Virus record (IMG/VR): IMGVR_UViG_3300035670_000058
Span: 50,681 to 114,680 of that record
DNA length: 64,000 bases
Strand: one strand, 5' to 3'
From: a virus
In this document: positions 1 to 64,000 of the stretch, piece by piece
Layout: each line of letters starts with the position of its first letter
How positions within the stretch are numbered: the first letter of the stretch is position 1
The notes under the pieces: generated by a model
Seen by the model: the letters and a program-made list of their open reading frames with translations, nothing else
What the model was told of the DNA's origin: nothing
Database searches by the model: none
Program-made: the position numbers and the translations under genes

Positions 1-218
1 CATCGAGGCCAAGGGTAAGGGACTTGCCTTTGTATTGGCCGGGTGGAAGGGGGAAAAAGAGTTAAAGGGTGTCAATGTATACCCTTGTCTAGTCTGTGCA
101 CGAATGATTAAATATGCAGGATATCTCTGGGTTTATATTAAGAACGAGACAGATCAAATTACTCCTGTGAGTATTTATGAAATCATTGAGTACCGTGAGC
201 AAGAATTAGGGCCGGTGT

Positions 219-446
219 ATGAATAATTATTCAATCAGATTCATCGATGTTATCCCTGACTTTGCTACCCAACTGGGTATCAGTAATCTTGGGTACATGC
301 ATGTAGCAGTTAGACAGGCGGAGTATTATGGGTTCAATGAACTTGCAGAGTGGCTACAAACCGTCGAAGACAGGCTCAAGCGGGCAATCGAGGAAGAATG
401 GAATGCGGAACCCTTCGATAATGCTACCGACTCCAACACTTGGTAA
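219..446 (+). CDS. hypothetical protein
   Basis: 75-aa ORF overlapping its neighbours in an operon-like arrangement. Confidence 0.6.
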   Translation: MNNYSIRFIDVIPDFATQLGISNLGYMHVAVRQAEYYGFNELAEWLQTVEDRLKRAIEEEWNAEPFDNATDSNTW

Positions 447-975
447 CGTGCCTGTAGGATATCGACTGGCTTTCTACGGCCCGATGTCCTCAGGAAAGAC
501 TACCTGTGCTGACTATCTGGTTAAAAACTACGGTTATATTAGACTGTCCCTTGCTGACAAACTCAAGGCTATTGCTTACGAGTTGTATGGGGTGCAAGGA
601 AAAGATGGTGATAACCGCAAGATTATCCAAGAGTTAGGGGACCGTCTACGCTCATTTGATGATGACGTATTCACTAAGTATCTCTTAGCCACAGTCAGAG
701 AAAGGTATCCTTACAATAAGGTTGTTATCGATGATCTACGTCTGCCAAGAGAAGCACAACTACTTAAAAAGAACGGCTTTTATCTGGTACAAGTCCAATG
801 CTCCGATGAGGTGCGCCTCGACCGGATCAAGGCTCTCTACCCACGCCTCCCAGCAGCCCCACAGAGCCACGGTACGGAAGTCGCTTGGCTCCAGATACCT
901 CCCCACACGGTAGTCAAATCGGAGGAACCCGCAGACTTATTTGCTCTTGATAGTTTAGTAGCGGGGCTAGACTAA
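421..975 (+). CDS. P-loop nucleotide kinase (dNMP kinase / dephospho-CoA kinase-like)
   Basis: Walker A GPMSSGKTT, SLADKLK and VVIDDLR motifs typical of phage dNMP kinases; ATG at 421 preferred over 328. Confidence 0.75.
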   Translation: MLPTPTLGNVPVGYRLAFYGPMSSGKTTCADYLVKNYGYIRLSLADKLKAIAYELYGVQGKDGDNRKIIQELGDRLRSFDDDVFTKYLLATVRERYPYNKVVIDDLRLPREAQLLKKNGFYLVQVQCSDEVRLDRIKALYPRLPAAPQSHGTEVAWLQIPPHTVVKSEEPADLFALDSLVAGLD

Positions 976-977
976 GT

Positions 978-1490
978 ATGCGAGTTGTTTTAGTAGGTAC
1001 CAAACAGACCCCACGAACGGCGGTTGCGCGAGAGTTAGAACGAGCCTACAAATTCAAGGTTGTAGGAATGCTAGATGCGGTGGAGAGGATTTACCGCATC
1101 ATCTATTTTAATAACAAGTGGAACCGTGTGCGATGGGAAAAGACTGTCAAGATTTATGATGCGCTCTACGAGGTTGATCCTGAGATATGGATTCAATACA
1201 TGGAGCGCAGACTCAGCACATCGACTCAGGATATTGTCATTCCCGATGTTAGATATGTTGCTGAGTTAGACAGGCTGCGCAATCTTGGTTTTACTGTTGT
1301 GCGTGTACGAGAAGAGGGGGGCACCTCTGTTCCACACCCCGGTAAATCATTGCTGGATGCGGGAGAGGGTACCGTTATTGTCCATGAATACTACGGGAAG
1401 TTGCCTGTAGACTTCGGAATCTCGTTTGAAAATAGAAAAAACATGGTCGAAAACGTAAGTTATTTAGTTTCTAAGTTGAAGGAACGGTAG
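978..1490 (+). CDS. dNMP-kinase-like paralog with degenerate P-loop
   Basis: IVIPDVRY..E...LRNLGF matches the upstream kinase, but the P-loop reads GTKQTPRT. Confidence 0.55.
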   Translation: MRVVLVGTKQTPRTAVARELERAYKFKVVGMLDAVERIYRIIYFNNKWNRVRWEKTVKIYDALYEVDPEIWIQYMERRLSTSTQDIVIPDVRYVAELDRLRNLGFTVVRVREEGGTSVPHPGKSLLDAGEGTVIVHEYYGKLPVDFGISFENRKNMVENVSYLVSKLKER

Positions 1491-1537
1491 TAAGTCTTGT
1501 ATAATCACTCTAGCCCCTAATTACATAGGAGACTAGA

Positions 1538-2008
1538 GTGAGAAAGAAATCAGCACACCTGACGAGACTTATGATCGAGGGTATCAGTAACTATTCTCCC
1601 TACAAGGGAGGGAGGCTCAACTACATCAGAGAGTACGACCCTGATCCCAACATCAATGTTGATCTGACTACCAAGATCGATATAGACCGGGCAATTGATA
1701 TCCTCTACAGGCGCAAGGAATTATCTGATCAAGAGATACAGATGCTTCGCTACGTCATGGCTGATGGACGATTGTCGCGTCGTGACATATCAAAGATGAT
1801 CCAAGAAGAGGAAGGCTACTACGTAGACCAGCGAACCATATCAAGACGATTGGAGACTGCCTACTCAAAAATCTCCAAGTTTCTTGGCTTTGAATACAGC
1901 GACAGTCGTATCTTTAGAATGGTGGCTAAACAGATGGGCCGTCCCTACCCATACATTCTATCTGATGATGAGATAGACAAGATACAAACGATAATGGAGA
2001 GGGTTTAG
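1538..2008 (+). CDS. HTH DNA-binding protein, sigma-70 region-4-like
   Basis: LSDQEIQML...LSRRDISK...QRTISRRLETAYSKI pattern. Confidence 0.55.
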   Translation: MRKKSAHLTRLMIEGISNYSPYKGGRLNYIREYDPDPNINVDLTTKIDIDRAIDILYRRKELSDQEIQMLRYVMADGRLSRRDISKMIQEEEGYYVDQRTISRRLETAYSKISKFLGFEYSDSRIFRMVAKQMGRPYPYILSDDEIDKIQTIMERV

Positions 2009-2209
2009 ATGCCGAGAGGAAGACCTAGAAAGGTTCCCGTTGTTGAGGAGCCAGCACCAAGCACAGTGCAACAGATTATAGCAAAGGTGATATCAGAAGA
2101 GTGTGGTATCCCTGGCTGCATGCCTAAGTTTCATCTTACAGAAGCAGCCAGAGTTATAACAACCTTAGAGCAAGCAGGATATACAATTGGAAAGACCGCT
2201 ACTTCTTGA
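2009..2209 (+). CDS. small protein with N-terminal AT-hook-like motif
   Basis: begins MPRGRPRK. Confidence 0.55.
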   Translation: MPRGRPRKVPVVEEPAPSTVQQIIAKVISEECGIPGCMPKFHLTEAARVITTLEQAGYTIGKTATS

Positions 2210-2843
2210 TCTATTCTGTGGCGCAGGGGGCGCAGCAAGAGGTTATGAGCAAGCAGGATTTGAGATAGTAGGTATAGACCTATACCCACAAAAGCATTAT
2301 CCGTATGAGTTTTATCAAATGGATGCGCTAGATGCACCCAGTCTTTTTTCTGATTGGAACATTAAAGTTATACATGCTAGCCCCCCGTGCCAAAGATACA
2401 GTGATCTTGCCAAGCGAAATAAAAACGCTGACCAATGGCCTGATCTAATCCCTCAGGTGAGGAAAGAGTTACAGGCTTCGGGATTACCATACGTCATTGA
2501 AAATGTGGAGGGCGCTCCGCTAATTGATCCTTTGCTGCTATGTGGAGTTAGTTTTAAAAAGCTACGAGTCATTAGGCATAGATTATTTGAGTCTAATATA
2601 AAATTACATGGACCAGAACATCAAAAGCACCCACTGGTCTTTACTAAAGATAAGCGCAAGAATCACTATGGAAAATTAAATGAGTGGGATTCATATGTAA
2701 TGGTAAATGGTGGTGGCAACTGTTCCGTAGCAAATGCACGGGATGCGATGGGTATTAACTGGATGACAAAGAAGGAATTAAACGAAGCCATTCCTCCTCA
2801 GTATACCAAGTATATTGGTGAACAACTTATGAGAGCGCTATGA
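2187..2843 (+). CDS. C5 DNA cytosine methyltransferase (short phage type)
   Basis: LDLFCGAGG (motif I), HASPPCQ (IV), IENV (VI), RHRLF (VIII). Confidence 0.85.
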   Translation: MERPLLLDLFCGAGGAARGYEQAGFEIVGIDLYPQKHYPYEFYQMDALDAPSLFSDWNIKVIHASPPCQRYSDLAKRNKNADQWPDLIPQVRKELQASGLPYVIENVEGAPLIDPLLLCGVSFKKLRVIRHRLFESNIKLHGPEHQKHPLVFTKDKRKNHYGKLNEWDSYVMVNGGGNCSVANARDAMGINWMTKKELNEAIPPQYTKYIGEQLMRAL

Positions 2844-3421
2844 ACGTATTAGTTGCTTGTGAATTCTCAGGTGTAGTACGGGATGCCTTTATTGCTAAAG
2901 GGCATTCTGCTATATCATGTGATCTACTTGATACGGAGAGTCCCGGTCCTCATTACGTAGGTAATATCATGGACATTATTGATGATGGTTGGGACCTAAT
3001 GATCGCCCATCCTCCCTGCACCTATCTCACCAATAGCGGCGCACGATGGCTCTACGGGGGCAAGGGGACAGTCAAAGACCCTGATCGCTGGGCAAAGATG
3101 GAGGAATCAGCACACTTCTTTCTTGATCTATTGAATGCACCTGTCCCTCGTATTGCTGTAGAAAATCCAGTCATGCATGGACATGCTACGAAGATCATTG
3201 GTAGAAAGGCTGATCAAATTATCCAGCCTTGGCAGTTTGGACATGGTGAGATCAAAGGTACGGGTCTATGGTTGAAGAATCTACCCCCGCTTGTGCCTAC
3301 AAATATTGTAGACGGTCGTTCCCCGCGTGTGCATTATGCATCTCCCGGTCCTAACAGATGGAAGGAACGCTCTCGTACATATACAGGTATTGCGGAGGCT
3401 ATGGCAGAACAATGGGGTTAG
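2840..3421 (+). CDS. DNA cytosine methyltransferase (VLVACEFSG family)
   Basis: VLVACEFSGVVRDAF, AHPPCTYL, ENP, IAEAMAEQWG. Confidence 0.8.
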   Translation: MNVLVACEFSGVVRDAFIAKGHSAISCDLLDTESPGPHYVGNIMDIIDDGWDLMIAHPPCTYLTNSGARWLYGGKGTVKDPDRWAKMEESAHFFLDLLNAPVPRIAVENPVMHGHATKIIGRKADQIIQPWQFGHGEIKGTGLWLKNLPPLVPTNIVDGRSPRVHYASPGPNRWKERSRTYTGIAEAMAEQWG

Positions 3422-4104
3422 TGCTACTTGATTTATTCTGTGGTGTTGGTGGTGCTGCAATGGGCTATCACCAAATGGGATTTGATATCATTGGAGTCGA
3501 TATCAAACCTCAACCCAATTATCCATTCAAATTCATACAGGCTGATGCATTAGAATTCCTACGGGAAATGAATTTCTATCCTGATGCTGTTCATGCATCG
3601 CCGCCCTGTCAAGGATACTCATCCGCAATTAGAAGTGATGGTCGCTGGTCTAAGGGGGTACATAAAGGAAAAGATACGCCCAAGTTAATTCAGCCTGTTA
3701 GAGATATTCTAAGGGAGATGGAGTTAACATATGTCATTGAGAATGTCGAAGGAGCGAAGGATGATCTAGTGAAACCCCTACTACTATGTGGGGCGATGTT
3801 TGGTCTAGGCACACGTAGACATAGGTTGTTTGAAAGCAATGCTCCAATTAGAAGTATTGCACACGACCAACCTTGCTGGAAATTAACGCATCCAGTAGCA
3901 GAAGCATGGATTGCCGTTGACCCAGAGAAGAGAGATCGTCGCATCTATAGGGTAGTAGGCAAGGGTAGGCAAACAGGGACGGTTGACGTATGGCGTGCGC
4001 TGATGGAGATTCCTTGGGCGCAAAGAGATTTAGAATTAGCAGAAGCAATTCCTCCTGCTTACACAAGATATATTGGTAGTGAATTATTAAGGATTGGTGT
4101 ATAG
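3412..4104 (+). CDS. C5 DNA cytosine methyltransferase (short phage type)
   Basis: LDLFCGVGG, HASPPCQ, IENV, RHRLF, EAIPPAYT; paralog of 2187..2843. Confidence 0.85.
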   Translation: MGLVLLDLFCGVGGAAMGYHQMGFDIIGVDIKPQPNYPFKFIQADALEFLREMNFYPDAVHASPPCQGYSSAIRSDGRWSKGVHKGKDTPKLIQPVRDILREMELTYVIENVEGAKDDLVKPLLLCGAMFGLGTRRHRLFESNAPIRSIAHDQPCWKLTHPVAEAWIAVDPEKRDRRIYRVVGKGRQTGTVDVWRALMEIPWAQRDLELAEAIPPAYTRYIGSELLRIGV

Positions 4105-4108
4105 TTAG

Positions 4109-4531
4109 ATGAATAAAGAGACAGACCTAGCGTGGGCTGCTGGGTTTATAGATGGCGAGGGTTGTGTTAGTTTGATTAAACGACGCAATGGAGATGGCTA
4201 TCTATATTATCAGGCTAATTTAAATGTCCCCCAGATAGATAAAGCCCCGCTCGATAAACTGAAGGAAATGTTTGGAGGAAATATACGGGCCAATAAAATT
4301 ATTGGTAATCGTAGACCCTCATTTACATGGACAATTCACGCGGCTTCTTGTAGAAAAGCACTACAAGAAATGCTGCCCTATTTAATAGTTAAAAAGAAGG
4401 AAGCGCTACTTTTGCTAAGTATAGATTTTGATTATACAAGATTAACAGATGAGAAACTAATGCAGCGAGAAAATGTTTGGGCGGCTCTTAGAGATCATCA
4501 CAAGAATTTTATATTTAAGGTTGGTGGTTAA
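4109..4531 (+). CDS. single-motif LAGLIDADG homing endonuclease
   Basis: LAWAAGFIDGEG motif and PYLIVKK. Confidence 0.85.
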   Translation: MNKETDLAWAAGFIDGEGCVSLIKRRNGDGYLYYQANLNVPQIDKAPLDKLKEMFGGNIRANKIIGNRRPSFTWTIHAASCRKALQEMLPYLIVKKKEALLLLSIDFDYTRLTDEKLMQRENVWAALRDHHKNFIFKVGG

Positions 4532-4748
4532 GACGGCCAGATGTGTGGTCTGCGAAAGGCCGACTAGCGGAAGTTTAGAGTTTTGCAAGCATCATTTTGG
4601 TGAGTTTAAAGACGACATTCGGGACAAGAAACCTTGGGTTAGAAGTCTAAAGAATGAGGCTCAGCGCGAGCGTCGAAGAGCAAACCGGGAATTTGATAAC
4701 ACATCATTAGACGCTATCATGGACAATGAGTATAGTCGCAGATATTAG
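4473..4748 (+). CDS. zinc-finger hypothetical protein (true start probably about 4524)
   Basis: CVVC...FCKHH. Confidence 0.5.
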   Translation: MFGRLLEIITRILYLRLVVKTARCVVCERPTSGSLEFCKHHFGEFKDDIRDKKPWVRSLKNEAQRERRRANREFDNTSLDAIMDNEYSRRY

Positions 4749-4782
4749 GGGTGTTATGATTGAGAAGAGTTAAGCCTTTGTC

Positions 4783-5040
4783 TTGTTACTTATGGAAACT
4801 TCGGATCATAAAAGCAAACGTCGAGGGCAAACGAAAACACATTGTATAAGGGGGCACGATAGAAGTTTATCTAGGATTGGTGAAGACTGTCGTGTCTGTG
4901 ATCGTGAAAGAAACAGACTCAGACCAAGAACCCCAGAAGCAAAATATCTTCGCTATAAACGTGATCTTGCAGCACAAATACAGAAGAAGCAAGAGCGCAT
5001 TCATGAGTTAGAAAGGATTTTACATGCACAAGAAAACTGA
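4783..5040 (+). CDS. hypothetical protein with HNH-associated zinc-binding motif
   Basis: KTHCIRGH...CRVC motif. Confidence 0.55.
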   Translation: MLLMETSDHKSKRRGQTKTHCIRGHDRSLSRIGEDCRVCDRERNRLRPRTPEAKYLRYKRDLAAQIQKKQERIHELERILHAQEN

Positions 5041-5230
5041 AGTCGAAATGGAGCGGGAGCGCATCACTAAGATCACTCGTACTCTAGTTAGACTTAAGCA
5101 TTCTCTAAAGGCAGATGCAGAACTTAACCAGTTGCTTCCAGCAACACTTGATGAGTTTGACGAGTCTCTACAGAAGGGTGAACTGAGAACCCTAGAGTCT
5201 AGCCTTATTTCAGAGTTACTGGGGGACTAA
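5024..5230 (+). CDS. hypothetical protein
   Basis: ORF in operon. Confidence 0.55.
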   Translation: MHKKTEVEMERERITKITRTLVRLKHSLKADAELNQLLPATLDEFDESLQKGELRTLESSLISELLGD

Positions 5231-5788
5231 ATGCTTGTAACTAAAAAGAAGTTACGGATACTCGATGTAGATATTGAGTCAAGACCTCTTTCATTTAGGG
5301 GCTTCCGTCCAACCGCAGAGATAACTGCAATGGCATGGTGCTTTGCAGATGACCTGTCATCTATGGAAGTCTACCTGTTAGGTAGAGATAACCCAGAGGA
5401 TATGCTCTGGGCATTTAGAAGTGCCTATAAGGAAGCAGATATACTGACGGGACATAACGTTAAATCATTTGATCTACCCAACATTAATGGGGCCATGCTG
5501 GAGTATGATATCCCCCAACTAGGTTCCAAGTTGGTGCAAGATACGTACACCGATCTACGGAAGCGTGGGGATATTCCAGCATCACAAGAGTATCTTGTTG
5601 ATCTCTTTGGCATTGGTGCAAAGGTTCACATGAGTCAACACTCATGGCGTGACGCCAATAGGCTCACTCCAAGAGGCTTGGAGAGGACACGGGAACGTGT
5701 AACCGGCGACGTATACGATCACATGCGCCTCAGAGTTGAGATGATTAAGCGAGGGCTTTTGCGCCCGCCTAAGATTTGGAAGCCTTAA
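5231..5788 (+). CDS. RNase H-like / DnaQ-family 3'-5' exonuclease
   Basis: LDVDIES, GHNVKSFDLP and GDV acidic motifs. Confidence 0.75.
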   Translation: MLVTKKKLRILDVDIESRPLSFRGFRPTAEITAMAWCFADDLSSMEVYLLGRDNPEDMLWAFRSAYKEADILTGHNVKSFDLPNINGAMLEYDIPQLGSKLVQDTYTDLRKRGDIPASQEYLVDLFGIGAKVHMSQHSWRDANRLTPRGLERTRERVTGDVYDHMRLRVEMIKRGLLRPPKIWKP

Positions 5789-5790
5789 GT

Positions 5791-6144
5791 ATGGATACAA
5801 TCACACTAGTATTCTTTACCCTTCTGGGTGGGGGATTGCTCATTGCTTTTATTATAGAAGTGTTTGAGCTTAAAGGGCAGAAACAAGCGTTTGAAACTTG
5901 GTCTGCGCTTATTAATGATTACATCGAAAGCTATGAAGAGTTAAAGAAAGCAATCAATACCAACGCTAATCTTCTAAGAGTTGCCGGCGAAACAATCAAT
6001 GATCATGATCGTGTCTTACGAGTGATGTCAATTGTTGTTGATACACACTCAGAGATACTAAAACTTAACCCGCAGCTACGAGATCAACTTGAGCATCCCC
6101 CTGTCGATGGATTTATTGTGACAGTAGGGGAAGACGTTGAGTAA
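5791..6144 (+). CDS. membrane-anchored coiled-coil protein
   Basis: N-terminal hydrophobic helix. Confidence 0.55.
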   Translation: MDTITLVFFTLLGGGLLIAFIIEVFELKGQKQAFETWSALINDYIESYEELKKAINTNANLLRVAGETINDHDRVLRVMSIVVDTHSEILKLNPQLRDQLEHPPVDGFIVTVGEDVE

Positions 6145-6349
6145 ACGCTTTAGAATTTTAGCTACCGTTCTTATCTACAAAGACTACGAAAAAAATGAAG
6201 TACAGTATTACAATAGTGAAGATGAGTACATTATGTCTGTTGTCAATGATTGGCAAGAAGATAGCTATCTTAAATTAGCCGATGCACTTTCTTGGGATTA
6301 TGAATCAGTAAACGGCATTGAAGTTTCTGTGATTGTTGAGGACGACTAA
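6137..6349 (+). CDS. hypothetical protein
   Basis: ORF in operon. Confidence 0.55.
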   Translation: MSKRFRILATVLIYKDYEKNEVQYYNSEDEYIMSVVNDWQEDSYLKLADALSWDYESVNGIEVSVIVEDD

Positions 6350-6394
6350 TCAAAATTTTTTGGGGGAGAAATTCTCCAGATTTTGAGGTAGCCT

Positions 6395-6742
6395 ATGTAT
6401 GTTAAGAAAGCAAGACTAGTATGCAGAAAATGTACTAAGCCATTAGATAGAAATGGATTTCTTTGCTCTTCTTGCCATGTACATTCTAATTCTAAAACTA
6501 GGAATAAAAAATATAAAGGAAGCCCGTTAGTATATGCGTTCTTTGACGGGGGAGAAGCCGTTTATGTTGGAAGGGGATCACGCTATCGTGTCAATAAGCA
6601 TCGGTTTACTTCATCTTGGTGGACTCCTAACTTACTAGTGATAACGATGGACTGCAAAGACGAATGGGAAGCGATGGAATACGAGGGTAAGTGGGGTGGA
6701 TTGTACCACCCTAAAATGAATAAAGACGGTTATAGATATTAG
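6395..6742 (+). CDS. GIY-YIG-like nuclease with N-terminal zinc finger
   Basis: LVYAF...VYVGRG...R...H...E...HPKMN. Confidence 0.6.
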   Translation: MYVKKARLVCRKCTKPLDRNGFLCSSCHVHSNSKTRNKKYKGSPLVYAFFDGGEAVYVGRGSRYRVNKHRFTSSWWTPNLLVITMDCKDEWEAMEYEGKWGGLYHPKMNKDGYRY

Positions 6743-6746
6743 GCAT

Positions 6747-6784
6747 AAAAAAAGGGAGGCTGCGAAGCCTCCCTTTTATTTTTA
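6747..6784. terminator. bidirectional intrinsic terminator between convergent gene blocks
   Basis: AAAAAAAGGGAGGC-tgcgaa-GCCTCCCTTTT with A/T tails on both sides. Confidence 0.85.
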
Positions 6785-6785
6785 T

Positions 6786-7043
6786 TTATGTCCACTCAAT
6801 CTCTTTAGTTGGAACCCACGGGGGACGGTTCTCCTCGTTCTCAATAGAACGGGGGTTGCCTTTACTCAGTCCTTCAGTGTAACTCCAATCACATTCCATA
6901 CAATACCAGTGAATGGCGCTGCTGCATCCTATGCAACTCATCCACACGCCATTATGACCGGGCCATGTATGGCAGTCAAAGAACCCGTTAACTTCTGAAT
7001 TACACCTGGGGCAAAGATAATCAATATCTTCGAAGTCACTCAT
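6786..7043 (-). CDS. Cys-rich hypothetical protein
   Basis: three CxxC pairs. Confidence 0.6.
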   Translation of the reverse strand: MSDFEDIDYLCPRCNSEVNGFFDCHTWPGHNGVWMSCIGCSSAIHWYCMECDWSYTEGLSKGNPRSIENEENRPPWVPTKEIEWT

Positions 7044-7044
7044 A

Positions 7045-7329
7045 TTATCTCAACAGATATGAAGTTGTATTACCAAGGATACCAATCATTGTAATGCCAA
7101 TAGCAAGGGAAATGGCATACTTCCTTCTGTGTTCTGTTACGCTTTTAACAAGCAGGATAATAATTGTGAACGCTATGAGTTTGAATGTTCCTACAAGGAT
7201 AGGTCCCGTCTGTTCATAAAACAATCGCATGATTGGATTCAATTCATTGCTGATACCCACAGTAGGTACGGCAGCAATAAACGTAGCAAAATCTGCCAGC
7301 ATTACCAGTGCCAAGACAGCAATCATCAT
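7045..7329 (-). CDS. membrane protein (DUF5658-like)
   Basis: hydrophobic helices and ELNPIM motif. Confidence 0.55.
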   Translation of the reverse strand: MMIAVLALVMLADFATFIAAVPTVGISNELNPIMRLFYEQTGPILVGTFKLIAFTIIILLVKSVTEHRRKYAISLAIGITMIGILGNTTSYLLR

Positions 7330-7571
7330 GGGACAGGCTCAATCTCATCAAGTTGAGCAAAGTAGCCCAGCATTCCTTGATTATCCAGAAGTGAAACACC
7401 TGGCCCATGAATAAGATAATCGTTTGTATCAATTTCATAGACGGTCAGTACCTGACCGTTATATCCTTCGGTACGTGTGAGATAATCATAATCAGCAGGG
7501 TCACGCCAGTCGTAGTTTCCAACTGTGACCTTTACCTTCATACCAATCTTGACATCCTCTAGTTTCATCAT
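7326..7571 (-). CDS. hypothetical protein (SH3-like start VKIGMKVKV)
   Basis: ORF overlapping neighbours. Confidence 0.55.
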   Translation of the reverse strand: MMKLEDVKIGMKVKVTVGNYDWRDPADYDYLTRTEGYNGQVLTVYEIDTNDYLIHGPGVSLLDNQGMLGYFAQLDEIEPVP

Positions 7572-7879
7572 CCTGCCTTCTTTAGTTTACGTGTCTCTTG
7601 GTAGATATGGCCCTTTACTTTGCGTATCTCTTTAGTTAGAGCCACGCAGCGTGCCCGATACTCAGGGTCACGGGCACGCTTCTCACGTTCAAACTTTGCC
7701 TTGCGCTCACGCTCACAGGCATTGCAGCGGACGAAGCCACGCTTGAAGTCCCAGAATTCCTCTGTGAGAGGCCAGAAATATCTACTGTTCTTAGCCTTGC
7801 AAGGCTCGCAACGATACTCAAACTCTTGAGTATCTTTATTCCATCGGATCGGCTGTGTCGTACTAACTTTACGGCTCAC
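7568..7879 (-). CDS. zinc-binding basic protein
   Basis: CEPC...CNAC and basic C-terminus. Confidence 0.6.
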   Translation of the reverse strand: MSRKVSTTQPIRWNKDTQEFEYRCEPCKAKNSRYFWPLTEEFWDFKRGFVRCNACERERKAKFEREKRARDPEYRARCVALTKEIRKVKGHIYQETRKLKKAG

Positions 7880-7955
7880 TCTCGATCCCTAAAGACAATA
7901 AGATAGGCAATCAACATTGCGAATCCTAGAAGTAAAATCTCCATCACTCCCTACC

Positions 7956-8210
7956 CTAGTGACTCCGCTTAGGGACAATCACCAGATCGAATCCTAAGGC
8001 ATCTACAAGGGCCGCAAGCCACACTACCCGTGTAGGATACAGCCCACGCTCATACTTTGATACAGTTGAAAGTGAAATCCCTGCTTTATCTGCAACCTGT
8101 TGCTGAGACAGTTGATTGCGTAAACGCTCAGACCTAGCAAGTGTCATAATACCATCAAGTAAGGATTTACCTCTAGCCTGATGATTCTGGGTAAGGTCAA
8201 GTCTACGCAT
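7956..8210 (-). CDS. XRE-family HTH transcriptional regulator
   Basis: LSQQQVADKAGISLSTVSKYERG. Confidence 0.85.
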   Translation of the reverse strand: MRRLDLTQNHQARGKSLLDGIMTLARSERLRNQLSQQQVADKAGISLSTVSKYERGLYPTRVVWLAALVDALGFDLVIVPKRSH

Positions 8211-8267
8211 TTTTACCTCCAAATAAAAGAATAAATGCCCCACCAAAAGATGGGGCATTTATCTAGT

Positions 8268-8642
8268 CTACCAATCCGTTTCGTCAGACTCACCCTCAGG
8301 AAGTTGAGGATCAAACGAACGATTGATCTTTGCAGTCTCTTCGCGGCGATAACCTTTGTTATCGGACTTCCAGAGTGTAGCGACCTCTTGTGTGATAACC
8401 TCTTCCTCATAGTCGAGGGATTCCTCGCGGAAAGAAGCAACACCAGAGAAGCAGCCAAGAATAGATGCTTTAGTAGAAGAGTCAGCATAGACACGAAGCG
8501 TGCCTACCATTGATCTCTCAGAATATGCGGTAGATTTATCATTAGGGGGTGACCAAGGACCGAAGGTAATCTTGGCCTCATCGGAAACAGTTATCCGAAA
8601 CTTCTTTCCGTTGGACTTAGTTACCAGAATATTCCTAGACAC
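8268..8642 (-). CDS. hypothetical protein
   Basis: ORF coupled to upstream gene. Confidence 0.65.
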   Translation of the reverse strand: MSRNILVTKSNGKKFRITVSDEAKITFGPWSPPNDKSTAYSERSMVGTLRVYADSSTKASILGCFSGVASFREESLDYEEEVITQEVATLWKSDNKGYRREETAKINRSFDPQLPEGESDETDW

Positions 8643-8938
8643 TAGTTGGTTTTACCTCTCTGCTTGCGCTTCTCGATGATGAATACTTTGTAGAATTCTA
8701 CCAGACCCATCATCATCTCTTCAAAGCATGGATCAAGGTGGAACCGCATAGGATGCCCGTCAGCGGCTTCATTCTTTATGGCCCACTCACTTCTACGGGG
8801 CCAAATAATCACATGCTCAGGGTCTTCTGTGATGTTGATCTCTTGCCCACATCTAGCGCAACTCTTAGGACTAATGCTGCCCCAATGAGTTTCGCTAGAT
8901 GCGAGTTGAATCTGAAACTTCTCAGGTTCCCGAGTCAT
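8642..8938 (-). CDS. zinc-finger hypothetical protein
   Basis: CARC...HLDPC. Confidence 0.55.
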   Translation of the reverse strand: MTREPEKFQIQLASSETHWGSISPKSCARCGQEINITEDPEHVIIWPRRSEWAIKNEAADGHPMRFHLDPCFEEMMMGLVEFYKVFIIEKRKQRGKTN

Positions 8939-9518
8939 CGAATGTAGTTGCTCCTATACGTTCTTTATAGTATCGAGCATTACGCTTCTCTGCCTCTAGG
9001 TCATTGACGAGATTGCGATTCGTTTCAAGGACTTCTTGTACTTTAGACAGGAGATATATTGCCTCCTCTCCCAGCATATTCGGCTCAAAATTGATCACAT
9101 CATTGGGATCAATGTTGGCCTTGAGAATTTCAGCGCGGGCTTTCTCAATGGCTAGTTTTTGATTCATATATTCAAGCACATTGGGGATCGCTACAGACAC
9201 GGCAGATAAATCCTTTTCAACTTGACGCTCTGTCGCCCGCTCTTCGATTCTTTGTTCAACCTCTGAGGGTGGCTCCATGCGCGTAAGGCGCACTCCTGCA
9301 ACACGGGCACGTCCTGTTGCAGCATCCTCATCCCGCAGAATCTCCAACTCGCCCATTCGCTGCAAGCGATAGAGAGTTTGATATACCTGCGAGTAATTCA
9401 GTCCGGTTTTATTGATCAGATCGTCAATGGTGAGATTGATTTCACGCTGCTTATATGCGAGCAGCGTTGATCTTAGTTGATCTTGTAAATCGCCGCGACT
9501 GCCTACTTGTGCCGACAT
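8922..9518 (-). CDS. winged-HTH plus helical-domain protein
   Basis: TIDDLINKTGLNYSQVYQTLYRLQRMG wHTH. Confidence 0.6.
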   Translation of the reverse strand: MSAQVGSRGDLQDQLRSTLLAYKQREINLTIDDLINKTGLNYSQVYQTLYRLQRMGELEILRDEDAATGRARVAGVRLTRMEPPSEVEQRIEERATERQVEKDLSAVSVAIPNVLEYMNQKLAIEKARAEILKANIDPNDVINFEPNMLGEEAIYLLSKVQEVLETNRNLVNDLEAEKRNARYYKERIGATTFDDSGT

Positions 9519-9519
9519 T

Positions 9520-10356
9520 TTACAAATCCTTCAATAGAATCCGCCCTCTAGGCATGCGCCCTACCAGCCCTAGTTGCAGCAGATAAGGCTCAACTTCTCG
9601 CTCGATTGTCTTGGTATCAAGCCCCAGCATTGCTGAGAGATGAGATAGACCGACTGAACGGTCGGTATCGAGCGCAGCAAGGTACTTGTAATCGCGCTCA
9701 GTAAGACCATTTTTGTCGATCCCTAGGATACTGAAAGCATCTTCTAGGTTTTTCTGGGTGGGGACAAAGTTGTTGTTGACAATCATCCAATCAAAGATGA
9801 ATGACAGGTTGTGAATGGCTGCTCTAGGATTAAGGCGGGAACGCCTAGCAATCTCAGCAATTGTCTTGTCAGCCATAGTAAGATTTTTCCTGGCAACAGC
9901 GTTAGCCAGAATTTTCTCAATTTCGTTCAAATTATACGGTTCTAGGTGAATTTCCCTGAATCTGGATTTAAACGCAGCAGGGACTTGACCGGGGCTAGTT
10001 GTGCAAGCAATCAATTGCACAGACCCGCGATCAATTAGGAGGTTCAGTGAATCTGCGACAACAGAATCTAGGTTATGAACCTCATCAATGATTAGGGGAT
10101 GCTTGATAAAGGGAGTGCCCTTGAACGCAGCAGCGTCCATTACCCTCGGCGTAATCCCCGCTGATTGGAAAATAATCTTTGCGAGTGAGGTCTTTCCTGT
10201 TCCGTAGGGACCATCGATAAGAATGTTGGGCAGGGAGCGTGCCTCGATTTGCGAGGCACTAATCATCAAGCGAGCAATTGCCTTTGGTCGTTCCTGCCCG
10301 ACATAATCGTCAAAATTTTGGGGGGTGAAAATCCCCACCTTTTCAGAAGGGTACAT
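9520..10356 (-). CDS. ruvB: RuvB-like Holliday junction branch-migration AAA+ ATPase
   Basis: PQNFDDYVGQ, GPYGTGKTS, IDEVH, SRF, C-terminal GL..L...LG....TIE..VEPYLLQLG...R.PRGR. Confidence 0.85.
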   Translation of the reverse strand: MYPSEKVGIFTPQNFDDYVGQERPKAIARLMISASQIEARSLPNILIDGPYGTGKTSLAKIIFQSAGITPRVMDAAAFKGTPFIKHPLIIDEVHNLDSVVADSLNLLIDRGSVQLIACTTSPGQVPAAFKSRFREIHLEPYNLNEIEKILANAVARKNLTMADKTIAEIARRSRLNPRAAIHNLSFIFDWMIVNNNFVPTQKNLEDAFSILGIDKNGLTERDYKYLAALDTDRSVGLSHLSAMLGLDTKTIEREVEPYLLQLGLVGRMPRGRILLKDL

Positions 10357-10574
10357 TAATCTACTTTCACTATTGGAACGATAGTATCTCCCCTATCGGG
10401 AATAATACACATCTCCCTATATGAGAGATATTCGGGATTTGTCAGATATACGATATATCCGTTATCCTTTTTACATCGACGTAAAAAGAATCCTAGTTTA
10501 TACCCGATAAAGTGGTCCTTTGACGAAACCTTTACCGGAGTCCCTTCTTTTAGGTTTATGGGCGGGTTTTGCAA
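10356..10574 (-). CDS. hypothetical protein
   Basis: ORF coupled to ruvB-like gene. Confidence 0.45.
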   Translation of the reverse strand: MQNPPINLKEGTPVKVSSKDHFIGYKLGFFLRRCKKDNGYIVYLTNPEYLSYREMCIIPDRGDTIVPIVKVD

Positions 10575-10663
10575 CGCTAAGAACCTTCCGCTCCAGTTTG
10601 CGGGTTTTATCGAATTCCTCTGAGAATGCGCATGCAGCGCAATTCGGAGGTGTGCCCTTATGA

Positions 10664-10939
10664 TTAGTTTGATGGCGCATTAGCACCCTCATCCCAAATC
10701 TTGTGGGTAATTTTACCCCAAACGCTCAACGGAAAGTCAATAGTTGCCTCTGTTGGCTTAGTCTCACCGATTGTCTTAATGAGCATTGCTGCCCTGATAC
10801 TGTCGTCGTTGTGGATCATACTAAAATAAACGACATTAAGCCCATGCGGGTCAATTTTTGGAGCAAAATCGGGATTATACTTCTTCATAAAAGAAGCCAA
10901 ATCGTTGCCATTGATAATAGTGTACGCCTTACCGGCCAT
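10664..10939 (-). CDS. hypothetical protein
   Basis: ATG downstream of SD and sigma-70 promoter. Confidence 0.6.
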   Translation of the reverse strand: MAGKAYTIINGNDLASFMKKYNPDFAPKIDPHGLNVVYFSMIHNDDSIRAAMLIKTIGETKPTEATIDFPLSVWGKITHKIWDEGANAPSN

Positions 10940-10962
10940 AGACTGTCTCCTAGTTTTTACCG

Positions 10963-10991
10963 AGTGTAGCACGTTTTGACGTGCTTGTCAA
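10963..10991 (-). promoter_or_regulatory. sigma-70-type promoter
   Basis: TTGACA-17-TACACT. Confidence 0.7.
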
Positions 10992-11008
10992 GGTGATAAA
11001 AATACGGG

Positions 11009-11809
11009 CTAGTTGCGCTTACCGTCGCCCAAGGAAAGGGGGCCACTAACAGTAGAGCCGCTACGGATGCCACGGGTGAATTGAATATCGTGACCAGCAA
11101 TGCGGCCTGATTCGTAGGCTGCTCTATAACTGGCCTGAGCGCTTTTAACAGAAATAAGCTTGGGGAATTGCTGATTCATAAACTCCTTCAATTTTGCACT
11201 GTCAAGTGTAATCAATGCAGTGATCGATGGATTGTCTGCCTCCATTGCTGTTAGGTTCTCTTCAAGCCTGTCGCGGATGGTACGTACAGCACCGACATAA
11301 AAGGAAGCCTTCCATGTCTTTCCATGTACGTGCAAAAGCGAGCGATCAGAGAACAGGTCAACGTCAGGGAATTGCTCCTGCATTTTGCGGAGTGCTTGAA
11401 TCTGCTGCCACTTCTCTTCGGCAATGCGCTCCAGATCATGCATGATAACCTCATACATAAACTGAGCGACTTCTACGTTGGCTTTCTTGCCAAGGAAGTA
11501 CATTCCCTTGCCTGAGTAAACCCCCTTGCAGAGATTTCCCTTAGCAACGGCAAATGCCAAGTCTCGCTTCCACTCAATAACGTTAAGGCCAAACAACTCC
11601 TTGAAGTCATTGACAAGACGTGTCTCTTCGCGGTCGAGTTTGACGTTCTCAACCTGAGACATCTCAATATTGTACTTGACGAGCAATTCCTGAGCCTTAG
11701 CCGCAGCGAGTGCAGCCTCATTCTCATTTGAGGATTTGCTCAGCGCCATCAATTTCTTGATCTTGATGACGAGTGATTCAGCCTCTTTATCCGAAAGATT
11801 ATCCAGCAT
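11009..11809 (-). CDS. DUF2786-domain protein
   Basis: KIKKLMALSKSSNENEAALAAAKAQELLVKYNI. Confidence 0.8.
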   Translation of the reverse strand: MLDNLSDKEAESLVIKIKKLMALSKSSNENEAALAAAKAQELLVKYNIEMSQVENVKLDREETRLVNDFKELFGLNVIEWKRDLAFAVAKGNLCKGVYSGKGMYFLGKKANVEVAQFMYEVIMHDLERIAEEKWQQIQALRKMQEQFPDVDLFSDRSLLHVHGKTWKASFYVGAVRTIRDRLEENLTAMEADNPSITALITLDSAKLKEFMNQQFPKLISVKSAQASYRAAYESGRIAGHDIQFTRGIRSGSTVSGPLSLGDGKRN

Positions 11810-11856
11810 TTATTCTCCTAGTCATAAAAATGAGGGGGCATAGAAGCCCCCTCGTA

Positions 11857-12726
11857 TTACCGATCCTTGAGATAGACTTCGTAAAGCCTAACTGCTTCAG
11901 CCTCCAGCGGAGTAAGAGGCTTATTAGCCCTATCAAGCAGAGAGATAGCCAGATCATCTTCCTCTGCATTCTCTGCGAGAGAAGCAGCAGTTTCAAGCCA
12001 AGTCCTGCGCTTGATAAGACGCTCAATTGTTGGGAAATTAGTAGACTCGTTAGGAAGTTGAATAATGAGAGGCGTAGGCTCCTCATTATTCTCGATGATA
12101 TCCGATGCTTCCATAACAATTTCTTCCGGCTGAATGAGGGTCAGAGTTTTTGCCCCATTCTTAGAAAGACGAATATTATAGGGGATACGATCCTTTGTAG
12201 AACCCCTGTCAAAGTTGATCCTGCCTTCTTTGGCAAGAGACTCCATAACATGGGTCATATTGTGGAGATCGATGTTATCCCCATCCCTGCGCACAACCTT
12301 GACAAGATCAGAGGTTGTCTCAAAGTGCTGGTATTCAGTAACTGCGGCCAGAACCCTGGCCTTAAGTGAATCCTTTCGAAGAGTAGGAGGCTTAAGTGCA
12401 TCCCTCTCTCGCTTATGCTGCTTATCCAGAGCAGCAAGGCCATCCTCCCTACCCATCAGAAGAGTCCAATGGTAAGAACGGCCATTAACCTTCCTGCCGG
12501 TTGCATCCATAGCGCCGAATTCAAGACGTCGCGTAAGGATACCGCACTTCTCATAAGTACGGACGGCTGCATCAATAAAAGGAACGCCCATTTTAACTTC
12601 ATGGGCAAACTTGCCGGAAGACATGAAACGTGCTTCTGTGCCAACTGTAGGCATATACGCATACAGAGCCAGAAGAGCATCATACTCCCGAGCCTGACGG
12701 TTTGTGAAATTTGCCTTAGGCTTCAT
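11857..12726 (-). CDS. putative tandem winged-helix DNA-binding protein
   Basis: 289-aa ORF; C-terminus resembles that of 8922..9518. Confidence 0.55.
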   Translation of the reverse strand: MKPKANFTNRQAREYDALLALYAYMPTVGTEARFMSSGKFAHEVKMGVPFIDAAVRTYEKCGILTRRLEFGAMDATGRKVNGRSYHWTLLMGREDGLAALDKQHKRERDALKPPTLRKDSLKARVLAAVTEYQHFETTSDLVKVVRRDGDNIDLHNMTHVMESLAKEGRINFDRGSTKDRIPYNIRLSKNGAKTLTLIQPEEIVMEASDIIENNEEPTPLIIQLPNESTNFPTIERLIKRRTWLETAASLAENAEEDDLAISLLDRANKPLTPLEAEAVRLYEVYLKDR

Positions 12727-12835
12727 TAATTATCCCTCTTATGGTAACCCTTCACACAAAAAGCACAAAGGTTTGTTTTAGGTGTGACCCACGCGGCAAT
12801 CGGAAGATCACAAACACACTTTGTACACTGACATT

Positions 12836-13255
12836 TCATGCCGCAGTTTCATCCACTTTGTAAGGCATAGGTTTGATAGGTTCTGCCCACATCAAAATTC
12901 TGCGGTACTTGTTTGACTTTACATCGTCATAAACATGTACGCGCAGTTTGAAACCACGGGTAGCAAAATAGTTGTATAGCGTTCTAAACGGGTTGTTCCC
13001 CCTTTCTAGTGGCATTTGATAATCGACAAACAATGTTTTGCCGGCGAGCAAATCTTTGACTAGGGGAGAATCAATTTCTTGGCGCACATAGGTATCCCTA
13101 GTCCTAATACCAGCACGCCACGTATTTGGCACTACCTTATACTTATACTCCATATAAGCATAATTAGGCGCTGGTTTATCCATGCGCTTATGCTTTTTCC
13201 AGTAATAGCGACGTGATGAAGCACGCCGCATTTCTTTCTTCTCTTCAGGTGTCAT
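12836..13255 (-). CDS. basic hypothetical protein
   Basis: 139-aa ORF. Confidence 0.6.
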   Translation of the reverse strand: MTPEEKKEMRRASSRRYYWKKHKRMDKPAPNYAYMEYKYKVVPNTWRAGIRTRDTYVRQEIDSPLVKDLLAGKTLFVDYQMPLERGNNPFRTLYNYFATRGFKLRVHVYDDVKSNKYRRILMWAEPIKPMPYKVDETAA

Positions 13256-13258
13256 GGA

Positions 13259-13546
13259 TTACCAACCGTCACATCCATCGTAATAACTATCCACTTCCCC
13301 TTTGAGATTGTACTGAAAATCAAAAAGCGCTGTAGATGATGCAGCAGGAGTGCCGCAACTTCTACAACGCGCAACGCGACCTTTTAGGCTGATTGTTTCT
13401 CTAGCCTTTTTGGGGTTAGAGTGTAGGCACGAAGAACAAACAGGGATTTTACTCCCTTCATGATCTGTCCATCTAGAGGTGGAAACGTGCCCACAGGCCA
13501 TGACAACACTTGGCTCGACCATAATAATCTCCATAGTCGATATCAT
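13259..13546 (-). CDS. Cys-rich hypothetical protein
   Basis: CGH, CSSC, CRSC; ends YYDGCDGW. Confidence 0.6.
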   Translation of the reverse strand: MISTMEIIMVEPSVVMACGHVSTSRWTDHEGSKIPVCSSCLHSNPKKARETISLKGRVARCRSCGTPAASSTALFDFQYNLKGEVDSYYDGCDGW

Positions 13547-13567
13547 GTACCGATTATATCAAATTCG

Positions 13568-13858
13568 TCAAGACTTGTCCATACCAGACTTTCTATATCG
13601 GGCACGTAGGGACAGGAGCAAGGATTCCAGCCCAACAGTCTCTTCACCAAGTTGCTTCAATTCAAAGACAATTTGGAAGAGATCGCTCACAGGAATCTGG
13701 ATGGAGTTGAGATCACCATCATAAGGCTTGGACGAAGCCAGAGCCTCTACAACGGCATTCGTTGCAAGGTACATGGCTTGAATTGTCCCGTCGCCTTTAT
13801 ACTCCCCTGCTAGTTTTTCTAACAGGAGAATTTGTCTACGGGCCTCAGAAATGCTCAT
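13568..13858 (-). CDS. hypothetical protein
   Basis: strong SD (AAGGAGG). Confidence 0.65.
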   Translation of the reverse strand: MSISEARRQILLLEKLAGEYKGDGTIQAMYLATNAVVEALASSKPYDGDLNSIQIPVSDLFQIVFELKQLGEETVGLESLLLSLRARYRKSGMDKS

Positions 13859-13970
13859 GGAGCCTCCTTTCTATAAAAAAGGGGACGTACATGAAATGCG
13901 TGGATGCATGTACGTCCCCTCAAGTATCTGAAACAATCGAACATAGCAGAGAGATTGATTAGCCATTTTC

Positions 13971-14567
13971 CTAAGCGGAGGCGACAACCTCTTCCTGCTC
14001 AGTATTCGAATACTGGGCAGAAAGGGCACGCTCGACAGCCTCCTTGAGTCGAGCCAGTTCAGACGCATTGACACCCACCAGAGCCGAAGCATCCAGTTCA
14101 GAAAGATTGTCCACGCGGAAAATCTTCTTGCGGGGGCCACGCTTCTTAGCGAGATTGTTATTCGACTTGAAATTCTGGACTGCATCCCGAACGTACTTAG
14201 GAGCGCGGGACGAACCCTCTTCCACAGAACCTCGGAAATACTGAACCATAAACTGAGTCATCTCTTTCGCATCAGCGAAAGGCTCAGGCTCTTCACCCTG
14301 CACCCAAAGGTACGTAGGGATCAGATCAAGCCGACGATTGCGATGCGAGATATCCTGAACGATTTGCTCAGCATCATACTTCGCATCGACCGTGAAATCA
14401 TTGACGATCACTCCATCAGTCGTGATCTCAAAGTTAGCACGGCCACCAAAGAGATGATAGATACCCTGCCATGCAGCGAGGACAGCGTTTCCTGCGCCAT
14501 TCTCAACGCCGACAGTAATGGGCTGAGTGCGAGTCTCAGCCTCAGGGGTTGCGTTAGCCTTAGCCAT
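13971..14567 (-). CDS. strongly promoted hypothetical protein with basic KKRGPRKK motif
   Basis: two upstream TTGACA promoters and a downstream terminator hairpin. Confidence 0.7.
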   Translation of the reverse strand: MAKANATPEAETRTQPITVGVENGAGNAVLAAWQGIYHLFGGRANFEITTDGVIVNDFTVDAKYDAEQIVQDISHRNRRLDLIPTYLWVQGEEPEPFADAKEMTQFMVQYFRGSVEEGSSRAPKYVRDAVQNFKSNNNLAKKRGPRKKIFRVDNLSELDASALVGVNASELARLKEAVERALSAQYSNTEQEEVVASA

Positions 14568-14643
14568 TGTATTTCGATCCTTTCGATTGGTGTAAGGCTA
14601 ACCAATCTCTCCATCTATATTCGGTTGTTAAGGTGCTGGGAGC

Positions 14644-14672
14644 ATTATCCATGCTTCCCTGAGTCTTGTCAA
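14644..14672 (-). promoter_or_regulatory. sigma-70-type promoter
   Basis: TTGACA-17-GATAAT; a second TTGACA promoter lies near 14750-14779. Confidence 0.7.
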
Positions 14673-15188
14673 GACCCTGCCGGTTGTCTAGCGATTTTCC
14701 GGCCCGTCTATTCTGGACTCCCGACCGCCGTTCCCGACCGCCTGTGAGCATCCTAGCGCTTCCCCGTCCCCTTGTCAACATCTTTTTTCAAAATAGGTTA
14801 TAGCTCAGATCATCAAAGTATCGATTTGTTCGATGATTACTTCAGGCATCATATACCGCTGGTTTACAAATCGAATTTCATCGGGGAGCCTGTTACTCAC
14901 CGGGTAAGAAAAGTATCTTACCACGTAAAAACCTAGCCATTTCCGCCGGCGCCCAATAGCTCGATTTTGCCAGGCAATATTCTAGCCTTTTTACGCGGTA
15001 AGATGACTCATTCTTGCGATTTGCAAAAAATCCAATTAAAACACTTGACAAACGCCGCCGGGTGTGCTACGCGCGGGGGCATTTATATAGGGGCGCGGGG
15101 CCGGAATTTTACGAGGCACATTCCTGGCCTTTTATCTAGCCTATTCTTGCGATTTTTACGCCTCCAACAAAATAGCCTATTTTACCCA

Positions 15189-15217
15189 TTGACAAGCCCG
15201 CCCGTTTGTGGGACAAT
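15189..15217 (+). promoter_or_regulatory. sigma-70-type early promoter for the small-gene block
   Basis: TTGACA-17-GACAAT with TG extension; a further TTGACA lies near 15045. Confidence 0.7.
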
Positions 15218-15284
15218 ACAGGTAGCGGAAACGCCGCCCTCAAAACCCATCAAAACCTCTAGCGATAGAAAGGTAATTGAATAA

Positions 15285-15839
15285 ATGGGAAACATGATCG
15301 TTCCCGATAACCAGATCAAAACTCGACTGTATAATCTGGTTATTGATGGCGATACTGTCGAGGAGATGCTTTCCTCTAGAATGGCAAATATCCTCGCCAA
15401 TGAGTATCGCGCAGAGGGATATCGTGTGGATAAGATCGAGGTTTACTCGATCACCAAATCCGCCGATGTGATCGAAGAAATGGCTTCAACAAAGCCAATG
15501 AATTACCCCCGTAAGGAAATCGGCACTCCTACGGTAACAAAAAAGAAAGAGCAAGAGAATAGGGCTAAAGCCCACGCAAAGGCCGAGGCAATCCGATCCA
15601 AGAAGAATAGCGCAAAGCCAGCAACATACCGATCCTCTTACGGAAGGGATAGGGGATCACTTCTCCATCAGGAATACCTAAATCTTCTCAAGAGGGATGG
15701 ATATAGGGTCTTCAACAATCTGAATGGAGAAGTCTGGATCGGACTCCAAACAGAAATCTCCTCCCGCATCTTCAACTACATCCAAAAGGGCGGGAAGAAG
15801 TCCGATCTCGATATCAAATATATCGGAAAGGCTGCATAA
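15285..15839 (+). CDS. hypothetical protein
   Basis: first ORF after the divergent promoter region. Confidence 0.65.
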   Translation: MGNMIVPDNQIKTRLYNLVIDGDTVEEMLSSRMANILANEYRAEGYRVDKIEVYSITKSADVIEEMASTKPMNYPRKEIGTPTVTKKKEQENRAKAHAKAEAIRSKKNSAKPATYRSSYGRDRGSLLHQEYLNLLKRDGYRVFNNLNGEVWIGLQTEISSRIFNYIQKGGKKSDLDIKYIGKAA

Positions 15840-18800
15840 TGGAAAAGAATACTGAAATCGCCGTCTGTGACGAATGCGGCATGGACTACGATCACAAAGG
15901 CCATTGCGATATCTGTGGAAAAGCAATTCTCTCTACATGGAAGATGCATGATGCAGTTTGGGGGCATGAAAGAGAAACAGACTCTGAAGCGGATGCTCGA
16001 TACGAAAGAATGTACGAGCGCTAATTGGAGAAATAAAGATGGCGCGATACTTTTGCGTCAGATGTAAAGAAATGCTGAATACGCTAGATAAGCCACATCT
16101 TTGCAAAGATGTGGCTTTGCGTTTGCAAGAGGCAGAGCGAACACTAAAGCGTGAGGAATGTCCTCCCAAATTTGGTCGCGGTAGACTAGATGATTGGCTG
16201 AAGAAAATGGATGCGCTTGACCCACAGGGCAAGCATGGTCCAAAAGGAAAGGCTCATGATTGGGCCATTGGTCATCATGGTGAGTGGATTGATCAATGTC
16301 ATCCAAAGGAGTGAGATGAAGGAATACGAAAACGTCGAGAAGTACGTGAGTGAACTTCTTCAATACGATAAGGTGGTAGAAGCCACACAGGAATTGATCA
16401 ACGTCATCAATCAGGATGACGAAACAAATCAACCGATCAAGAAGATCGTCAGTGAAATGGATAAGGATGGCGAGTGGTGCGTATATGCCATCCTTCAAGA
16501 TAATAAATACTTCAAGTACGCAATGTACATCTACGAGAATGGTGACATTGTAGCAGATGGATGGTAAAATGAAGCACAAGAAGGTTCTCAACGATCTCCT
16601 GGCAAATCATTGTATTGCGAGGATGGCTGAAGATAAGTCCCATTATCTCTTCGTTATCGACACCCATTGCAATCACCTCTGGGTGGTCGCTAAAAAGACA
16701 GAGAAAGTCCTAGAGTACGATATCCTCTTTGCTGAGTTTCAGGGAATGAATACCAGCGAAGCGATGTATGAGAAAGTCAATCAAGTTTACAGCGATTGGA
16801 GGAAGTGGTAAATGGCCCTGATAATCAATCTCAATGAGGGTGACCAGATTGGTCGCCTTATCTTTACCCGCAATCTTAGCGGAAGCCCTGATTGGCAGGG
16901 AACGGTTGCTCTTGTAAATGATACAAAGAGTGATCGTTTCTTTGTTATCAGTGGTATTATGAGTGCATTCGATACTGGTCGTCCAGAGATCGTGATCCTC
17001 CCTGCGGATGCAGATGGAGAGGTCATTGATTGGATCGAGGATGCTTGTTGGAGAAATCCACGAAATCTCGATGAGGTGATGTGGGACTTCTCCTTTATGT
17101 TGGAGGATGAGAATTAATGCAAAACATTCTACTCCCTGATCCAGAAAATGATCCTGATGAAGAAGCGGAGTTGACCTATCGCCTACAAGAAGCAATTCAC
17201 GAATACGAAGGTGATGGTGGCCCGTGTGAGGCATGGGCTAGGAAATTCTGCTACACCCATAATAAAGTCGATGATTGTGCTCCCTGTGGCGCACAGAAGT
17301 CCTCTGTCCTACATTATCCCGATCCAGAATGGCATGGCTGGGAATGCTATTGCCGGGAGTGCAGTGAATGAGTTACTGGATTTACTCTCATGATGACGAT
17401 GGTGAAATCGTCGTTGATCTGGGATCGACTCACACACATGATTTTGATGAGGCTTTGGCAATTGCTCTAAACCTCATGAGTGATTCAGATCGATTCGCAC
17501 AGCATCATATCCTGCGAATTGTGGATGAGAATAACGAAGGTCAGACGTGCTGGATTGCTGGTCCAGTTGAATACATGAGGGAGCATTATGAACGATAAGT
17601 GTACAATCTGTGGCCTCACCTTCAAAGAGGCTATGGATAAGAAGCCCTACGATATCCATTCATTCAGTTGCAGCGATGCCGATCTTGGTATTGACATTGT
17701 TGCAGAAGCGGCTAAACTGCTTGGAATGAGCGATAAGGATTTGAAGGAGTTGCTTGATGCGGCGCGGTGATAACATTCCCTCTGTGAGTGATTACGCTCA
17801 TTGGGGAGAGGAAGCAGAAGCAGTTTGGTACGCAGAAAACAAATACGACATGGAGAATTGGGACGAGGAAATCGAACCCGATGACTTTGAGGATCGCTAC
17901 TACGCAGAGCCTGATCCAGATATTGAGATGACTTTCAATACAGAGGAGGACGCACAGGCATTTATGGATCGACCCCAAGATTGGGGTTATGATGTCGAGT
18001 CGTTGAGTATGACTCGATATGGCGATAAATGGGTAGTTGAAGGTTATACCAAAGAACTCCATCGAAAGTACGTTGAGATGAACAGAAGGGCCAGGTTTCA
18101 CTAAATGATCGCTACAAGTGAAATGACAATTACAGAGCTGGAGGAAGCCATCACTCAACTCAATTACAAGATCACTAAGAAATACGATGGTGTCAAGGGT
18201 ATCTGTACCGTCACTCTTACATCAAAGGATGGTACAACGGTTATCACCGATGCAAATCGCAGTTCAATGGCTCTGTGGCGTGCCTATCGCAAGGCAATGC
18301 AATTCTGCCTTGATCAATTGAAGGGAGCAAGGTAAAGTAAATGAACGAAGACAGCCACCTGGAAATGGAATACGAAGATCGCTTCGTTGCTGATACAGAT
18401 ATCGATGATGGGGAGATCGAGGAAGATATCGACTGGGATGGAGGTCCGGTAGATGGAACCGAAGAGTGGTTCTAATATTGATACTACATACGAGGCATAT
18501 GCTATTGGCTATTTCTATGGAAGAGAGTTTGGGAATGATGAACCCGGTATTGCAGAACTAACTGCTAATGGAATGAATGACCATGCTGAGAATATGCATG
18601 CATTCAAGACAGGGTATGAGAGAGGCGTTGCAACCTACTGCGACAGATGGGAAGATGAACATGATTGTTCCGACGCTAAGCGTCCTTGTGATGATTGTCT
18701 TACAAGCAACTTGCCTGTATTTGATGGCGAATAAAGATCGCTCATAATCTCATGGTAGCACACTCTCTGAAATTTATTTGACTTATCCTAGAAAGTGTGC

Positions 18801-19591
18801 TACAATGAGGTCTGGAGTGTTCCTGACCCGTATAAAGAAAGGGACGGATCGGTAGATGGAATTGCATCAGGTCAAGTTTGAGGATCACCTCACTATCTCG
18901 ACTCTGGTCAATGACAAAGAGCCAAAGCAAATGGTGAGGATTAGGTGGGGCGAGGGGTACGATAGAATTATCGTGTCGTATCGCGCACCTGAGATGGATG
19001 AGATTGATGTGCGGACTTTCATGGTCCCTCACGATCTCTCTGAGGAAGCACTATTTGCGATGTTCGAAGAAATTATCATGTGGGTACACAGCAATTTCTT
19101 CGTGGATAAGAAGGGGGCGATGAATTAGTGGAAAGTCTAATCTGCACTAAGTGCGGAAAGGCAGTTATTATCATACGGCATAAAGAATTGGTCGAAGTTG
19201 ATAATGCCCTTAGCATCAAGTTTGAAGGTGGATATGGGTGGTTCGTTGATCCGCTAAATGATGATGAGGCGGATAGACTATCCATTATCCTGTGCCATGA
19301 GTGTGCCCATCAATTCTGTGATGATAACCCCTGGCTAACCAATATTATTGAGCCTCATACATCTCACTCCCATACGCATGAGTATCAGGATGCTCATCCT
19401 GAGCATTATGGATGGGATTATGACTTTAGGAGAAAGATCGATAAGAAATGAATGAGTCGGACTTTGATACAGAAGTCATCTTTGATCTTCCTGATGCTGA
19501 TATCAGTAACCCACCTGATTGGTGTGAAGAAATCCTAAGTAAAGACTGGGGTTTTATTTGGGACGATCTTCCTGAGGCTCCAGAATGGTAG
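15839..19591 (+). other. run of about 15 small co-oriented hypothetical genes (e.g. 16039-16314, 16316-16567, 16812-17117, 17117-17371, 17368-17598, 17754-18104, 18105-18335, 18341-18475, 18453-18734, 18856-19128, 19128-19451, 19448-19591)
   Basis: tightly packed or overlapping ORFs with SD sequences; many acidic or Cys-rich. Confidence 0.7.
18778..18806 (+). promoter_or_regulatory. sigma-70-type promoter
   Basis: TTGACT-17-TACAAT. Confidence 0.7.
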
Positions 19592-19606
19592 AATGAGGAA
19601 AGGTAG

Positions 19607-19933
19607 ATGCCCAGAGATAAAAAGAAGTATAATGAGTATATGCGATGGAAAATCCTAGAGAGGTACCATGCACGTAGAGATGCTGCGCTAGAAGCCCTTG
19701 GTGGCAAATGTACGAGATGTGGTACAATCGCAAACCTACAATTTGATCATATTGATAGGCACACTAAAGAGTTTCCAGTTTCTAAGATGTGGTCACTATC
19801 GGAAAAGAGATTCTGGGCAGAGATTGCTAAATGCCAGATTCTCTGCAATGAGTGCCATAAAATCAAATCAAAGGAGAATAACGACTACTTAGGAAAGCGT
19901 ACAACTCCTTCTAGACTCAAGAAAGTGGAATAA
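19607..19933 (+). CDS. HNH endonuclease
   Basis: LGGKCTRCG...LQFDHID...CQILCNECHKIK. Confidence 0.85.
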   Translation: MPRDKKKYNEYMRWKILERYHARRDAALEALGGKCTRCGTIANLQFDHIDRHTKEFPVSKMWSLSEKRFWAEIAKCQILCNECHKIKSKENNDYLGKRTTPSRLKKVE

Positions 19934-19940
19934 ATTCCTT

Positions 19941-20014
19941 GGGCGCATAGTTTAACGGTAAAACAAGGTCCTTTTAAGTCCTAGTTTCGGGTTCGACTCC
20001 CGGTGCGCTCACCA
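19941..20014 (+). tRNA. tRNA-Lys(TTT)
   Basis: cloverleaf GGGCGCA/TGCGCTC, loop CTTTTAA, GTTCGACTC, encoded CCA. Confidence 0.85.
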
Positions 20015-20032
20015 ATTCAGAAAGAAGAATAA

Positions 20033-20302
20033 ATGATTGTCACTGGTAAGGAACCCTTTATGCACAAGAAGGATATGTGTGCAGGAACATTCTGTTGTTT
20101 TCACAATCCTTCTGACCACAAGATGGTTGATTGGCCCATGAATTTGCGTACCGATGAATGGGCGGCCTCCCTTATTGAACGCCTATGTCCCCACGGTGTT
20201 GGTCATCCTGACCCTGATAGTGTTGCTTTTATGGAGAAGGCATTTCCAGAAGGTGGGGGAACATGGGGGGTACATGGATGCGATAGGTGCTGCATTGAAT
20301 GA
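20033..20302 (+). CDS. Cys/His-rich phage hypothetical protein
   Basis: ERLCPHGVGHPDPD...HGCDRCC. Confidence 0.7.
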   Translation: MIVTGKEPFMHKKDMCAGTFCCFHNPSDHKMVDWPMNLRTDEWAASLIERLCPHGVGHPDPDSVAFMEKAFPEGGGTWGVHGCDRCCIE

Positions 20303-20697
20303 TTACCCTCAGTAAACTTTATAAGCGTGATAAAGGTATCTGTCATATCTGTAATACAAGAGTAAATCGCCTTTCCGATGCTTCAAGAGATCATGTAATT
20401 CCTAAGTCCTTGGGTGGACGAGGAGTAACACATAATATTGCACTTGCACACCGATGGTGCAATAAACAGAAAGGGCATAAAGTATTTCGCGCAGAACAAC
20501 ATGGTATTGGCTGGGTCGTCGTGGACCCGAAAGGAGAAATCGTATCCGACGAATATGAAAGTGCGCTAGATGCCAGAATTATCGCAGAAGAATTGAATGA
20601 GGATCGTGTCTATTTGGACTCTCATTACGAAGAAGCAGCCCAAATGAGCGAGGACAGCGATATGTATGTCATCATTTCTAGGAGTGCAGATGCTTGA
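20299..20697 (+). CDS. HNH endonuclease
   Basis: RDKGICHIC...DHVIPKSLGG...N...AHRWCNKQKG. Confidence 0.85.
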   Translation: MITLSKLYKRDKGICHICNTRVNRLSDASRDHVIPKSLGGRGVTHNIALAHRWCNKQKGHKVFRAEQHGIGWVVVDPKGEIVSDEYESALDARIIAEELNEDRVYLDSHYEEAAQMSEDSDMYVIISRSADA

Positions 20698-21108
20698 TGT
20701 AAGAACACTTCTAAGTGTCCACAGGCGATTGCGGGAGCATAAGAAAGGCTCCTTGATCGCTATTAGGAACAATATAGAATACGACCAATTTATGCGTGAC
20801 AATGCAGTAACACTAGTTGAAATCATCTTTGACTCAGTGCTTACTGAGATCGAAATCATGCTCGATGACACGCAGAAAGGGGTGAAGAATGCAGCCTCTG
20901 ATTGATCAAATCATGAACGAGGACAGTACACTGAACAAAATTGCCAGGGGTATAATCGCCGGCGCTGTGATTATCTTGACGGTTATGGTTATTGTCAAGT
21001 TTATGACCGGGCAATGGGCGCTGTAACGAATTATACCATCGAATAAAGAACGGAATCGAATTGGATTGACGAGCCGGTTACCCCGGCAATTGATCAGATA
21101 TATCTCTA

Positions 21109-22230
21109 TTGAGAAAGGAAACTCAATTCATGGCGTATTCTCACGGTGAGATCACCGATCATTTCGCTAAGCGGGAGAATAACCGCGATAAGCGGGGGAA
21201 TAACGTATTCACAGGACACGGGAATACAGAGATTTATTCCTACGGGACTCACTTCGTCCTTGCCATCGCGGATGATGATCGCAAGATTATCATTGTGAAT
21301 GGTGACCGATATAGCGTCACTACTGCTAGGCATCAATCCCTCCTTAGAAGCAGTCTTTTGGAATATCTTCCTAAGGGCTACCGACAGATTACTATCCCCT
21401 TTAGCGTGCTGTATGCTGCTAGGGTTGATAAGTACACTGTAACTCCTATTGATACAGAGACAGATTATGAGTCGGCTTATTGCAAGACTCATGATAAGTC
21501 TTTCTACGCTACCCAATTTGATACCGCTTATATGGTTCTTATGAGTCATAAGCGGGATAATGACTATGAGTGTCAGACTCATTATGAGCATCGCCTTGGC
21601 GGTAGTGTATTTCGAGCCAAGCCTCTTTACCATGAATTTAATCAAAACTATAAGTATTTTCTGTCGGGATTTGATGAGACTCACAACTCCCGAACCGATG
21701 GATATTTCATCTCTGAACTTCCACATTCTGTAAAGACTGTTGCGGATGGATATGAATCACTGAAACCCAAGGAAGTTAGGGATGCTATTGCTGCTGGGCT
21801 TGATGTCAAGCGTCAGGGTGATGCATTTGCTATCCCTGTGTCTGATCTCAATGTTCGCAGGATGACTAAGCAGAAGGCTCATCTCGTTCCTAAGTCCGGT
21901 TGGGCATACCGCGATGATGAGGGTAATGTCTATGGGACAGCGTATCCCGGTTATAGTAGGACAAATGGTAAGCCTGTAAAGTGGGAGTACGGACCTCTTG
22001 GTAAGGAGTTGGAGATTCCTACGTTTATGATTGAGGGCCGCAATTCTCATGGGGCAAATGAGATTGCAGTTGATCGCTATGGGCATGTGTATGCCCGTGG
22101 TAATCTTATGCATCGTCCTATGGTGCGAATGCCTGAGCATAGAAATATCCCTCTAGGCAAGACTTGGCACCGTATCGTTTTCAATAGGGCTAAGGCTAGT
22201 TGGCAATCTACAACTGGTAGGGTTGACTAA
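21109..22230 (+). CDS. hypothetical protein (373 aa)
   Basis: long ORF with IYSYGTHF and YSVTTARHQ motifs seen in phage early proteins. Confidence 0.75.
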   Translation: MRKETQFMAYSHGEITDHFAKRENNRDKRGNNVFTGHGNTEIYSYGTHFVLAIADDDRKIIIVNGDRYSVTTARHQSLLRSSLLEYLPKGYRQITIPFSVLYAARVDKYTVTPIDTETDYESAYCKTHDKSFYATQFDTAYMVLMSHKRDNDYECQTHYEHRLGGSVFRAKPLYHEFNQNYKYFLSGFDETHNSRTDGYFISELPHSVKTVADGYESLKPKEVRDAIAAGLDVKRQGDAFAIPVSDLNVRRMTKQKAHLVPKSGWAYRDDEGNVYGTAYPGYSRTNGKPVKWEYGPLGKELEIPTFMIEGRNSHGANEIAVDRYGHVYARGNLMHRPMVRMPEHRNIPLGKTWHRIVFNRAKASWQSTTGRVD

Positions 22231-24515
22231 ATCGAGGTACTTATGAGTAGCAACCTCATTCAGTTTGCCTCTATCTTTGATGCTGCGGGTTGCAAGATCA
22301 ACTTCAATTCGCATATCATGGAGGCAGAGATTATCTCGTATCCTACGGGAAGAACTGGGGTTATTGAGGGAGCAATTGATGAGATCGATTGCTTCCTCGA
22401 TACCAAGACATTCAATGATGGTATTGCAATCCTTGCGATTGCAGATCAGATTGATGGTAACCCCAATCCCCTAGCGATAGAGACTCGCAATACTATTCTC
22501 AATAACGCCGGCTTGAAGAAGAACAATAGATATATCACTCAAGCCCTGGCACTTCTAAAGACAAATAAGAGTTGGCATTCAAGTGAGGTTCCAAACGAAT
22601 GCACATACTTTGGCGATCTTTGTACCACAAGAGGTATCACAGAGGTAGATGGAAAGCGGGGGCGTAAAAGTAGCCGTCTACCTGATGACTATCATATCCG
22701 AAAGACTAGCGGGATTATCAACCGTGAGCAATTGATCACACCACTTCTTGAGGAAGTGTATCGTGCAATCCCGCAGGAAAATCTTATCAGTATGAAGCCC
22801 AAAGAGGGTAACATTATCAATCTTGATAAGATTGATGAATTGGAGCCAGAGGAACTGGCTCGTATTCTCCAGCGTATTAGAGAAGCAGAGGTCAAGGTAA
22901 ATGACGCCTGATAAGGTTATTGGATTTCCAGCAACCGTTGAGCGATTTATCAAGTTGCGAAACGAAGAGATTGCAAATTGCTCCCTCTGTCAGAAGCATA
23001 AACCGGGGGAGATGATGCCAAGTCATTTCCTATCTGATAAGGTGATTGATGGTCAACTGTGCCTCTACACAGGAAATTGTGGTGGAAATGGAAGACGATT
23101 CAATCCAGTCCTTGAAGAGTTTGTTGGCAATGCTCATTGTACCTGTGATGCGTGCTTCTAATGGATGACGAGCAGGAACAGGCTCTAGAGCAAGCCTACA
23201 GAGAAGAGGCTATGTATCACAAGGGATGGGATGACTCCCGAGAGTATTATCGAGAGGCATTCCAAATCCTTGTGATGGACATGGGTTTCATGGGTGAATT
23301 CAAACTCACTCATGAGGTTGTAAATGATATCTTCAATGAGCATCCTGAAGATGCTGCTGGTATTCTCTATCAGGCAGCACTCAATAGAGGACAACCGTAA
23401 TGGTAGATGATAATGTGATGTATGTGGGTAGATACCCAGCAAGCATGTTGCTTGATATCCTCTCTGATGGAATTGATTGGAGTGCCAGAGGATTTTGGGC
23501 ACAGGTTGAAAAATTTAGTTGGTATTGGTGGTATGTACGCGATGATAAGGGTGAGCCTGATATGAATAAGGTTAGCCCTGATCTAACTCCTGATACCGTG
23601 CTAATGAAAGTGCGCGATGATGAAGATGGAGAGGCAAACGAAGAGCATCGAGTATTTACTCCCATTACCCTCAATGATCTTGCACAGTCTACTGATTGGG
23701 CGCTGGAAGAGTATTCTCATCTCTTTGGATACTCTGTAAGCAAGGGCAAGATTGTTGATATTGACTATGATGCAATCGGTGCTGATGTGATCATTCAGAA
23801 GATTGTACTTGGAGAGGTGATTTATGGGTAAAGGATATCGTGTTGAATGGTCTATTGTGCTTGAAGCAGATGATCATGTTGATGCTGCTCTACAAGCGTG
23901 GGCCACTCTAGATGATTCAACTACATACAATCAATACGCAACCGTCCTCTTTGTGGAAGAATATGAGGGCGATGGATCAGATCGTAAGATGATTGACATG
24001 GAAGACATGCATATGGAGGACAATCCCCGTGCCTAGGTCGCTTGAAGATATGAAGCGTGATCGTGGCGGTATGTGTCATCGCTGTGGTATGGATATTATG
24101 AGTCCTGAACAGAAGGATCATACATACTGCAATGACTGCTGGGATACAATGCTCGCTCATTCCTTTGAGCGAGATGATGATGATCTTTGTGCCCAGTGTG
24201 GAGAGGATGAGAATTATCGTCCTCATGACATTTACAGGCGCAAGATCGCTGATAGAATGTATAGAATTGCGGGGCTTGGATGACTGTTGGTCTATCTATG
24301 ATGGAACCCGATGAGCCTGAAGAGGGAGATTACGCTTCCTTTGATGGTGGTTTCAAGTGGTACCAATATAATAAGATTGTACTCTCATGTAGTGAGGATG
24401 ATGATCCTGCGGCTAGACTAGCGATCCATGCCGCGCTCAATAACTACTGGCCTAACGCATGGCTATTCTCTGATCATGGTAACGCACATCTATTCATCTA
24501 TTTGAAGGAGAAGTA

Positions 24516-24992
24516 ATGGGACTCGATATGTATCTTCATCGCAAGACATATGTGCAGAACTGGCCTTTCAATAAGCCGGAACAGCATGTAGATATCACAA
24601 TTACTAAGGGTGGTGAGCCATACCCTGGAATTGAGATTGATAAAATCAAGTATATTGTCGAGGAAGTTGGATATTGGCGCAAGGCAAATCAAATCCATCA
24701 GTGGTTCGTTGATAACTGCCAGAATGGAGTTGATGATTGTGGGGAGTATTACGTCACAGTAAATCAACTTGAGCAACTTGTAGATATCTGTAAGAAAGTT
24801 TTGGCTGATCCATCTAAGGCAGATAAACTTCTTCCTACACAGGGAGGCTTCTTCTTCGGGTCTACAGATTATAATGAGTGGTATATTCAAGATTTGCAAA
24901 ATACCATCGATCAACTGACACCGCTTATTGAAGCCCCAACAGATGAAAATGGTCTTCCATTCTTTGACTACTACTATCACAGCAGTTGGTAA
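24516..24992 (+). CDS. conserved phage protein (MGLDMY / YWRKAN family)
   Basis: MGLDMYL...EVGYWRKANQIHQWF...LLPTQGGFFFGSTDY. Confidence 0.75.
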   Translation: MGLDMYLHRKTYVQNWPFNKPEQHVDITITKGGEPYPGIEIDKIKYIVEEVGYWRKANQIHQWFVDNCQNGVDDCGEYYVTVNQLEQLVDICKKVLADPSKADKLLPTQGGFFFGSTDYNEWYIQDLQNTIDQLTPLIEAPTDENGLPFFDYYYHSSW

Positions 24993-25003
24993 GGAGTAAT
25001 ATA

Positions 25004-25534
25004 ATGGGTCTGGATATTATCGCAGTCTCTAACGTCGTAAAGATGGAGAACCCTACTCTTGATGGGTGGGATACTCCTGTTGGCGTTCATGCTGATACAT
25101 TCAAGGCATATCATCTTCGTGGATTTGAGCGGTCATTCCGTGGCCTTGAGGAAGAGGCTTGGTATATGACTACTGATGAGTCAGATATGGTTGACTTTCG
25201 TGCTGGCTCATATGGTGGATATAATAAGTGGCGAGATCATCTTGCTACATTTGGTGTAGGAGTGCCCGCAGCAGAAATCTGGGCTAATACTGATAAGTAT
25301 CAGGACGGGCCATTCTTTGAGTTGATCAACTTCGCTGATAACGAGGGATCAATTGGTCCCGATGCAGCGCGTGATCTTGATATTGATTTTGCTGTCAATA
25401 GGGATGACGTTGAGCAGAAGGCTCGCGCTCATTTCACAGATGACGGTGATTTTGATTGGTTCATGCAGAAGTATGATGACTGGGCAGAGGCATTCAAGAT
25501 TGCTCGCAATCAGGGACTGGTGTATTTCTGCTAA
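25004..25534 (+). CDS. conserved phage protein (MGLDI family)
   Basis: MGLDI...FRAGSYGGYNKWR...FFELINFADNEG. Confidence 0.7.
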   Translation: MGLDIIAVSNVVKMENPTLDGWDTPVGVHADTFKAYHLRGFERSFRGLEEEAWYMTTDESDMVDFRAGSYGGYNKWRDHLATFGVGVPAAEIWANTDKYQDGPFFELINFADNEGSIGPDAARDLDIDFAVNRDDVEQKARAHFTDDGDFDWFMQKYDDWAEAFKIARNQGLVYFC

Positions 25535-25771
25535 TGACTACTATCAAAGTTGCACCTATGAGGATGCAAACTCATCTCAAAGAGGTGGGTAGAACCATCA
25601 ATGATAATGGTAACAAGATTACCTTTGATTTTAGTGATACGTCAGCAGTGAGAATTACTACTGTATCAGAGGATGGACATTCCTGTCAGATAGTCCTTAC
25701 GAGCAGGGAATGGTTTCTTGTCAATGAGTTGAAGGACACGATCTACAGACTGAAAACAACTACAGTCTGAC

Positions 25772-25801
25772 TTGAACCTACTATTCACAGAATGGTATAC
25801 T
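25772..25801 (+). promoter_or_regulatory. TTGAACCT-class promoter
   Basis: TTGAAC-18-TATACT; one of six copies. Confidence 0.6.
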
Positions 25802-27940
25802 TGATTCCGCACAGTCGGGAGACTTGATGATGGATAATTTGAAACTCTACCTAGTTGAGTATGAACCGTTTGTATTCATAGTTGCATACGAAACCTATTG
25901 GGCAGAGGATATTACTCATGCTAGAGAGCAATTTGCTAATGCCCATCCAGATGGGGTAAATGATGTGATCAGTATCTTTGAGTGTACGAAAGTTTGGGGC
26001 GAGGAAGATGACAACGCATCTTAGCGATTTCGATAAGTCTCATATTGGTGAGATTATTCATTATGACAATAGAGCCTATGAGTGGACCAGCGCACATATC
26101 ATCAGATTTATTGATCGTATGATCAGCAAGGGTGCATCTGATTATGAGATGGGTACACTCTATGCTCTGTGGCCCGAGTATTTTGATGCTGTACTTGATT
26201 GGTATGGCTGGCCTAAGAGCGAGCAGAAGATGATGATTGCTCGTTGGATTAGTGCGGTGGGATAAAAATGAACGTAACGCAGTTTGATCAGATTCCAGAA
26301 GCAGAAAAGGAATTGATTGCTTTCATCAGAAAGGTGTTGAATCTCTCTGATGATGTACGAATTACTGTTGAGTCATGGTCTGATCAGTTTGGTGGCTATA
26401 GGATTTCTGAGATTGATGTCTTTACACCTGATCCAGAAAGAGGACTTCCATTTGGATCAGGTGGAACCTATATGCAATCAGATTATGACGCTGGTGCTGT
26501 ACTCTTTGCAGCAGAGCGATTTGTAATCAGTCGTAATGACCCTATTGAAGAATGGGGACTAGATAGTTATATTGATTATCGTCAGGAAAGGGAACAGGCT
26601 TTAGCAGAAGCATTGGGGGCAGAAATTCCTGAGTGGGAAGATAGGAGATAACTAATGAAGCCTCTATATAAGACAACTATTATTATCTGGAGTCCCTTTG
26701 ATGGAGAGGAAGCAGAACTTACTGATCTAGCATTTCAAGCAACAGAAGGTAATAGTTATTGCTCTTCTCAGAAATCTATTCTGGTAGATGATCCAAGGGA
26801 TGATCCAGATTGGGATGGTACATCATTCTTTGATGATCCATACTGAGGATATAAATGGATACTCAAGATAAGTTCATGAAGACACTTGAAAAGGAACTTC
26901 CAGATCACTTGGAAATGGTTGTGAATAAGAGTTACCATAATGATGGAGTTATTTTTATCCAACCAGTTGAGTCCTTTGAATGTGTGCTTATGATTAGATT
27001 CAATTTCCAAACCAATTACTGCACATTTGAAATCTCTCCGGTAATCGCCGGCTCTTACCGTATTGAACAGAATTCAACTATGGTCTATGTACCTAGTCCA
27101 TTTGAGAAACTTGGACAACTTATTGAAGATATCAAGAAGTATCTTCTCTCATAAGGGAACCCCTAATCATGAATGATGTGACGCTCACTATTACAATCGA
27201 GCGATTGCTTGATCCTGATGCTGCTGATAGATTTCTAGAGTTGGAGGCAGAGAAGCAAGGTATCATTGATTCAGATCGATCAGCATATGAGATTGAGCAG
27301 GATATTGATGGGCTGCTCAGCGATTATCTTGATACTTCTGACTTCCATGATATTGTCAAATACGAACTCGATGCCGAATATTCGGGGGAATAAGGAATCT
27401 ATTTATGTCGTATAAAGGTATCGAGATTGAAGTGACGCCCGATGATATCGCTAAAGCACTTGATCCATCCCGCACATTTGATCCAGTGACTTATGCGATC
27501 ATCAGGACATACCCATATGTACCTGTCATTGATGTAGGCTCAGAGTATGTGGTAATCGGCAATGCAAAGTATTATACCAACGATGTGCTTTATGAGCATC
27601 TACTTGAGTGGGATAAGTACAAGGTATTCCACCCACATACATACAGACTAAAAAGGGCGCAAGATAATATGTAATATATACTATCTAGGTATATATACCA
27701 TGTTGTCTAGATGGAGTGAATCCCCAGATATCGGGGCCATTCTTATTGCGTGTCTAGTTGTGATCGGATTGATCCTCTTGATCCAAAGTGGGGGCAAGAA
27801 TGACAGATTATAGTTAAATATATACAAAATATATAGGAGATACCACAGATGTGATCTTGATAAGCTATTGCCAGGTATAAAAGAGGCGCAGGCTTACACT
27901 GTAAACCATATAAATATATAACAGAATAAGCACGAACGTT

Positions 27941-27981
27941 TGCCCTTATCTCGTATAATTACGGGATAAGGGCTTTTATTT
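27941..27981 (+). terminator. intrinsic terminator
   Basis: GCCCTTATCTCGT...ACGGGATAAGGGC followed by TTTT. Confidence 0.75.
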
Positions 27982-28414
27982 TGAATTACGCCGGCACCTC
28001 TGTTACATGGAGAGTTTTTTAATTATATTTATATCAGTATATATACGTAATTGACACCTTTTATTCCTAGGCAATTGCGCAGCCAATGGAGCGCAGCGTA
28101 TTTTAGAGGCGTATTGCCTTGGAATAATATATCCTTTTTTATATGGATTTAGCCAATAGACTACGAACACAGAGTAAGTCAGTATTATTTAGCCAATGGA
28201 GCGCGCCGCCTAATAGGTACGTATTATCCTGGAGAATATAGAATGAAATTGAATTAGAATTAAGCTCCGGTTACTGTTACGATATATACAATATATTTAT
28301 ATCTATTTGCCAGCTCTTGCAGCTTATCCCTTTACCACCTGGCCTTGCCTAGCTGATTGCGCATGCAATTGTCTGTCCCTATAAAATTCATTTGTTGCGA
28401 TTTGCAAATAATGC

Positions 28415-28443
28415 TTGACAAGCGCCGCGCGGTGTGCGACAAT
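28415..28443 (+). promoter_or_regulatory. sigma-70-type promoter
   Basis: TTGACA-17-GACAAT with TG extension. Confidence 0.7.
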
Positions 28444-28559
28444 CCTCTTGTACCCGAAAGGGAGCACCTTTACAAGAGAATAGAGAGGGCAAGGCGAAAG
28501 GTAGCCTAATTCTCCGTCCTGACTAACTAGCATTTATGCTAGAGAAAGGAGGTGAAAAT

Positions 28560-28856
28560 ATGGCAACGTATCATATCGCCAAGATGCGTGTCGTGCGGCC
28601 ATCCGAAAAGATGGCGGCAAAGCATCCCGACCGTTTCGCAACGGTTTTCGGTATCTTTGCTAATGAGCAGGGGCAGCGGCTTAGCATTACGTCTAAGGTA
28701 ATTACCATTGACGAGGCTAAGGATAGCGATACTACGATTGACATCGTGAATGGTATTCTTACTCTTCCCGATGGAAAGCGTGGTCGCACCGCTTCCGAAT
28801 CCATTTCGCAGGACGATATCGAAGCGGAACTCGCAGCGCTTCGCGGAGAGAATTAG
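28560..28856 (+). CDS. small protein, paralog family A (GKRGR motif)
   Basis: AAAGGAGG SD; clear similarity to 29320..29721. Confidence 0.8.
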   Translation: MATYHIAKMRVVRPSEKMAAKHPDRFATVFGIFANEQGQRLSITSKVITIDEAKDSDTTIDIVNGILTLPDGKRGRTASESISQDDIEAELAALRGEN

Positions 28857-29319
28857 TTACTAATTAGCCAAAACCCTCTCTATTCTCAGAAAGGATAAAC
28901 TAATACTGAATTAGTATTATAAAACGAATTGAATTTCGATGCCGGCCAGGTTCTTGAGCCAATGGAGCGTAGCGTATATCAGGTACGCCATATATATTTG
29001 AATTTGAATTATGTTCTTGTTCTTGTTATATATCCTGGATTATATTTGAATTTAAATTCTGTTCCTGTTTTATATTTTAGCCAATAGATTTCCATTCTCA
29101 TCTGGGGGGGGGTGAGCCAATAGAGGGGGGGGGATGAATGCCGGCCAAGCTCACCGACAATGTGAGAATAGAGCCTGTGGGCGACCAATACATTGGTCAG
29201 TATTGTCCACCTAGAAACACTTGACAGGGTATGCGCCTTGTGGCAGTATATGGGTGTCAGAGATGACAGGGACCCGAGAGGGACCCGAGAACCTTAACAA
29301 GTGAATAGCAGGGGATAGG

Positions 29320-29721
29320 GTGACAAGGCCCGACAAGGGCGAAAGGGAAACTCCCATTAGCGTCACCTACTTCGTGGATCGGATGCGCGTCATCCGGCCC
29401 ACAGGGAAGACCAAGGATCGGAACCCTGATCGGGTCTTCACCGTCAACGGCGTCTTCTACTCCACCGAGAGGGATGCCAAGGGCAACATCATCGTCAAGG
29501 ACAAGTTGTCCATCATCACCAAGAACGTGGACGTGGATGACGCCAAGTCCACCGAATTCGCCCTTGACGTGACGAACGGCTACCTGACGCTCCCTGAGGG
29601 GAAGCGTGGCCGGGTCGCACAGGCGGGGCTGGCAGAGGCGGATATCCTCGCGGAATTGGCCGCGCTGCGTGGCGAGGACACCGACGACACCGAAACCGAA
29701 ACCGAAACGGAAACCGACTAG
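29320..29721 (+). CDS. small protein, paralog family A (GKRGR motif, TE-repeat tail)
   Basis: MRVIRP, LSIITK and GYLTLPEGKRGR...AELAALRGE shared with 28560..28856; start uncertain. Confidence 0.8.
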   Translation: MTRPDKGERETPISVTYFVDRMRVIRPTGKTKDRNPDRVFTVNGVFYSTERDAKGNIIVKDKLSIITKNVDVDDAKSTEFALDVTNGYLTLPEGKRGRVAQAGLAEADILAELAALRGEDTDDTETETETETD

Positions 29722-30121
29722 GTATTAATTCACCCATCCCCTGCTATTCCTACCAATTTAATGAGAATGCCGGCGAGCTGCATATATATACAAATTAAGA
29801 ATTGAATAAGAAATCTTAACCTGTTTACTAAATAAGCCAATAGACTCCCGGCTCAATTGGAGGGGGGAAGCCAATGGAGGGGGGTGGCATAAAGGGACGC
29901 CCATACCTGGGATATATGCGCATATTCGAATTGAATTCGAATTGCCGTTCTGTTCCTGTTTTAGTGAATTGAATTAGCGCACCTGTTCGGTTACGTGCAA
30001 CGCGCACAGGGATACCTGGCCGAGCCGGCCAGTAGCTGCGCGTGCAACTACCCTGGATTCGACGCGCACGGCAAAGCCCTACCCGAAGGGGTAGGGCTTG
30101 CCTGTTGGGAAGGACTAGGGA

Positions 30122-30403
30122 CTAGTCGATCATCTCCTCGTAGGGCTTGTCGAAGAAGCCACCGGGGACCGACTCGTTGAGCCTGTCCCACAGGTTCCGC
30201 GCTTCCGCGTTCATGTCGCGGTCACGCATTTCCTGATGGATGAGGTAGAGGCCAAAGGTGACCTCATCGACGGTCGGGACGCCAAGGTCCACGCCCACCG
30301 ATTCCTGAAGGAGAGCCAAGGGGAACATGGTGTCGGTACCCTCGTAACCGAAATCCACCAGTGCCCCGTAATCGAGTCCCTTCAGGTACTCAATCGGGTC
30401 CAT
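30122..30403 (-). CDS. small acidic protein, paralog family B
   Basis: MDPIEYL...IHQEMRDRDMNAEARNLWDRLN; hairpin terminator downstream. Confidence 0.7.
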   Translation of the reverse strand: MDPIEYLKGLDYGALVDFGYEGTDTMFPLALLQESVGVDLGVPTVDEVTFGLYLIHQEMRDRDMNAEARNLWDRLNESVPGGFFDKPYEEMID

Positions 30404-30983
30404 TATTCGGTTATCCTTCCCTGTTGCCTTGGGTTCTTCCCTTCCCCTTGGGGTCGGTCCCTGCTGTTTCCGACATCCATAGATTAGCACGACCACCATA
30501 GGGATGAAGAGCTCAATGTCACAAGAATTCGTGACCAATGGCACTATGCAAGCGCCGGCAATTGTGCTACAATCCTCTGGGACAGCCCAGGGTGCGAAGC
30601 CAATAGAATGCGTCAGCAGACTGGGGCGTGAGCCAATGGAGCGCAGCGTGTATGTTGGGCGCATGGAATATACAGTAGATGAGTATTAGAATTGAACTGC
30701 GGTTCTGTTCCTGTACTGTAGAGGATTAGCCGTTCTGTTCTGTTAGGTATATGGTGTATAGCAAGGTGCCGGCTTCGCGCCATTTCACGCTATCCTGGAT
30801 GAATCTATACTGATTCGCTATGATATAGGCTCGATTTGTCCTGGTCTATTGAGCTATCCAAGCCGGCTCAAATCGCCCAATAATCGATTATTCTGGGCGC
30901 AAGAAACCCCTTGACAACATTCACCAGGTGCGCTAATCTACTGGTAGATCAAGAAACGCTCCTACAGGGAAGGGACACCAGAA

Positions 30984-31229
30984 ATGTTGGACGCAGCGAC
31001 ACTCATCGAGGACGGGTACGACCCGGACATGGCGGCGAAAGAATTGATGGAGGATGCACAATTCATCATCAGCGATCTGGCCGAGGATCTTCGCAGCCAG
31101 GATCGCAGACTACAGGATGCATTCTCTGGGCAGGAAATCCCCGAAATCGTCTGGGACGCGATCTGCGCCATCAAGGCGACGGTCAAACATCTCGATAGCG
31201 CGGAGGATGCACTGGTCCGATATATGTGA
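30984..31229 (+). CDS. small acidic helical protein
   Basis: own TTGACA promoter (30911) and terminator hairpin (31241-31277). Confidence 0.7.
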   Translation: MLDAATLIEDGYDPDMAAKELMEDAQFIISDLAEDLRSQDRRLQDAFSGQEIPEIVWDAICAIKATVKHLDSAEDALVRYM

Positions 31230-31626
31230 ATAACCGAATATATTAGTGCGGGGGTAATACATACTCCCGCACTAATACATAGCCCTGGAGTAATATATAA
31301 GTCCTGGGGTACTAGAATAGAATATAAATAAATCTTAACAATAAGAAATCTTAACCTGTTTAGTAAATTAGCCAATGGAACGCATGCATAAAAATGCACG
31401 CCGAGCCAATGGAGCGTATATATAATATTGGGCGGGTGTGTGTTTGAATACGAATTGAACATCCGTTCTGTTCCTGTTTGAATAGCACCTCGATTCCTGT
31501 TATGCGCATAAGCGCATAGCACGCGCATAGCGTGCGCCTAGGCGTGAGCTTGCCGGCCCTATGGGCCAGGCACTTGAGCATGGTGATAGGGGAGAGGCTT
31601 TCGCGCTCTCCCCTATCTGCTAGAGT

Positions 31627-31932
31627 CTAGTAGTTGACGGGCTTGGTGGACCGGACGAACGAGGCGTACTCGCTGTAGGTCTGGTCCTCAAGGATCGTGC
31701 CGTTCGGAGAAGCGGCGTTGATCCGGTTGAAGAGATCGACTGCATCCCCGTCCAGATCGCGCCACACCAGATGGGCGTGGATCATCTGGGAGAGAAGAGT
31801 GTCGGTGGAGATGGTGTAAGGATCGCCGCTCTTGACTGCCTCCGCGTAGAGGCTGGCCTCCTCCTGTGCAATCGCCACCAGAACGTGATCCGGCACGATG
31901 CTCAGGTAGACCATCATCTCTTCAGGCCCCAT
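31627..31932 (-). CDS. small protein, paralog family B
   Basis: IHAHLVWRDLDGDAVDLFNRIN...QTYSEY. Confidence 0.75.
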   Translation of the reverse strand: MGPEEMMVYLSIVPDHVLVAIAQEEASLYAEAVKSGDPYTISTDTLLSQMIHAHLVWRDLDGDAVDLFNRINAASPNGTILEDQTYSEYASFVRSTKPVNY

Positions 31933-32370
31933 CTATTCAGTTATCCTTTCCTACTGCTGGCCCCTCTGGCCCTGTCAGATCGTGTATCGATCTGATAGGT
32001 GTATCTTCGTCTATAGCGCTATCATGATATAGGTCCATATGGGGTAGATATTTGTGACCAATGGCACTTGACACACAGGGGATGATGTGCTAGCCGGCAA
32101 ATAGAACAGGCGTTCTAAAGCTGTGCGAGCCAATAGATTCAACATCCATTGAATGGCGCATGAGCCAATGGAGCGTGCCGCGTGTATGGGGCGCAGGAAT
32201 ATATACCAACTATGTATTAGAATCGAATATCGGTTCTGTTCCTGTCATAATGAATTAGCCTGATGTGTTGTTCTGTTATATCTCCTGAGGCCGGCTGTGC
32301 GCCTCTCCTGTGAGTCGCCTGGCCCTAGGGCAAAGAGAAAGGACCGGGTGTCCAGCCCGGTCCTTAGTCT

Positions 32371-32619
32371 CTAGCGGAAGTCGATATCCAGAATGGTCAG
32401 GCTTCCGTCGCTGATTTCCTTCTGTAGAGCATCGACTTCGATTTCGATGCGAGCGATCTTGGTATGGAGAGTATCGAGGATTTCCGCGAGAGCGATCTGC
32501 TCCTCGTTATCATCGGTGATTTCGGTGATCTGATCAGCGATCTGGTTGACCCACCAATTCGCGTCACCAATCTGCCCGATGACCTTCTCCAGCCCTTCGA
32601 TCAGAAGGTCTGTATTCAC
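32371..32619 (-). CDS. small acidic coiled-coil protein
   Basis: GTG start after AAGGA SD; hairpin terminator at 32340-32365. Confidence 0.7.
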   Translation of the reverse strand: MNTDLLIEGLEKVIGQIGDANWWVNQIADQITEITDDNEEQIALAEILDTLHTKIARIEIEVDALQKEISDGSLTILDIDFR

Positions 32620-33160
32620 TTGGGTCCTTCCTTCGCTACTGGCCTGGCCTGTCCTTATTGGGGACAAGCCCATTGTGCGCCTATTCCGCTGATATGTCAA
32701 TACCCTTTATGCAGTTGGTCACTATTGTCCACCTATTCTGTGAGCAGTACAAAGGTCCCAAAAGATGTGACATTTGGCCCTTGACAGGAGCCGGCAGATA
32801 TGCTAGCTCTACTTGCATACTTGCGCAAGCAGCTAAGTGACAAAAGTCACAAAAAAATGTGACAAATGGCACTTGACAAAGCCAATAGACTCCAGGCTCT
32901 ATCCTGGGCGCAAGCCAATGGACCTAGCCTTATATCTTGGACGCATGTATGAATATACTGATATACGCATATATGGATGAATTGAATTACGAATTCGGTT
33001 CTGTACATGTTCTGTTATATGGCCTGGCCTGTTAGGCTGTTCTGTTATAGAGATATAGCGCGATGAATTCCTGGCCGGCTGGTGAGCTTTCCCACGCGCA
33101 TGGGCCAGGCGATGGGCAAAGAGACAGGGCCGGGATCGCTCCCGGCCCTGTCGCCTCACC

Positions 33161-33466
33161 CTAGGCTGTAGGGTGGGCCGCTTCGAACGGCATTCCCCGT
33201 CCGATCCCCGTCCGATGGGCGTTAGCCGCATCGTAGAGGCGCTTAGCGATGCCACGGTGACGACGCCAGATCGCTTCGTCCACCAGCCGATCCACCAGCG
33301 CGGCAATCGTGCGAGGATCGATTTCCTCGCCCGTCACCAGCACCAGCGTGAGGCTACCGGACTCTTCGATCTGCTCCGCGAGGCTGCGAGCCATAGCGAA
33401 GATCGCGCCCGACGACTGCTCCCGCAGATCGAGTGCGATGGGATCGAACATTTGGCCTAGCACCAT
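33161..33466 (-). CDS. small protein, possible distant family B member
   Basis: AIWRRHRGIAKRLYDAAN; SD and terminator hairpin 33123-33152. Confidence 0.65.
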   Translation of the reverse strand: MVLGQMFDPIALDLREQSSGAIFAMARSLAEQIEESGSLTLVLVTGEEIDPRTIAALVDRLVDEAIWRRHRGIAKRLYDAANAHRTGIGRGMPFEAAHPTA

Positions 33467-33984
33467 CCTTTCCTATATCACCTTGGAACAAGGTGATTGT
33501 ACGCCTCGCGGCTAATAGATACCTAGGGCCAAAAGTCCCGAAAAAAAGTGACAAATGGCCCTTGACAAGCTATGCCGGCATATGTTAGGGGCCAGGTTAA
33601 GAAATCTTAGCTTGTTTAGTAAACTAAGCCAATGGAGCGTGTACTATAAATGGTACGCCCGTTCTATTTCCAGGGCTTGAGCCAATGGACCTAGCCTTAT
33701 TAGGGGGGCGCAGGAATATATCACTGATTGAATTAGAATTGAATTACGGTTCTGTTAGGATTACATACCAATCCAAGTTCTGTTATGCGCATGTATGTAT
33801 CCTGGGCACATATATCGCCGGCTGATATATTCCTGGCCTAGCAGTAGCTTGTTGCCGGCGCAACAGCTCATGCGGCATGAAGTATATATTGGTCACTATT
33901 GTCCACCCGAATTCTCTTGACACAGCCAGGTGCATCCGGTACGCTTAGCCTGCGTCCAGCGGCAAAGATAGTACGGGAGATGAC

Positions 33985-34338
33985 ATGGACCAGAACGGCG
34001 GCACTCAGGACTTCCTGAGCGAGATCGCGCACGCGACATGGATCGCGTGCAACCCTCAGACCACATCCCCTGCCGACGTCGAGGAATTGGGTATCCTCGC
34101 AATCCGCGATCTCAACGCAGCCATCGAGAATGGCGACTACATGATGGCGACCGTAGCCAACGCAATCGTGTCCACCGTCCATCGCGCAATGGTCTGCCGG
34201 GGAATGTTCCTCGACGCGACCGATCTCTTCTGCCGGGTCAACGCTACTGCCAAGAGCATCGGCATCGATGACATGCTCGACGGGCAGACCTACACCGAAT
34301 ACGTCGAGGCGATCCTCGACTGGTACGCTCAGGCGTAG
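33985..34338 (+). CDS. small protein, paralog family B
   Basis: VHRAMVCRGMFLDATDLFCRVN...QTYTEY; terminator hairpin 34352-34377. Confidence 0.75.
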   Translation: MDQNGGTQDFLSEIAHATWIACNPQTTSPADVEELGILAIRDLNAAIENGDYMMATVANAIVSTVHRAMVCRGMFLDATDLFCRVNATAKSIGIDDMLDGQTYTEYVEAILDWYAQA

Positions 34339-34923
34339 CGATCCACTAGGGTAGGGAGGCTAGCAATAGCCTCCCTATTCCTGTTGCCCTGGCCAGGGGC
34401 GCATATATATGCATGCATACTCATACAATGGGTATGCAATATTGCGTATAGACGCAATAGAACATCCGTTCTGTTTCGTTCTGAGCCAATGGAGCGTGCG
34501 CTGTTATAGGTGCGCCCATGTTCTGCGCATAGTGTACCGTTCTGTGTTCTGTTATATAGGGCCGGCTATACGATAGGTCCTGGGGTAAGCTTTACCTTGA
34601 GCTATATGGCCGGCTCTATATCTAATACCTGGGTATACCTTACATCTAGGTATAAGGTACACCTTATAACTTCAGGCCATCTTGGTGACATTTGGCCCAT
34701 TGACAGTGACCAATGGCATATAGTAGAGTACGGGCATGGTCATCTACTTCCACTCCACTAGCACAGGGGGCCACGCTATGGCACCGGATAGGCGCGATGC
34801 GCGCGTTGCAGCGCGGATCGCACAGGCGCAGGATCGCGCTGCGCGCGATGCTCGCAACACTGCGCGCGACAATGGCAAGTCAGAGTCAGATACGGCATAC
34901 GATTACAGGATGGGAGCGGCACA

Positions 34924-35313
34924 GTGAAGCGCAATCAGGCGCATCCCTGCTACGTCAACGGCAACACCCCTACGGGCATGGCGCATATGCCCATTGGCCG
35001 CTACGTGGAGTCAGTCCGCTACGGCGCATCCCTCACAATCGGCAACATCGTCCGTCGCAACGCTCTCCGCTACATGCTGGACGATGCCGCACAGGTCGCC
35101 GACACCGATACCACAATGGCGCTGCTAGATACAATCGAACACTACACTCCCAGTGTGCCGCGCTGCATGGGCACCGACACCGACTGCAACCACACACAGT
35201 CGGTGCACGACTGGGATGGATGCTTGCACGATACGTGCGAGTGCACCCTGCGATACGGTCGCGGTGTCAATCGACTCAATGAGATGATCATGGCAGAGGG
35301 ATACATGATCTGA
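34924..35313 (+). CDS. hypothetical protein with C-terminal Cys/His cluster
   Basis: CNHTQSVH...C...CEC; terminator hairpin 35334-35364. Confidence 0.6.
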   Translation: MKRNQAHPCYVNGNTPTGMAHMPIGRYVESVRYGASLTIGNIVRRNALRYMLDDAAQVADTDTTMALLDTIEHYTPSVPRCMGTDTDCNHTQSVHDWDGCLHDTCECTLRYGRGVNRLNEMIMAEGYMI

Positions 35314-35467
35314 CTTTCACAACTCAAATTCACAATTAGGGCCGGTTATACGCCGGCCCTAATTCATATTACCCAGGTTGCGTGATTGCGCAAGTACGCA
35401 AGACCCCCCCCTATATTCGCATCGAATTAGTGCACATTCAACGCCGTCGAGCTCTGTTACTGTACAT

Positions 35468-35616
35468 AAATCCGAGGTCAACTTTTTGAAACTTTTTAGA
35501 ATACGTCTGCCTTCATTCTGAAGGTACTATACAAAAATACGAGGTCAATTTTTTCCAGTTTTTTAGAAGACCTCTAGAGTAAAAAAATGGGAGCAAAAAT
35601 TTCACAGTTTTTTAGA
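35468..35616 (+). repeat. three degenerate ~33-bp direct repeats with T-tracts
   Basis: AAAT[C/A]CGAGGTCAA...TTTTTAGA at 35468 and 35535; weaker copy at 35585. Confidence 0.7.
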
Positions 35617-35649
35617 TAACTCTCGTCATAGTATACGGTAAAATTGGGC

Positions 35650-36325
35650 ATAAAAAAGTAAAGCCCCCAAGGAGCAAACGACTTCGGGGGGAAAGTCATT
35701 CGATCAACTTGGAGGCTTTACTTTGATCTGAACAACAGCCGAAATTAATTTTCAGATCAAAGCAAGGATCAGCGCCGCATACGTGGCGGCATCTATTCAG
35801 TTAGGTTCTGCGCCCTATCAGTACATTTGGGCGCAGAGTCTGGTTGCTTTACAACAAAGGATTTTTTGCTGTATTACTACGTGAATTTGAGTGTTCCTTG
35901 GCAACCTTTCTGTCAATGGAGAGTCTAGACTTCCTGACAGTGCCGCTGGGGTCGCTTTCACGTATACTGACCAGAACTATCCAACAACCACATTGGGGTA
36001 CAATATAGTTGTTATATAGCCGAAGGTTTTGATTGACCTATCAGATGCATTCAGTCAATCAATCAGATGCATGATACGCAGATAAGGGGCCGTGAGACAC
36101 CCTCTGTGTATGATGCAGAGAACGAGATTTCCAAATCATTCTCTTACGTCTGTCTGATATCAGCAGAGAGTTTGCCAGAAGGAGTCCTGATCTTTTGAGG
36201 GACCAGAGGTTTCTGGTTGTCTCCCCCGCTGCTGATGTATGTACTGTACCGTGCCCCAGACGACCCGTCAAGTTGCGGTTCGGTTACAACTCGGGGGCAA
36301 AGGCTCTATTTTTGGGAGCCGAGGG
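35650..36325 (+). ncRNA. candidate large structured non-coding RNA
   Basis: no credible ORF; more than ten stem-loops, most G-U wobbles favouring the + strand. Confidence 0.45.
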
Positions 36326-36338
36326 ATAAAAACTCACC

Positions 36339-36367
36339 TTGACAACCAATTGCCAATCGGCTATGCT
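36339..36367 (+). promoter_or_regulatory. sigma-70-type promoter
   Basis: TTGACA-17-TATGCT. Confidence 0.6.
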
Positions 36368-36477
36368 AGTAGGTACAGAGAGGGGAGTATTTTATCGCCT
36401 GAAATCTGGTCGATTTTTTCGACAGTTAATGTGGCTTGTCCGCAGTAGAATTGCGGTAGTAACCATTTCGGCGTCCT

Positions 36478-36717
36478 TTGTTCGAACAGTTGTTCTTGAA
36501 TTCCTTTCAGGGAGGAATTGTTTCGTTGGACCCAGATTATGAAGCCTACCGATTGTGCGGCAAGTGTGGGAATATGAAACCTCAGACAGAGGAATATTTC
36601 TACATCATGCGCCCAAGAGGGCCGCACAAGAGCATCGGTTGGCAATCGTATTGCCGCGAGTGCTGGAAAGACATCAATGCGGCGAATAAACTTCGCAGGA
36701 AGTTGGCGTGCAAGTGA
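36478..36717 (+). CDS. zinc-finger protein
   Basis: CGKCG..KP...YF...CREC. Confidence 0.6.
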   Translation: MFEQLFLNSFQGGIVSLDPDYEAYRLCGKCGNMKPQTEEYFYIMRPRGPHKSIGWQSYCRECWKDINAANKLRRKLACK

Positions 36718-36919
36718 CCTACATCAACACTGATTGCTGGTGCTATGGTGTCGGTTGCGAGTGGTGTTTCTGTGGATGGGATGAGCAATGACGTTTGTGA
36801 AGTGTTCTGTTCCTGTTGGCGCTAGGCCGGTGTTCCATTTCTGCAATCGCAGGAATGAACTCGCCTCTTGTCTGCACTGCAAGAAGGTTTTCTGCAAGCA
36901 GCACATGAGCAGACATCGC

Positions 36920-38200
36920 TCATAACTCCTGCACAGGGACACAGCCCCATTTCGGAATCAATGCCCTATTGACAACAGTCTCATTGTAGTCATAGGGCAC
37001 TCTACTCGATACCGTGTTATCACAGGTCTTACAGTAAGCAACTAAATAAATCTCGTCACTATAGACAAACGCTTCATGTGACGAGCCACGAACAGGCATG
37101 AATGAGTACATCCAATTGTGCTGCATTTGTGCCTGTTCTTTTGTTTGCAAAGCTTCAAGCATTTCTGCTGGTAATTCTGTCATTCACATTCACTCCTTAT
37201 TTCCTCTATCCATGTTGGACCAAATTCATACACGATATCATATTCATATGACCCATAAAGTCTAAACCCTTTCTCCTCGCATTTAAGGCATTGCATAGCC
37301 TTACGCTTTTTGACTGTTCCTTTACCTGTTGTAGTGTTAAACTTTTTATTCCAACTAAGTGTTATTTCCTCCATAGGACAGCCACAGTATTCGCAAAATT
37401 TGCGAGGGGGCCAGAACCTGTCCTTGATCTGCCAAGGAATCATTCTCGCTCCTTGTCATACTTAGCCCAAATCTCTAGGTTTGCTTTCTCATCCTCTGGA
37501 TCACGTAGCCTCTCTAGGGCATGTTCTGGTACTTCATGTCCTGCTGCTCGGTGTTCCATCAGATGATGGATCATCGCTTGATTGCTGCGGAACACATGAG
37601 GTACTGCTTTGGTTGTTTTCATATAGCCCTTGAATAGTTTATATGTGGGATCATCCACCCATTCGTACTCCTGTAGCCCGCACATGCAGCACTCAATACC
37701 GTCTGCGCTTGTGAATACATATACATCGCCTTCTAAGAATCTGCAATAACTCATGTTTCCTCCTTGCGCCCTTTAGGAAAACCTCCGGTCCAAGGTTCTC
37801 CTTCAAGATAGTCATAGATTGCATCCATACACCAATAAAAACCAACTTCAAATGCTTCCTTAGGATCAAGACCGTAACTTCTGCTTACTGGTCGGGGTGG
37901 TTCCAGTTGTTCAATATAATCCTCTAGCGCTCTGGCATATTTCATTGGCATCGGGCGCACATCAAGCGATGGGCAGATGCATTCATTTTTTGCACATCTG
38001 CCATCACATTTATCTATGTCCAGTGACGGTATCTTGGAAATAATCTTCTCTGCAACTGGAACAAGGTCTTTACCCCACCACTCAGGTCCCAGTATCTGGG
38101 CATCATTGATAGCAACAGCCAGTGTTAAAGCATCAATACCAATGATTGTTGAGCCAGAATCTCCACGCTCCACAGGCTGATCCATATCTTCCATTGACAT
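36920..38200 (-). other. four small hypothetical genes (36920-37183, 37180-37443, 37440-37754, 37751-38200)
   Basis: overlapping start/stop codons. Confidence 0.7.
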
Positions 38201-38699
38201 ATCCTATACCCCACTTTACCTGTGTAATTGGATTTGTTTTCCAATCATCTCCTGCGGATGCCATCTTGCGCCCCGGCAATGCTTGGGGAATTCCATAGGC
38301 TCCGCTGTTCTTGTTATAAGCGTTCCAGCGCCATCCGCTCTCTTTATTGAAGAGATTGTAGATACAGGAATACTGGTTATTTCCCAGTCTTTTGCGCGCA
38401 TATTTTTGCGCTGCGGTCTTTGATACCACCGGAACGTTTTGTGCCCTTCTAGGGGCTTTCTTGGGCTTCACAGAGGCTTTTACGATAGGTACTTCGACAA
38501 CAGGTCGAGTTGAAGGTAAAACTGTGAAGTCATAATCAGCATACACGTCCAGAGCCGTTGGCTTGTAGGTGTAGTTGAACTTGGTAAACTGAAAATCAGG
38601 CAAGGGATTGTATGACTCGCTTGGGGTCATACCACTTGCCTGACTGCATCCCGCTAGAAAGATTATTCCTAGTGAGGCACTAATAATTCTCTTCTTCAA
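38133..38699 (-). CDS. lytic transglycosylase (SLT-like) with lipoprotein-like signal
   Basis: KESGWRWNAYNKNSGAYGIPQALPG...NPITQVKWG...RYGS...HWY; LAGC lipobox. Confidence 0.85.
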   Translation of the reverse strand: MKKRIISASLGIIFLAGCSQASGMTPSESYNPLPDFQFTKFNYTYKPTALDVYADYDFTVLPSTRPVVEVPIVKASVKPKKAPRRAQNVPVVSKTAAQKYARKRLGNNQYSCIYNLFNKESGWRWNAYNKNSGAYGIPQALPGRKMASAGDDWKTNPITQVKWGIGYVNGRYGSACGAWRFWLNNHWY

Positions 38700-38767
38700 A
38701 TATTTCTCCTCCTCACCGGGGAGCCTGTGTACATGGTAGCACACAGCACCCCCTAGGGTCAAGTCTG

Positions 38768-38980
38768 CTAGGAAAACGGCAACTTGTCACGTTGAACCTC
38801 GGACCCGTCTTTAGGTACAATGTCAATATCCCTAAGGCCGCATCTGGTACAGACCCAGACCATAATAGTTTTATTTAACTTCTTTACTTTTCTTCTTCCT
38901 AATCTGATAGGAGCATAGCAACACTTGCTTCTGTACCCGTAGTCTAAGATAGTAACCTCCTCTGAGTATGCTCTGAGCAT
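38768..38980 (-). CDS. zinc-ribbon protein
   Basis: SKCCYAP...CTRCG. Confidence 0.6.
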   Translation of the reverse strand: MLRAYSEEVTILDYGYRSKCCYAPIRLGRRKVKKLNKTIMVWVCTRCGLRDIDIVPKDGSEVQRDKLPFS

Positions 38981-39134
38981 ACTCTATATATTACTTAGTA
39001 TATATATGCACCCTCCCCGCTCCACCCAATCGCTATTGTAGCAGTGCATATACCCTAGGTTCAAGTCAAAAAATAAAATTGCTAGAGAGCAAGCCTATGA
39101 AGCCCAAAAAGTCCTGACAGGAGCGTTTATAAGA

Positions 39135-39599
39135 ATGTCACTCACAAAGAAACCTAAAATATATGACTACTACGTCCTAGTGTATAAGCCCTCTCACCCC
39201 GCAGTTGTGGGCGATGGCTATGTACCTGAACAGATTCTCGTTGCAGAAGAAGAACTAGGACGTTACCTATATCCAGACGAATCAGTACGACACAAGAACG
39301 GGGACACAAATGACAATAGGCCAAGTAACTTGGAGGTTGTATCGGCTAGCCACGGATACAAGATAGTTAATCTTGGTACTGAGCATGTTGAACCCCGCAA
39401 GGGTGCTTCTCGCACGTTTATGCCTTGCAAGTTTCAGAAGCCGTGCTGGAAAGAGATTAGAGCGCCTATGGCGAGAAAGCACAAGATTTACCTTCCCTAC
39501 ATTTGCAGTTATCAGGAGTCAGGGGATGTATACAAGTGTTCAAGATTTTGGGGTTATGTTGATAAAGTTACAGAAGAAAGAGGGAGCGATAAAAATTGA
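39135..39599 (+). CDS. HNH endonuclease-like protein
   Basis: LGRYLYPDESVRHKNGDTNDNRPSNLEV. Confidence 0.75.
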   Translation: MSLTKKPKIYDYYVLVYKPSHPAVVGDGYVPEQILVAEEELGRYLYPDESVRHKNGDTNDNRPSNLEVVSASHGYKIVNLGTEHVEPRKGASRTFMPCKFQKPCWKEIRAPMARKHKIYLPYICSYQESGDVYKCSRFWGYVDKVTEERGSDKN

Positions 39600-41461
39600 G
39601 CGAAGTCTATCAGCCTACAGGGCTAGCAGAGGTTATATTTAGAGAAAGATACGCCATTCAACCCGACGAGACATGGGTTGAAGCAAGCAGACGACTGGCA
39701 ACACACGTAGCGGCTGCGGAACACAATGGAAACAAGACCCCAATAAGTGAGCAGTTCTACGAGGAAATTGTCACTAATCGGTTTATGCCGGGAGGAAGGA
39801 TTTGGTATGGGAGTGGTCGTCCTCGCGGTCAGTTGCTTAACTGTTTTGTTGTTCCTACTTCTGATAGCCGCGAAGGATGGGGGAAAACAATACACGACGT
39901 TATTGTCGTATCTGGCATGGGGGGTGGCGTTGGTATTAATTGCTCTCCTATCCGTCCTCGCGGTTCTAGGATTAATGGTACTGGGGGAATTGCCACAGGT
40001 GCTGTATCACTTATGCAGATGATCAATGCTGTCGGTGACGTATTGGTCAGTGGTGGAGGGCGCAGACTAGCCCTCATGTTAGACTTGAATATCACACATC
40101 CCGATATGATTGAGTTTATTGATGCAAAGCTTGACCGGGATGAATTAAAGAATGCAAACGTATCGGTGATCATTGACAAGCGACTGCCTACGGATGCATT
40201 CATAGGCAAGGTGCGAAATGGGGAAAATTTTGATCTGGTTTACTCTGGTACGACTCACGGGACAGTCAACGCCAAGGAGTTATGGGAAAAGATCGTCAGC
40301 AACGCATGGTCGGCAGGAGAGCCGGGTGTACTGAATGGTGATCTTGCTAATAAAGAGTCTAATATTTGGTATTATAAGCCACTTGTTTCTACTAACCCTT
40401 GCGGCGAGATTTGGCTTGAAGAGTACGGTTCATGCGATCTGGGTGCTATTGTTCTTCCTAGGTTTGTATCTTCTACTGGCACCTTTGACTGGGATCAACT
40501 GGCTAAGACGGTTAAGGTCGGGGTCAGATTCCTAGACAATGTTCTTTCTGTTAACGAATACCCGCTTCCAGAGATTCGTGATAACAACAACACGATTAGA
40601 CGCCTTGGATTAGGCATTATGGGCCTACACTCCATGCTCATCCAGTTGGGATATCGCTACTCATCTCCAGAAGCATTGGCATTTGTCAATGATCTGATGG
40701 CTTTCATAAAGGAAGTCGCTTATACTGCATCTATCGATCTTGCTGTTGAGAAGGGACCGTTCCCTGCATTCGATGCTAATGGTTTCTTGGCTTCAGGATT
40801 TGTCAAGCGGGCAATTCCTAAGCACATCAAGCGCTCGATTCGGGAGCATGGAATTCGCAATGCTGCAATACTGACGATTGCCCCAACAGGGACAACAGGT
40901 ATGGTAAGTAATGTGTCTACTGGTATTGAACCACTATTCTCTGCGGCATATTGGCGACGGTTCTACAGGCCAACACCTGATGGAAGCCGGCAATTAGATA
41001 AAGAGTTGGTCGTTGATCCTCTATGGGATCAAGTCGATGATGTTAGCGTTCTTGAAGGCGCATACGATGTTAAGCCTGAGTATCACTTCGAAATGCAGAA
41101 GATTTGCCAGTCGCACATTGACAATGCGACAAGCAAGACGATCAACTTAGCAGAAAATTACCCAGTTGAATCTCTATCAGACCTATGGCTAGAATATCTC
41201 CCATACGTCAAGGGCACCACCTTCTACCGTGCTGGTAGCCGTGGCGAGGAGCCTCTTGAGGCCATCCCTCTTGACGAAGCCAAGCGATTAGTTGCTCAAT
41301 CATCTTCCCATAATCATGCGACCGTTGCTGAACAGAACAGCATGGATTGCCCCGATGGAGTCTGCGAGATTCCTGAGGATTTGAAGCCCCGTATAGGGTA
41401 TATGGAAGGTCAGGCATGGATGCGTGATGAGGGACCAGTCCCAACAATCAAAATGATATAG
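39596..41461 (+). CDS. nrdJ: class II (adenosylcobalamin-dependent) ribonucleotide reductase
   Basis: LLNCFV, GGGVG, TNPCGE, CDLG, RRLGLGIMG, TIAPTGT, GIEP, C-terminal CPDGVC; no nrdB in window. Confidence 0.9.
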   Translation: MSEVYQPTGLAEVIFRERYAIQPDETWVEASRRLATHVAAAEHNGNKTPISEQFYEEIVTNRFMPGGRIWYGSGRPRGQLLNCFVVPTSDSREGWGKTIHDVIVVSGMGGGVGINCSPIRPRGSRINGTGGIATGAVSLMQMINAVGDVLVSGGGRRLALMLDLNITHPDMIEFIDAKLDRDELKNANVSVIIDKRLPTDAFIGKVRNGENFDLVYSGTTHGTVNAKELWEKIVSNAWSAGEPGVLNGDLANKESNIWYYKPLVSTNPCGEIWLEEYGSCDLGAIVLPRFVSSTGTFDWDQLAKTVKVGVRFLDNVLSVNEYPLPEIRDNNNTIRRLGLGIMGLHSMLIQLGYRYSSPEALAFVNDLMAFIKEVAYTASIDLAVEKGPFPAFDANGFLASGFVKRAIPKHIKRSIREHGIRNAAILTIAPTGTTGMVSNVSTGIEPLFSAAYWRRFYRPTPDGSRQLDKELVVDPLWDQVDDVSVLEGAYDVKPEYHFEMQKICQSHIDNATSKTINLAENYPVESLSDLWLEYLPYVKGTTFYRAGSRGEEPLEAIPLDEAKRLVAQSSSHNHATVAEQNSMDCPDGVCEIPEDLKPRIGYMEGQAWMRDEGPVPTIKMI

Positions 41462-41469
41462 GAGAAATA

Positions 41470-41757
41470 ATGGTACGACCCGGTAGACCGATGCACCATG
41501 TGCATAACTGGCAATTGAAGATCAAGCGCTTTGACCCAAGAATGACCCAGAACGAGAAGGGTTGGTACGGATTCTACGCTGAACGCTACTGGGAATGTAT
41601 TCGTGGGGGAAAGGTTAAGCATGTTATGCCTTCAAAGGAGTATCCTGCATACGCGCAGGATTTTGACAGCGATGGCTTCTTTAGATGGAAACAGTTAGAA
41701 CCTAAAGTTTTCGTTGCTCTATCAGGGAGTCCTTACGTTGTCGAAGACCCTTATTGA
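41470..41757 (+). CDS. hypothetical protein
   Basis: ORF with SD. Confidence 0.55.
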   Translation: MVRPGRPMHHVHNWQLKIKRFDPRMTQNEKGWYGFYAERYWECIRGGKVKHVMPSKEYPAYAQDFDSDGFFRWKQLEPKVFVALSGSPYVVEDPY

Positions 41758-42778
41758 AGTATTAACTGAACAAGAAATCGAGTTAAACTCAAGCGGCAAT
41801 GGCAGATGGGTTGCGGTGTGTCCTTTTCACGAAGGCGACCGTGACCCATCTTTCACTGTTTATACGCATAATGATACGTATTATTGCTTTGGCTGCAACG
41901 CTTGGGGAGATGCTGTCAAATTCCTTTGTGACTACAAGGGATGGACTACCAAAGAAGCACAAGACTATGTTGGAGTAGACCATGAGTACAAAAAAGCAGA
42001 AAAACCGAAGGTTATCAAGACTAAGAACACTCTACGGACTTGGGAATTCCTCGATAGAGTGGCACAAATCTATCACGCCAACCTACTCACCACTAATGGT
42101 GCCTTTACCTACCTTAGAAGCCGGGGACTCAGTGACGCTACGATACGAGATTACCATCTCGGCTATACCGACGGAAGACTCCTTCAAATTGATCTCGCTG
42201 GAGACTTCGAAATCGCGCACGAATGTGGACTCATCAATAACAACGGGTACGAAACCCTTGCCCACCGCATCACCATCCCAAACTACTGCGGGGTGGGACG
42301 GTGTGATTATATCATGGGAAGAACTGTAACAAATGATCGCATCAAGTATCTAGGGCTGCGAATGCCCAAGCCAATATACGGTTTTACTGCAAATGCTAAA
42401 TCACCGATCCTATTTATGGCAGAAGGACAGTTTGATTGGCTGATCTTGGAGCAGTGGGGATATCCCTCTATTGTTATGTCTGGTAGTCATCTTCCGCGCT
42501 ATCATCAGATGTCGCTAAGGGATAAGATGGTAATCATCATCCCTGATAATGATTCTACCGGCCAAGAAACCGCAAAGAAAGTGCATGCGTCCTTGTCCAA
42601 CAGTTATATCCTAGAATATAGCCAGTTGGGGGTAAAAGATATAGGAGAATTAGGAGCGCTTCCAGACGGTGAGCGCATGCTAGCAGAATTGCTAAAGGAG
42701 CAGGAATGGTATCAAACTATACGTTCGTCGAAGGATCACTGGATGAAGTGGTTGCCGAATTCTCTAACGCAAACGTAG
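41738..42778 (+). CDS. dnaG: DnaG-type DNA primase (CHC2 zinc finger and TOPRIM)
   Basis: CPFHEGDRDPSF...YYCFGC, YLRSRGL, AEGQFD, PDND. Confidence 0.9.
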   Translation: MSKTLIEVLTEQEIELNSSGNGRWVAVCPFHEGDRDPSFTVYTHNDTYYCFGCNAWGDAVKFLCDYKGWTTKEAQDYVGVDHEYKKAEKPKVIKTKNTLRTWEFLDRVAQIYHANLLTTNGAFTYLRSRGLSDATIRDYHLGYTDGRLLQIDLAGDFEIAHECGLINNNGYETLAHRITIPNYCGVGRCDYIMGRTVTNDRIKYLGLRMPKPIYGFTANAKSPILFMAEGQFDWLILEQWGYPSIVMSGSHLPRYHQMSLRDKMVIIIPDNDSTGQETAKKVHASLSNSYILEYSQLGVKDIGELGALPDGERMLAELLKEQEWYQTIRSSKDHWMKWLPNSLTQT

Positions 42779-44505
42779 TTGCCTTCGATCTGGAAACAAC
42801 GGGCCTCAATCCTATAGACAGCCGCATCATCTTGGCGCAGTTGGGATTTCCTGATAAGACCTTTGTTATTGATGCTATAAAGGTAGATATTTCTCCCTTG
42901 CTCCCGTTCTTCAAGGACCGCAAGTGGTTGAAACTGATCCAGCAGTCCAAGTTTGAACGTAAATTCATGCAGCACTACTACAATATCCAAATCAACGGTG
43001 TTTGGGATACGTTCCTAGCAGAGAAACTGCTTGTCACAGATACAACGACAAGTGCTTCCCTTGAAGCGCTTGCGTTGAAGTATGCAAATGTGCAACTGAA
43101 CAAATCCATCCGCAAAGGTTTTACTGAGGCCCGTGCAGTATCCGCATTCACAAAGGGTGAGTTGGATTATGCTGCGGATGATGTTATTGTGCTGTTTCCT
43201 ATCTACGAAGGGCAGCGAGAAGCAATTGAGAAGCATCAACTAGGCAAGGTTGCTGATCTGGAGTTTGAGCTTGCACAGATTGTAGCAAATATGGAGTTGG
43301 TCGGTGTTCCTATTGACCAGACCAAATGGCACAATATTCTGCTTCAAACTAAGGCAGAGCATGAGCAGTCAAGGCTAAAATTGAATGCGCTGCTTTTTGA
43401 TGAAGGTAAGAATGCCGAGCAGATGGGCTTGTTTGTGCGGGATGGGATCAATTTAAACTCTGTACCGCAAGTAAAGAAGGCATTTACCAATCTGGGCATC
43501 AAGATTGATGCTACCAACGAGCGGGAGATCGGATTGATCGATCATCCGGCAGCAAAGGAGTTACTAAGATACCGTGGATTACAAAAGACTCTCTCAGCAT
43601 ACGGTGACTCATTCCTTGGTTATATCCATCCCTTTACCGGACGGATTCATGCCGACTTTCGACAACTTGGCACAGATACTGGCAGATTTTCTTGCAAGGA
43701 ACCCAATTTACAGCAAATGCCAGATAACTTCCGTCAATGTGTCGGGAGCATGGACGGGAGCGAGGTGGTCATCGCAGCAGATTATAGTCAAATTGAACTC
43801 AGAATCCTTGCCGAGTTAAGCCAAGACCCTAACTTTATGAAATCCTTCACATCTGGTGAGGATTTGCACAAGGCAACGGCTGCTACAATGTTCAATATTC
43901 CTATCGAGGATGTTACCAAGGAGCAGCGCTTCATTGCCAAGACAATCAACTTTGGATTGGCTTATGGAATGGGGAGCAACAAACTCCGCGATATCCTAAA
44001 CTCTGAGGCAGAGAAGAATGGAACCTCCAAGTACGGAGAGTTGCAGACCAAGCGTCTGATCGCCAAGTACAAGAATGCCTATCAGAAGGTTATTGACTGG
44101 CTGGACGAGGCTGGGATCGCTGCCTTCCGTAACGGATATTCAGAGACTATGTATGGTAGAAAGCGATTCTTTGTGCGCCCTGCACAGGGAATCTCGCAGC
44201 AGGATTACGATCAGCAGTTGTCAGGAATCAAGCGGCAGGGAGCAAATGCCCCAATTCAGGGTACAAATGCTGATATTACTAAACTGGCAATGGTCGATAT
44301 CCACAGGGAATTGCGAAACAATGGATTCAGCGCAAATATTATCATTCAGGTCCACGATGAAATCGTTGTGCTAGCCCGTAAAGACGAAGCAGAGGCTGTT
44401 AGATCAATTGTAGTGGCTTCTATGATTGAAGCCGCAGAGGTACTGCTAAAGACGGTACCCGTGAAAGTTGAAGCATATATAGCCGATATTTGGAAGAAGG
44501 GATAG
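42706..44505 (+). CDS. polA: family A DNA polymerase with 3'-5' exonuclease
   Basis: FDLETTGL, YAADD, TGRFS..EPNLQQ, ADYSQIELR, KTINFGLAYG, QVHDE. Confidence 0.95.
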   Translation: MVSNYTFVEGSLDEVVAEFSNANVVAFDLETTGLNPIDSRIILAQLGFPDKTFVIDAIKVDISPLLPFFKDRKWLKLIQQSKFERKFMQHYYNIQINGVWDTFLAEKLLVTDTTTSASLEALALKYANVQLNKSIRKGFTEARAVSAFTKGELDYAADDVIVLFPIYEGQREAIEKHQLGKVADLEFELAQIVANMELVGVPIDQTKWHNILLQTKAEHEQSRLKLNALLFDEGKNAEQMGLFVRDGINLNSVPQVKKAFTNLGIKIDATNEREIGLIDHPAAKELLRYRGLQKTLSAYGDSFLGYIHPFTGRIHADFRQLGTDTGRFSCKEPNLQQMPDNFRQCVGSMDGSEVVIAADYSQIELRILAELSQDPNFMKSFTSGEDLHKATAATMFNIPIEDVTKEQRFIAKTINFGLAYGMGSNKLRDILNSEAEKNGTSKYGELQTKRLIAKYKNAYQKVIDWLDEAGIAAFRNGYSETMYGRKRFFVRPAQGISQQDYDQQLSGIKRQGANAPIQGTNADITKLAMVDIHRELRNNGFSANIIIQVHDEIVVLARKDEAEAVRSIVVASMIEAAEVLLKTVPVKVEAYIADIWKKG

Positions 44506-44508
44506 CCT

Positions 44509-44799
44509 ATGCCAGAATCAGATTGGAACAAACTTTTAGCGGGGATTGATTTTACGCTCCCTGAGGGTGGCTCGCCTCCGAGTATAGAGAAAACACCGTC
44601 TAAAGAGGCTAGTAGAATGGCCGGCAAGAAGGTTTTTGTTCAAAAGATAATCACTGAGGTATGGCTATACACAGATGTAGAAGGTAAAGCCTTTGGGCAT
44701 CAAGGACTACAAGATATTATAATTGTAGGAGAAATGCCCTACGATGAGGCGATCAAGATGATTGGAGAGCGCAAGAACAAGCGCAGAAGAAGCGGCTGA
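44509..44799 (+). CDS. hypothetical protein
   Basis: ORF following pol. Confidence 0.55.
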   Translation: MPESDWNKLLAGIDFTLPEGGSPPSIEKTPSKEASRMAGKKVFVQKIITEVWLYTDVEGKAFGHQGLQDIIIVGEMPYDEAIKMIGERKNKRRRSG

Positions 44800-44800
44800 G

Positions 44801-44830
44801 TTGAACCTGTTCTTGTTGCTCTGGTACTAT
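44801..44830 (+). promoter_or_regulatory. TTGAACCT-class promoter for the tRNA cluster
   Basis: TTGAAC-18-TACTAT directly before tRNA-Ser. Confidence 0.65.
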
Positions 44831-44834
44831 ATGG

Positions 44835-44923
44835 GGAGAGATGGCTGAGTGGTTTAAAGCGGCGTCCTGCTAAGACGTTGTGCGTAACAGCACCGCTGGG
44901 TTCGAATCCCGCTCTCTCCTCCA
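44835..44923 (+). tRNA. tRNA-Ser(GCT)
   Basis: GGAGAGA/TCTCTCC stem, long variable arm, loop CTGCTAA, CCA. Confidence 0.9.
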
Positions 44924-44961
44924 GCCCAAAATCTATATTTGGGAGTGGTTAATATATTCAC

Positions 44962-45053
44962 GGAGAGTTGCCAGAGTCCGGTTTAATGGAACTGTCTTGA
45001 AAACAGTCGCACCTAAGACGTGCCGATGGGTTCGAATCCCTCACTCTCCTCCA
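44962..45053 (+). tRNA. tRNA-Ser(TGA)
   Basis: GGAGAGT/ACTCTCC stem, loop CTTGAAA, long variable arm, CCA. Confidence 0.9.
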
Positions 45054-45067
45054 TTTTAGGGGAAATA

Positions 45068-45307
45068 ATGAGCAGTAGACTAATTAGTGAAGATGAACAG
45101 TATCTTATATTAGAGCGCTACATACATGATGATACTGATGAGTTCTCTTACTGGGAATTAGATAAAGAGGCTAACCCAAAATATTCTCAAGTAGTCCAAG
45201 ATGCTGAGCATTATGTGGCATATGAATTAAAAATCAAGTATCGAATTGATAAAAAAACGGGGGAAGTTTTGTATTTAGAGTTTGATGGCATGGGACTTCC
45301 TACTTAA
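45068..45307 (+). CDS. hypothetical protein
   Basis: ATG at 45068 after the tRNA. Confidence 0.55.
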   Translation: MSSRLISEDEQYLILERYIHDDTDEFSYWELDKEANPKYSQVVQDAEHYVAYELKIKYRIDKKTGEVLYLEFDGMGLPT

Positions 45308-45309
45308 AT

Positions 45310-45383
45310 GGGGATGTCGTTCAAAGGTAGGACGACTGCTTTGCAAGCAGTAGATCGGGGTTCAATTCCCCGCTTCTCCACCA
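45310..45383 (+). tRNA. tRNA-Ala(TGC)
   Basis: G3:U70 pair, loop TTTGCAA, CCA. Confidence 0.9.
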
Positions 45384-45390
45384 AAGGTGA

Positions 45391-45594
45391 GTGATGAAGA
45401 TTGAGTTTATTGACAGGGATGAGTATATTCGGAGAACCAAATACTGGATTTTTAGCACTTCTTACTATTGCCCTGTTTGTAGTAGCACTACTACTTATAG
45501 AGAAAGATTCTTAGAATCTGAGCATCCACGCCCCAAAGATTGGAGCGATAGGAACAAGGATATAGAATCGTATGATTACTGTGATGCACTTTAA
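45391..45594 (+). CDS. hypothetical protein
   Basis: CPVC motif. Confidence 0.5.
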   Translation: MMKIEFIDRDEYIRRTKYWIFSTSYYCPVCSSTTTYRERFLESEHPRPKDWSDRNKDIESYDYCDAL

Positions 45595-45631
45595 TCATCT
45601 GGGTTGAACCTAGTATGGAGGACATGTTATA

Positions 45632-45787
45632 GTGGGAAGACCGAGAAAGGTTAAGGAAGAGTCAACGACAGAATCGGGGCGATGGGTATCCCCAACCAAA
45701 CGAGATGATATCCCTCCCGGCTATCCTAGGCCCGTTCCTAAGCCTTCGAAGAAAGGCCGCAAAGGTAAGGAAGAAACTGAGGAATAA
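45632..45787 (+). CDS. small basic protein (MGRPRK...)
   Basis: 51-aa ORF below the track cutoff; GGAGG SD, GTG start. Confidence 0.4.
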   Translation: MGRPRKVKEESTTESGRWVSPTKRDDIPPGYPRPVPKPSKKGRKGKEETEE

Positions 45788-45855
45788 CGTTCTAATCACA
45801 TGAACAGTACAAAAGTGTACCGTTCAAGTAAACAGATACTGTAAAGGAGAAGGAA

Positions 45856-47418
45856 ATGGCTAGATTGAATTACACGCGAAAGGCTGTTACCTCGCAGCGA
45901 CTCGCGGAAGAGACTACGACCAACTATGAAGGTGCTGTGGCGTTCAAGTTGACAGACCACCAGCAACTGATTGAACAGGTCTTAGGTGCGTTTTGGAACG
46001 AGAATCTGTTCTACACCAAGGGCAAGGATCAGACCGACTCTATTGTCGGATTGATCAAGTCCGTGGCGACAGTCGATCCAAAGTTTCCATTGCAGTTAGC
46101 AGCATATGCTAGAAACGTTCTCTATATGCGCACAACTCCACAGGTATTGCTTGTGGAGGCTTCGCGGATCGCTGCGTGCAAACCATTTGTGGTTGAGTAC
46201 ACGCCTAAGATTGTGAAGCGGGCGGATGAATTGGCCGAAGTTGTTGCGTATTACAGCGCACACTATGGTACTGATCCGAAAAAGCCGGGAAAGACACACG
46301 TCAATTTCCCTAACTCACTAAAGAAGGGACTTGCCAAAGCATTTACCAACTTTGATGAGTATCAACTGAACAAGTATGACTCTTCCAAGTCATCTGTCAC
46401 TCTGGGTCAGGTTGCACAACTTGTGCATCCTCCTATTGGCAAGGCACTCTATGAGTATCTTACCAAGGGTGTTGTTGATCCTGAGGCTATGCCAAAGACA
46501 GCCGCTCTCAAGGCTCTCTTGGCAAAGGATAAGATTGATGACGAGGCTTTGGAGTTAATTGCAAAGAGTGGAATCACTTGGGAGTCAATGATTTCCAAGT
46601 TTGGTTCTACCAAGGAAACTTGGGAGTTGGTTGCACCGAATATGGGCTACATGGCCCTATTGCGAAACCTACGAAACTTTGAGCAGAAGGGTGTTGATCT
46701 TGATCCAATCTTGAAGCGTATTGCTGATGAGAATGAGGTCAAGAGAAGCAAGCAGTTGCCGTTCCGGTTCTACTCTGCGTACCGTGAGGTTACTGAGCAG
46801 AAGATTCAGAGAGCAATTGCTCAGGCGCTTGAGAAGTCAATCTCCAACGTTCGACTTGACGGTCGGACTGCGGTTATGGTAGACTTGTCTGCGAGCATGA
46901 ATTCTCCGCTATCTGCACATTCAAAGGTATCATATCGGGATATCGCGTGCGTTCTTGGTGCAGTTGTTGTCAAGAAGTCTAGCAACTCAATTGCTATTGG
47001 CTTCGGGGACAGTGCCAAGACTGCTCGTATCAATCCTGATGATACGATGATGACAAACATGGAGAAAATCCAGAATCTGAATGTTGGTCACTCAACCAAT
47101 GCCTATCTGGCATTTGATGAGTTGGGCAGCAAAGAAGTTGATCGGGTAATTCTCATCTCCGATATGCAGTGCTATACTACAAATTGGGGCTGGGGGCTGT
47201 CTAGCGATAGCACTGTAAAGGATCGCTGGGCTAGATACGTCAAAATGTATCCGAATGCAAAGTTGTACTCGCTAGACGTTAGTGCCTACGGTACAGCACA
47301 GACACCATCTGATGCGAAGAACACCGTTCTTCTCAACGGTTGGTCAGACAAGATCATCGATCTCATCAATGTCTATGACAAGCGTGATGCGATGGTCGAA
47401 GAGATTCGTAAGTTTTAA
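45856..47418 (+). CDS. TROVE-domain Ro60/Rsr RNA-binding protein with C-terminal vWA
   Basis: NYEGAVAF, YAR...MRT, RADE, FDEYQLNKY, TWE, MALLRNLRN, SKQLPFRF, DLSASM MIDAS, ISDMQ, GWSD. Confidence 0.92.
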   Translation: MARLNYTRKAVTSQRLAEETTTNYEGAVAFKLTDHQQLIEQVLGAFWNENLFYTKGKDQTDSIVGLIKSVATVDPKFPLQLAAYARNVLYMRTTPQVLLVEASRIAACKPFVVEYTPKIVKRADELAEVVAYYSAHYGTDPKKPGKTHVNFPNSLKKGLAKAFTNFDEYQLNKYDSSKSSVTLGQVAQLVHPPIGKALYEYLTKGVVDPEAMPKTAALKALLAKDKIDDEALELIAKSGITWESMISKFGSTKETWELVAPNMGYMALLRNLRNFEQKGVDLDPILKRIADENEVKRSKQLPFRFYSAYREVTEQKIQRAIAQALEKSISNVRLDGRTAVMVDLSASMNSPLSAHSKVSYRDIACVLGAVVVKKSSNSIAIGFGDSAKTARINPDDTMMTNMEKIQNLNVGHSTNAYLAFDELGSKEVDRVILISDMQCYTTNWGWGLSSDSTVKDRWARYVKMYPNAKLYSLDVSAYGTAQTPSDAKNTVLLNGWSDKIIDLINVYDKRDAMVEEIRKF

Positions 47419-47420
47419 TA

Positions 47421-47496
47421 GATTAGGTAGTGTAAGCGACGGTTACTTCTTCCTGCAACTAAGACCCGTTCCGTTGCTGCTTTTAATCTCCTAATC
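47421..47496 (+). ncRNA. Y-RNA-like element 1 (minimal; anticodon-like hairpin cargo)
   Basis: GATTAGG/CCTAATC stem, TAGTGT/TAATCT internal loop, TACTTC. Confidence 0.65.
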
Positions 47497-47500
47497 ATAT

Positions 47501-47573
47501 GGCCCCATCGTCTAATGGCTTAGGATATGACTCTTTCAAGGTAATGATCGGAGTTCGATTCTCCGTGGGGCTA
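47501..47573 (+). tRNA. tRNA-Glu(TTC), no encoded CCA
   Basis: GGCCCCA/TGGGGCT, loop CTTTCAA, GTTCGATTC. Confidence 0.8.
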
Positions 47574-47593
47574 CAGTTTTTATTTGGAGATTT

Positions 47594-47893
47594 ATGGAAT
47601 GGAAAGAGCATTATGCTCTATATAAAGAAGGTTATCTAGAACGAAATAAAAAGAAGCGAGAAGCATCTAATCGCCTAATTAGGGAAGCAAAAAATAAGCC
47701 CTGCGCCGATTGCGGGGTAAAGTATCCCTACTATGTTATGGATTTAGATCATATTGAGGGGCAAAAGACGGGAACTCTCGCTCATATGAAATCGTACTCT
47801 GAGAAAAGAGTACAAGAAGAAATAAATAAATGCGAGGCAGTTTGCTCAAACTGTCATCGAATACGAACATTTAATCGTAATAGCGTAGTGTGA
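47594..47893 (+). CDS. HNH endonuclease
   Basis: PCADCG...MDLDH...KCEAVCSNCHRIRT. Confidence 0.85.
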   Translation: MEWKEHYALYKEGYLERNKKKREASNRLIREAKNKPCADCGVKYPYYVMDLDHIEGQKTGTLAHMKSYSEKRVQEEINKCEAVCSNCHRIRTFNRNSVV

Positions 47894-48050
47894 GAATCGG
47901 GTACTTCTACACCTTTGTTTTGTTTTGAACACACAACTCACCAGCATGGATATGTCAGCACGGGAGGATGGCCCTTGTGACTCTTAGGAAAGGACTAAGT
48001 GACGAATCGGAAGTAAGACGATAAAGCCCCCGATCCAGTTAATCTCGCTA
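47881..48050 (+). ncRNA. Y-RNA-like element 2 (non-tRNA cargo of about 120 nt)
   Basis: TAGCG/CGCTA stem, TAGTGT/TAATCT, ATCGGG/CCCGAT, TACTTC. Confidence 0.6.
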
Positions 48051-48064
48051 GATATTAGATATTA

Positions 48065-48204
48065 TATAGGATAGTGTAGGATACAGTTACTTCGCTTGGG
48101 ACGACAAGACGGAGGTTCGAATCCTTCTTCCCCAACCAAATCGATGGGGAATGGTGCAATGGCAGCACATGTAAAATTTCTGTGCCCGTTCTAATCTTCC
48201 TATA
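48065..48204 (+). ncRNA. Y-RNA-like element 3 (YrlA-like; permuted tRNA-Pro cargo)
   Basis: TATAGGA/TCCTATA stem, TAGTGT/TAATCT, TACTTC, T-arm and CCA preceding the D-arm. Confidence 0.75.
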
Positions 48205-48228
48205 ACTGTTAATATATATGGATAGTCA

Positions 48229-48433
48229 TCGCTTATCCGGTAGTAACCATTACATAATGCAGTAAATATATAAGTAGACATTACCGACTTCACCACCGGC
48301 CCTCTACTTTGACATAGAGGAATTGGTTATTCTCCTGCTTGGTTACTACCGGATGCGCGACGGCGCAGAGTCCGTAATGCTGATGAATTGATGTTCCGCG
48401 ATAGCGTCCGGTAAATCTAAATTGAGGTAAGCG
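48229..48433 (+). ncRNA. unclassified structured RNA candidate
   Basis: perfect 15-bp stem 48235-48249/48340-48354 and inner hairpins. Confidence 0.45.
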
Positions 48434-48441
48434 GTAGTTTT

Positions 48442-48574
48442 TAAGTGTAGTGTCTCGTAACGGCTACTTCGTAAATCAATGGATAGATTATTGTACTCTT
48501 AATACAACTGTTGTCGGTTCGAATCCGACCGAATATCGCCGCAAGGCTAACCCGTTACAAACTAATCTCACTTA
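48442..48574 (+). ncRNA. Y-RNA-like element 4 (tRNA-Lys(CTT)-like cargo lacking a full acceptor end)
   Basis: TAAGTG/CACTTA stem, TAGTGT/TAATCT, GTAACGG/CCGTTAC, D, anticodon and T arms in normal order. Confidence 0.7.
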
Positions 48575-48579
48575 TCTAT

Positions 48580-48656
48580 TCCCGGTTGGTGTAATTGGTA
48601 AGCATTCTTGTCTGTTAAACAAGCGGCTGAAGGTTCGAATCCTTCACCGGGAGCCA
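48580..48656 (+). tRNA. tRNA-Asn(GTT)
   Basis: TCCCGGT/ACCGGGA, loop CTGTTAA, CCA. Confidence 0.9.
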
Positions 48657-48673
48657 GCACAGAAGGTGGGCGC

Positions 48674-48862
48674 ATGGCAAACTTTAAGAGGAAGCGAACC
48701 AAGCATATCACAGAAAGTCAGTGCGGACGTAAGCATTGCAAGTATGATCTAGTCCACACTCCTACCGAGAATGGCCGGAACAGATATCTTCCAATGTACT
48801 GGAAGAAACTAGGGGGCCACAGACCTTGGAGATACATACATAAGAATGTAGACAATCTTTGA
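48674..48862 (+). CDS. small basic protein
   Basis: MANFKRKR...C....C. Confidence 0.5.
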   Translation: MANFKRKRTKHITESQCGRKHCKYDLVHTPTENGRNRYLPMYWKKLGGHRPWRYIHKNVDNL

Positions 48863-48933
48863 CCCTTCGTCTAACGGTAGGACCACTGACTTTGGATCAG
48901 TTAGTCGGGGTTCGAATCCCTGAGGGTCAGCCA
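48860..48933 (+). tRNA. tRNA-Gln(TTG)
   Basis: TGACCCT/AGGGTCA, loop CTTTGGA, CCA. Confidence 0.9.
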
Positions 48934-48947
48934 ACTTAGGAGATATT

Positions 48948-49520
48948 ATGACAGATGATTTAGAGTCTAGGTGGACTCCGGCAAGAGATTGGTGCCCCCA
49001 TCCTGAATACTGGCACTCTCCCGACTCTGAGGCTACAGAAGTAGAAGTCTCAGAGTTTATTGGTTCTCTGGTAAGAATGATCCAACCAGATTTTGTACTG
49101 GAGACAGGAACCTACATGGGTCATACGACCCTAGAGATTGCTCGCGCTCTTTACATGAATGGACACGGTAGGGGAATCTCGCTAGAGGCTGATGGGAATT
49201 TAGCCGCAGAAGCACAGAGAAGACTTCAGAATTTCATGGGTTCTAATAACACTGTGCAAGTATTAAATATGAACTCAATGGAGTATAATCCCATTGAAAA
49301 TATTGATTTTGCCTTCTTTGATTCATGGCAGGAAGGGCGTATCCTAGAATTTGAGAAGTTTTACAATGCTGGGTGGTTAAAGAAGGGCGCAATTGTCGCC
49401 TTCCATGATACGGCTCCGCACCATCAGGTGCGCAAGTCCATTGTTGAAGGTGGGCATGATTATTTTACTATTATTGATTTCCATACTCCTAGAGGACTGG
49501 TTTTAGGGCAAGTAAAATGA
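48948..49520 (+). CDS. class I SAM-dependent O-methyltransferase (Methyltransf_24-like)
   Basis: VLETGTYMG, IDFAFFDS, GAIVAFHD. Confidence 0.85.
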   Translation: MTDDLESRWTPARDWCPHPEYWHSPDSEATEVEVSEFIGSLVRMIQPDFVLETGTYMGHTTLEIARALYMNGHGRGISLEADGNLAAEAQRRLQNFMGSNNTVQVLNMNSMEYNPIENIDFAFFDSWQEGRILEFEKFYNAGWLKKGAIVAFHDTAPHHQVRKSIVEGGHDYFTIIDFHTPRGLVLGQVK

Positions 49521-50218
49521 CACTTACAATTGGCATTCTTTCATGGGGCGCACATAAGACGCTCATAAATACACTGGAGAGTTATCGAAAGTGGGGACTG
49601 GACAGGTTAGGCGATGAGCGGTTGATTTTCTTCCAGGAAATCTCTGACTATGAAAAACTTTTAGCCAGAGACTATGGGTATAAGGCTATAGGTGCGCCTA
49701 CAAATGTAGGTATTGCCGAAGGCTATAAAGCGCTTGTCGAACATACGACAAGCGATCTTTTTTTATTTCTGGAGAATGATTGGCTGCTGATTGATGATCC
49801 TGCAATTGAAATATTAGATGGACAAATAATACTCTCCTCTGGATTTATTGATGTAGTACGTTATAGAAGTAGAACCCAGCCGGGAAATCCTCTATGGACT
49901 GCCCAGTTTAAAGGGCGGGAATATGATCGTCCTACACACTTGCTAGATGCTACGTACTATCATACACATGAAGAGCTAAAAGCATTCCCAGAATTAAGCT
50001 ATTATGCAGATAGATATAATGGCTGGTGGGTCACTGGTGCACATTATGCCAACTGGACGAACAATCCCACGATGTTTAGAACACAGTTTCTACGCGATCA
50101 TATTGTGGATAAGATGGGATCACGCGACGTAGAGTTAGACCTACAGGCATGGTGGGAGCAGCAGGACTTCGTTGTAGCACAGGGTGAAGGATTATTCACT
50201 CATTGGAGGATAGGATGA
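49517..50218 (+). CDS. GT-A fold glycosyltransferase-like protein
   Basis: NVGIAEG...LFLENDW; WTNNP. Confidence 0.7.
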   Translation: MTLTIGILSWGAHKTLINTLESYRKWGLDRLGDERLIFFQEISDYEKLLARDYGYKAIGAPTNVGIAEGYKALVEHTTSDLFLFLENDWLLIDDPAIEILDGQIILSSGFIDVVRYRSRTQPGNPLWTAQFKGREYDRPTHLLDATYYHTHEELKAFPELSYYADRYNGWWVTGAHYANWTNNPTMFRTQFLRDHIVDKMGSRDVELDLQAWWEQQDFVVAQGEGLFTHWRIG

Positions 50219-51150
50219 GAGTAGGGTTCTTGAACAACCAGATTGATAACAGGGGGACCGGGAACGCTCTCTTTGACTACGCTCACTACAACGAGACTAT
50301 CCTAGGGAACAAGAGTTTTATCTTTGTTCTCAATAGGCAGAATTACGATGAAGCGATGGGCAGTCGATTGACTGAGCGCTTTGGAGCAATTAATTCTATC
50401 TGGGATGTTACACACACAGATTTCAACATTGATGTTCTTTACCATATAAAAAGCGGTGAAGAGGACGGAACCTTCAATATACCGGGTGTTCGATACGTCG
50501 TACACGCAGTATTCCATCCCACACAACCGCATGGTGATCGTTACGCTACCATCAGCCGATGGATGGCTGACCAGTATCATGTTCAGTATGTTCCACATAT
50601 TGTTCATTTAAGTCCACCTGTTCATGACATGAGGCTTCAATACGGGATTCCGAGAGATGCCTTTGTATACGGGCGGCATGGAGGATCGGATACCTTTGAT
50701 GTTTTCTGGGCATGGAAGTCCATTAACAGAGCATTGGAACAGGATAAAAACATATACTTCATGTTTATGAATACTGATAATCCTATAAGGAAGTTATATG
50801 ATCCTAAGAGAGTTATCTTCCTGCCCCCAACAGCAAACAAGCACTACAAATCATCATTTATATGGTCTTGTGATGCGATGCTACATGCACGACTACGCGG
50901 TGAGACTTTCGGAATTGCTGTAGGTGAGTTTGCACTAGCAGGGAAACCTGTGCTAACATATGGAGCAAGCGGGGAGCGCGCTCATATCGAACAGTTGGGA
51001 CCATTAGGATTTACATATTTCTCGCCCGAAGAATTGACTGAATTACTCTTAAAACTACCCAAGATGTCCAAACCAGTTGAGCGCAGTTATTATGATGAGA
51101 ATAGCCCTAAGAAGGTTATGACGAGATTCAAGGAGGTCTTTCTTGACTAA
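50215..51150 (+). CDS. GT-B fold glycosyltransferase (GT4-like)
   Basis: RGTGNALFDYA, CDAMLHARLRGETFGIAVGEFALAGKPV. Confidence 0.8.
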   Translation: MRVGFLNNQIDNRGTGNALFDYAHYNETILGNKSFIFVLNRQNYDEAMGSRLTERFGAINSIWDVTHTDFNIDVLYHIKSGEEDGTFNIPGVRYVVHAVFHPTQPHGDRYATISRWMADQYHVQYVPHIVHLSPPVHDMRLQYGIPRDAFVYGRHGGSDTFDVFWAWKSINRALEQDKNIYFMFMNTDNPIRKLYDPKRVIFLPPTANKHYKSSFIWSCDAMLHARLRGETFGIAVGEFALAGKPVLTYGASGERAHIEQLGPLGFTYFSPEELTELLLKLPKMSKPVERSYYDENSPKKVMTRFKEVFLD

Positions 51151-51331
51151 AGAGAAGACAGTCTCTGTGGCGTTTCGTTCTAAGGAAACCGGGCGCTATC
51201 TGTTCTGGGTCAAGTGGACAGAGAGCAGATGGAATGAGATCGAGGAAGCGGCAAAGGACTCAAACCAAACCGTTGAAGAATTTATCCTAGAGGCGTTGGA
51301 ACGATATGCGCGCTATCACACTGAGAAATAA
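51143..51331 (+). CDS. ribbon-helix-helix-like small protein
   Basis: WNEIEEAAKDSNQTVEEFILEAL. Confidence 0.5.
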   Translation: MTKEKTVSVAFRSKETGRYLFWVKWTESRWNEIEEAAKDSNQTVEEFILEALERYARYHTEK

Positions 51332-51926
51332 ACCTTTTTATATTCACGATAATGAAGATTTGTCTAACGCTATTGAACGAAATGGCGATTACTGGGAGGC
51401 AGATATCCTTGATTGGCTGGCAGTTAATCGGCAGCATCAGGGGCTGATTCTGGATATTGGTGCCAATATTGGCAACCATTCTCATTACTTTGGTAGTTAT
51501 CTCACATATAAAAAATTAGTTGCCTTTGAGCCTGATGATGAGAATTTTGCTCTCCTAGATAAAAATTTAGAGTTTATCAAAGCTTGGCTAGCACCCGTAG
51601 CAGTTTCAAATGTTAAAGGTATAATTGAGCTCCATAAAAATGCAAATAATTGGGGAGCGCATGAAGTACACGATACGCCGGGATACAGAACAGTCAGTAC
51701 GATTCGACTCGATGATGAGGAATGGCCCGATTTAACATTGATGAAGATAGATGTTGAGTGGCATGAACCTCAGGTGCTTGAAGGAGCAAAAGAAACTATT
51801 GCCAAGTGGGAACCTTCAATTCTTATCGAAGATGTAGGTAACGCTTACTGGGAAATCCTAGAGCCTATGGGCTACAGGCTGATGATGTCTTGGGAGCATC
51901 ACAAGACATACTTATGGGAGACATGA
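51306..51926 (+). CDS. FkbM-family methyltransferase
   Basis: LDIGANIGNHS, AFEP, MKIDVE..E..VLEG. Confidence 0.9.
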   Translation: MRAITLRNKPFYIHDNEDLSNAIERNGDYWEADILDWLAVNRQHQGLILDIGANIGNHSHYFGSYLTYKKLVAFEPDDENFALLDKNLEFIKAWLAPVAVSNVKGIIELHKNANNWGAHEVHDTPGYRTVSTIRLDDEEWPDLTLMKIDVEWHEPQVLEGAKETIAKWEPSILIEDVGNAYWEILEPMGYRLMMSWEHHKTYLWET

Positions 51927-52582
51927 TGAGTTATTTTATTGCAGCAGTTTACAACGAAGAGCAAGAGGTTACTGATCTCCTACGTCATGTTGCTCCTCTG
52001 GTGTCAGGCTACAGGATTGTGGATGATGATAGCACTGATAGCACAGTAGAGCAGTTGAGATATTTCTCAGAGTGGGCGCTAAGAGAGGGATTTGATTTTC
52101 AGTATACAACCATCCATCACACGGGGTTACCGGAAACAGTCAAGAACCTAGCCAAAGAGATGGTCCCAGACGGCTCATGGTGCCTCATGCTGGATGCAGA
52201 CGAGCGGTTGAGTGATGATGCCCTCGTAGGAGTAATGGACTTTCTAATAAGTAGAGAACATGAGAATTGGGATTACGTCTATTTCAATCAATACGAGATC
52301 ATTGATGGACAGCACGTAAGAACGTTTCAGAAGGCTAAACTATTCCGCAAGGAAGCAATCAGTTTCCCCCTCCACAATATCCACGCTGATGACCAATTCG
52401 TCGGGAGAGGGACATACAAGGAAGATTGGATAGTATTTCACCGCAAGACCACATACAAGCAGATCAACAGGGAAACTGAGTATCTGGCGACCTACAAGAA
52501 ACTGTTGGAAGATGGTCACATTGATGAAGGTCGATATCGCTGGTTATGCGGACTGCACCATTACATCAAACCACAGGGTTGA
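51923..52582 (+). CDS. glycosyltransferase family 2
   Basis: AVYNEE, VDDDSTDST, LMLDADE. Confidence 0.85.
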   Translation: MMSYFIAAVYNEEQEVTDLLRHVAPLVSGYRIVDDDSTDSTVEQLRYFSEWALREGFDFQYTTIHHTGLPETVKNLAKEMVPDGSWCLMLDADERLSDDALVGVMDFLISREHENWDYVYFNQYEIIDGQHVRTFQKAKLFRKEAISFPLHNIHADDQFVGRGTYKEDWIVFHRKTTYKQINRETEYLATYKKLLEDGHIDEGRYRWLCGLHHYIKPQG

Positions 52583-52606
52583 ACCTACAAGAGCAAAGGG
52601 AGTATA

Positions 52607-53272
52607 ATGAACGTACTTGACAAGGGCTTCGTTGAACTGGTCGATTTTATGGGTGGAGATTTGCGGGTGGTAAACTCCGCGAAGGTTTCCTTCCATAAAG
52701 AATCTGTATCAGTCGGAGAATCTGAAGGGAAGTTGATTGACTATTTGATGAAGCATCGGCATGGAAGCCCGTTTGAGCATTCCTACTTTACCTTTCGTGT
52801 AAAGGCTCCGATCTTCGTAACCAGAGAATGGCAGCGCCATCGTATCGGATCATTCAATGAGATGAGTGGACGATACGTTGAGTTTGATCCTGAGTTTTAT
52901 CTGCCCTCTCTCTGGAGAGTACCAGCAGCAAGCAACAAGCAGGGAAGCGTAGTTGATCCTGCGTTTATGTATAACGATTATGCAACCGAAGTGAATAAAG
53001 AAGCCTCAGATTATGCATACAGGTGCTACAATCAGTTACTCAGGGCTGGTGTAGCAAAAGAAATGGCTCGCATGGTCCTTCCGCTCAGTCTATATACAGA
53101 ATTCTATTGGACCATCAATGCCAGAAGCCTTATGAATTTCCTTAGTTTGCGCACAGGGGCAGACGCACAATGGGAGATTCGGGAATACGCCAACTGTATC
53201 GAATCATTCTTCATGGGTACAATGCCTCTTACACATCGATCTTGGGTAAAGAATGATCGCCTAGCCCCGTAA
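52607..53272 (+). CDS. thyX: flavin-dependent thymidylate synthase
   Basis: HGSPFEH, REWQRHRIGSFNEMSGRY, NARSLMNFLSLR, AQWEIR. Confidence 0.95.
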   Translation: MNVLDKGFVELVDFMGGDLRVVNSAKVSFHKESVSVGESEGKLIDYLMKHRHGSPFEHSYFTFRVKAPIFVTREWQRHRIGSFNEMSGRYVEFDPEFYLPSLWRVPAASNKQGSVVDPAFMYNDYATEVNKEASDYAYRCYNQLLRAGVAKEMARMVLPLSLYTEFYWTINARSLMNFLSLRTGADAQWEIREYANCIESFFMGTMPLTHRSWVKNDRLAP

Positions 53273-53277
53273 TTCAT

Positions 53278-53352
53278 GCCCGATTCGTATAACGGTTAGT
53301 ATAGAAGTTTTACATACTTTTGGCGGGGGTTCGACTCCCTCATCGGGCACCA
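53278..53352 (+). tRNA. tRNA-Val(TAC)
   Basis: GCCCGAT/ATCGGGC, loop TTTACAT, CCA. Confidence 0.85.
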
Positions 53353-53367
53353 GCACTAGGAGGCTAT

Positions 53368-53577
53368 ATGAGGAAACGGATAAGGAGTTGGATAACAAGT
53401 TTGATGACTAGAGCGCCCAGAAGATGGAGAAAGACCCCGTTAGTAAAGCGGGAGATAAGTGCGACTATAGTCTCAATAACTGATCCCCAGCCCCTAGAGA
53501 ATTATAAGATAGCAACTGCGGTTCTTCCTGATTATGAGCATCTAGAGTTATTAGTTAATTCTGATTCCCAGAAGTAA
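53368..53577 (+). CDS. hypothetical protein
   Basis: AGGAGG SD before ATG at 53368. Confidence 0.5.
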   Translation: MRKRIRSWITSLMTRAPRRWRKTPLVKREISATIVSITDPQPLENYKIATAVLPDYEHLELLVNSDSQK

Positions 53578-53584
53578 ATATCGT

Positions 53585-53661
53585 GGCCCCTGAGCCATCC
53601 GGTCGTAGGCATCTGTCTTATAAACAGATATAGGTAGGTTCGACTCCTACAGGGGCTACCA
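53585..53661 (+). tRNA. tRNA-Ile(TAT)
   Basis: GGCCCCT/AGGGGCT, ATCTGT/ACAGAT around CTTATAA, CCA. Confidence 0.8.
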
Positions 53662-53664
53662 TCT

Positions 53665-53739
53665 GCCGACGTAACTCAATGGTAGAGTAGCTGTTTTGTA
53701 AACAGCAGGTTGGAGGTTCAAGTCCTCTCGTCGGCCCCA
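53665..53739 (+). tRNA. tRNA-Thr(TGT)
   Basis: GCCGACG/CGTCGGC, loop TTTGTAA, CCA. Confidence 0.9.
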
Positions 53740-53752
53740 ATTTTATTAGGCT

Positions 53753-53779
53753 AAGAGTCCAAAGATGGACTCTTTTTTT
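53753..53779 (+). terminator. intrinsic terminator
   Basis: AAGAGTCC-aaagat-GGACTCTT followed by a T run. Confidence 0.75.
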
Positions 53780-53853
53780 ATGCCCAAGGAAGTAATTCAA
53801 TACTGAAAGGGAAAGGATCAATTTAGGATAATATATAAAAAGGACGTGATTAA

Positions 53854-54444
53854 ATGCCTGCCACATTTTCTTGGGTGCAATACACAGGTTCCAACGCGGC
53901 TTCAACAACACCGAACGGATCGGGTGTAACTGCAACCTCTTCAAACAACGCAATGTCTTGGGACTTTGAGACTGCTGACAGTACAGGTACTGTAACATAT
54001 ACCGCTAACCCAGTCAGCGCAGGATCGGCTTCGTATCCTGTGTGGATCAAGGGCCAGTGGACAAACTCTGTTGCCTATACAATTTCTAACCTCAAGTTCT
54101 GGCAATTCAATCCTGCCGCTTCGTCTGCTAACACAGCATCGTTTACGATCTTTGGTCAGACACAGAATAGCTATTCAATAGCAAATGCAACAAGCACAGG
54201 CACAGCCTATGCTTCGAATATCTCTGTTCCAACAAGCACTTCGTCCACAGGTTCTCCTGCTTCTCCGATTACTGGCCTTGGCTCTTATGCCACGTCAGGT
54301 GCAGGACAGGGTGTCAACGGCACAGGTGCTTCGGGAACCAACACACCGGGTGGCTGGCTAGCCCTTCAGTTGAGCGCAGCCGCTGCTGCTCCCGCTGGTA
54401 CTACAGGATATTTTGGGTTTACGTTACAATATGACGAGCAGTAA
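53854..54444 (+). CDS. putative virion structural protein (Ser/Thr/Gly-rich, beta-rich)
   Basis: composition, ISNLKFW, C-terminal QYDEQ. Confidence 0.6.
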   Translation: MPATFSWVQYTGSNAASTTPNGSGVTATSSNNAMSWDFETADSTGTVTYTANPVSAGSASYPVWIKGQWTNSVAYTISNLKFWQFNPAASSANTASFTIFGQTQNSYSIANATSTGTAYASNISVPTSTSSTGSPASPITGLGSYATSGAGQGVNGTGASGTNTPGGWLALQLSAAAAAPAGTTGYFGFTLQYDEQ

Positions 54445-54621
54445 TCCGATGGTAGTTAAAAAGATGCCCCCTAAGCCAGTGAAGAAAGATGTGGCTAAGA
54501 GGGGTAAGAAAAACTGTTAATAGCAATGATACCGAACGGTAGCATTTATGCTCTGCTATCGTTCGGTATCTAATTTTGAAACTATAGACTAGGATGCAAC
54601 CTAGTACAGTAAGGAGTTAGA

Positions 54622-55089
54622 ATGTCTGTAAAGATATACAACTCTAAAGAGGAGAGGTTAGCCGCAAGACGTGCTTCTTATCAAATCAATAGAGAGAAAC
54701 GAATTGCTCAAACGCGAGCAAGCCAAATTAAACGTAAAGAACAAGACCCAGATATTGGGTCTAAGCAGTATAAAAGAAGGCTTAAACTTGATCCTCGTTG
54801 GAATCAGCGTATTAGTTTACGAGACTATGGATTAACAATAGAAGAGTATGAAATGCGCTGGGATACTCAAGGTGGAGTATGTAGGATTTGTGGTAATCCT
54901 GAAACAGATACCTTAAACGGTAAACCTAAAAATCTAGCCGTTGATCACGATCCAAAACACAGCAAGAAAGAAATTCGTGATCTTCTATGTGCTACTTGTA
55001 ATCGAGGATTAGGTTTATTTATGGATAATCCACAGTTACTTAAAAACGCAGTAGACTATTTAGAAGAATGGGGTAAAATATATGGGTAG
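54622..55089 (+). CDS. recombination endonuclease VII family protein
   Basis: YGLTIEEY...QGGVCRICG...LAVDHD...RDLLCATCNRGLG. Confidence 0.85.
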   Translation: MSVKIYNSKEERLAARRASYQINREKRIAQTRASQIKRKEQDPDIGSKQYKRRLKLDPRWNQRISLRDYGLTIEEYEMRWDTQGGVCRICGNPETDTLNGKPKNLAVDHDPKHSKKEIRDLLCATCNRGLGLFMDNPQLLKNAVDYLEEWGKIYG

Positions 55090-56647
55090 GGTTCAGGGTG
55101 TGGCCGTGGTCGTCGGAATTCCGTCATTCGGAATGGTGTCCACATATTTCTTGCAGTCTCGGGCTGCAACATCGTTTCCGCTGGTGTCTAGTGCAATAGA
55201 CAAGATCGTGCTTAACAAGCCAATTGCTGAAGCACGGAATGAAATCGTGGAGTTTGCACTATCACAGGGAGCAAATTATATCTATTGGCTAGATGATGAT
55301 GTTATCGCTCCTCCCGACTCCTTCTTGAAGTTATACCGGCATAACAAGGATATCATCAATGGAGTCTATTGGTCTAAGAGCAATCCTCCCATGCCCCTCC
55401 TGTTCAGAGGGCACCTACAAGGCCCATATTGGGACTGGCATGTCGGGGACCTCATCGAAATCGACGCAGCGGGCAACGGTCTTACCCTTGTCAAGACTGA
55501 CGTGTACCGAAAAATGTCAGAAAAACTTGGTGGTCCTTGGTACTCAACTGACTATGTTAGTTTCGCGGGAATGGATGGGCCTTCTGCACCAAACAACACC
55601 GAAGACCTTTATTTCTACTGGAAAGCCAAGTCGCTAGGCTATAAGGTCTGGGCTGATACAAGTGTTCAAGCATACCACTATGAGAAAAATTCTCAGGTGC
55701 TGTATGGAATGCCAGCCAACTCACCACAGGCAAATCCCGCATGGGAAGTGAAGAAGGCTGGAAATAAACTGATTGCAGATATTGGTTCAGGACCAGTAAC
55801 ACCATATATGCGGGATGAGGGTGAGGTTGTTTCATTCGATATTCGGGAAGACATGAAGCCTGATGTTGTATGCGATGTCCGGTATCTTCCAGTACCCGAT
55901 CAGACATTTGATATTGTATTCTCTTCCCATACACTTGAGCATTTTGGCTGGACTTCAGTTGACAAGGTGCTGAAAGAGTGGTCCCGAACCCTAAAGGTTG
56001 GAGGAGAGTTGAGAATTGCAGTACCAAATCTACGCTATGTAGCACAACGATTACTGGATGATATGCTTCTACCGCCTGATTACTGGGTGCTGTATGGGGA
56101 GCAGGATTATCCAAAGAACTTCCATGCCTGTGGATTTACACCCAACACATTGAAGGCTCTTGTAGAATCGATGGGGATTTATGAGGATATCCAGACCAAG
56201 GAAGGTGATCTTAGCGGCCCACCCAGCCCAGACGCTTGGAACCTTCTGCTGAAAGCAACAAAGGTTCGACATCCGAAAACAGAGAATATCACGCCTGAGG
56301 ATATTGATCCTTCACCTCCTACCAACATGTTCTGGCCGGTGAAATTGTATCAGGAATACAATGAGCGGCCAATGAGTACAGAAGAGATTGTACAAGATAA
56401 AGAAAAGCATTTAGAGAAAGAGCAGCCCTCAGAGCCTAGTGCGGTTGAAAAGAAGAAGGAAGTTGTTGAGAATGCCCGTGGTGCATTTGACTTCTCTATA
56501 TTCCATGAGAAGGAAGTGACAATCTCTGGGGATGCCCCTAAGATTGAGACTCCACAGTATAATGTAGAAACAATTATGGACACATTCAATACAATGAATA
56601 CAAAGGAGAAGGACGATGGGCTGGAGAGCAATAACACGAAACTTTGA
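55082..56647 (+). CDS. fused GT2-like glycosyltransferase and class I methyltransferase
   Basis: ARN...YWLDDD...TEDLYF, then DIGSG...FDIVFSSHTLEH...LKVGG. Confidence 0.85.
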   Translation: MGRVQGVAVVVGIPSFGMVSTYFLQSRAATSFPLVSSAIDKIVLNKPIAEARNEIVEFALSQGANYIYWLDDDVIAPPDSFLKLYRHNKDIINGVYWSKSNPPMPLLFRGHLQGPYWDWHVGDLIEIDAAGNGLTLVKTDVYRKMSEKLGGPWYSTDYVSFAGMDGPSAPNNTEDLYFYWKAKSLGYKVWADTSVQAYHYEKNSQVLYGMPANSPQANPAWEVKKAGNKLIADIGSGPVTPYMRDEGEVVSFDIREDMKPDVVCDVRYLPVPDQTFDIVFSSHTLEHFGWTSVDKVLKEWSRTLKVGGELRIAVPNLRYVAQRLLDDMLLPPDYWVLYGEQDYPKNFHACGFTPNTLKALVESMGIYEDIQTKEGDLSGPPSPDAWNLLLKATKVRHPKTENITPEDIDPSPPTNMFWPVKLYQEYNERPMSTEEIVQDKEKHLEKEQPSEPSAVEKKKEVVENARGAFDFSIFHEKEVTISGDAPKIETPQYNVETIMDTFNTMNTKEKDDGLESNNTKL

Positions 56648-57131
56648 GGAACTATCTGAGGAAGTACACGGACGACCAGTACAGGCTGGAGAGGAGGGTA
56701 ACCTCCTCATCATCGCTCAGGAGGACTTTGGTCGTTCTGTTGCTATTGATCTGGTCAATGGTCTTGTTGCTATCGACTATGAGCGTCTAGGCATTCAGAA
56801 CGAATCAGTAGAACTGGTCAATGATAAATTCAGGTTCTTGATTTGTGAGGAAACCAACATTGCTGGTGAATTCCTGAATCTTGAACAACGCTTGGAATAT
56901 CTGCGTGATGAGAATGGACGTAAGATACTTGGGCCGGATGGAAAGTTCCAGCAAGTGCGGAACGATATTCTTACTCCCTTGATCTGGCGACCAATATGGT
57001 TTACACGATGGACAAATGGTGTACCTGTAAAAGTCATTGGCGCACAGACAACGCTACCGGAGTCACAGGGAAACAAGAATGTAAAGAAAATGATCATGAT
57101 CTACCCAGATGGTAGAATAGGAATCGATTAG
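56616..57131 (+). CDS. hypothetical protein
   Basis: 171-aa ORF with SD. Confidence 0.65.
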   Translation: MGWRAITRNFEELSEEVHGRPVQAGEEGNLLIIAQEDFGRSVAIDLVNGLVAIDYERLGIQNESVELVNDKFRFLICEETNIAGEFLNLEQRLEYLRDENGRKILGPDGKFQQVRNDILTPLIWRPIWFTRWTNGVPVKVIGAQTTLPESQGNKNVKKMIMIYPDGRIGID

Positions 57132-57142
57132 GGGGCACATCA

Positions 57143-57532
57143 ATGATAAAACGTGCGCTTGCAATAGCAATGGTAATCATGCTTGCTACTTCAGGGATAG
57201 CAAGTGCGGCTAAAGTACCATCAGGCACTATCGATGGCTACACAGGTTCGCTGGTATACGGGGGAAATATAACTTTCCAGACAACCTATACCAATACTTC
57301 TTGGGCATATATAACAGTTATATGTGAGCAAGATGAAATTATTTATCAATGGAGTGCTTCTCCAGATTTCACATTCCCCTTTATACAACAGGCTGGATTT
57401 GCTGCCTTAGGAAAATTTTGGGACAAGACAAGAAGTGCGGATTGTAGCGCTACTTTGATAAATAGAATAGAGCGTGGAAAAAATATATCTTTAACGTTTC
57501 TCGATACTGTGGAGTTTATAGTAACACCTTAA
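57143..57532 (+). CDS. secreted or signal-peptide protein
   Basis: MIKRALAIAMVIMLATSGIASA signal sequence. Confidence 0.6.
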   Translation: MIKRALAIAMVIMLATSGIASAAKVPSGTIDGYTGSLVYGGNITFQTTYTNTSWAYITVICEQDEIIYQWSASPDFTFPFIQQAGFAALGKFWDKTRSADCSATLINRIERGKNISLTFLDTVEFIVTP

Positions 57533-57672
57533 TAGCAATCTAAGTAATACAATACTTAACTCTAATCCAATAGGGGCGTGGTTCAATTGAAGCTAACGAA
57601 TACCGGAATCTCACAGAAATGTGCGGTTCCGGTATTTTTTTTGCTTTCTTGCCCTTTTTGGGGGTGGGGTAA

Positions 57673-57999
57673 GTGGCTAACACTATACAACAGATAGCAG
57701 CATCTTCTGATGGTCTTGTCACAATAGATGTTGAATATACTTCAACATATAGCATTCGTGCCTTTACTATTACAAATAATGGTGGCGGTACAGTTACTGC
57801 TACCGTGACAAAGTCTTCTACTGGTGGATCATGGTCACTTATTGCCGGCCCCGGCCAAACTGCAAGTGACACACTACCCAATAACCTTGTCACATTCGAA
57901 GATGATGGCACAGGTAATCCTGCCATTCCTTGGGTAACGCTTCTACCATACTGGTATGGAGAGTTTGGGATTTGGCGAGTGGTGGTGACTGTCACATGA
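57673..57999 (+). CDS. small beta-rich virion-associated protein
   Basis: ATGA overlap with the fibre gene. Confidence 0.55.
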   Translation: MANTIQQIAASSDGLVTIDVEYTSTYSIRAFTITNNGGGTVTATVTKSSTGGSWSLIAGPGQTASDTLPNNLVTFEDDGTGNPAIPWVTLLPYWYGEFGIWRVVVTVT

Positions 58000-60900
58000 C
58001 TATAGAGTATGTAGGTGCAGCATCTGCCGCGAGTAACAGCGTAAGTCTACCCACGTTCCAAGCGGGCGATGTCGCTATCGTCGTGGCGTATCGGAGCGGT
58101 AGCGAAACGCCGCCGACGCTACCGTCTGGCTGGGTCAACGCCAAAACCGCAGCAGCAACAAACAGTACCCGGGCTGGCTACCGTCTGCTCCAGACGGGTG
58201 ACACGTCCACGGGAACGTGGACAAACGCGACGGGCATCACGGTATCGGTCTGGCGTGGAGTCGATCAGCGATACCCGCTGATGAACGAATACACCGTCGC
58301 CTATGCTAGTACCAGCGCATCGTTGAGCGCGATGGGGAGCAACCCGTACCCGGGGGTTACGGCGCTTGTTGGATATACCACCGGGTCATGGTCGTTCAGT
58401 GGGACAAACTGGACAAACCACACCGGAACTGGGTCAGCGCATCTGGCCGCGTCTACAGACACAAACCCCATCCCTGACGTTTCCACTACCGGAACGACCG
58501 GCTCAGGCGGCGCTCTGTGGGTCGGCCTCCGCGAGCCGTCATCTTTCCCCATCATCGCGGACCCGGACACCACTTCTGGCACAGTCACAAGTAACTCCTC
58601 GTCGTGGACCCTGACCTATCCCACGAACATCGCGGCAGGGGACCTGCTGGTCGGGCTGGTGGCGACGGACGGGACCAACTCACCGCTTGACGTTACTCCG
58701 CCCTCTGGCTGGACTACTGGCGGCATCAGCGCCGGAGCGAACTCCCTTGTTGTGTTGCTCAAAGAGGCGGGTGGTTCGGAGTCTGGGACGTTCACGTTCA
58801 CGCTCTGGAATAACGAGCAAGGCGCATGGGTCATCTACCGCATCCCCGCCGGAACATGGTACGGAGGCAGCGCCGGGACGCCTGACACGGGCGGTCTCTG
58901 GACCACCCAGTTCGACACGGACAGCCTTGCTGGCCTAACTTCCACGGGTGCGACCGTCAACCCCGACCCACCTGTTCTCAACCCCGCCAACTGGGATGCC
59001 GAGAACACCCTCTGGATCGCCGCCGCATCGGTAGATACCAGCCGCACCATCTCCGCGTTCCCCTCGGGGATGACGAACACGGGGTCGCTGGTATCGGGCG
59101 GCTCGAACGGCGCATCGCTGGGCTATGCGCGGCTGGAAGCCGGGAACAGCCAGATTGGCGCAACGCAGGACACGGCTACAGCCTATGCGATTGGCTCCGG
59201 TTCAGCTAATACCTACGCACAGTCGTTCATTGCCACCGGAAACACCCTGTCCTCGTTCTCGCTTGCGCTTCGGAAGGCTGGAACTCCGGGCCATAGCGTC
59301 CTTTCATTCACCATAAAGGCGGATAGCAGCGGGCAACCGGCAGCCGGAAGCCTGTGGGTCTATCCATCGAACGACATCTATGCCGACGAACTATCTGCAT
59401 CGTGGCAGACGCTCACGTTCTCGCCGGGATTGGCGCTGACCGTTGGAACGAAATACTGGATCACGGTTGGTACGGTTGCGACCGTCGAAATCTGTGGGTC
59501 CCTAGATGACTATGCGTCAGGAGCCGCACAGAACAGTCTTAGCTGGGGAACCGATCAGGCATACGACCTTTACTTCAATGCCTCATTCGGATTTGCCTCC
59601 TACGACCCCGACACGTTCACGATCAGCAACTCCGACGACTGGGCTGCGGCGACCATTGCTATCCGACCAAAAGCACCCCCCATATCTGTTGTAGCACAAG
59701 CACAAGCACAGATTACTAGCGGGGGAGCAACAACATATACTACCTATGCACAAAGCCAAGCAGATATCAAGCAAACGTATCAGGTATACGGACAATCTAG
59801 GGCAGTTATTCTAAACGATAAAATTCATATTAGAAACCACTATGCTGCTAATACTGATGCTGCTTCCACAACACTAGCTATTACAATTGAAGAGCCTGTT
59901 GCTAACTCTACACTAGTTATAGGATTTATTGCTGATCTTTTAAATGGGGCAAATGTAACAATTACGGGTGGAGGAAAAACGTGGACTCCAGTAAGTAATT
60001 CCTACATACAAGATGATATTGAAGCCCGATTTTTTAGACAAACTGCAACAACCGATGCTTCAAGTCTTACGCAACTTACACTTTCTTGGGTTAGTCCTGA
60101 TGCAGACCTTATGGTCAGTGTTTGGGAATTGGTCAATGCCACGATTGTCCCTATTATAGAAACTGGACAGGCTGGTCTAGTAAGTGACGGAACAATGGAT
60201 TTAATTACTGTACCAGTATCTGGAACAGGGATTATAAACCCAAGAATTTATTTTGCAATTATAGGGTCAAGTTATGGTATCTCTAACTATGATTTTGATA
60301 ATCCAACTGCTACATATATATATCCATTAGAAACTTATGCTTTTGGTAGTTCCAGAGCCTTTACTTATATTTACTATATTGATGATAGCATAGAAGGTAT
60401 TGGAGAATACGTTTTAGGCGTGTATGATACCACTGTTGGAACAGAGTATGCAACGGCACTTGTTCGATTTGATCAATATAGACAACAAATTGGTCAAGCA
60501 CAAGCATATATTGGAACACCCGTTGCTATTAATCGTGGATATGCACAAGCCCAAGCGAATATTTTAACTACGTACAATTCCTCTGCCCAAGCACAGGCAC
60601 GCATTCTTGCCACCTATCAAGGATTCGCGCAAGGAAATGCTTGGATTAAAATAACGCAGTACGGGTACGCACAAGCAAATTCTAGTATTATTGTCACTTC
60701 ACAAGTATTCGCTCAATCTCAAGTAAATATTCTTGCCACAAATGTTGTAGTTGCTCAAGCACAGGCTAGTATAAAGGCTTCCTACCAGTCCTATGCACAG
60801 GTACAAGCACAACTTATCTTGAGGGGAAGAGGAGTTGCGAATGCACAGGCAGTTATTGATACGGGTATCTACCAAGCAACAGATACCTATACACGAACAA

Positions 60901-62822
60901 TAACAGACGGGTGGGGAACCGCTGATCCTGGTGGCGATTGGGTACTTTCAGGTATAGGAAATTATTCCATCGCAGACTGGGATACAACTGGAACCACTGG
61001 AACAGTTTTATTAGCATCAGGCGGAAACTATGCTAGAGAGGCTGCACTACCAAAAGTTTATTTTGGCCGTATAGCGGAACTTTCAGTAGATTTCCTAATT
61101 CCAGATTTAACAGGAGTGCTTACACGTCCAAGAATTAAATTTAACCTCGGACCCCCCAATATAGAAAATTCAACTACTATACTTATTAATCCGACTACCT
61201 ATGCAACAACTGTCTACATTACTAGTGTTGGTGGCACAGACGCTCCTAGCGGTCCAACAATAACCCCTAATGAATTTTGGACGCTTAAACTACAGGCAGT
61301 TACTCATGCAATTGGTTCTGCTACTGTTAGAGTAAAACTGTATAAAACTGCTGATGGAGAAACTGTTGACTGGATAGGTACCAATTTAAATACATTTGGA
61401 GGAGTTCAAACTGTAAACTTTGGACAGCCACGATTAGTGGTAAGTTCTAACGAAGGTTCTCTAGGTACAAATGTACTCTTTACTTTTGACAACTTCAATG
61501 TCACTAAACTTTCTGGTTGGCGAGAAAATAAATTTGCCCAAGCAAGGGCCAGAATAAAGGGAATTGTTCCCAACCATGCTCAGGCTCAAGCACAGATCAA
61601 ACAAACGTATACTACCTACGCACAAGCCCAAGCACAAATCCTTGTACCAACAAATACATATACAACGTATGCTCAGGCACAAACTTGGCTGAAAGTTACG
61701 GGTAACGTAACATTCGCACAAGCGCAATCCAATATCAAGCAAATATATCAAGGCTATGCACAGAGCCAAGCAAGAATAAAGCAAACCTATCAGGCATATG
61801 CTCAAAGCCAAGCAACCATTATATCGACGTATGCAGTATTTGCTCAAGTACAGGCTAACGTAAAGTCAACGTATCAGTCATATGCTCAGGCACAAGGAAC
61901 TATTAAACAAACTTCACAGAGTTACTCTAATACACAGACACTAATCAAACAATTCTATCAAGTATATGCTCAAGCATCTGCATGGATAGAAATAACTGCT
62001 AGTGTTTTTGCTCAAGCACAAACAGGTATTAAAACAACCTATCAAATTTTTGGTCAAGCACAAGCAGATATCAAACAGACTTACGTTCAATATGCTCAGG
62101 CTCAAGCACAAGTCAAGCAAACATATTCGGTCTATGCTCAATCTCAAGCACAGATAATTCAGACCTACCAAGATTATGCGCAAGCACTTGCTTGGATTGT
62201 CACAACGCAACAAGGCTACGCACAAGCACAGGGTACGATTCTTGCCGCATCAAATGCCTATGCCCAAGCAGAAGCAAAGATTCTAGGTCAAGCCACTATT
62301 ACAGATGCCTACGCACAGGCACAAAGCACCGTGCTGCAAGCCTACCAAGTCTCTGCTCAGGCTCAGGCTCAAGTTCTGACAACGTATGTAGCGCATGCAC
62401 AAGCGGCTTCATGGATCAGGCACTCATATGAGGCGTTTGCAAGCACTCAAAGCACAATAAAAACTACCTACAATGCATTTGCACAAAGTCAAACCGATAT
62501 CAAGCAAGCCTATCAAGTCTATGCAAATGCACAGGCACAGATCAAGACAACATATCAAGTATTTGCGCAAGCAGATACTGCTATCAAGCAGACATACACG
62601 GTAAGTGCAAACGCGCAAGCAACAATCAAAGCAACATATAGTGCATCTGCTCAAGCAAATGCGTACATCTTCACAACATTCGCAAGTGTAGCACAGGCAC
62701 AGGCTGCAATACTTGCAACGATCAACGCATCGGCACAAGCGTTGGCATACATCTATATGCCACAGATTAGTCGTCCAGTTGCTGATATAGAAACAGCCGG
62801 ATGGCTAAGGGTGGTGATATAG
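57996..62822 (+). CDS. large virion fibre/adhesin-like protein with ~15-aa AQAQA repeats
   Basis: about 1608 aa; beta-rich globular segments separated by (YAQAQAxIKQTYQV)-like repeats. Confidence 0.75.
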   Translation: MTIEYVGAASAASNSVSLPTFQAGDVAIVVAYRSGSETPPTLPSGWVNAKTAAATNSTRAGYRLLQTGDTSTGTWTNATGITVSVWRGVDQRYPLMNEYTVAYASTSASLSAMGSNPYPGVTALVGYTTGSWSFSGTNWTNHTGTGSAHLAASTDTNPIPDVSTTGTTGSGGALWVGLREPSSFPIIADPDTTSGTVTSNSSSWTLTYPTNIAAGDLLVGLVATDGTNSPLDVTPPSGWTTGGISAGANSLVVLLKEAGGSESGTFTFTLWNNEQGAWVIYRIPAGTWYGGSAGTPDTGGLWTTQFDTDSLAGLTSTGATVNPDPPVLNPANWDAENTLWIAAASVDTSRTISAFPSGMTNTGSLVSGGSNGASLGYARLEAGNSQIGATQDTATAYAIGSGSANTYAQSFIATGNTLSSFSLALRKAGTPGHSVLSFTIKADSSGQPAAGSLWVYPSNDIYADELSASWQTLTFSPGLALTVGTKYWITVGTVATVEICGSLDDYASGAAQNSLSWGTDQAYDLYFNASFGFASYDPDTFTISNSDDWAAATIAIRPKAPPISVVAQAQAQITSGGATTYTTYAQSQADIKQTYQVYGQSRAVILNDKIHIRNHYAANTDAASTTLAITIEEPVANSTLVIGFIADLLNGANVTITGGGKTWTPVSNSYIQDDIEARFFRQTATTDASSLTQLTLSWVSPDADLMVSVWELVNATIVPIIETGQAGLVSDGTMDLITVPVSGTGIINPRIYFAIIGSSYGISNYDFDNPTATYIYPLETYAFGSSRAFTYIYYIDDSIEGIGEYVLGVYDTTVGTEYATALVRFDQYRQQIGQAQAYIGTPVAINRGYAQAQANILTTYNSSAQAQARILATYQGFAQGNAWIKITQYGYAQANSSIIVTSQVFAQSQVNILATNVVVAQAQASIKASYQSYAQVQAQLILRGRGVANAQAVIDTGIYQATDTYTRTITDGWGTADPGGDWVLSGIGNYSIADWDTTGTTGTVLLASGGNYAREAALPKVYFGRIAELSVDFLIPDLTGVLTRPRIKFNLGPPNIENSTTILINPTTYATTVYITSVGGTDAPSGPTITPNEFWTLKLQAVTHAIGSATVRVKLYKTADGETVDWIGTNLNTFGGVQTVNFGQPRLVVSSNEGSLGTNVLFTFDNFNVTKLSGWRENKFAQARARIKGIVPNHAQAQAQIKQTYTTYAQAQAQILVPTNTYTTYAQAQTWLKVTGNVTFAQAQSNIKQIYQGYAQSQARIKQTYQAYAQSQATIISTYAVFAQVQANVKSTYQSYAQAQGTIKQTSQSYSNTQTLIKQFYQVYAQASAWIEITASVFAQAQTGIKTTYQIFGQAQADIKQTYVQYAQAQAQVKQTYSVYAQSQAQIIQTYQDYAQALAWIVTTQQGYAQAQGTILAASNAYAQAEAKILGQATITDAYAQAQSTVLQAYQVSAQAQAQVLTTYVAHAQAASWIRHSYEAFASTQSTIKTTYNAFAQSQTDIKQAYQVYANAQAQIKTTYQVFAQADTAIKQTYTVSANAQATIKATYSASAQANAYIFTTFASVAQAQAAILATINASAQALAYIYMPQISRPVADIETAGWLRVVI

Positions 62823-64000
62823 ATGCCTATTTTGACAAAAGCTGCTAACTCCTTTGCTGTTCTCAGCGGTTCATGGACCGGGCAAACAAATGCCTACGGT
62901 ACAACTAGTGACGACCAGTATGCTACACATACCCAAGCCGCCAGAAATGGTACTGCTGAAATACGGTATGGCTTCCCATCATATACCACATCAGATATCC
63001 CTGATGGCTCTACCATCAACTCCGTAAAGGTGAGCGCAGAGGTTGGATTGAGCGCAAGCATCGGAAGCGTCATTGATATCACTATTGAAAACCCATCTGG
63101 AACCGATGTTGGAAGCACTGGTGAGTATTCAAACAGTACAGCAGATCAGGTAATTGAATCTACTGCTACAACGATTCCAACGCTTCAGAATCTTCGGGAT
63201 CAAACAGTCAATGCACACTTCTTATATGACCGCGCAAATAGTCCCACATCAGAAACAATCAGAATCGATTATGTATCTATTACAGTAGACTATACTCCCG
63301 GTGCTACTAGCGCTCAGGGATTTAGTCAGGCTCAAGCAACTATTGAGCAAACGTATTTTGCATCTGCACAAACAAATGCTTATATAATACTGCATCTTCA
63401 ACAGTATGCACAAGCAGAAGCGTCTATTGAACTAGCCCATACAGAGGTATACGTATCTGCACAATCTCAAGCCGCTATGCTTAATGCATATCAAGGATTT
63501 GCACAATCTCAGGCAGACATTCTTATAACGGAACAGGGCTATGCTCAGGTTGAAGCATCTATACTTACCACATATCAGGTATTTGCTCAAGCACAGACAG
63601 CAGTTGTCGTAACTCAGCAGGGAGTTGCACAAGCACAGTCTTCAATCAACCAGACGTATAACAGTTATGCTCAAGCAAACGCTTGGATAGAAACTACCTA
63701 TCAAGGCTATGGACAGGCACAGACGAATATCAAGCAAATGTATAATATATTTGCCAATAGTGCCGCAACTGTAAAGTCTATTTATCAATCTTATGCTCAG
63801 ACTAACGCTTGGATAGAAGCAGCATATAACGGATATGGACAAGCACAGGCTCAAATCCAAACAACATATAATGGTTATGCTCAAGGACAGGCAACAATCT
63901 TTGCAGCCTATCAGGGATATGCTCAAGCCGCAGGAACCTTGCTTGCATCTATGTATGCAGTTGCACAGGCAGAGGCTAAAGTTTACGTCCAACTCTCAAC
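62823..64000 (+). CDS. second AQAQA-repeat fibre-like protein (runs off the window)
   Basis: MPILTKAANSFAV... open to the window end; same repeat from about 63310. Confidence 0.7.
   Translation, partial: MPILTKAANSFAVLSGSWTGQTNAYGTTSDDQYATHTQAARNGTAEIRYGFPSYTTSDIPDGSTINSVKVSAEVGLSASIGSVIDITIENPSGTDVGSTGEYSNSTADQVIESTATTIPTLQNLRDQTVNAHFLYDRANSPTSETIRIDYVSITVDYTPGATSAQGFSQAQATIEQTYFASAQTNAYIILHLQQYAQAEASIELAHTEVYVSAQSQAAMLNAYQGFAQSQADILITEQGYAQVEASILTTYQVFAQAQTAVVVTQQGVAQAQSSINQTYNSYAQANAWIETTYQGYGQAQTNIKQMYNIFANSAATVKSIYQSYAQTNAWIEAAYNGYGQAQAQIQTTYNGYAQGQATIFAAYQGYAQAAGTLLASMYAVAQAEAKVYVQLS

Follow-up and report, generated by a model that had tools for sequence, protein, structure and literature searches.

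The hyperplastic regions of T4-type phages contain promoter-early stem-loops (PeSLs), composite repeats through which indels and replacements arise (Arbiol et al. 2010 PMC2839356; Comeau et al. 2014 PMC4122927). In phage T5, untranslated repeat regions, including the injection stop signal, lie among the variable pre-early ORFs of the first-step-transfer DNA (Davison 2020, bioRxiv 10.1101/866236), and T5-like genomes bear strand-specific nicks (PMC10644984). The locus described here belongs to a previously undescribed clade of tRNA-rich siphophages of ~115-120 kb. It is probably, in a reading that we hold with moderate confidence, a PeSL-like hyperplastic early-gene array that varies by homologous exchange between direct-repeat modules and whose cargo consists of immediate-early ORFan genes. 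If so, this new phage group shuffles tiny self-contained early genes as gene-plus-spacer units, much as the T4-type shuffling regions do.

The window analysed comprises 64,000 nucleotides of the IMG/VR virus record IMGVR_UViG_3300035670_000058. The whole genome is 114,680 bp long, and its assembly is circularly closed because its two ends overlap. Coordinates are window positions; the array occupies 78.6-86.1 kb of the assembly, and its features are summarized in Table 1. Each unit of ~760 bp consists of a small-gene cassette and a non-coding module of 200-290 bp that has a fixed polarity and is rich in hairpins and palindromes. Every module carries one to three copies of the asymmetric, invariant 10-mer AGCCAATRGA (the box). 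The window holds 20 exact matches, 19 of them on the + strand between 28081 and 34493, where shuffled sequences give an expectation of 0.35 and a maximum of 2; the remaining one (55281, - strand) is the single copy outside the array in all 114,680 bp. Boxes are paired at 33-40 bp, with one exception at 53 bp. The first boxes at 29079, 29835, 30598, 31370, 32128, 32880 and 33627 are spaced by 756, 763, 772, 758, 752 and 747 bp, and looser units occur at 28151/28957 and 34484. Over six units the period is 747-773 bp (variation of at most 25 bp), although the genes range from 81 to 133 aa.

The paired boxes, their positions and their spacings, looser units included, had been listed in a first-pass annotation and are reproduced exactly. 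Independent gene calls return the same orientations that it gave, with all modules on the + strand and the genes running +,+,-,+,-,-,-,+,+. Its claim of near-constant spacing despite different gene lengths holds in the window genome but not in relatives, in which the period is looser (725-990 bp), so that the tight phasing is confined to the window genome. The same annotation had proposed a length-constrained structural array for DNA ejection, packaging or protection near a probable genome end, a putative role whose tight phasing relatives do not share. The fixed motif order that it saw downstream of the boxes reappears both in the consensus of the aligned modules and in the repeat families: GSGC, GGAATATA, GAATTGAATT, CGGTTCTGTTCCTGT, GTTCTGTTAT and GCCGGC.

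Genome-wide, the module and operator motifs are all restricted to the array. GCCGGC has 18 of its 34 genomic sites there, at the borders of modules and cassettes, but is not found in the array of the relative G001 as read. An AT-rich, GC-clamped segment adjoins the box, and the hairpins 3' of the boxes vary in sequence while their pairing is kept. A logo built on 98 boxes of about 20 genomes shows 98% conservation at the unforced positions A1 and A10. The box is invariant across genomes whose genes share ~45-70% protein identity, which speaks for more than a homology block. Box and module were also tried as sigma-70 promoters on both strands, and this was not supported.

The cassettes are monocistronic, except for a coupled gene pair in cassette 9, and comprise a sigma-70-type promoter, a strong Shine-Dalgarno sequence and a small acidic ORF. 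Of the nine cassettes, at least seven have their own sigma-70-type promoter; those of g5 and g7 are weaker and were read by eye. Most cassettes also have operator palindromes beside the promoter and a 3' hairpin, and complementary 5' and 3' UTRs are found at g1, g2 and g5. Because each cassette brings its own promoter, its gene is free to point either way. After every - cassette, both in the window and in the related locus L122, there is a + oriented operator with TTGACA that faces the next module. The cargo proteins have pI values of 4.1-5.8, save the small basic g9a product (pI 9.7), and none belongs to a Pfam or PHROG family in profile scans. Two paralogue families are present among them, of which family II occurs on both strands. 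Homologues number 79 for family I and 10 for family II, mostly on short contigs and none with a Pfam domain.

Table 1. Features of the cassette array, in window coordinates.
Feature	Position	Strand	Description
Intrinsic terminator, strong	27942..27973	+	14-bp stem and T-run; ends upstream + operon; left edge of array region
Module M1	28081..28300	+	boxes 28081, 28151, 28191, then GAATATA / GAATTGAATT / GGTTACTGTTA part; 36% GC
Cassette 1	28415..28856	+	promoter TTGACA-17-GACAAT 28415-28443; strong Shine-Dalgarno
Cassette 1 leader	28467		rrn-boxA-like CCTTTACAA
Gene g1	28560-28856	+	98 aa, family I; ORF enclosed by 14-nt 5'/3' UTR complement
Module M2, double	28941..29145	+	boxes 28957, 29079, 29115; GCCGGC bounds 28941 and 29140
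Cassette 2	29221..29721	+	element TTGGTCAGTATTGTCCACC, then promoter TTGACA-17-CAGTAT
Gene g2	29320-29721	+	133 aa; family I paralogue of g1, 44% identity
Module M3	29769..30029	+	palindrome AAGAAATCTTAAC 29808; boxes 29835, 29869; GCCGGC both ends
Cassette 3, inverted	30074..30522	-	terminator hairpin 30074-30099; promoter GTGACA-16-TATGGT 30522-30495
Gene g3	30122-30403	-	93 aa, family II, pI 4.1
Operator before M4		+	GTGACCAATGGCAC and promoter-like TATGCA-17-TACAAT, spanning GCCGGC at 30554
Module M4	30554..30773	+	boxes 30598, 30631; GAAC-N4-GTTC 30694
Cassette 4	30911..31280	+	promoter TTGACA-17-TAATCT 30911; 3' hairpin 31238-31280
Gene g4	30984-31229	+	81 aa, pI 4.1
Module M5	31325..31557	+	palindrome 31343; boxes 31370, 31404; GAAC-N4-GTTC 31457; GCCGGC 31552
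Cassette 5, inverted	31585..32074	-	terminator hairpin 31585-31617; 5'/3' UTR complement 31555-31569 with 31957-31971
Gene g5	31627-31932	-	101 aa, family II
Cassette 5 end	32054-32074	+	operator and TTGACA; faces M6
Module M6	32093..32295	+	GAAC-N4-GTTC 32104; boxes 32128, 32163; GCCGGC both ends
Cassette 6, inverted	32339..32700	-	terminator 32365-32339; promoter TTGACA-17-CACAAT 32700-32672
Gene g6	32371-32619	-	82 aa, pI 4.1
Fixed-orientation operator block and M7	32715..33079	+	TTGGTCACTATTGTCCACC 32715; GTGAC..TGGC and TTGACA at 32767, 32859
Module M7		+	boxes 32880, 32913; GCCGGC 32790, 33074
Cassette 7, inverted	33114..33567	-	terminator hairpin 33114-33161; + oriented operator and TTGACA 33548-33567 faces M8
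Gene g7	33161-33466	-	101 aa
Module M8	33574..33835	+	palindrome 33599; boxes 33627, 33680; perfect 13-nt inverted repeat 33711-33723 with 33823-33835, around GAATT/GTTCTGTT part
Cassette 8	33890..34377	+	TGGTCACTATTGTCCAC element; promoter TTGACA-17-TACGCT 33917; terminator hairpin 34352-34377
Gene g8	33985-34338	+	117 aa, family II
Module M9, short, terminal	34440..34566	+	GAAC-N4-GTTC 34460; single box 34484; GCCGGC 34561
Cassette 9	34685..35365	+	operators 34685, 34706; promoter TTGACA-18-TAGAGT 34700
Genes g9a, g9b	34778-34927; 34924-35313	+	49 aa, basic; 129 aa; translationally coupled
Cassette 9 closing hairpin	35337-35365		around GCCGGC at 35352

Boxes are present in 20 of 21 metagenome loci, and within arrays they run in the direction of the family I gene; in the window, the modules are co-oriented with the two conserved leading genes, both of family I. 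Comparison of cassettes among related phages, which had been proposed as a check, reveals turnover of both content and number. G001, a syntenic 120-kb phage with ~70% nucleotide identity, has four cassettes between the same flanks. L122 shares g1, g2, the inverted g5, the last cassette and the flanks with the window, which has g3, g4, g6 and g7 in addition. L109 has one 800-bp unit more than L111, L108 has two units more than L109, and L112 is without one 786-bp unit. Differences between close relatives are whole units of about 790-980 bp, and the three mapped junctions all fall within modules: one at the box, one 70-130 nt downstream of box 2 and one ~40 nt upstream of the box.

These features resemble those of PeSLs, which are likewise short conserved non-coding repeats, rich in stem-loops, that lie between small non-essential ORFan early genes with strong sigma-70-type early promoters, are clustered in a variable region, and contain the ends of insertions, deletions and replacements between relatives. 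However, a PeSL is a promoter plus terminator stem-loop directly upstream of a gene. Here it is the cassette that carries promoter and terminator, and the repeat is a separate multi-motif module of 200-290 bp that has an invariant 10-mer but lacks a consistent sigma-70 promoter. The fixed module polarity with flipping genes, the near-periodic units and a phage that is not T4-like also set the array apart. Mini-circles have been demonstrated for PeSLs; the present array was analysed in contigs.

Under the preferred explanation, the modules would act as portable direct-repeat homology blocks, and homologous recombination among them, either unequal or between genomes, would delete, duplicate or swap cassettes, as with PeSLs. 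Their direct orientation would be kept because only direct repeats allow viable gain or loss of units, and because of polar cis-signals. The likeliest role of the box and of the module palindromes (TTAAGAAATCTTAA; TAGAAC-N4-GTTCTG) is as targets of DNA-binding proteins, either lineage-specific or from the host, which would insulate neighbouring cassettes and time their expression. The G+C content is 58% in the cassette genes, 45% in the modules and 44.6% in the genome. The high value of the cargo would suit genes that have to be translated with host tRNAs, ahead of synthesis of the many phage tRNAs, and is compatible with a role in host takeover or anti-defence. Among the observations that run counter to homologous exchange, the 747-773 bp phasing is far tighter than simple cassette swapping predicts, and recombination between modules does not of itself account for the inversion of cassettes beside operator and -35 elements that retained + orientation.

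The phasing would be functional, and cassette turnover a by-product, if the module were chiefly a polar DNA signal and the box a candidate site for a strand- or orientation-specific enzyme or binding protein. Such a site might serve a phage nicking or HNH endonuclease (as for T5-type nicks), or act as a Chi-like signal that stops host exonuclease from a nearby genome end, a stoperator-like roadblock or an ejection stop. Cluster A mycobacteriophage stoperators are short asymmetric sites with many one-orientation intergenic copies, distributed genome-wide and following the direction of transcription. The boxes too are short, asymmetric, one-orientation repeats in intergenic DNA, but they are restricted to one 7-kb array and are indifferent to local gene direction, and a repressor is hypothetical. 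We regard a polar signal as unlikely, though the most probable of the alternatives. In its favour, the invariant 10-mer lies on one strand regardless of gene orientation, is often paired and coincides exactly with one mapped junction, the clamped AT-rich neighbour would melt readily, the phasing is tight in the window genome, and the phage has genes for several HNH and LAGLIDADG endonucleases. T5 offers parallels in its conserved untranslated repeats with paired host-protein boxes (bioRxiv 10.1101/866236) and its strand-specific nicks (PMC10644984). Like T5, this is a large tRNA-rich siphophage with short paired boxes, protein-binding in T5 and putatively so here. Unlike the T5 boxes, which are host DnaA boxes in three repeat regions within a terminal repeat, those of the present array recur periodically, one module per gene, and no DnaA boxes were found in the modules. 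A general Pfam/PHROG scan of window ORFs gave no match to T5 dmp, A1 or A2. The loose period in relatives and the position of two of the three junctions away from the box also weigh against a polar signal. It is somewhat less probable still that the module acts as RNA, as a processing, antitermination or small-RNA element like the T7 early RNase III sites or nut/put, transcribed rightward by read-through from + cassettes or from the + promoter-like elements that follow - cassettes, and antisense to the latter. Those elements, the rrn-boxA-like CCTT(T/A)ACAA in cassette leaders, the 5'/3' stalks around ORFs and the preserved pairing of the post-box hairpins suggest such a role, but the -10 hexamers of the elements are poor. 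Module segments on the + strand fold better than shuffles (z -0.8 to -4.1), but so do those on the - strand; with base composition controlled for, the two strands do not differ significantly (p = 0.08), and hairpin propensity is elevated throughout the module with no defined element. GAATT repeats can pair with GTTCTGTTCC repeats through G-U pairs on the + strand only; most of the G-U excess comes from one conserved position, and an Rfam search matched no family.

The first-pass annotation also considered an integron-like array for shuffling genes. Turnover of whole units upholds the shuffling, but not an integron-like mechanism, in which a dedicated site-specific recombinase would capture, excise and invert cassettes at the box or the palindromic GCCGGC. 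Single-gene cassettes in both orientations between fixed-polarity sites, their varying number and content among relatives, the GCCGGC sites at unit borders and the junction exactly at the box are reminiscent of integrons, and many phage ORFs are of no known family. Yet a genome-wide Pfam search for tyrosine recombinases, serine recombinases and Y1 transposases found none, the cassettes bring their own promoters, the modules have direct-repeat boxes rather than attC-type hairpins, and the three junctions fall at three module positions; therefore exchange driven by homology, not at one site, is indicated. The absence of GCCGGC from the G001 array as read and of inverted-repeat crossover sites around inverted genes further makes an integron-like platform very improbable. 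A search for joints in Logan contigs revealed neither recombination intermediates nor inversions or circles, and the sole joints were a 25-28-nt module piece shared with a co-occurring relative and one weak joint. Since Pfam also detected no phage recombinase (RecT, ERF, RecA), homologous exchange would need host functions or an unrecognised protein. Least credible of all is that the modules serve the neighbouring genes as ordinary promoters, or as composites of terminator and promoter, and that the array is a row of similar transcription units, even though the modules are AT-rich with scattered sigma-70-like matches on both strands, among them TTCAAT-17-TATATT on the - strand of five modules and TTGGCT-16-TAAGAT, with the box as -35, in a few. 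The earlier view that the module is not simply its neighbour's promoter is borne out by the cassettes' own near-consensus promoters, which lie 175-300 bp downstream of the box or on the other strand, and by the lack of a consistent sigma-70-like -10 at a suitable distance from the box on either strand (just 1 of 59 modules on the + strand; just 15 of 96 boxes on the - strand). In the AT-rich patch after the box, A is about equal to T at each position, and it is therefore not a -10 hexamer; module polarity is independent of gene polarity, and searches for a phage sigma factor and a T7-type RNA polymerase were negative.

Conservation extends to both edges of the array. The segment 28001-28075, adjoining the left-edge terminator, and the right-edge motif, a C-run followed by TATATTC at about 35400, are both conserved in G001.

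The window covers bases 50,681-114,680 of a 114,680-bp virus record, and the array lies at 78.6-86.1 kb of that record. Both ends of the assembly overlap, closing it into a circle. Nine cassettes of small early genes (g1 to g9, the last consisting of g9a and g9b) alternate there with non-coding modules whose hallmark is the 10-mer AGCCAATRGA, here called the box. Nineteen + strand boxes are found within 28081-34493 in comparison with 0.35 expected, and the whole genome adds one more; in motif scans the box and module motifs are otherwise confined to the array. The periodicity described in the first-pass annotation is thus real: first boxes are spaced by 756, 763, 772, 758, 752 and 747 bp, and paired boxes are 33-40 bp apart (53 bp in one pair). 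The motif order it gave downstream of the pairs proved to be the consensus of the module alignment, and our own gene calls reproduced the flipping orientations (g1+, g2+, g3-, g4+, g5-, g6-, g7-, g8+, g9a/b+). Box positions A1 and A10, which were not forced in the search, are 98% conserved over 98 distinct copies. The flanks carry compositional signals only (T-rich at -2/-1, G/C-rich at +11-13 and A/T-rich at +21-25, then G27, C30 and G31).

The modules are 200-290 bp long and are built on direct-repeat boxes; the order of their parts is listed in the table. Their palindromes include TTAAGAAATCTTAA and TAGAAC-N4-GTTCTG, to which the exact GAAC-N4-GTTC palindromes extend. Four of the six distinct genomic copies of GAAC-N4-GTTC are in modules, and most relatives conserve these palindromes in their own modules, with 27 distinct copies. 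GAAC-N4-GTTC has the form of the LexA (Cheo) box of Gram-positive bacteria, which is a lead only. The 7.5-kb array (27990-35357) holds 18 of the 34 genomic GCCGGC sites, where about 5 are expected from GC content, and almost all of them are non-coding, at module and cassette borders. GCCGGC is also present in the closest relatives, the metagenome loci L105, L110 and L122, and none was seen in the array, as read, of the syntenic IMG/VR relative G001.

Features of the array, its modules and other parts of the window
Feature	Position	Strand	Remark
Strong terminator	27942-27973	+	ends + strand block left of array
Palindrome AAGAAATCTTAAC	module 5' part, upstream of box 1		often present
Box 1	next in module	+	followed by short hairpin or palindrome
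Box 2	next in module	+	followed by GC-clamped AT-rich hairpin
GGAATATA	3' of box 2 hairpin
GAATT repeats pairing with GTTCTGTTCC repeats	next in module		around GAAC-N4-GTTC core
GTTCTGTTAT	3' of GAATT/GTTCTGTTCC part
GCCGGC	last in module		in this phage and its closest relatives
Exact GAAC-N4-GTTC	30694, 31457, 32104, 34460; also 36484
28-nt piece with AAGAAATCTTAAC palindrome	31340-31367		shared with a different contig
rrn-boxA-like word	28467, 29292		cassette leaders
rrn-boxA-like word	14625	-
boxA-like cassette mRNA regions	28443-28880, 29250-29760
boxA-like mRNA region	13875-14778	-
5'/3' complement flanking g5	31555-31569 with 31957-31971
Right flank	35400-36900		~1.5 kb without convincing ORF; starts with C-run then TATATTC, conserved in G001
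Two 51-nt direct repeats in right flank	35458-35508, 35525-35575		80% identical, with TACTGTACA-like words
Two ORFs, each matching N-terminal part of C-5 cytosine DNA methylase	2187-2843, 3358-4104
LAGLIDADG endonuclease ORF	4109-4531		follows the two methylase ORFs
Ro60/TROVE-like RNA-binding protein	45856-47418		phrog_850, E = 1e-55
10 tRNA genes	44835-53739		scattered around Ro60/TROVE-like gene
1630-aa ORF	57930-62822		no PHROG match
~1-kb stretch in 1630-aa ORF	58001-59000		62% GC, far above genome mean

The cassette genes encode 81-133 amino acids and have a GC content of 58%, compared with 45% in the modules and 44.6% in the genome. Their products have a pI of 4.1-5.8, except for the small basic g9a, and none of them matched a Pfam or PHROG family. 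Scans or direct reading identified a separate sigma-70-type promoter in at least seven of the nine cassettes; the g5 and g7 promoters, read by eye, are weaker. In most genes the promoter is near-consensus, with examples being TTGACA-17-GACAAT, TTGACA-17-TAATCT, TTGACA-18-TAGAGT and, on the - strand, TTGACA-17-CACAAT. Beside the promoters are array-specific operator-like elements (GTCAC-N7-GTGAC / GTGACNNNTGGC, and TGGTCANTATTGTCCAC). A strong Shine-Dalgarno site is seen in most cassettes, as is a 3' hairpin or terminator. The cassette leaders contain an rrn-boxA-like word (CCTTTACAA / CCTTAACAA) that is conserved in the family I genes (g1, g2) of relatives. A 14-nt segment of the 5' UTR is exactly complementary to a segment just past the stop codon, enclosing the whole ORF in a stalk, and g5 is flanked by a comparable complement. 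After every - cassette, in the window and likewise in L122, a + oriented operator and TTGACA face the next module, and the element TTGGTCACTATTGTCCACC stays + oriented even beside the - gene g6; the inverted part is therefore the gene with its core promoter and not the surrounding framework.

The box itself does not read as a promoter element. As a + strand -35 it was rejected, a + strand -10 being at promoter distance in only 1 of 59 modules, and reading it generally as a - strand -35 (TTGGCT) was rejected too, since only 15 of 96 boxes have a - strand -10 spaced 16-18 nt away. The AT-rich patch 3' of the box was likewise dismissed as a -10 hexamer, since A and T are about equally frequent at each position. 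No sigma-70-like promoter was found at a consistent module position on either strand, in agreement with the earlier view that the modules are not simply promoters of the adjacent genes, and neither a phage sigma factor nor a T7-type polymerase was found in the genome. A search of 27500-36500 against Rfam 15 gave best scores of 19-25 bits against gathering thresholds of 45-80. Compared with shuffles, segments 3' of the box fold better, with a mean z of -1.0, but this is not specific to the post-box position because all module offsets beat shuffles. Whole modules fold better than shuffles on both strands, and an apparent + strand advantage was not significant after composition control. A role of the module at the DNA level and one at the RNA level are therefore both possible.

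A box-pair pattern scan of IMG/VR returned 89 loci, 88 of which were coding or tandem repeats; L087, which is G001, was the sole true relative. G001 was also the only hit of an alignment-based search in IMG/VR, and a single-protein search for relatives with g1 returned nothing. The 120,336-bp G001 is syntenic with ~70% identity, and its array has the same flanks and only four cassettes, all on the + strand. An alignment-based scan of metagenome contigs with family I as query gave 21 loci, 20 of them with AGCCAATRGA. Within the arrays of these loci the boxes point the same way as the family I gene and recur every 725-990 bp; the near-constant spacing claimed earlier thus describes this genome (747-773 bp) and not the clade as a whole. 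L109, with box intervals of 800 and 801 bp, has phasing similar to that of the window. Most contigs bearing homologues are 1-5 kb long and many end in or close to a module; the array repeats explain the poor assembly of these phages.

Cassette number among relatives varies from 3 to at least 9 and, as the first-pass annotation had anticipated, cassettes turn over, the differences being whole units of one cassette and one module. The window and L122 share g1, g2, an inverted orthologue of g5 (49% identity), the last cassette and the right flank, and the window has g3, g4, g6 and g7 in addition. L109 has one extra unit (800 bp) relative to L111, L108 has two (about 975 and 835 bp) relative to L109, and L112 lacks one 786-bp unit. 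Three junctions were mapped. The L112 module is like L109-M1 through the box and like L109-M2 beyond it, the L109/L108 junction is 70-130 nt downstream of box 2, and the L111/L109 junction is about 40 nt upstream of the box; all three thus fall within modules, at different positions. Among the public sequencing runs listed for the locus, none was an RNA run. Logan contigs of four sequencing runs (X1-X4) contained two joints, neither of which was accepted as an excision or inversion: the first rests on a 25-28-nt module piece common to a co-occurring relative, and one side of the second is 21 nt. A different contig in the same samples (6,329 bp in X2; runs X1 and X2) shares only a 28-nt module piece and then diverges. 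A second clade member is thus present alongside this phage, giving an opening for exchange between genomes at modules.

How units are gained and lost can be judged from the junctions and the gene content. The integron-like cassette array proposed earlier would explain cassette turnover by capture at recombination sites, and it is not borne out: no IntI-type recombinase was detected with Pfam, the modules do not resemble attC sites in length or repeat type, and the cassettes are not promoterless. Sites of the attC type are imperfect inverted repeats of 57-141 bp at cassette ends that recombine at a fixed point; the modules, by contrast, measure 200-290 bp and have direct repeats, no conserved inverted-repeat pair flanks the cassettes of the window array, and the three junctions are at three module positions. 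Integron cassettes are mostly promoterless under a common Pc promoter; here they have their own promoters and four genes are on the opposite strand. No tyrosine recombinase (PF00589), found in 14 of 14 control genomes, was detected in the whole 114.7-kb genome, and neither was a serine recombinase (PF00239) or a Y1 transposase. The scattered junctions and the lack of these enzymes favor homologous exchange between direct-repeat modules over integron-like capture. Since Pfam scans found no RecT, ERF or RecA in the genome, host functions or an unrecognised protein would carry out such exchange. Alternatively, a strand-specific phage enzyme that has escaped recognition, such as a nickase or a new kind of recombinase, could target the box and its adjacent hairpin and initiate cassette exchange and inversion, making the array an integrase-free capture and shuffling platform of lytic phages whose ~760-bp unit is set by the mechanism; we consider this quite unlikely.

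The best-supported account is that of a hyperplastic immediate-early ORFan array in which the inter-cassette modules would act as portable homology for the gain, loss and exchange of units and would also carry putative polar cis-signals. By analogy, it would work like the promoter-early stem-loop (PeSL) system of T4-type phages, where mini-circles form by exchange between neighbouring repeats (PMC2839356, PMC4122927). In both, repeats are concentrated in a hyperplastic region among small ORFan early genes, and the ends of indels or replacements between related phages are within repeats. A PeSL repeat, however, is a composite of a consensus sigma-70 early promoter and a terminator stem-loop, whereas here promoters and terminators are in the cassettes; the array is therefore not a member of the PeSL family. 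The conserved untranslated repeat regions among the variable pre-early ORFs of T5 are a second analogue (bioRxiv 10.1101/866236). In T5 the first-step-transfer repeats and injection stop signal belong to a long direct terminal repeat, located at the first end to enter the cell; the present assembly closes on itself. T5 also has paired DnaA boxes in conserved inverted repeats; of the 8 occurrences of TTWTNCACA in the window, none is in a module. The array would extend modular shuffling by repeats, which has so far been documented in T4-type myoviruses, to an unrelated siphophage clade that is uncultured and comes from subsurface and sediment samples, with a repeat that is much longer, polar and separate from promoters. 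Module polarity is independent of gene orientation, the 10-mer is strictly invariant, and phasing is near-perfect in one genome.

The cargo includes two families. Family I consists of the paralogues g1 and g2 (44% identity), and family II of g3, g5 and g8, which occurs on both strands. Public metagenomes contain 79 homologues of family I, mostly on short contigs and none with a Pfam domain, and 10 of family II, which places the cargo in this phage clade, with no visible capture from bacteria. At the array head of most relatives, G001 (L100:4462-5647, - strand) among them, family I almost always consists of two tandem paralogues, one of ~97 aa and one of ~125-135 aa with an acidic repeat tail, both with an invariant G-K/E-R-G-R loop; L112 and L117 have a single copy. 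The AlphaFold model of family I (pLDDT 82) has a beta-rich core, a disordered GKRGR loop and a C-terminal helix, and that of family II (pLDDT 89) is a helical bundle; as modelled, neither appears to match a solved fold convincingly. For family I, Foldseek gave nothing at E <= 0.001, the best VIA-align Z was 3.5, and searches against PDB with a sequence profile and against the ESM Atlas returned nothing. An RbpA-like identity for family I, seen in repeated low-probability rows, was not trusted; a MazG-like one for family II was rejected, since the rows were weak (probability 0.38) and family members do not conserve the MazG acidic motif.

Phage genes for host takeover and anti-defence usually take the form of small acidic early ORFans under strong, tightly operated promoters. 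Nine such cassettes in 7.5 kb, varying in number among relatives, make the array a natural place to seek new anti-defence functions. The high GC content of the cargo would suit reading by the host tRNA pool before phage tRNAs appear.

The window also encodes a ribonucleotide reductase, a DnaG-type primase, a family A DNA polymerase, a clamp loader, a Ro60-like protein and 11 tRNA genes. No listed phage has a polymerase more than ~31% identical to this one, and a megablast of the array DNA found no match among 50,697 phage records. When 30 other window ORFs were scanned with Pfam, no regulator, recombinase or polymerase attributable to the array was identified. To the right of the array, a non-coding stretch is followed by a - strand block. 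Pfam scans of window ORFs also identified methyltransferases and homing endonucleases; the ORFs at 2187-4531 may represent a methylase that was split or duplicated, accompanied by a homing endonuclease, and a link between these methylase ORFs and the GCCGGC sites is speculation.

What the first reader, a model, noticed from the sequence alone, without database searches (positions are those of the whole stretch)
45856..48574. Phage Ro60/TROVE gene followed by four Y-RNA-like elements sharing one scaffold but carrying different cargoes
Seen: directly after the TROVE gene are four elements (47421-47496, 47881-48050, 48065-48204, 48442-48574) with identical architecture. Each has an outer stem whose sequence differs but pairs perfectly (GATTAGG/CCTAATC, TAGCG/CGCTA, TATAGGA/TCCTATA, TAAGTG/CACTTA), an invariant internal loop TAGTGT opposite TAATCT, a second variable stem, then invariant TACTTC. 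This covariation is strong evidence of a conserved RNA fold. The cargo differs each time: a short hairpin, a ~120-nt non-tRNA domain, a permuted tRNA-Pro, and a tRNA-Lys body. Known: bacterial Ro60 (Rsr) binds Y RNAs through a bulged terminal stem, and YrlA-type Y RNAs carry a tRNA-like domain. Inference: a modular phage RNP system in which one Ro60 is programmed with interchangeable RNA effector domains, for example decoys for host anticodon nucleases or tethers for tRNA repair or decay.
Basis: partly seen in the sequence, partly recalled or inferred. Interest (0 to 1): 0.9.

Follow-up and report, generated by a model that had tools for sequence, protein, structure and literature searches.

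The report
Phage Ro60 with four Y RNAs
An uncultured 115-kb phage encodes a Ro60 ring protein followed by four small RNAs that share one Ro60-type "handle" but carry different bodies: a divergent, many-RNA version of the known bacterial and phage Ro60/Y-RNA particle, not a new kind of system.

Summary
All four elements lie at the stated coordinates, and the composite 5' motif occurs 4 times against 0.02 expected. A covariance model of the shared scaffold finds 56 copies in 16 loci. Their 16 base pairs are 96% paired (61% in shuffles), and 15 pairs show compensatory changes. In six complete phage genomes (112-280 kb) every hit lies within 1.2 kb of the TROVE/Ro60 gene, on its strand, and nowhere else.

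The scaffold has the geometry of the Ro60-binding module of YrlA-type Y RNAs (Rfam RF02553; Chen 2014): terminal stem, asymmetric internal loop, second stem, then the conserved YUAY. Its 5' motif is a diverged form of GNCGAA(N)G, with intermediates in Caulobacter phage CcrColossus and Arthrobacter phage Atuin.

- Element 1 is a minimal, YrlB-like RNA.
- Element 2 carries a conserved ~120-nt unknown domain.
- Element 3 is a YrlA-type tRNA mimic; the "tRNA-Pro" reading is not conserved.
- Element 4 is a normal-order tRNA-Lys-like body with an intact anticodon arm.

RF02553 itself does not hit the window.

Ro60 binding and any decoy or repair role are untested. This scan has noted similar handle-tagged RNA arrays beside phage Ro60 genes on other DNA. 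Verdict: a new variant of a known kind, of moderate interest.

The parts
45856..47418 (+). Ro60/TROVE gene (520 aa; TROVE + vWA domain with a DxSxS MIDAS motif)
   Evidence: Pfam TROVE 5e-34 and vWA_Ro60 1.2e-7; PHROG 850 1e-55; PDB 9KOP/9L5Y phiLo Ro60 4e-35; ORF
47421..47496 (+). Y RNA 1: minimal form (handle plus an open loop of about 28 nt), YrlB-like. It starts 2 nt after the Ro60 stop codon and ends 4 nt before tRNA-Glu
   Evidence: Sequence; model R2 61.2 bits (it was part of the training set); homologous short elements in 8 other loci
47501..47574 (+). tRNA-Glu(UUC), a genuine tRNA interleaved with the Y RNAs
   Evidence: ARAGORN; Rfam tRNA 49.9 bits, full length
47594..47893 (+). HNH endonuclease ORF (99 aa). 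Its stop codon lies inside the 5' motif of Y RNA 2. It is absent at this position in relative L001
   Evidence: PHROG HNH 6e-24; Pfam HNH weak; L001 sequence
47881..48050 (+). Y RNA 2: handle plus a conserved non-tRNA domain of about 120 nt made of several hairpins
   Evidence: R2 34.3 bits, E 1e-6 genome-wide, not in the training set; homologues in L001 and L008 with a covarying hairpin
48065..48204 (+). Y RNA 3: YrlA-type tRNA mimic in the order V hairpin, T arm (48111-48127), closed acceptor-like stem-loop (48128-48151), D arm (48154-48168)
   Evidence: R2 56.5 bits; order as described for YrlA
48205..48441 (+). Unclassified conserved structured RNA without the handle, kept directly after the YrlA-type element in four phages. 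Its relation to the system is unknown
   Evidence: Alignment A10; fold -66 kcal/mol, z -2.0; no Rfam hit
48442..48574 (+). Y RNA 4: handle joined to a normal-order tRNA-Lys(CUU)-like body with D arm 48474-48489, anticodon arm 48491-48507 and T arm 48513-48529. The acceptor stem has only 4 bp and there is no CCA
   Evidence: Rfam tRNA 46.7 bits covering model positions 4-67 only; ARAGORN; R2 37.3 bits, not in the training set; homologues in alignment A8
48580..48656 (+). tRNA-Asn(GUU), a genuine tRNA starting 5 nt after Y RNA 4
   Evidence: ARAGORN; Rfam tRNA 63.9 bits

Best explanation
The locus is a phage Ro60/Y-RNA operon. The Ro60 gene, four Y RNAs and tRNAs are probably transcribed together and cut apart by the host tRNA-processing enzymes (inferred from spacers of 2-5 nt). 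Each Y RNA closes its ends into the same handle: terminal stem, one bulged base, two conserved pairs, asymmetric internal loop, second stem, then the conserved UA-containing hexamer. This handle is the counterpart of the Ro60-binding module of YrlA and YrlB, so the phage Ro60 ring most likely binds all four RNAs there (inferred). The distal body of each RNA then determines what the particle touches. The bodies are a minimal loop, an unknown 120-nt domain, a sealed YrlA-type tRNA mimic, and an anticodon-bearing tRNA-Lys look-alike. By analogy with Deinococcus, Salmonella and phage phiLo, the particles would tether or gate host exoribonucleases such as PNPase, or tRNA-binding enzymes, and so reshape RNA decay or blunt an RNA-directed host defence during infection (inferred).
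For: - Handle structure: 16 pairs over 56 elements are 95.9% paired, against 61.3% in shuffles and 41-47% in slid controls; 15 of 16 pairs show double-sided changes.
- Association with Ro60: in six complete genomes every R2 hit is on the TROVE strand within 1.2 kb of the gene, with no hit elsewhere in 112-280 kb. Two TROVE-less phage records have no hit.
- Independent detection: elements 2 and 4 of the window, and all hits in CcrColossus, Atuin, BRock, L019, L022, L026 and L034, were not in the training set.
- Link to known Y RNAs: the RF02553 consensus has the same layout, namely a stem, a 5-nt/8-nt internal loop, a 7-bp stem, then CUA. CcrColossus elements are hit both by RF02553 (42.3 bits, E 9e-8) and by R2. 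The 5' motif forms a graded series from R. etli through CcrColossus and Atuin to this phage.
- The conserved hexamer starts at nt 24 of element 1. YrlA has YUAY at nt 22-25 and a conserved UA kink.
- Element 3 has the V, T, acceptor-like and D order of YrlA.
- The nearest solved protein, phiLo Ro60, binds phage Y-like RNAs and PNPase.
Against: - No transcript, end-mapping or binding data exist for this uncultured phage.
- The published Ro60-contact motif GNCGAA(N)G is absent in literal form.
- RF02553 gives no hit on the window even at E<=10.
- R2 does not hit R. etli, phiLo, Gordonia phage Neville or HGTV-1 loci, so homology of the handle rests on geometry and intermediates.
- No clear promoter or terminator was found around the array.
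- Related phages share ancestry, so co-occurrence within the clade is not many independent events. The distant phages (Caulobacter, Arthrobacter, Streptomyces) are the independent ones.
Confidence: 0.8

Rival explanations
1. The handle is a Ro60-independent processing or stability clamp for non-coding RNAs of the phage tRNA operon, bound by another protein or only protecting the ends from exonucleases. On this view it sits beside the Ro60 gene only because both live in the tRNA cluster.
For: The elements are packed between tRNAs with spacers of 2-5 nt. Phage TROVE genes generally sit in tRNA clusters. No binding data exist.
Against: This genome has other tRNA genes (19941, 53278-53739) and Atuin has dozens. 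Even so, hits occur only next to the TROVE gene. The handle geometry equals that of the YrlA Ro60-binding module.
Confidence: 0.1
2. Elements 3 and 4 are unusual tRNA genes (a permuted tRNA-Pro, and a tRNA-Lys with leader-trailer pairing). They would mature into decoding tRNAs after removal of the handle.
For: Element 4 has a canonical 7-nt anticodon loop.
Against: The joined anticodon stem, the 7-nt loop and the CCA of element 3 are not conserved in L009, L008 or L001. Element 4 has only 4 acceptor pairs, because positions 1-3 and 70-72 do not pair, and its anticodon changes to UCA in L008. The genome encodes no RNA ligase. The same handle also carries non-tRNA bodies.
Confidence: 0.05
3. The elements are decaying remnants of duplicated or dimeric tRNA genes with no present function.
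For: Element 3 keeps an ACCA and an anticodon-arm remnant, which fits a descent from a tRNA dimer (model cited).
Against: Both stems are kept by compensatory changes across phages whose Ro60 proteins are only 26-75% identical, and three motifs are invariant. Decay would erase these features.
Confidence: 0.03

Closest known systems
Bacterial Rsr(Ro60)-YrlA/YrlB Y RNAs (Rfam RF02553; Chen et al. 2014, PMC4201824; Wang et al. 2018, 10.1101/312249)
   Same: The RNAs lie on the same strand within about 1 kb of Ro60. The ends pair into a stem, an asymmetric internal loop and a second stem, followed by a conserved YUAY/UA. One RNA has a sealed tRNA mimic in V-T-acceptor-D order. Smaller partner RNAs lack the mimic. 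Several tandem RNAs share one handle, as in R. etli, which has five.
   Different: The 5' motif is UAGUGUAG-like instead of GNCGAA(N)G. There is a bulged base plus two pairs. RF02553 does not score the window. Element 4 attaches a normal-order tRNA body with an anticodon arm. Element 2 has a 120-nt non-tRNA body. There is no rtcBA repair operon.
Thermus phage phiLo Ro60 with Yrl1/Yrl2 (PMC12135203; PDB 9KOP, 9L5Y)
   Same: It is the closest solved protein (E 4e-35). It is a phage Ro60 with adjacent Y-like RNAs. Those RNAs bind the protein and host PNPase and attenuate PNPase activity.
   Different: phiLo has two RNAs upstream of the gene with a CGAA-type bulge. My handle model does not hit the phiLo locus. 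Here there are four RNAs downstream, with tRNA-like bodies.
Deinococcus radiodurans Yrn1 / RYPER (Chen et al. 2013, 2014)
   Same: Yrn1 has D-like and T-like parts in normal tRNA order with an anticodon-like arm between them, as in element 4. The Y RNA tethers Ro60 to PNPase.
   Different: Yrn1 has a 6-nt loop, only a partial D arm and a different handle sequence. Element 4 is a much closer tRNA copy, with a 7-nt loop and a Lys anticodon.
Ro60-like gp130 of coliphage Bas63 (PhageMaP preprint, PMC11482910)
   Same: It is a phage Ro60-like gene directly next to a tRNA array suspected to contain Y RNAs. Its deletion sensitises the phage to the ppl defence.
   Different: Its protein is too distant to appear in my tblastn list. 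Its RNAs are undefined, and no link to this clade was tested.

Membership tests
YrlA/YrlB-type Y RNA (RF02553; Chen 2014) | Encoded within about 4 kb of a Ro60/TROVE gene on the same strand | tested here: met
   The four elements lie 2-1156 nt downstream of the gene on the + strand. The same holds in five other complete genomes.
YrlA/YrlB-type Y RNA (RF02553; Chen 2014) | The 5' and 3' ends form a stem, an asymmetric internal loop and a second stem (the Ro60-binding module) | tested here: met
   Covariation. The layout matches the RF02553 consensus structure printed.
YrlA/YrlB-type Y RNA (RF02553; Chen 2014) | GNCGAA(N0-1)G motif on the 5' strand | tested here: not met
   All four elements carry UAGUGU followed by a variable dinucleotide (AA, GA, AG, CU). 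Intermediate forms occur in CcrColossus and Atuin.
YrlA/YrlB-type Y RNA (RF02553; Chen 2014) | Conserved YUAY / UA after the second stem | tested here: met
   UUAC, GUAC, UUAC and CUAC occur within the invariant hexamer. The position matches YrlA nt 22-25.
YrlA/YrlB-type Y RNA (RF02553; Chen 2014) | At least one RNA per genome has a tRNA-like domain in T arm, closed acceptor-like stem, D arm order | tested here: met
   Element 3.
YrlA/YrlB-type Y RNA (RF02553; Chen 2014) | Scores with the curated Rfam covariance model | tested here: not met
   No RF02553 hit at E<=10 on 47300-48700. Positive control: R. etli at 97.9 bits. CcrColossus is sub-threshold at 42.3 bits.
YrlA/YrlB-type Y RNA (RF02553; Chen 2014) | Bound by the Ro60 protein in vivo | not testable with these tools
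   This needs RIP or EMSA.
Ro60 / TROVE protein | TROVE (HEAT-repeat ring) domain plus a C-terminal vWA domain with a MIDAS motif | tested here: met
   The DLSAS motif is read from the sequence.
Genuine decoding tRNA (elements 3 and 4) | 7-bp acceptor stem with free ends, and a cloverleaf conserved among homologues | tested here: not met
   For element 4 the tRNA model aligns over positions 4-67 only. The joined anticodon stem of element 3 is not conserved.

The most novel reading that the evidence does not exclude
The array is a counter-defence kit. One phage Ro60 ring is loaded with different Y RNAs, and the anticodon-bearing tRNA-Lys look-alike (Lys-type anticodon in three of four related phages) acts as a Ro60-tethered decoy or sensor for host tRNA-Lys-directed nucleases. 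The other bodies would recruit or block other RNA enzymes.
Probability: 0.15. Interest if true: 0.75.

Novelty: new variant of a known kind. Interest (0 to 1): 0.45.

Why it matters
Bacterial Y RNAs are known, but their effectors, especially for the tRNA-like module, are still unknown. Phage Ro60 function has only begun to be studied.

This clade offers natural "module swaps" on a constant handle: 4-7 RNAs per phage. They include a form that displays a complete anticodon arm and a non-tRNA domain. That makes two questions directly testable: what each body recruits, and which handle positions Ro60 reads.

The finding also flags an annotation trap. tRNA finders call Y-RNA bodies as tRNA-Lys, tRNA-SeC or tRNA-Gln.

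Tried and rejected
- Rfam at the gathering threshold and at E<=10 gave no Y RNA family on the window. I first took this as uninformative. After a lead to RF02553 I ran a positive control, so it now counts as a failed strict-membership test.
- blastn of the locus against GenBank phages found only tRNA-Glu matches.
- MAFFT alignments of whole elements mis-registered the 3' handle. I therefore seeded a model from three clean short elements and iterated.
- The Ro60 alignment scanned against 185,579 prokaryote genomes found nothing.
- The DNA polymerase was used to look for close relatives lacking Ro60, as a negative control. It found only the same relatives plus two distant TROVE-less records, so that control is weak.
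- The supplementary tables of Chen 2014 and two reviews are not held. I could not check which phage Y RNAs were already listed.
- The promoter and terminator scan was uninformative.
- The mobile-element reading was rejected because the terminal inverted repeats differ in every copy.
- The protein-coding reading was rejected because the elements hold no conserved ORF.
Full report
**Observation**

The window is the right-hand 64 kb of a complete 114,680-bp virus record with terminal repeats. A 520-aa ORF at 45856-47418 is a Ro60/TROVE protein. It matches Pfam TROVE (5e-34) plus the Ro60 vWA domain and a PHROG RNA-binding family (1e-55). Its nearest solved relative is the Ro60 of Thermus phage phiLo (4e-35).

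The stems and the three invariant hexamers are as quoted. The composite 5' pattern occurs four times in the window against 0.02 expected, and nowhere else in the genome.

**Relatives and structure**

The Ro60 protein led to related loci in IMG/VR and in metagenomes, at 75% down to 26% identity. A regex scan found 39 non-redundant elements, all on the Ro60 strand.

- A covariance model seeded from three short elements was rebuilt from its own hits.
- The rebuilt model finds 56 elements in 16 loci.
- On that alignment the 16 pairs of the handle are 95.9% paired, against 61.3% after shuffling and 41-47% with slid partners. Fifteen pairs show changes on both sides (earlier set).
- The alignment is fitted to the model, which favours the structure. 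The margin is large, and the outer stems differ in almost every copy.

The 'internal loop' resolves into three parts. First comes a one-base bulge. Next come two conserved pairs: A-U in 46 elements, G-C in 5 (CcrColossus and L019), and an invariant G-C. Last comes an asymmetric loop.

**Association with Ro60**

In six complete genomes every model hit lies within 1.2 kb of the TROVE gene, on its strand, and there is no hit elsewhere. The six are this phage, two relatives of about 120 kb, Caulobacter phage CcrColossus (280 kb), Arthrobacter phage Atuin (194 kb) and Streptomyces phage BRock (113 kb).

Elements 2 and 4 of the window, and all hits in the distant phages, were not used to build the model. 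Two distant phage records without a TROVE gene have no hit, but they are incomplete, so this is a weak control.

**What it is**

Phage Ro60 genes with adjacent Y RNAs are already published:
- 22 phages, including CcrColossus, in Chen et al. 2014.
- phiLo Yrl1 and Yrl2, which bind the phage Ro60 and host PNPase.

Chen et al. define YrlA-type RNAs by three features: a 5' GNCGAA(N)G motif, a conserved YUAY at nt 22-25 that opens the variable region, and a tRNA-like domain in the order V, T, acceptor-like stem-loop, D. The crystal structure confirms a conserved UA kink.

As a positive control I read the Rhizobium etli plasmid operon rtcR-rsr-rtcB. Five tandem RNAs there share one handle. RF02553 scores them at 97.9, 63.4, 32.8 and 21.1 bits, and the fifth, which lacks a tRNA-like body, gets no hit. 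The RF02553 consensus is a stem, a 5-nt/8-nt internal loop, a 7-bp stem, then CUA.

The window's handle has the same layout, and its hexamer starts at nt 24. Its 5' motif differs from the published one. CcrColossus and Atuin carry intermediate forms on both strands of the loop. The CcrColossus elements are hit both by RF02553 (42.3 bits, E 9e-8) and by my model. I conclude that the handle is a diverged Ro60-binding module.

Strict membership fails on two tests: the literal motif is absent, and RF02553 gives no hit at E<=10. So I file it as a variant rather than a plain member.

**The four bodies**

- **Element 1** is a minimal RNA with an open loop, like YrlB. Homologues follow the Ro60 stop codon in most relatives.
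- **Element 2** carries about 120 nt that are highly conserved in two relatives. One hairpin shows a compensatory change, and the invariant hexamer pairs with a downstream complement. It matches no Rfam family.
- **Element 3** is the YrlA-type mimic. The window copy can be read as a permuted tRNA-Pro with an encoded ACCA, but in L009, L008 and L001 the loop, the joined stem and the CCA are not kept. The hairpin is therefore the V arm. The resemblance fits the proposed origin of YrlA from a tRNA dimer, not a working tRNA.
- **Element 4** is a tRNA-Lys-like body in normal order with a canonical anticodon loop. Only four acceptor pairs run into the handle. Homologues read CUU (L001), a UUU-like loop (L009) and UCA (L008). 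This orientation recalls Deinococcus Yrn1, but on the YrlA-type handle.

Relatives carry 4-7 such RNAs per genome.

**Mechanism**

- *Shown:* the conserved fold, the linkage to Ro60, and the likeness to the YrlA module.
- *Inferred:* co-transcription with the tRNAs and release by tRNA-processing enzymes (spacers of 2-5 nt); binding of Ro60 at the handle; and recruitment or gating of host RNA enzymes by the bodies, as for PNPase in Deinococcus, Salmonella and phiLo. A counter-defence role is possible, since a Ro60-like gene of phage Bas63 counters the ppl system.

The genome has no RtcB, Rnl2-type ligase or CCA-adding enzyme. A phage-encoded repair pathway is therefore not evident.

**Novelty**

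This is a divergent, multi-RNA instance of a known system, with two body types not described for YrlA-type handles. Notes from this scan report comparable handle-tagged arrays beside phage Ro60 genes on other DNA. I did not test those.

Noticed in passing
window 48205-48441 (conserved core about 48225-48370); L001 6300-6432; L009 3477-3636; L008 6286-6391: A structured RNA without the Y handle always follows the YrlA-type element. It has conserved 5' and 3' arms forming a long helix around a variable insert, with one compensatory change in L009. It matches no Rfam family.
   Followed up: partly
window 47594-47893: An HNH endonuclease ORF sits between tRNA-Glu and Y RNA 2, and its stop codon lies inside the Y RNA 5' motif. 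Relative L001 has another Y RNA (5784-5927) at this position instead, so the ORF looks like a homing-endonuclease insertion.
   Followed up: partly
window 48674-48862; L001 6812-7000: A conserved basic 62-aa ORF rich in Cys and His lies between tRNA-Asn and tRNA-Gln and overlaps the start of tRNA-Gln. It has no PHROG hit.
   Followed up: partly
L029 2129-2301 (Caulobacter phage CcrColossus record JX100810.1): The annotated tRNA-Gln (locus 2137-2204) lies inside one of six handle-bearing elements upstream of the TROVE gene. It scores below the Rfam tRNA threshold (24.7 bits), and RF02553 matches the overlapping 2172-2268 at 30.5 bits. It is probably a Y RNA body mis-called as a tRNA. ARAGORN likewise calls tRNA-Lys in this window and in L001, and tRNA-SeC in L008, inside Y RNAs.
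   Followed up: partly
L038 4533-5216 (Rhizobium etli plasmid pRetIE4771c): Five tandem Y RNAs with one handle lie between rsr and rtcB. Only one passes the RF02553 gathering score.
   Followed up: partly
L001 6395-6425; L002 5566-5595: A short conserved C/G-rich hairpin-like word precedes a Y RNA in two relatives. I did not see it in the window.
   Followed up: no

What the first reader, a model, noticed from the sequence alone, without database searches (positions are those of the whole stretch)
48065..48204. Circularly permuted tRNA-Pro(TGG) that reconstitutes a perfect cloverleaf
Seen: the 3' half (CG-CTTGGGA-CGACA-AGAC-GGAGG-TTCGAAT-CCTTC-TTCCCCA-A-CCA, about 48093-48138) precedes a 6-nt linker and the 5' half (TGGGGAA-TG-GTGC-AATGGCA-GCAC-A-TGT, 48145-48172). 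The acceptor stem TGGGGAA/TTCCCCA is perfect. Joining TGT to CG gives an anticodon stem TGTCG/CGACA with a TGG anticodon. Known: YrlA mimics are permuted relative to tRNA, and permuted tRNA genes occur in some algae and archaea. Inference: this copy keeps both a CCA and a full anticodon arm. It could be a very faithful decoy, or a precursor that is cut and ligated (RtcB-type) into a working tRNA, which would be unusual for a phage.
Basis: partly seen in the sequence, partly recalled or inferred. Interest (0 to 1): 0.8.

Follow-up and report, generated by a model that had tools for sequence, protein, structure and literature searches.

The report
Phage Y RNA mimicking permuted tRNA-Pro
The "permuted tRNA-Pro" is real, but it is most likely the tRNA-like module of a YrlA-type Y RNA encoded next to a phage Ro60 gene, unusual in also copying the anticodon arm and CCA end, and not a tRNA gene that is cut and re-ligated.

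Summary
Window 48093-48138 (anticodon loop to ACCA), a 6-nt linker, then 48145-48172 (acceptor 5' strand to anticodon-stem start) rejoin into a 74-nt cloverleaf that ARAGORN calls tRNA-Pro(UGG).

The context changes the reading. A 520-aa Ro60/Rsr gene (TROVE + Ro60 vWA) ends about 650 nt upstream on the same strand. The element is the third of four small RNA units sharing one scaffold. T arm before D arm, a closed acceptor stem, and ends paired into a protein-binding stem are the known YrlA Y-RNA layout.

Ten homologues beside related Ro60 genes (27-75% identity) keep every helix with compensatory changes. ACCA occurs in only 2 of 11 units; two close the acceptor stem with a tetraloop. The "anticodon" varies: UGG, UAG, UGU, UAU, GUU.

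The conserved new feature is an anticodon arm built without ligation, as a three-way junction. The two parts of the stem total 5 bp in 7 of 11 units, and the loop is 7 nt in 9 of 11.

The phage genome has no RtcB, Rnl1/Rnl2 ligase, splicing endonuclease or CCA-adding enzyme, and it carries a normal tRNA-Pro(UGG).

Verdict: a new variant of a known kind. Cut-and-ligate maturation is unlikely but untested.

The parts
45856..47418 (+). Ro60/Rsr orthologue gene (520 aa), the presumed protein partner
   Evidence: Pfam TROVE E 5e-34 and Ro60 vWA E 1.2e-07. tblastn finds Ro60 homologues in 104 phage records, all below 60% identity; the rows shown are 27-34%.
48065..48071 (+). P1 5' strand (UAUAGGA) of the terminal helix
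   Evidence: Pairs 7/7 with 48198-48204. P1 is fully paired in all 11 homologues with different sequences.
48072..48078 (+). Conserved 5' internal-loop motif UAGUGUA, the presumed Ro60-binding determinant
   Evidence: Motif [CU]AGUG is present at the start of all four units in this window and of the units in 8 related loci. It sits where YrlA has GNCGAAN0-1G. The distant locus L026 and phage CcrColossus have GCGUAG here.
48079..48086 (+). P2 5' strand (GGAUACAG)
   Evidence: Pairs 7/8 with 48180-48187. P2 covaries across homologues, for example AUCAG/CUGAU and GAUAGUUCU/AGAACUAUC.
48087..48092 (+). Junction J1, UUACUU; contains the conserved UUAC (YUAY)
   Evidence: UACUUC or a close variant precedes the cargo in every unit. 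Chen 2014 and Wang 2018 describe a conserved YUAY/UA at the equivalent YrlA position.
48093..48103 (+). Anticodon-like hairpin: CG, 7-nt loop CUUGGGA (U33, UGG, G37), CG
   Evidence: Stacked on ACA/UGU it completes a 5-bp stem. Across homologues the stem totals 5 bp in 7/11, the loop is 7 nt in 9/11, and U33 and R37 are present in all 10 units that have an anticodon-like loop.
48104..48106 (+). ACA, 3' strand of the proximal anticodon stem (positions 41-43)
   Evidence: Pairs with UGU at 48170-48172. In the nearest relative L009, C42/G28 has changed to A/U.
48107..48110 (+). Variable loop AGAC
   Evidence: ARAGORN cloverleaf of the rejoined sequence.
48111..48127 (+). T arm (GGAGG-UUCGAAU-CCUUC)
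   Evidence: Recovered by RNAalifold on an unguided alignment. Four of its 5 pairs show double compensatory changes.
48128..48134 (+). Acceptor 3' strand (UUCCCCA)
   Evidence: Pairs 7/7 with 48145-48151. A 7-bp stem is present in 10/11 homologues, and every pair shows compensatory changes.
48135..48144 (+). Loop closing the acceptor stem: A73-like A, CCA, then AAUCGA
   Evidence: Read directly. ACCA occurs only here and in L014. The others have AACA, ACAA, ACUU, AUUC or CUCU, or GAAA/GUUA tetraloops.
48145..48151 (+). Acceptor 5' strand (UGGGGAA). The predicted RNase P site is 48144|48145.
   Evidence: The pairing is shown. Cleavage is inferred from M. smegmatis YrlA, which has a 7-bp stem and is cut by RNase P (Chen 2014).
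48154..48168 (+). D arm (GUGC-AAUGGCA-GCAC)
   Evidence: Recovered by RNAalifold; three of its 4 pairs show double changes.
48170..48172 (+). UGU, 5' strand of the proximal anticodon stem (positions 27-29)
   Evidence: Pairs with 48104-48106.
48173..48179 (+). Junction J2, AAAAUUU
   Evidence: An A-rich stretch follows the anticodon-stem 5' strand in OWN, L009, L008, L005, L006 and L014.
48180..48187 (+). P2 3' strand (CUGUGCCC)
48188..48197 (+). 3' internal-loop motif (GUUC-UAAUCU)
   Evidence: UAAUCU-like motif conserved at the 3' end of all units.
48198..48204 (+). P1 3' strand (UCCUAUA)
47421..47496 (+). Sister unit 1: same scaffold, simple loop cargo
Evidence: 5' motif at 47428 and 3' motif UUAAUCUCCUAA.
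47881..48050 (+). Sister unit 2: same scaffold, about 120-nt cargo conserved in L005 and L008
48442..48574 (+). Sister unit 4: same scaffold carrying a tRNA-Lys(CUU)-like body in normal order, joined through a weak 4-bp acceptor stem
   Evidence: ARAGORN calls tRNA-Lys(ctt) at 48465-48537. Rfam matches only model positions 4-67.

Best explanation
The element is a YrlA-class bacterial-type Y RNA of about 140 nt (48065-48204), made from the same strand as the phage Ro60/Rsr gene that ends about 650 nt upstream. It is probably co-transcribed with the neighbouring tRNAs and three sister units. Its two ends pair (P1, a conserved UAGUGUA/UAAUCU internal loop, then P2) into the stem that the phage Ro60 is expected to bind. 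The middle folds into a tRNA-shaped module in the YrlA topology: T arm first, an acceptor stem closed by a loop, then the D arm. In this phage clade the module also carries an anticodon-arm mimic. A short hairpin (CG-CUUGGGA-CG) stacks on the 3-bp helix ACA/UGU to give a 5-bp stem with a 7-nt U-turn loop. The scaffold leaves from the 5' strand of that stem as the third arm of a three-way junction, so no ligation is needed to display a complete tRNA shape. By analogy with other Ro60/Y RNA particles, the module would tether a tRNA-binding factor or host PNPase to Ro60, or act as a tRNA look-alike during infection. Because this copy has a 7-bp acceptor stem followed by ACCA, RNase P may open the loop at 48144|48145 and trimming may expose a CCA end. 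That would give a two-piece RNA, as seen for Mycobacterium smegmatis YrlA. Shown here: the sequence, the gene neighbourhood and the conserved, covarying helices. Inferred: Ro60 binding, the folded shape, RNase P cutting and the function.
For: 1. A Ro60/TROVE + vWA gene lies on the same strand at 45856-47418. YrlA RNAs are defined as lying within 4 kb of rsr on the same strand, with T before D and a closed acceptor stem (Chen 2014). 2. Four units with one scaffold occur only in the 1.1 kb after rsr. 3. Ten homologous permuted units lie next to Ro60 genes of 27-75% identity. P1, P2, T, acceptor and D helices pair in essentially all, with many compensatory changes. RNAalifold on an unguided alignment recovers T, closed acceptor and D, with 14 of 16 pairs showing double changes. 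Against the nearest relative L009 there are four compensatory double substitutions: 1-72, 13-22, 28-42 and T-stem pair 3. 4. The split anticodon stem totals 5 bp in 7/11 although the break point moves (1|4, 2|3, 3|2, 5|0). The loop is 7 nt in 9/11, with U33 and R37 in all 10 anticodon-like loops. 5. The YrlA region of Caulobacter phage CcrColossus, a phage that the 2025 phiLo paper names (citing Chen 2014) as having a Ro60 homologue and Y RNA-like ncRNAs, has the same scaffold: UCCAGG, GGCGUAG, UUUCUUC, T arm, closed acceptor, D arm, CCUGGA. 6. The phage Ro60 of Thermus phage phiLo binds phage Y-like RNAs and host PNPase (PMC12135203).
Against: 1. The published YrlA 5' motif GNCGAAN0-1G is absent from the unit; only a related purine-rich motif occupies that place. 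2. No Rfam family other than a weak tRNA match hits the region. 3. The proposed fold is not the thermodynamic optimum: -28.3 against -41.0 kcal/mol for the MFE. The 196-nt fold is also no more stable than shuffles, z -0.98; this is common for tRNA-like folds. 4. P1, P2 and the anticodon stem were segmented by eye, which favours pairing. 5. No expression, Ro60 binding or processing data exist, and the phage is uncultured with no known host.
Confidence: 0.82

Rival explanations
1. It is a genuine circularly permuted tRNA-Pro(UGG) gene. The scaffold would be cut away, U48172 ligated to C48093 by a host RtcB-type ligase to give a circle, and RNase P plus 3' trimming would open the acceptor loop to yield a working tRNA.
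For: The rejoined sequence is a clean cloverleaf with U33, UGG, G37, A73 and encoded CCA. By alignment score it is closest to the phage's own tRNA-Pro, 28 against 16 or less for other tRNAs. Every homologue can also be rejoined into an ARAGORN-callable tRNA. Wang et al. 2018 raised this possibility for YrlA in general, and rsr is often next to rtcB in bacteria.
Against: The phage genome has no RtcB, Rnl1, Rnl2 or splicing endonuclease. No bacterial enzyme is known for the excision step. The junction has 6-7-nt single strands plus a hairpin, not a 3-4-3 bulge-helix-bulge. The same scaffold flanks cargo that is not tRNA-like (units 1 and 2), and a tRNA-Lys-like body is attached by its acceptor end. 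The UAG version in L005 lacks a long variable arm. A canonical tRNA-Pro(UGG) already exists at genome 4940-5013. U1-A72 differs from that tRNA's C1-G72. ARAGORN is permissive: dozens of arbitrary rejoin points also gave calls.
Confidence: 0.04
2. It is a decoy for host tRNA-targeting defences such as anticodon nucleases. The anticodon-arm mimic would be bait, displayed on a stable Ro60-bound scaffold, and different phages would display different anticodon loops according to the nucleases they face. This is a functional refinement compatible with the Y RNA reading.
For: The anticodon-loop signature (7 nt, U33, R37) is conserved while the triplet differs: UGG, UAG, UGU, UAU, GUU. A sister unit displays a tRNA-Lys(CUU)-like anticodon arm, and from my own knowledge tRNA-Lys is a frequent nuclease target (PrrC, PARIS). 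The phage carries 25 tRNAs, consistent with pressure on the tRNA pool.
Against: This is purely inferential. No defence system or host is known. UUGGG is shared by five homologues, which may reflect common descent and not host-specific tuning. Two homologues (L015, L026a) have no closing hairpin at this position: the stem is formed wholly by the 5' and 3' strands, and the anticodon-like loop (7 nt in L015, 11 nt in L026a) is left open on its 5' side.
Confidence: 0.12
3. It is a decaying relic of two tandem tRNA-Pro genes, the 3' half of one and the 5' half of the next, with no present function.
For: The layout is what a tandem-tRNA origin predicts (the dimeric-tRNA model cited). tRNAs in this genome sit 1-3 nt apart.
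Against: Compensatory substitutions maintain every helix across Ro60 relatives down to 27% identity. That requires selection on the RNA structure.
Confidence: 0.02

Closest known systems
YrlA Y RNAs of bacteria and phages (Chen et al. 2014, PMC4201824; S. Typhimurium YrlA structure, Wang et al. 2018, bioRxiv 10.1101/312249)
   Same: Both are encoded near rsr on the same strand. Both have the T arm 5' of the D arm, an acceptor-like stem closed by a loop, 5' and 3' ends paired into the Ro60-binding stem, a conserved YUAY before the cargo, and tRNA genes as neighbours. The CcrColossus phage version shares the scaffold motifs.
   Different: S. Typhimurium YrlA 'lacks the anticodon loop' and a CCA end. 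This unit has a 5-bp/7-nt anticodon-arm mimic made by a three-way junction and an encoded ACCA. The Ro60-site motif is UAGUGUA, not GNCGAAN0-1G. There are four scaffolded units per genome.
Mycobacterium smegmatis YrlA (Chen et al. 2014)
   Same: Both have a 7-bp acceptor stem. That RNA is cut by RNase P in vitro and in vivo, its 5' half gains a CCA tail, and both halves stay bound to Rsr.
   Different: Here CCA is genomically encoded and does not need to be added. Processing is untested here. An anticodon-loop mimic is not reported for the M. smegmatis RNA in the text read.
Deinococcus radiodurans Yrn1
   Same: Chen 2014 draw it with a possible 'anticodon arm' having a 5-bp stem.
   Different: Its loop is 6 nt, it has no full D arm and no V arm, and its tRNA likeness is weak. 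Here the whole cloverleaf is present.
Circularly permuted tRNA genes of Cyanidioschyzon merolae and Thermofilum pendens (Soma 2007, Chan 2011, as cited)
   Same: The 3' half precedes the 5' half, a short intervening piece joins the 3' end to position +1, and leader and trailer pair.
   Different: Those use a bulge-helix-bulge motif, the archaeal/eukaryal splicing endonuclease and a ligase. Here there is no BHB and none of these enzymes in the phage. The flanks are a conserved protein-binding scaffold shared with non-tRNA cargo.
Two-piece tmRNA from permuted ssrA genes (my own knowledge; not checked in papers here)
   Same: It is a bacterial precedent for a precursor in which the CCA-bearing 3' piece lies upstream of the 5' piece and the linking loop is removed, leaving a chargeable tRNA-like domain held together by base pairs.
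   Different: This unit has no mRNA-like reading frame or pseudoknots. ARAGORN finds no tmRNA in the window.

Membership tests
YrlA-type Y RNA | Encoded within about 4 kb of a Ro60/TROVE gene on the same strand | tested here: met
   The TROVE + Ro60 vWA ORF at 45856-47418 (+) ends 647 nt before the unit.
YrlA-type Y RNA | tRNA-like module with T arm 5' of D arm and a closed acceptor-like stem between them | tested here: met
   Conserved with covariation in 11 units.
YrlA-type Y RNA | 5' and 3' ends pair into a stem carrying the Ro60-binding site | tested here: met
   P1 is paired 7/7 and P2 7/8. Both covary across homologues.
YrlA-type Y RNA | GNCGAAN0-1G motif near the 5' end | tested here: not met
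   There is no match in 47401-48600. UAGUGUA(G) occupies the place. L026 and CcrColossus have GCGUAG, one step from the published motif.
YrlA-type Y RNA | Conserved YUAY upstream of the T arm | tested here: met
   UUAC lies at 48087-48090. UUAC or AUAC is present in 9 of 11 homologues.
YrlA-type Y RNA | Conserved tRNA tertiary nucleotides (U8, A14, G18G19, T-loop UUCRA, Y48) | tested here: met
   Read from the segments: U8, A14, GG in the D loop, UUCGAAU and C48. The Levitt pair would be A15/C48, which is not canonical.
YrlA-type Y RNA | Bound by Rsr/Ro60 in vivo | not testable with these tools
   Needs immunoprecipitation or a gel-shift assay.
Circularly permuted tRNA gene | Rejoining the halves gives a canonical cloverleaf with an anticodon | tested here: met
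   ARAGORN calls tRNA-Pro(tgg), 74 nt.
Circularly permuted tRNA gene | Bulge-helix-bulge motif at the leader/trailer junction | tested here: not met
   The junction has J1 of 6 nt plus a hairpin on one strand and J2 of 7 nt on the other. It is not two 3-nt bulges around a 4-bp helix.
Circularly permuted tRNA gene | Splicing endonuclease and RNA ligase available | tested here: not met
   The phage genome has no PF01974, PF01139, PF09414 or PF09511 match. Host enzymes are unknown.
Circularly permuted tRNA gene | tRNA identity conserved among orthologues | tested here: not met
   Anticodon triplets are UGG, UAG, UGU, UAU and GUU. ACCA is present in 2/11, and two units have tetraloop-closed acceptor stems.
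Circularly permuted tRNA gene | Mature ligated tRNA detected | not testable with these tools
   Needs RT-PCR or tRNA-seq.

The most novel reading that the evidence does not exclude
In this phage clade the YrlA module is a near-complete tRNA that is matured. RNase P opens the acceptor loop and trimming exposes the encoded CCA. The result is a two-piece, Ro60-tethered RNA with an anticodon arm that can be aminoacylated (by ProRS here) or engage other tRNA-specific machinery. The more extreme form has the scaffold excised and the ends ligated into a free working tRNA, which would be the first permuted tRNA gene outside algae and archaea.
Probability: 0.15. Interest if true: 0.85.

Novelty: new variant of a known kind. 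Interest (0 to 1): 0.5.

Why it matters
What the tRNA-like domain of bacterial Y RNAs is for remains unanswered. So does the question, raised by Wang et al. 2018, of whether any YrlA is processed into something closer to a real tRNA.

This phage clade supplies the most tRNA-like YrlA seen so far: a 7-bp acceptor stem, A73-CCA, full D and T arms, and an anticodon arm with U33-UGG-G37. It comes with a natural series of relatives that keep the arm but move its break point and change the triplet.

That gives three things:
- A concrete substrate for RNase P, CCA trimming, charging and ligation tests.
- Near-direct support for the idea that YrlA arose from a tandem tRNA transcript.
- A hint that the anticodon arm itself, not only the elbow, is under selection in phage Y RNAs.

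It also cautions annotators that such units are invisible to tRNA finders, while sister units can be miscalled as tRNA-Lys.

Tried and rejected
- blastn of the region against 50,697 phage records found no match.
- An exact 25-nt scan of IMG/VR found only an unrelated, normally ordered tRNA-Pro.
- A search for a second copy of either half in the genome, to test for a tRNA split by an insertion, found none.
- Single-sequence folding does not give the cloverleaf and is no more stable than shuffles.
- I asked whether each homologue's module is closest to the canonical tRNA of the same anticodon, as a test of 'captured tRNA cargo'. The result was inconclusive. Only the window's own copy leans to tRNA-Pro, and narrowly once tRNAs from related loci are included (24 against 21.5).
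- The promoter and terminator scan was at background level, so transcript ends are not defined.
- ARAGORN on all rejoin points proved too permissive to serve as a score.
- Two reviews, Sim & Wolin 2018 and Sim et al. 2020, are not held.
- The idea that flanks 48083-48089 and 48204-48210 (ACAGUUA/UAACUGU) form the stem was dropped. That pairing is incompatible with P1 and is not conserved.

Full report
**Observation**

A tRNA 3' half lies at 48093-48138. It comprises two stem bases (CG), the loop CUUGGGA, CGACA, the variable loop AGAC, the T arm GGAGG-UUCGAAU-CCUUC, the acceptor 3' strand UUCCCCA, then A and CCA. Six bases (AAUCGA) follow. A tRNA 5' half lies at 48145-48172: the acceptor 5' strand UGGGGAA, UG, the D arm GUGC-AAUGGCA-GCAC, A, and UGU.

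Joined 48172 to 48093, the 74-mer is drawn by ARAGORN as a full cloverleaf, tRNA-Pro(tgg). In its native order ARAGORN and Rfam do not call it. Rfam gives only a weak partial tRNA match of 18.9 bits. Neither half has a second copy in the genome at up to 7 mismatches, so this is not a tRNA gene split by an insertion.

**Setting**

The window is the right-hand 64 kb of a 114,680-bp virus record with 127-bp terminal repeats. The record has 25 tRNA genes, including a normal tRNA-Pro(tgg) at genome 4940-5013. No cultured phage is close: there is no blastn match, DNA polymerase is at most 31% identical, and Ro60 is below 60% identical.

The decisive neighbour is the 520-aa ORF at 45856-47418 on the same strand. 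It carries a TROVE domain (E 5e-34) and a Ro60 vWA domain, which makes it a Ro60/Rsr orthologue.

Between it and the next protein gene lie tRNA-Glu, a small HNH-like ORF, tRNA-Asn, tRNA-Gln and four small units. Each unit begins with [CU]AGUG, then 7-18 nt, then UACUUC. Each ends with UAAUCU(C/U), 0-2 further nt, then CUA. The convincing copies of this motif occur only here in the genome. The present finding is its third unit.

**What is known**

Chen et al. 2014 defined YrlA Y RNAs by several features:
- They lie within 4 kb of rsr on the same strand, in 254 bacteria and 22 phages.
- Their ends pair into the Rsr-binding stem.
- Their middle mimics tRNA with the T arm before the D arm and a closed 'acceptor' stem.

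M. smegmatis YrlA has a 7-bp acceptor stem. It is cut by RNase P and receives CCA in vivo.

Wang et al. 2018 solved the S. Typhimurium module. They stated that YrlA lacks an anticodon loop and a free CCA end. They cited the model that YrlA arose from a dimeric tRNA transcript. [quoted passage not shown]

A 2025 study showed that the Ro60 of Thermus phage phiLo binds two phage Y-like RNAs and host PNPase.

**Homologues**

Using the Ro60 protein and a three-sequence profile, I fetched related loci from IMG/VR and JGI metagenomes, with Ro60 identity of 27-75%. A scan for a T arm followed by a closed 7-bp hairpin found a permuted tRNA-like unit beside Ro60 in L009, L008, L005, L006, L014, L015, L022 and twice in L026. 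L016 was found by its scaffold motif.

I segmented the 11 units by coordinates, with these results:
- P1 is fully paired in all 11, with at least seven different sequences.
- P2 has at most one mismatch in each.
- The T stem is 5/5 in 10 units.
- The acceptor stem is 7/7 in 10 units.
- The D stem is 4/4 in all 11.

RNAalifold on the raw MAFFT alignment independently recovers the T, closed-acceptor and D helices. Fourteen of its 16 pairs show double compensatory changes.

Between the window's copy and its nearest relative L009 there are four compensatory double changes: 1-72 U-A to C-G, 13-22 C-G to U-A, 28-42 G-C to U-A, and T-stem pair 3 A-U to G-C. The structure is therefore under selection.

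The YrlA region of Caulobacter phage CcrColossus has the same scaffold: UCCAGG, GGCGUAG, UUUCUUC, T arm, closed acceptor, D arm, CCUGGA. The 2025 phiLo paper, citing Chen 2014, names this phage among those with Ro60 homologues and Y RNA-like ncRNAs. This ties the family to published YrlA.

**What is and is not conserved**

ACCA after the acceptor stem is found only in the window's copy and in L014. The other nine vary:
- L009 and L015 have AACA.
- L008 and L005 have ACAA.
- L026b has ACUU, L026a has AUUC and L016 has CUCU.
- L006 and L022 close the stem with GAAA and GUUA tetraloops.

The loop triplet also varies:
- UGG in five units: the window's copy, L009, L008, L015 and L016.
- UAG in L005, whose body has no long variable arm.
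- UGU in L006 and L022.
- UAU in L014.
- GUU in L026b.

What is conserved is the form of an anticodon arm. The bases after the D arm pair with those before the variable loop. A hairpin supplied by the 5' part of the RNA extends that helix. The two parts add up to 5 bp in 7 of 11 units although the break point moves (1|4, 2|3, 3|2, 5|0). The loop is 7 nt in 9 of 11. U33 and a purine at 37 are present in all 10 units that have an anticodon-like loop.

The 'perfect anticodon arm' is therefore a selected feature of this clade. It is produced by a three-way junction, not by joining ends. The scaffold leaves from the 5' strand of the stem.

**Enzymes**

The phage genome has no match to RtcB, the Rnl2-type or T4 Rnl1-type RNA ligases, the tRNA splicing endonuclease, or the CCA-adding enzyme family. 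The control genomes matched these families, weakly in the case of Rnl1.

**Interpretation**

The best-supported reading, at about 0.8, is a YrlA-class Y RNA. Its scaffold binds the phage Ro60, and its cargo is an unusually complete tRNA mimic.

Membership is supported by five features: neighbourhood, topology, the terminal stem, the YUAY element, and direct similarity to the CcrColossus scaffold. One published feature fails. The GNCGAAN0-1G motif is absent, replaced at the same position by UAGUGUA. More distant relatives and CcrColossus have GCGUAG there, which is closer to the published motif.

RNase P opening at 48144|48145 is a reasonable inference for this copy. It has a 7-bp stem, an ACCA that the enzyme favours, and the M. 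smegmatis precedent. It is not shown.

Full cut-and-ligate maturation is unlikely, at about 0.04. There is no BHB motif and no phage enzymes for it. The scaffold is shared with non-tRNA cargo. The anticodon and CCA are not conserved. A canonical tRNA-Pro is already present.

A decoy role against tRNA-targeting host nucleases is an attractive functional refinement, but it is only an inference.

**Weak points**

- The proposed fold is 12.7 kcal/mol above the computed MFE.
- P1, P2 and the anticodon stem were aligned by eye.
- Similarity of the module to the phage's tRNA-Pro is modest: 54/74 identities. The alignment score is 28 against 16 or less within the genome, but only 24 against 21.5 when tRNAs of related loci are included.
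- Transcript ends are undefined.
- The host is unknown.

**Novelty and score**

The class, its occurrence in phages, the permuted topology, RNase P and CCA processing in one species, and even the speculation about tRNA-like maturation are all in the literature. What is new is a YrlA subgroup that adds a conserved anticodon-arm mimic and, in this copy, an encoded ACCA, so that the rejoined sequence passes as tRNA-Pro(UGG). The unit sits within a four-unit array on one scaffold.

I rate it a new variant of a known kind, with interest 0.5.

Noticed in passing
window 48205-48447; L005 6300-6440; L008 6286-6520; L009 3476-3645; L014 2992-3210: A conserved RNA directly follows the permuted unit in five phages. 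It has an invariant 5' AGUCAUC and an invariant 3' core CUACCGGAUG-GCGCGACGGCGCA around a variable insert. The 5' partner of the CCGGUAG/CUACCGG stem tolerates mismatches while the 3' strand never changes. OWN and L014 share a further 3' extension of about 85 nt that is nearly identical, although their Ro60 proteins are only 57% identical. There is no Rfam match. It lacks the UAGUG/UAAUCU scaffold.
   Followed up: partly
window 48442-48574 (ARAGORN tRNA-Lys(ctt) 48465-48537): This ARAGORN 'tRNA-Lys' is not a normal tRNA. Only 4 acceptor pairs form (UUCG/CGAA), and Rfam matches only model positions 4-67. It sits inside the same Y scaffold, attached through its acceptor end, with flanks GUAACGG/CCGUUAC pairing. 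Homologues are in L005 and L009. It may parallel the 'b7a-tRNA' idea mentioned by Wang et al. 2018.
   Followed up: partly
window 47881-48050; L005 about 5975-6150; L008 about 5840-6010: Scaffold unit 2 carries a cargo of about 120 nt with a long block conserved across three phages, including GACUCUUAGGAAAGGACUAAGUGACGAAUCGG. There is no Rfam match and its function is unknown.
   Followed up: no
window 47594-47893 (+): A 99-aa ORF with a CxxC...DH...CxxCH pattern, typical of HNH endonucleases, is inserted between tRNA-Glu and unit 2. Pfam gave no hit at E 0.001.
   Followed up: no
L016 about 6017-6160; L006 about 6602-6720; L015 about 2150-2260: Further scaffold units in related phages carry only a T arm plus a closed acceptor-like hairpin, without a D arm. 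This recalls the description of YrlB as having 'a possible T-arm'.
   Followed up: no
whole genome (G000): The 25 tRNA genes lie mainly in two clusters, genome 3.6-7.5 kb and 95.5-104.4 kb, with a single tRNA-Lys(ttt) at about 70.6 kb. Only the second cluster, around rsr, contains Y-like units. The terminal repeat is 127 bp.
   Followed up: partly
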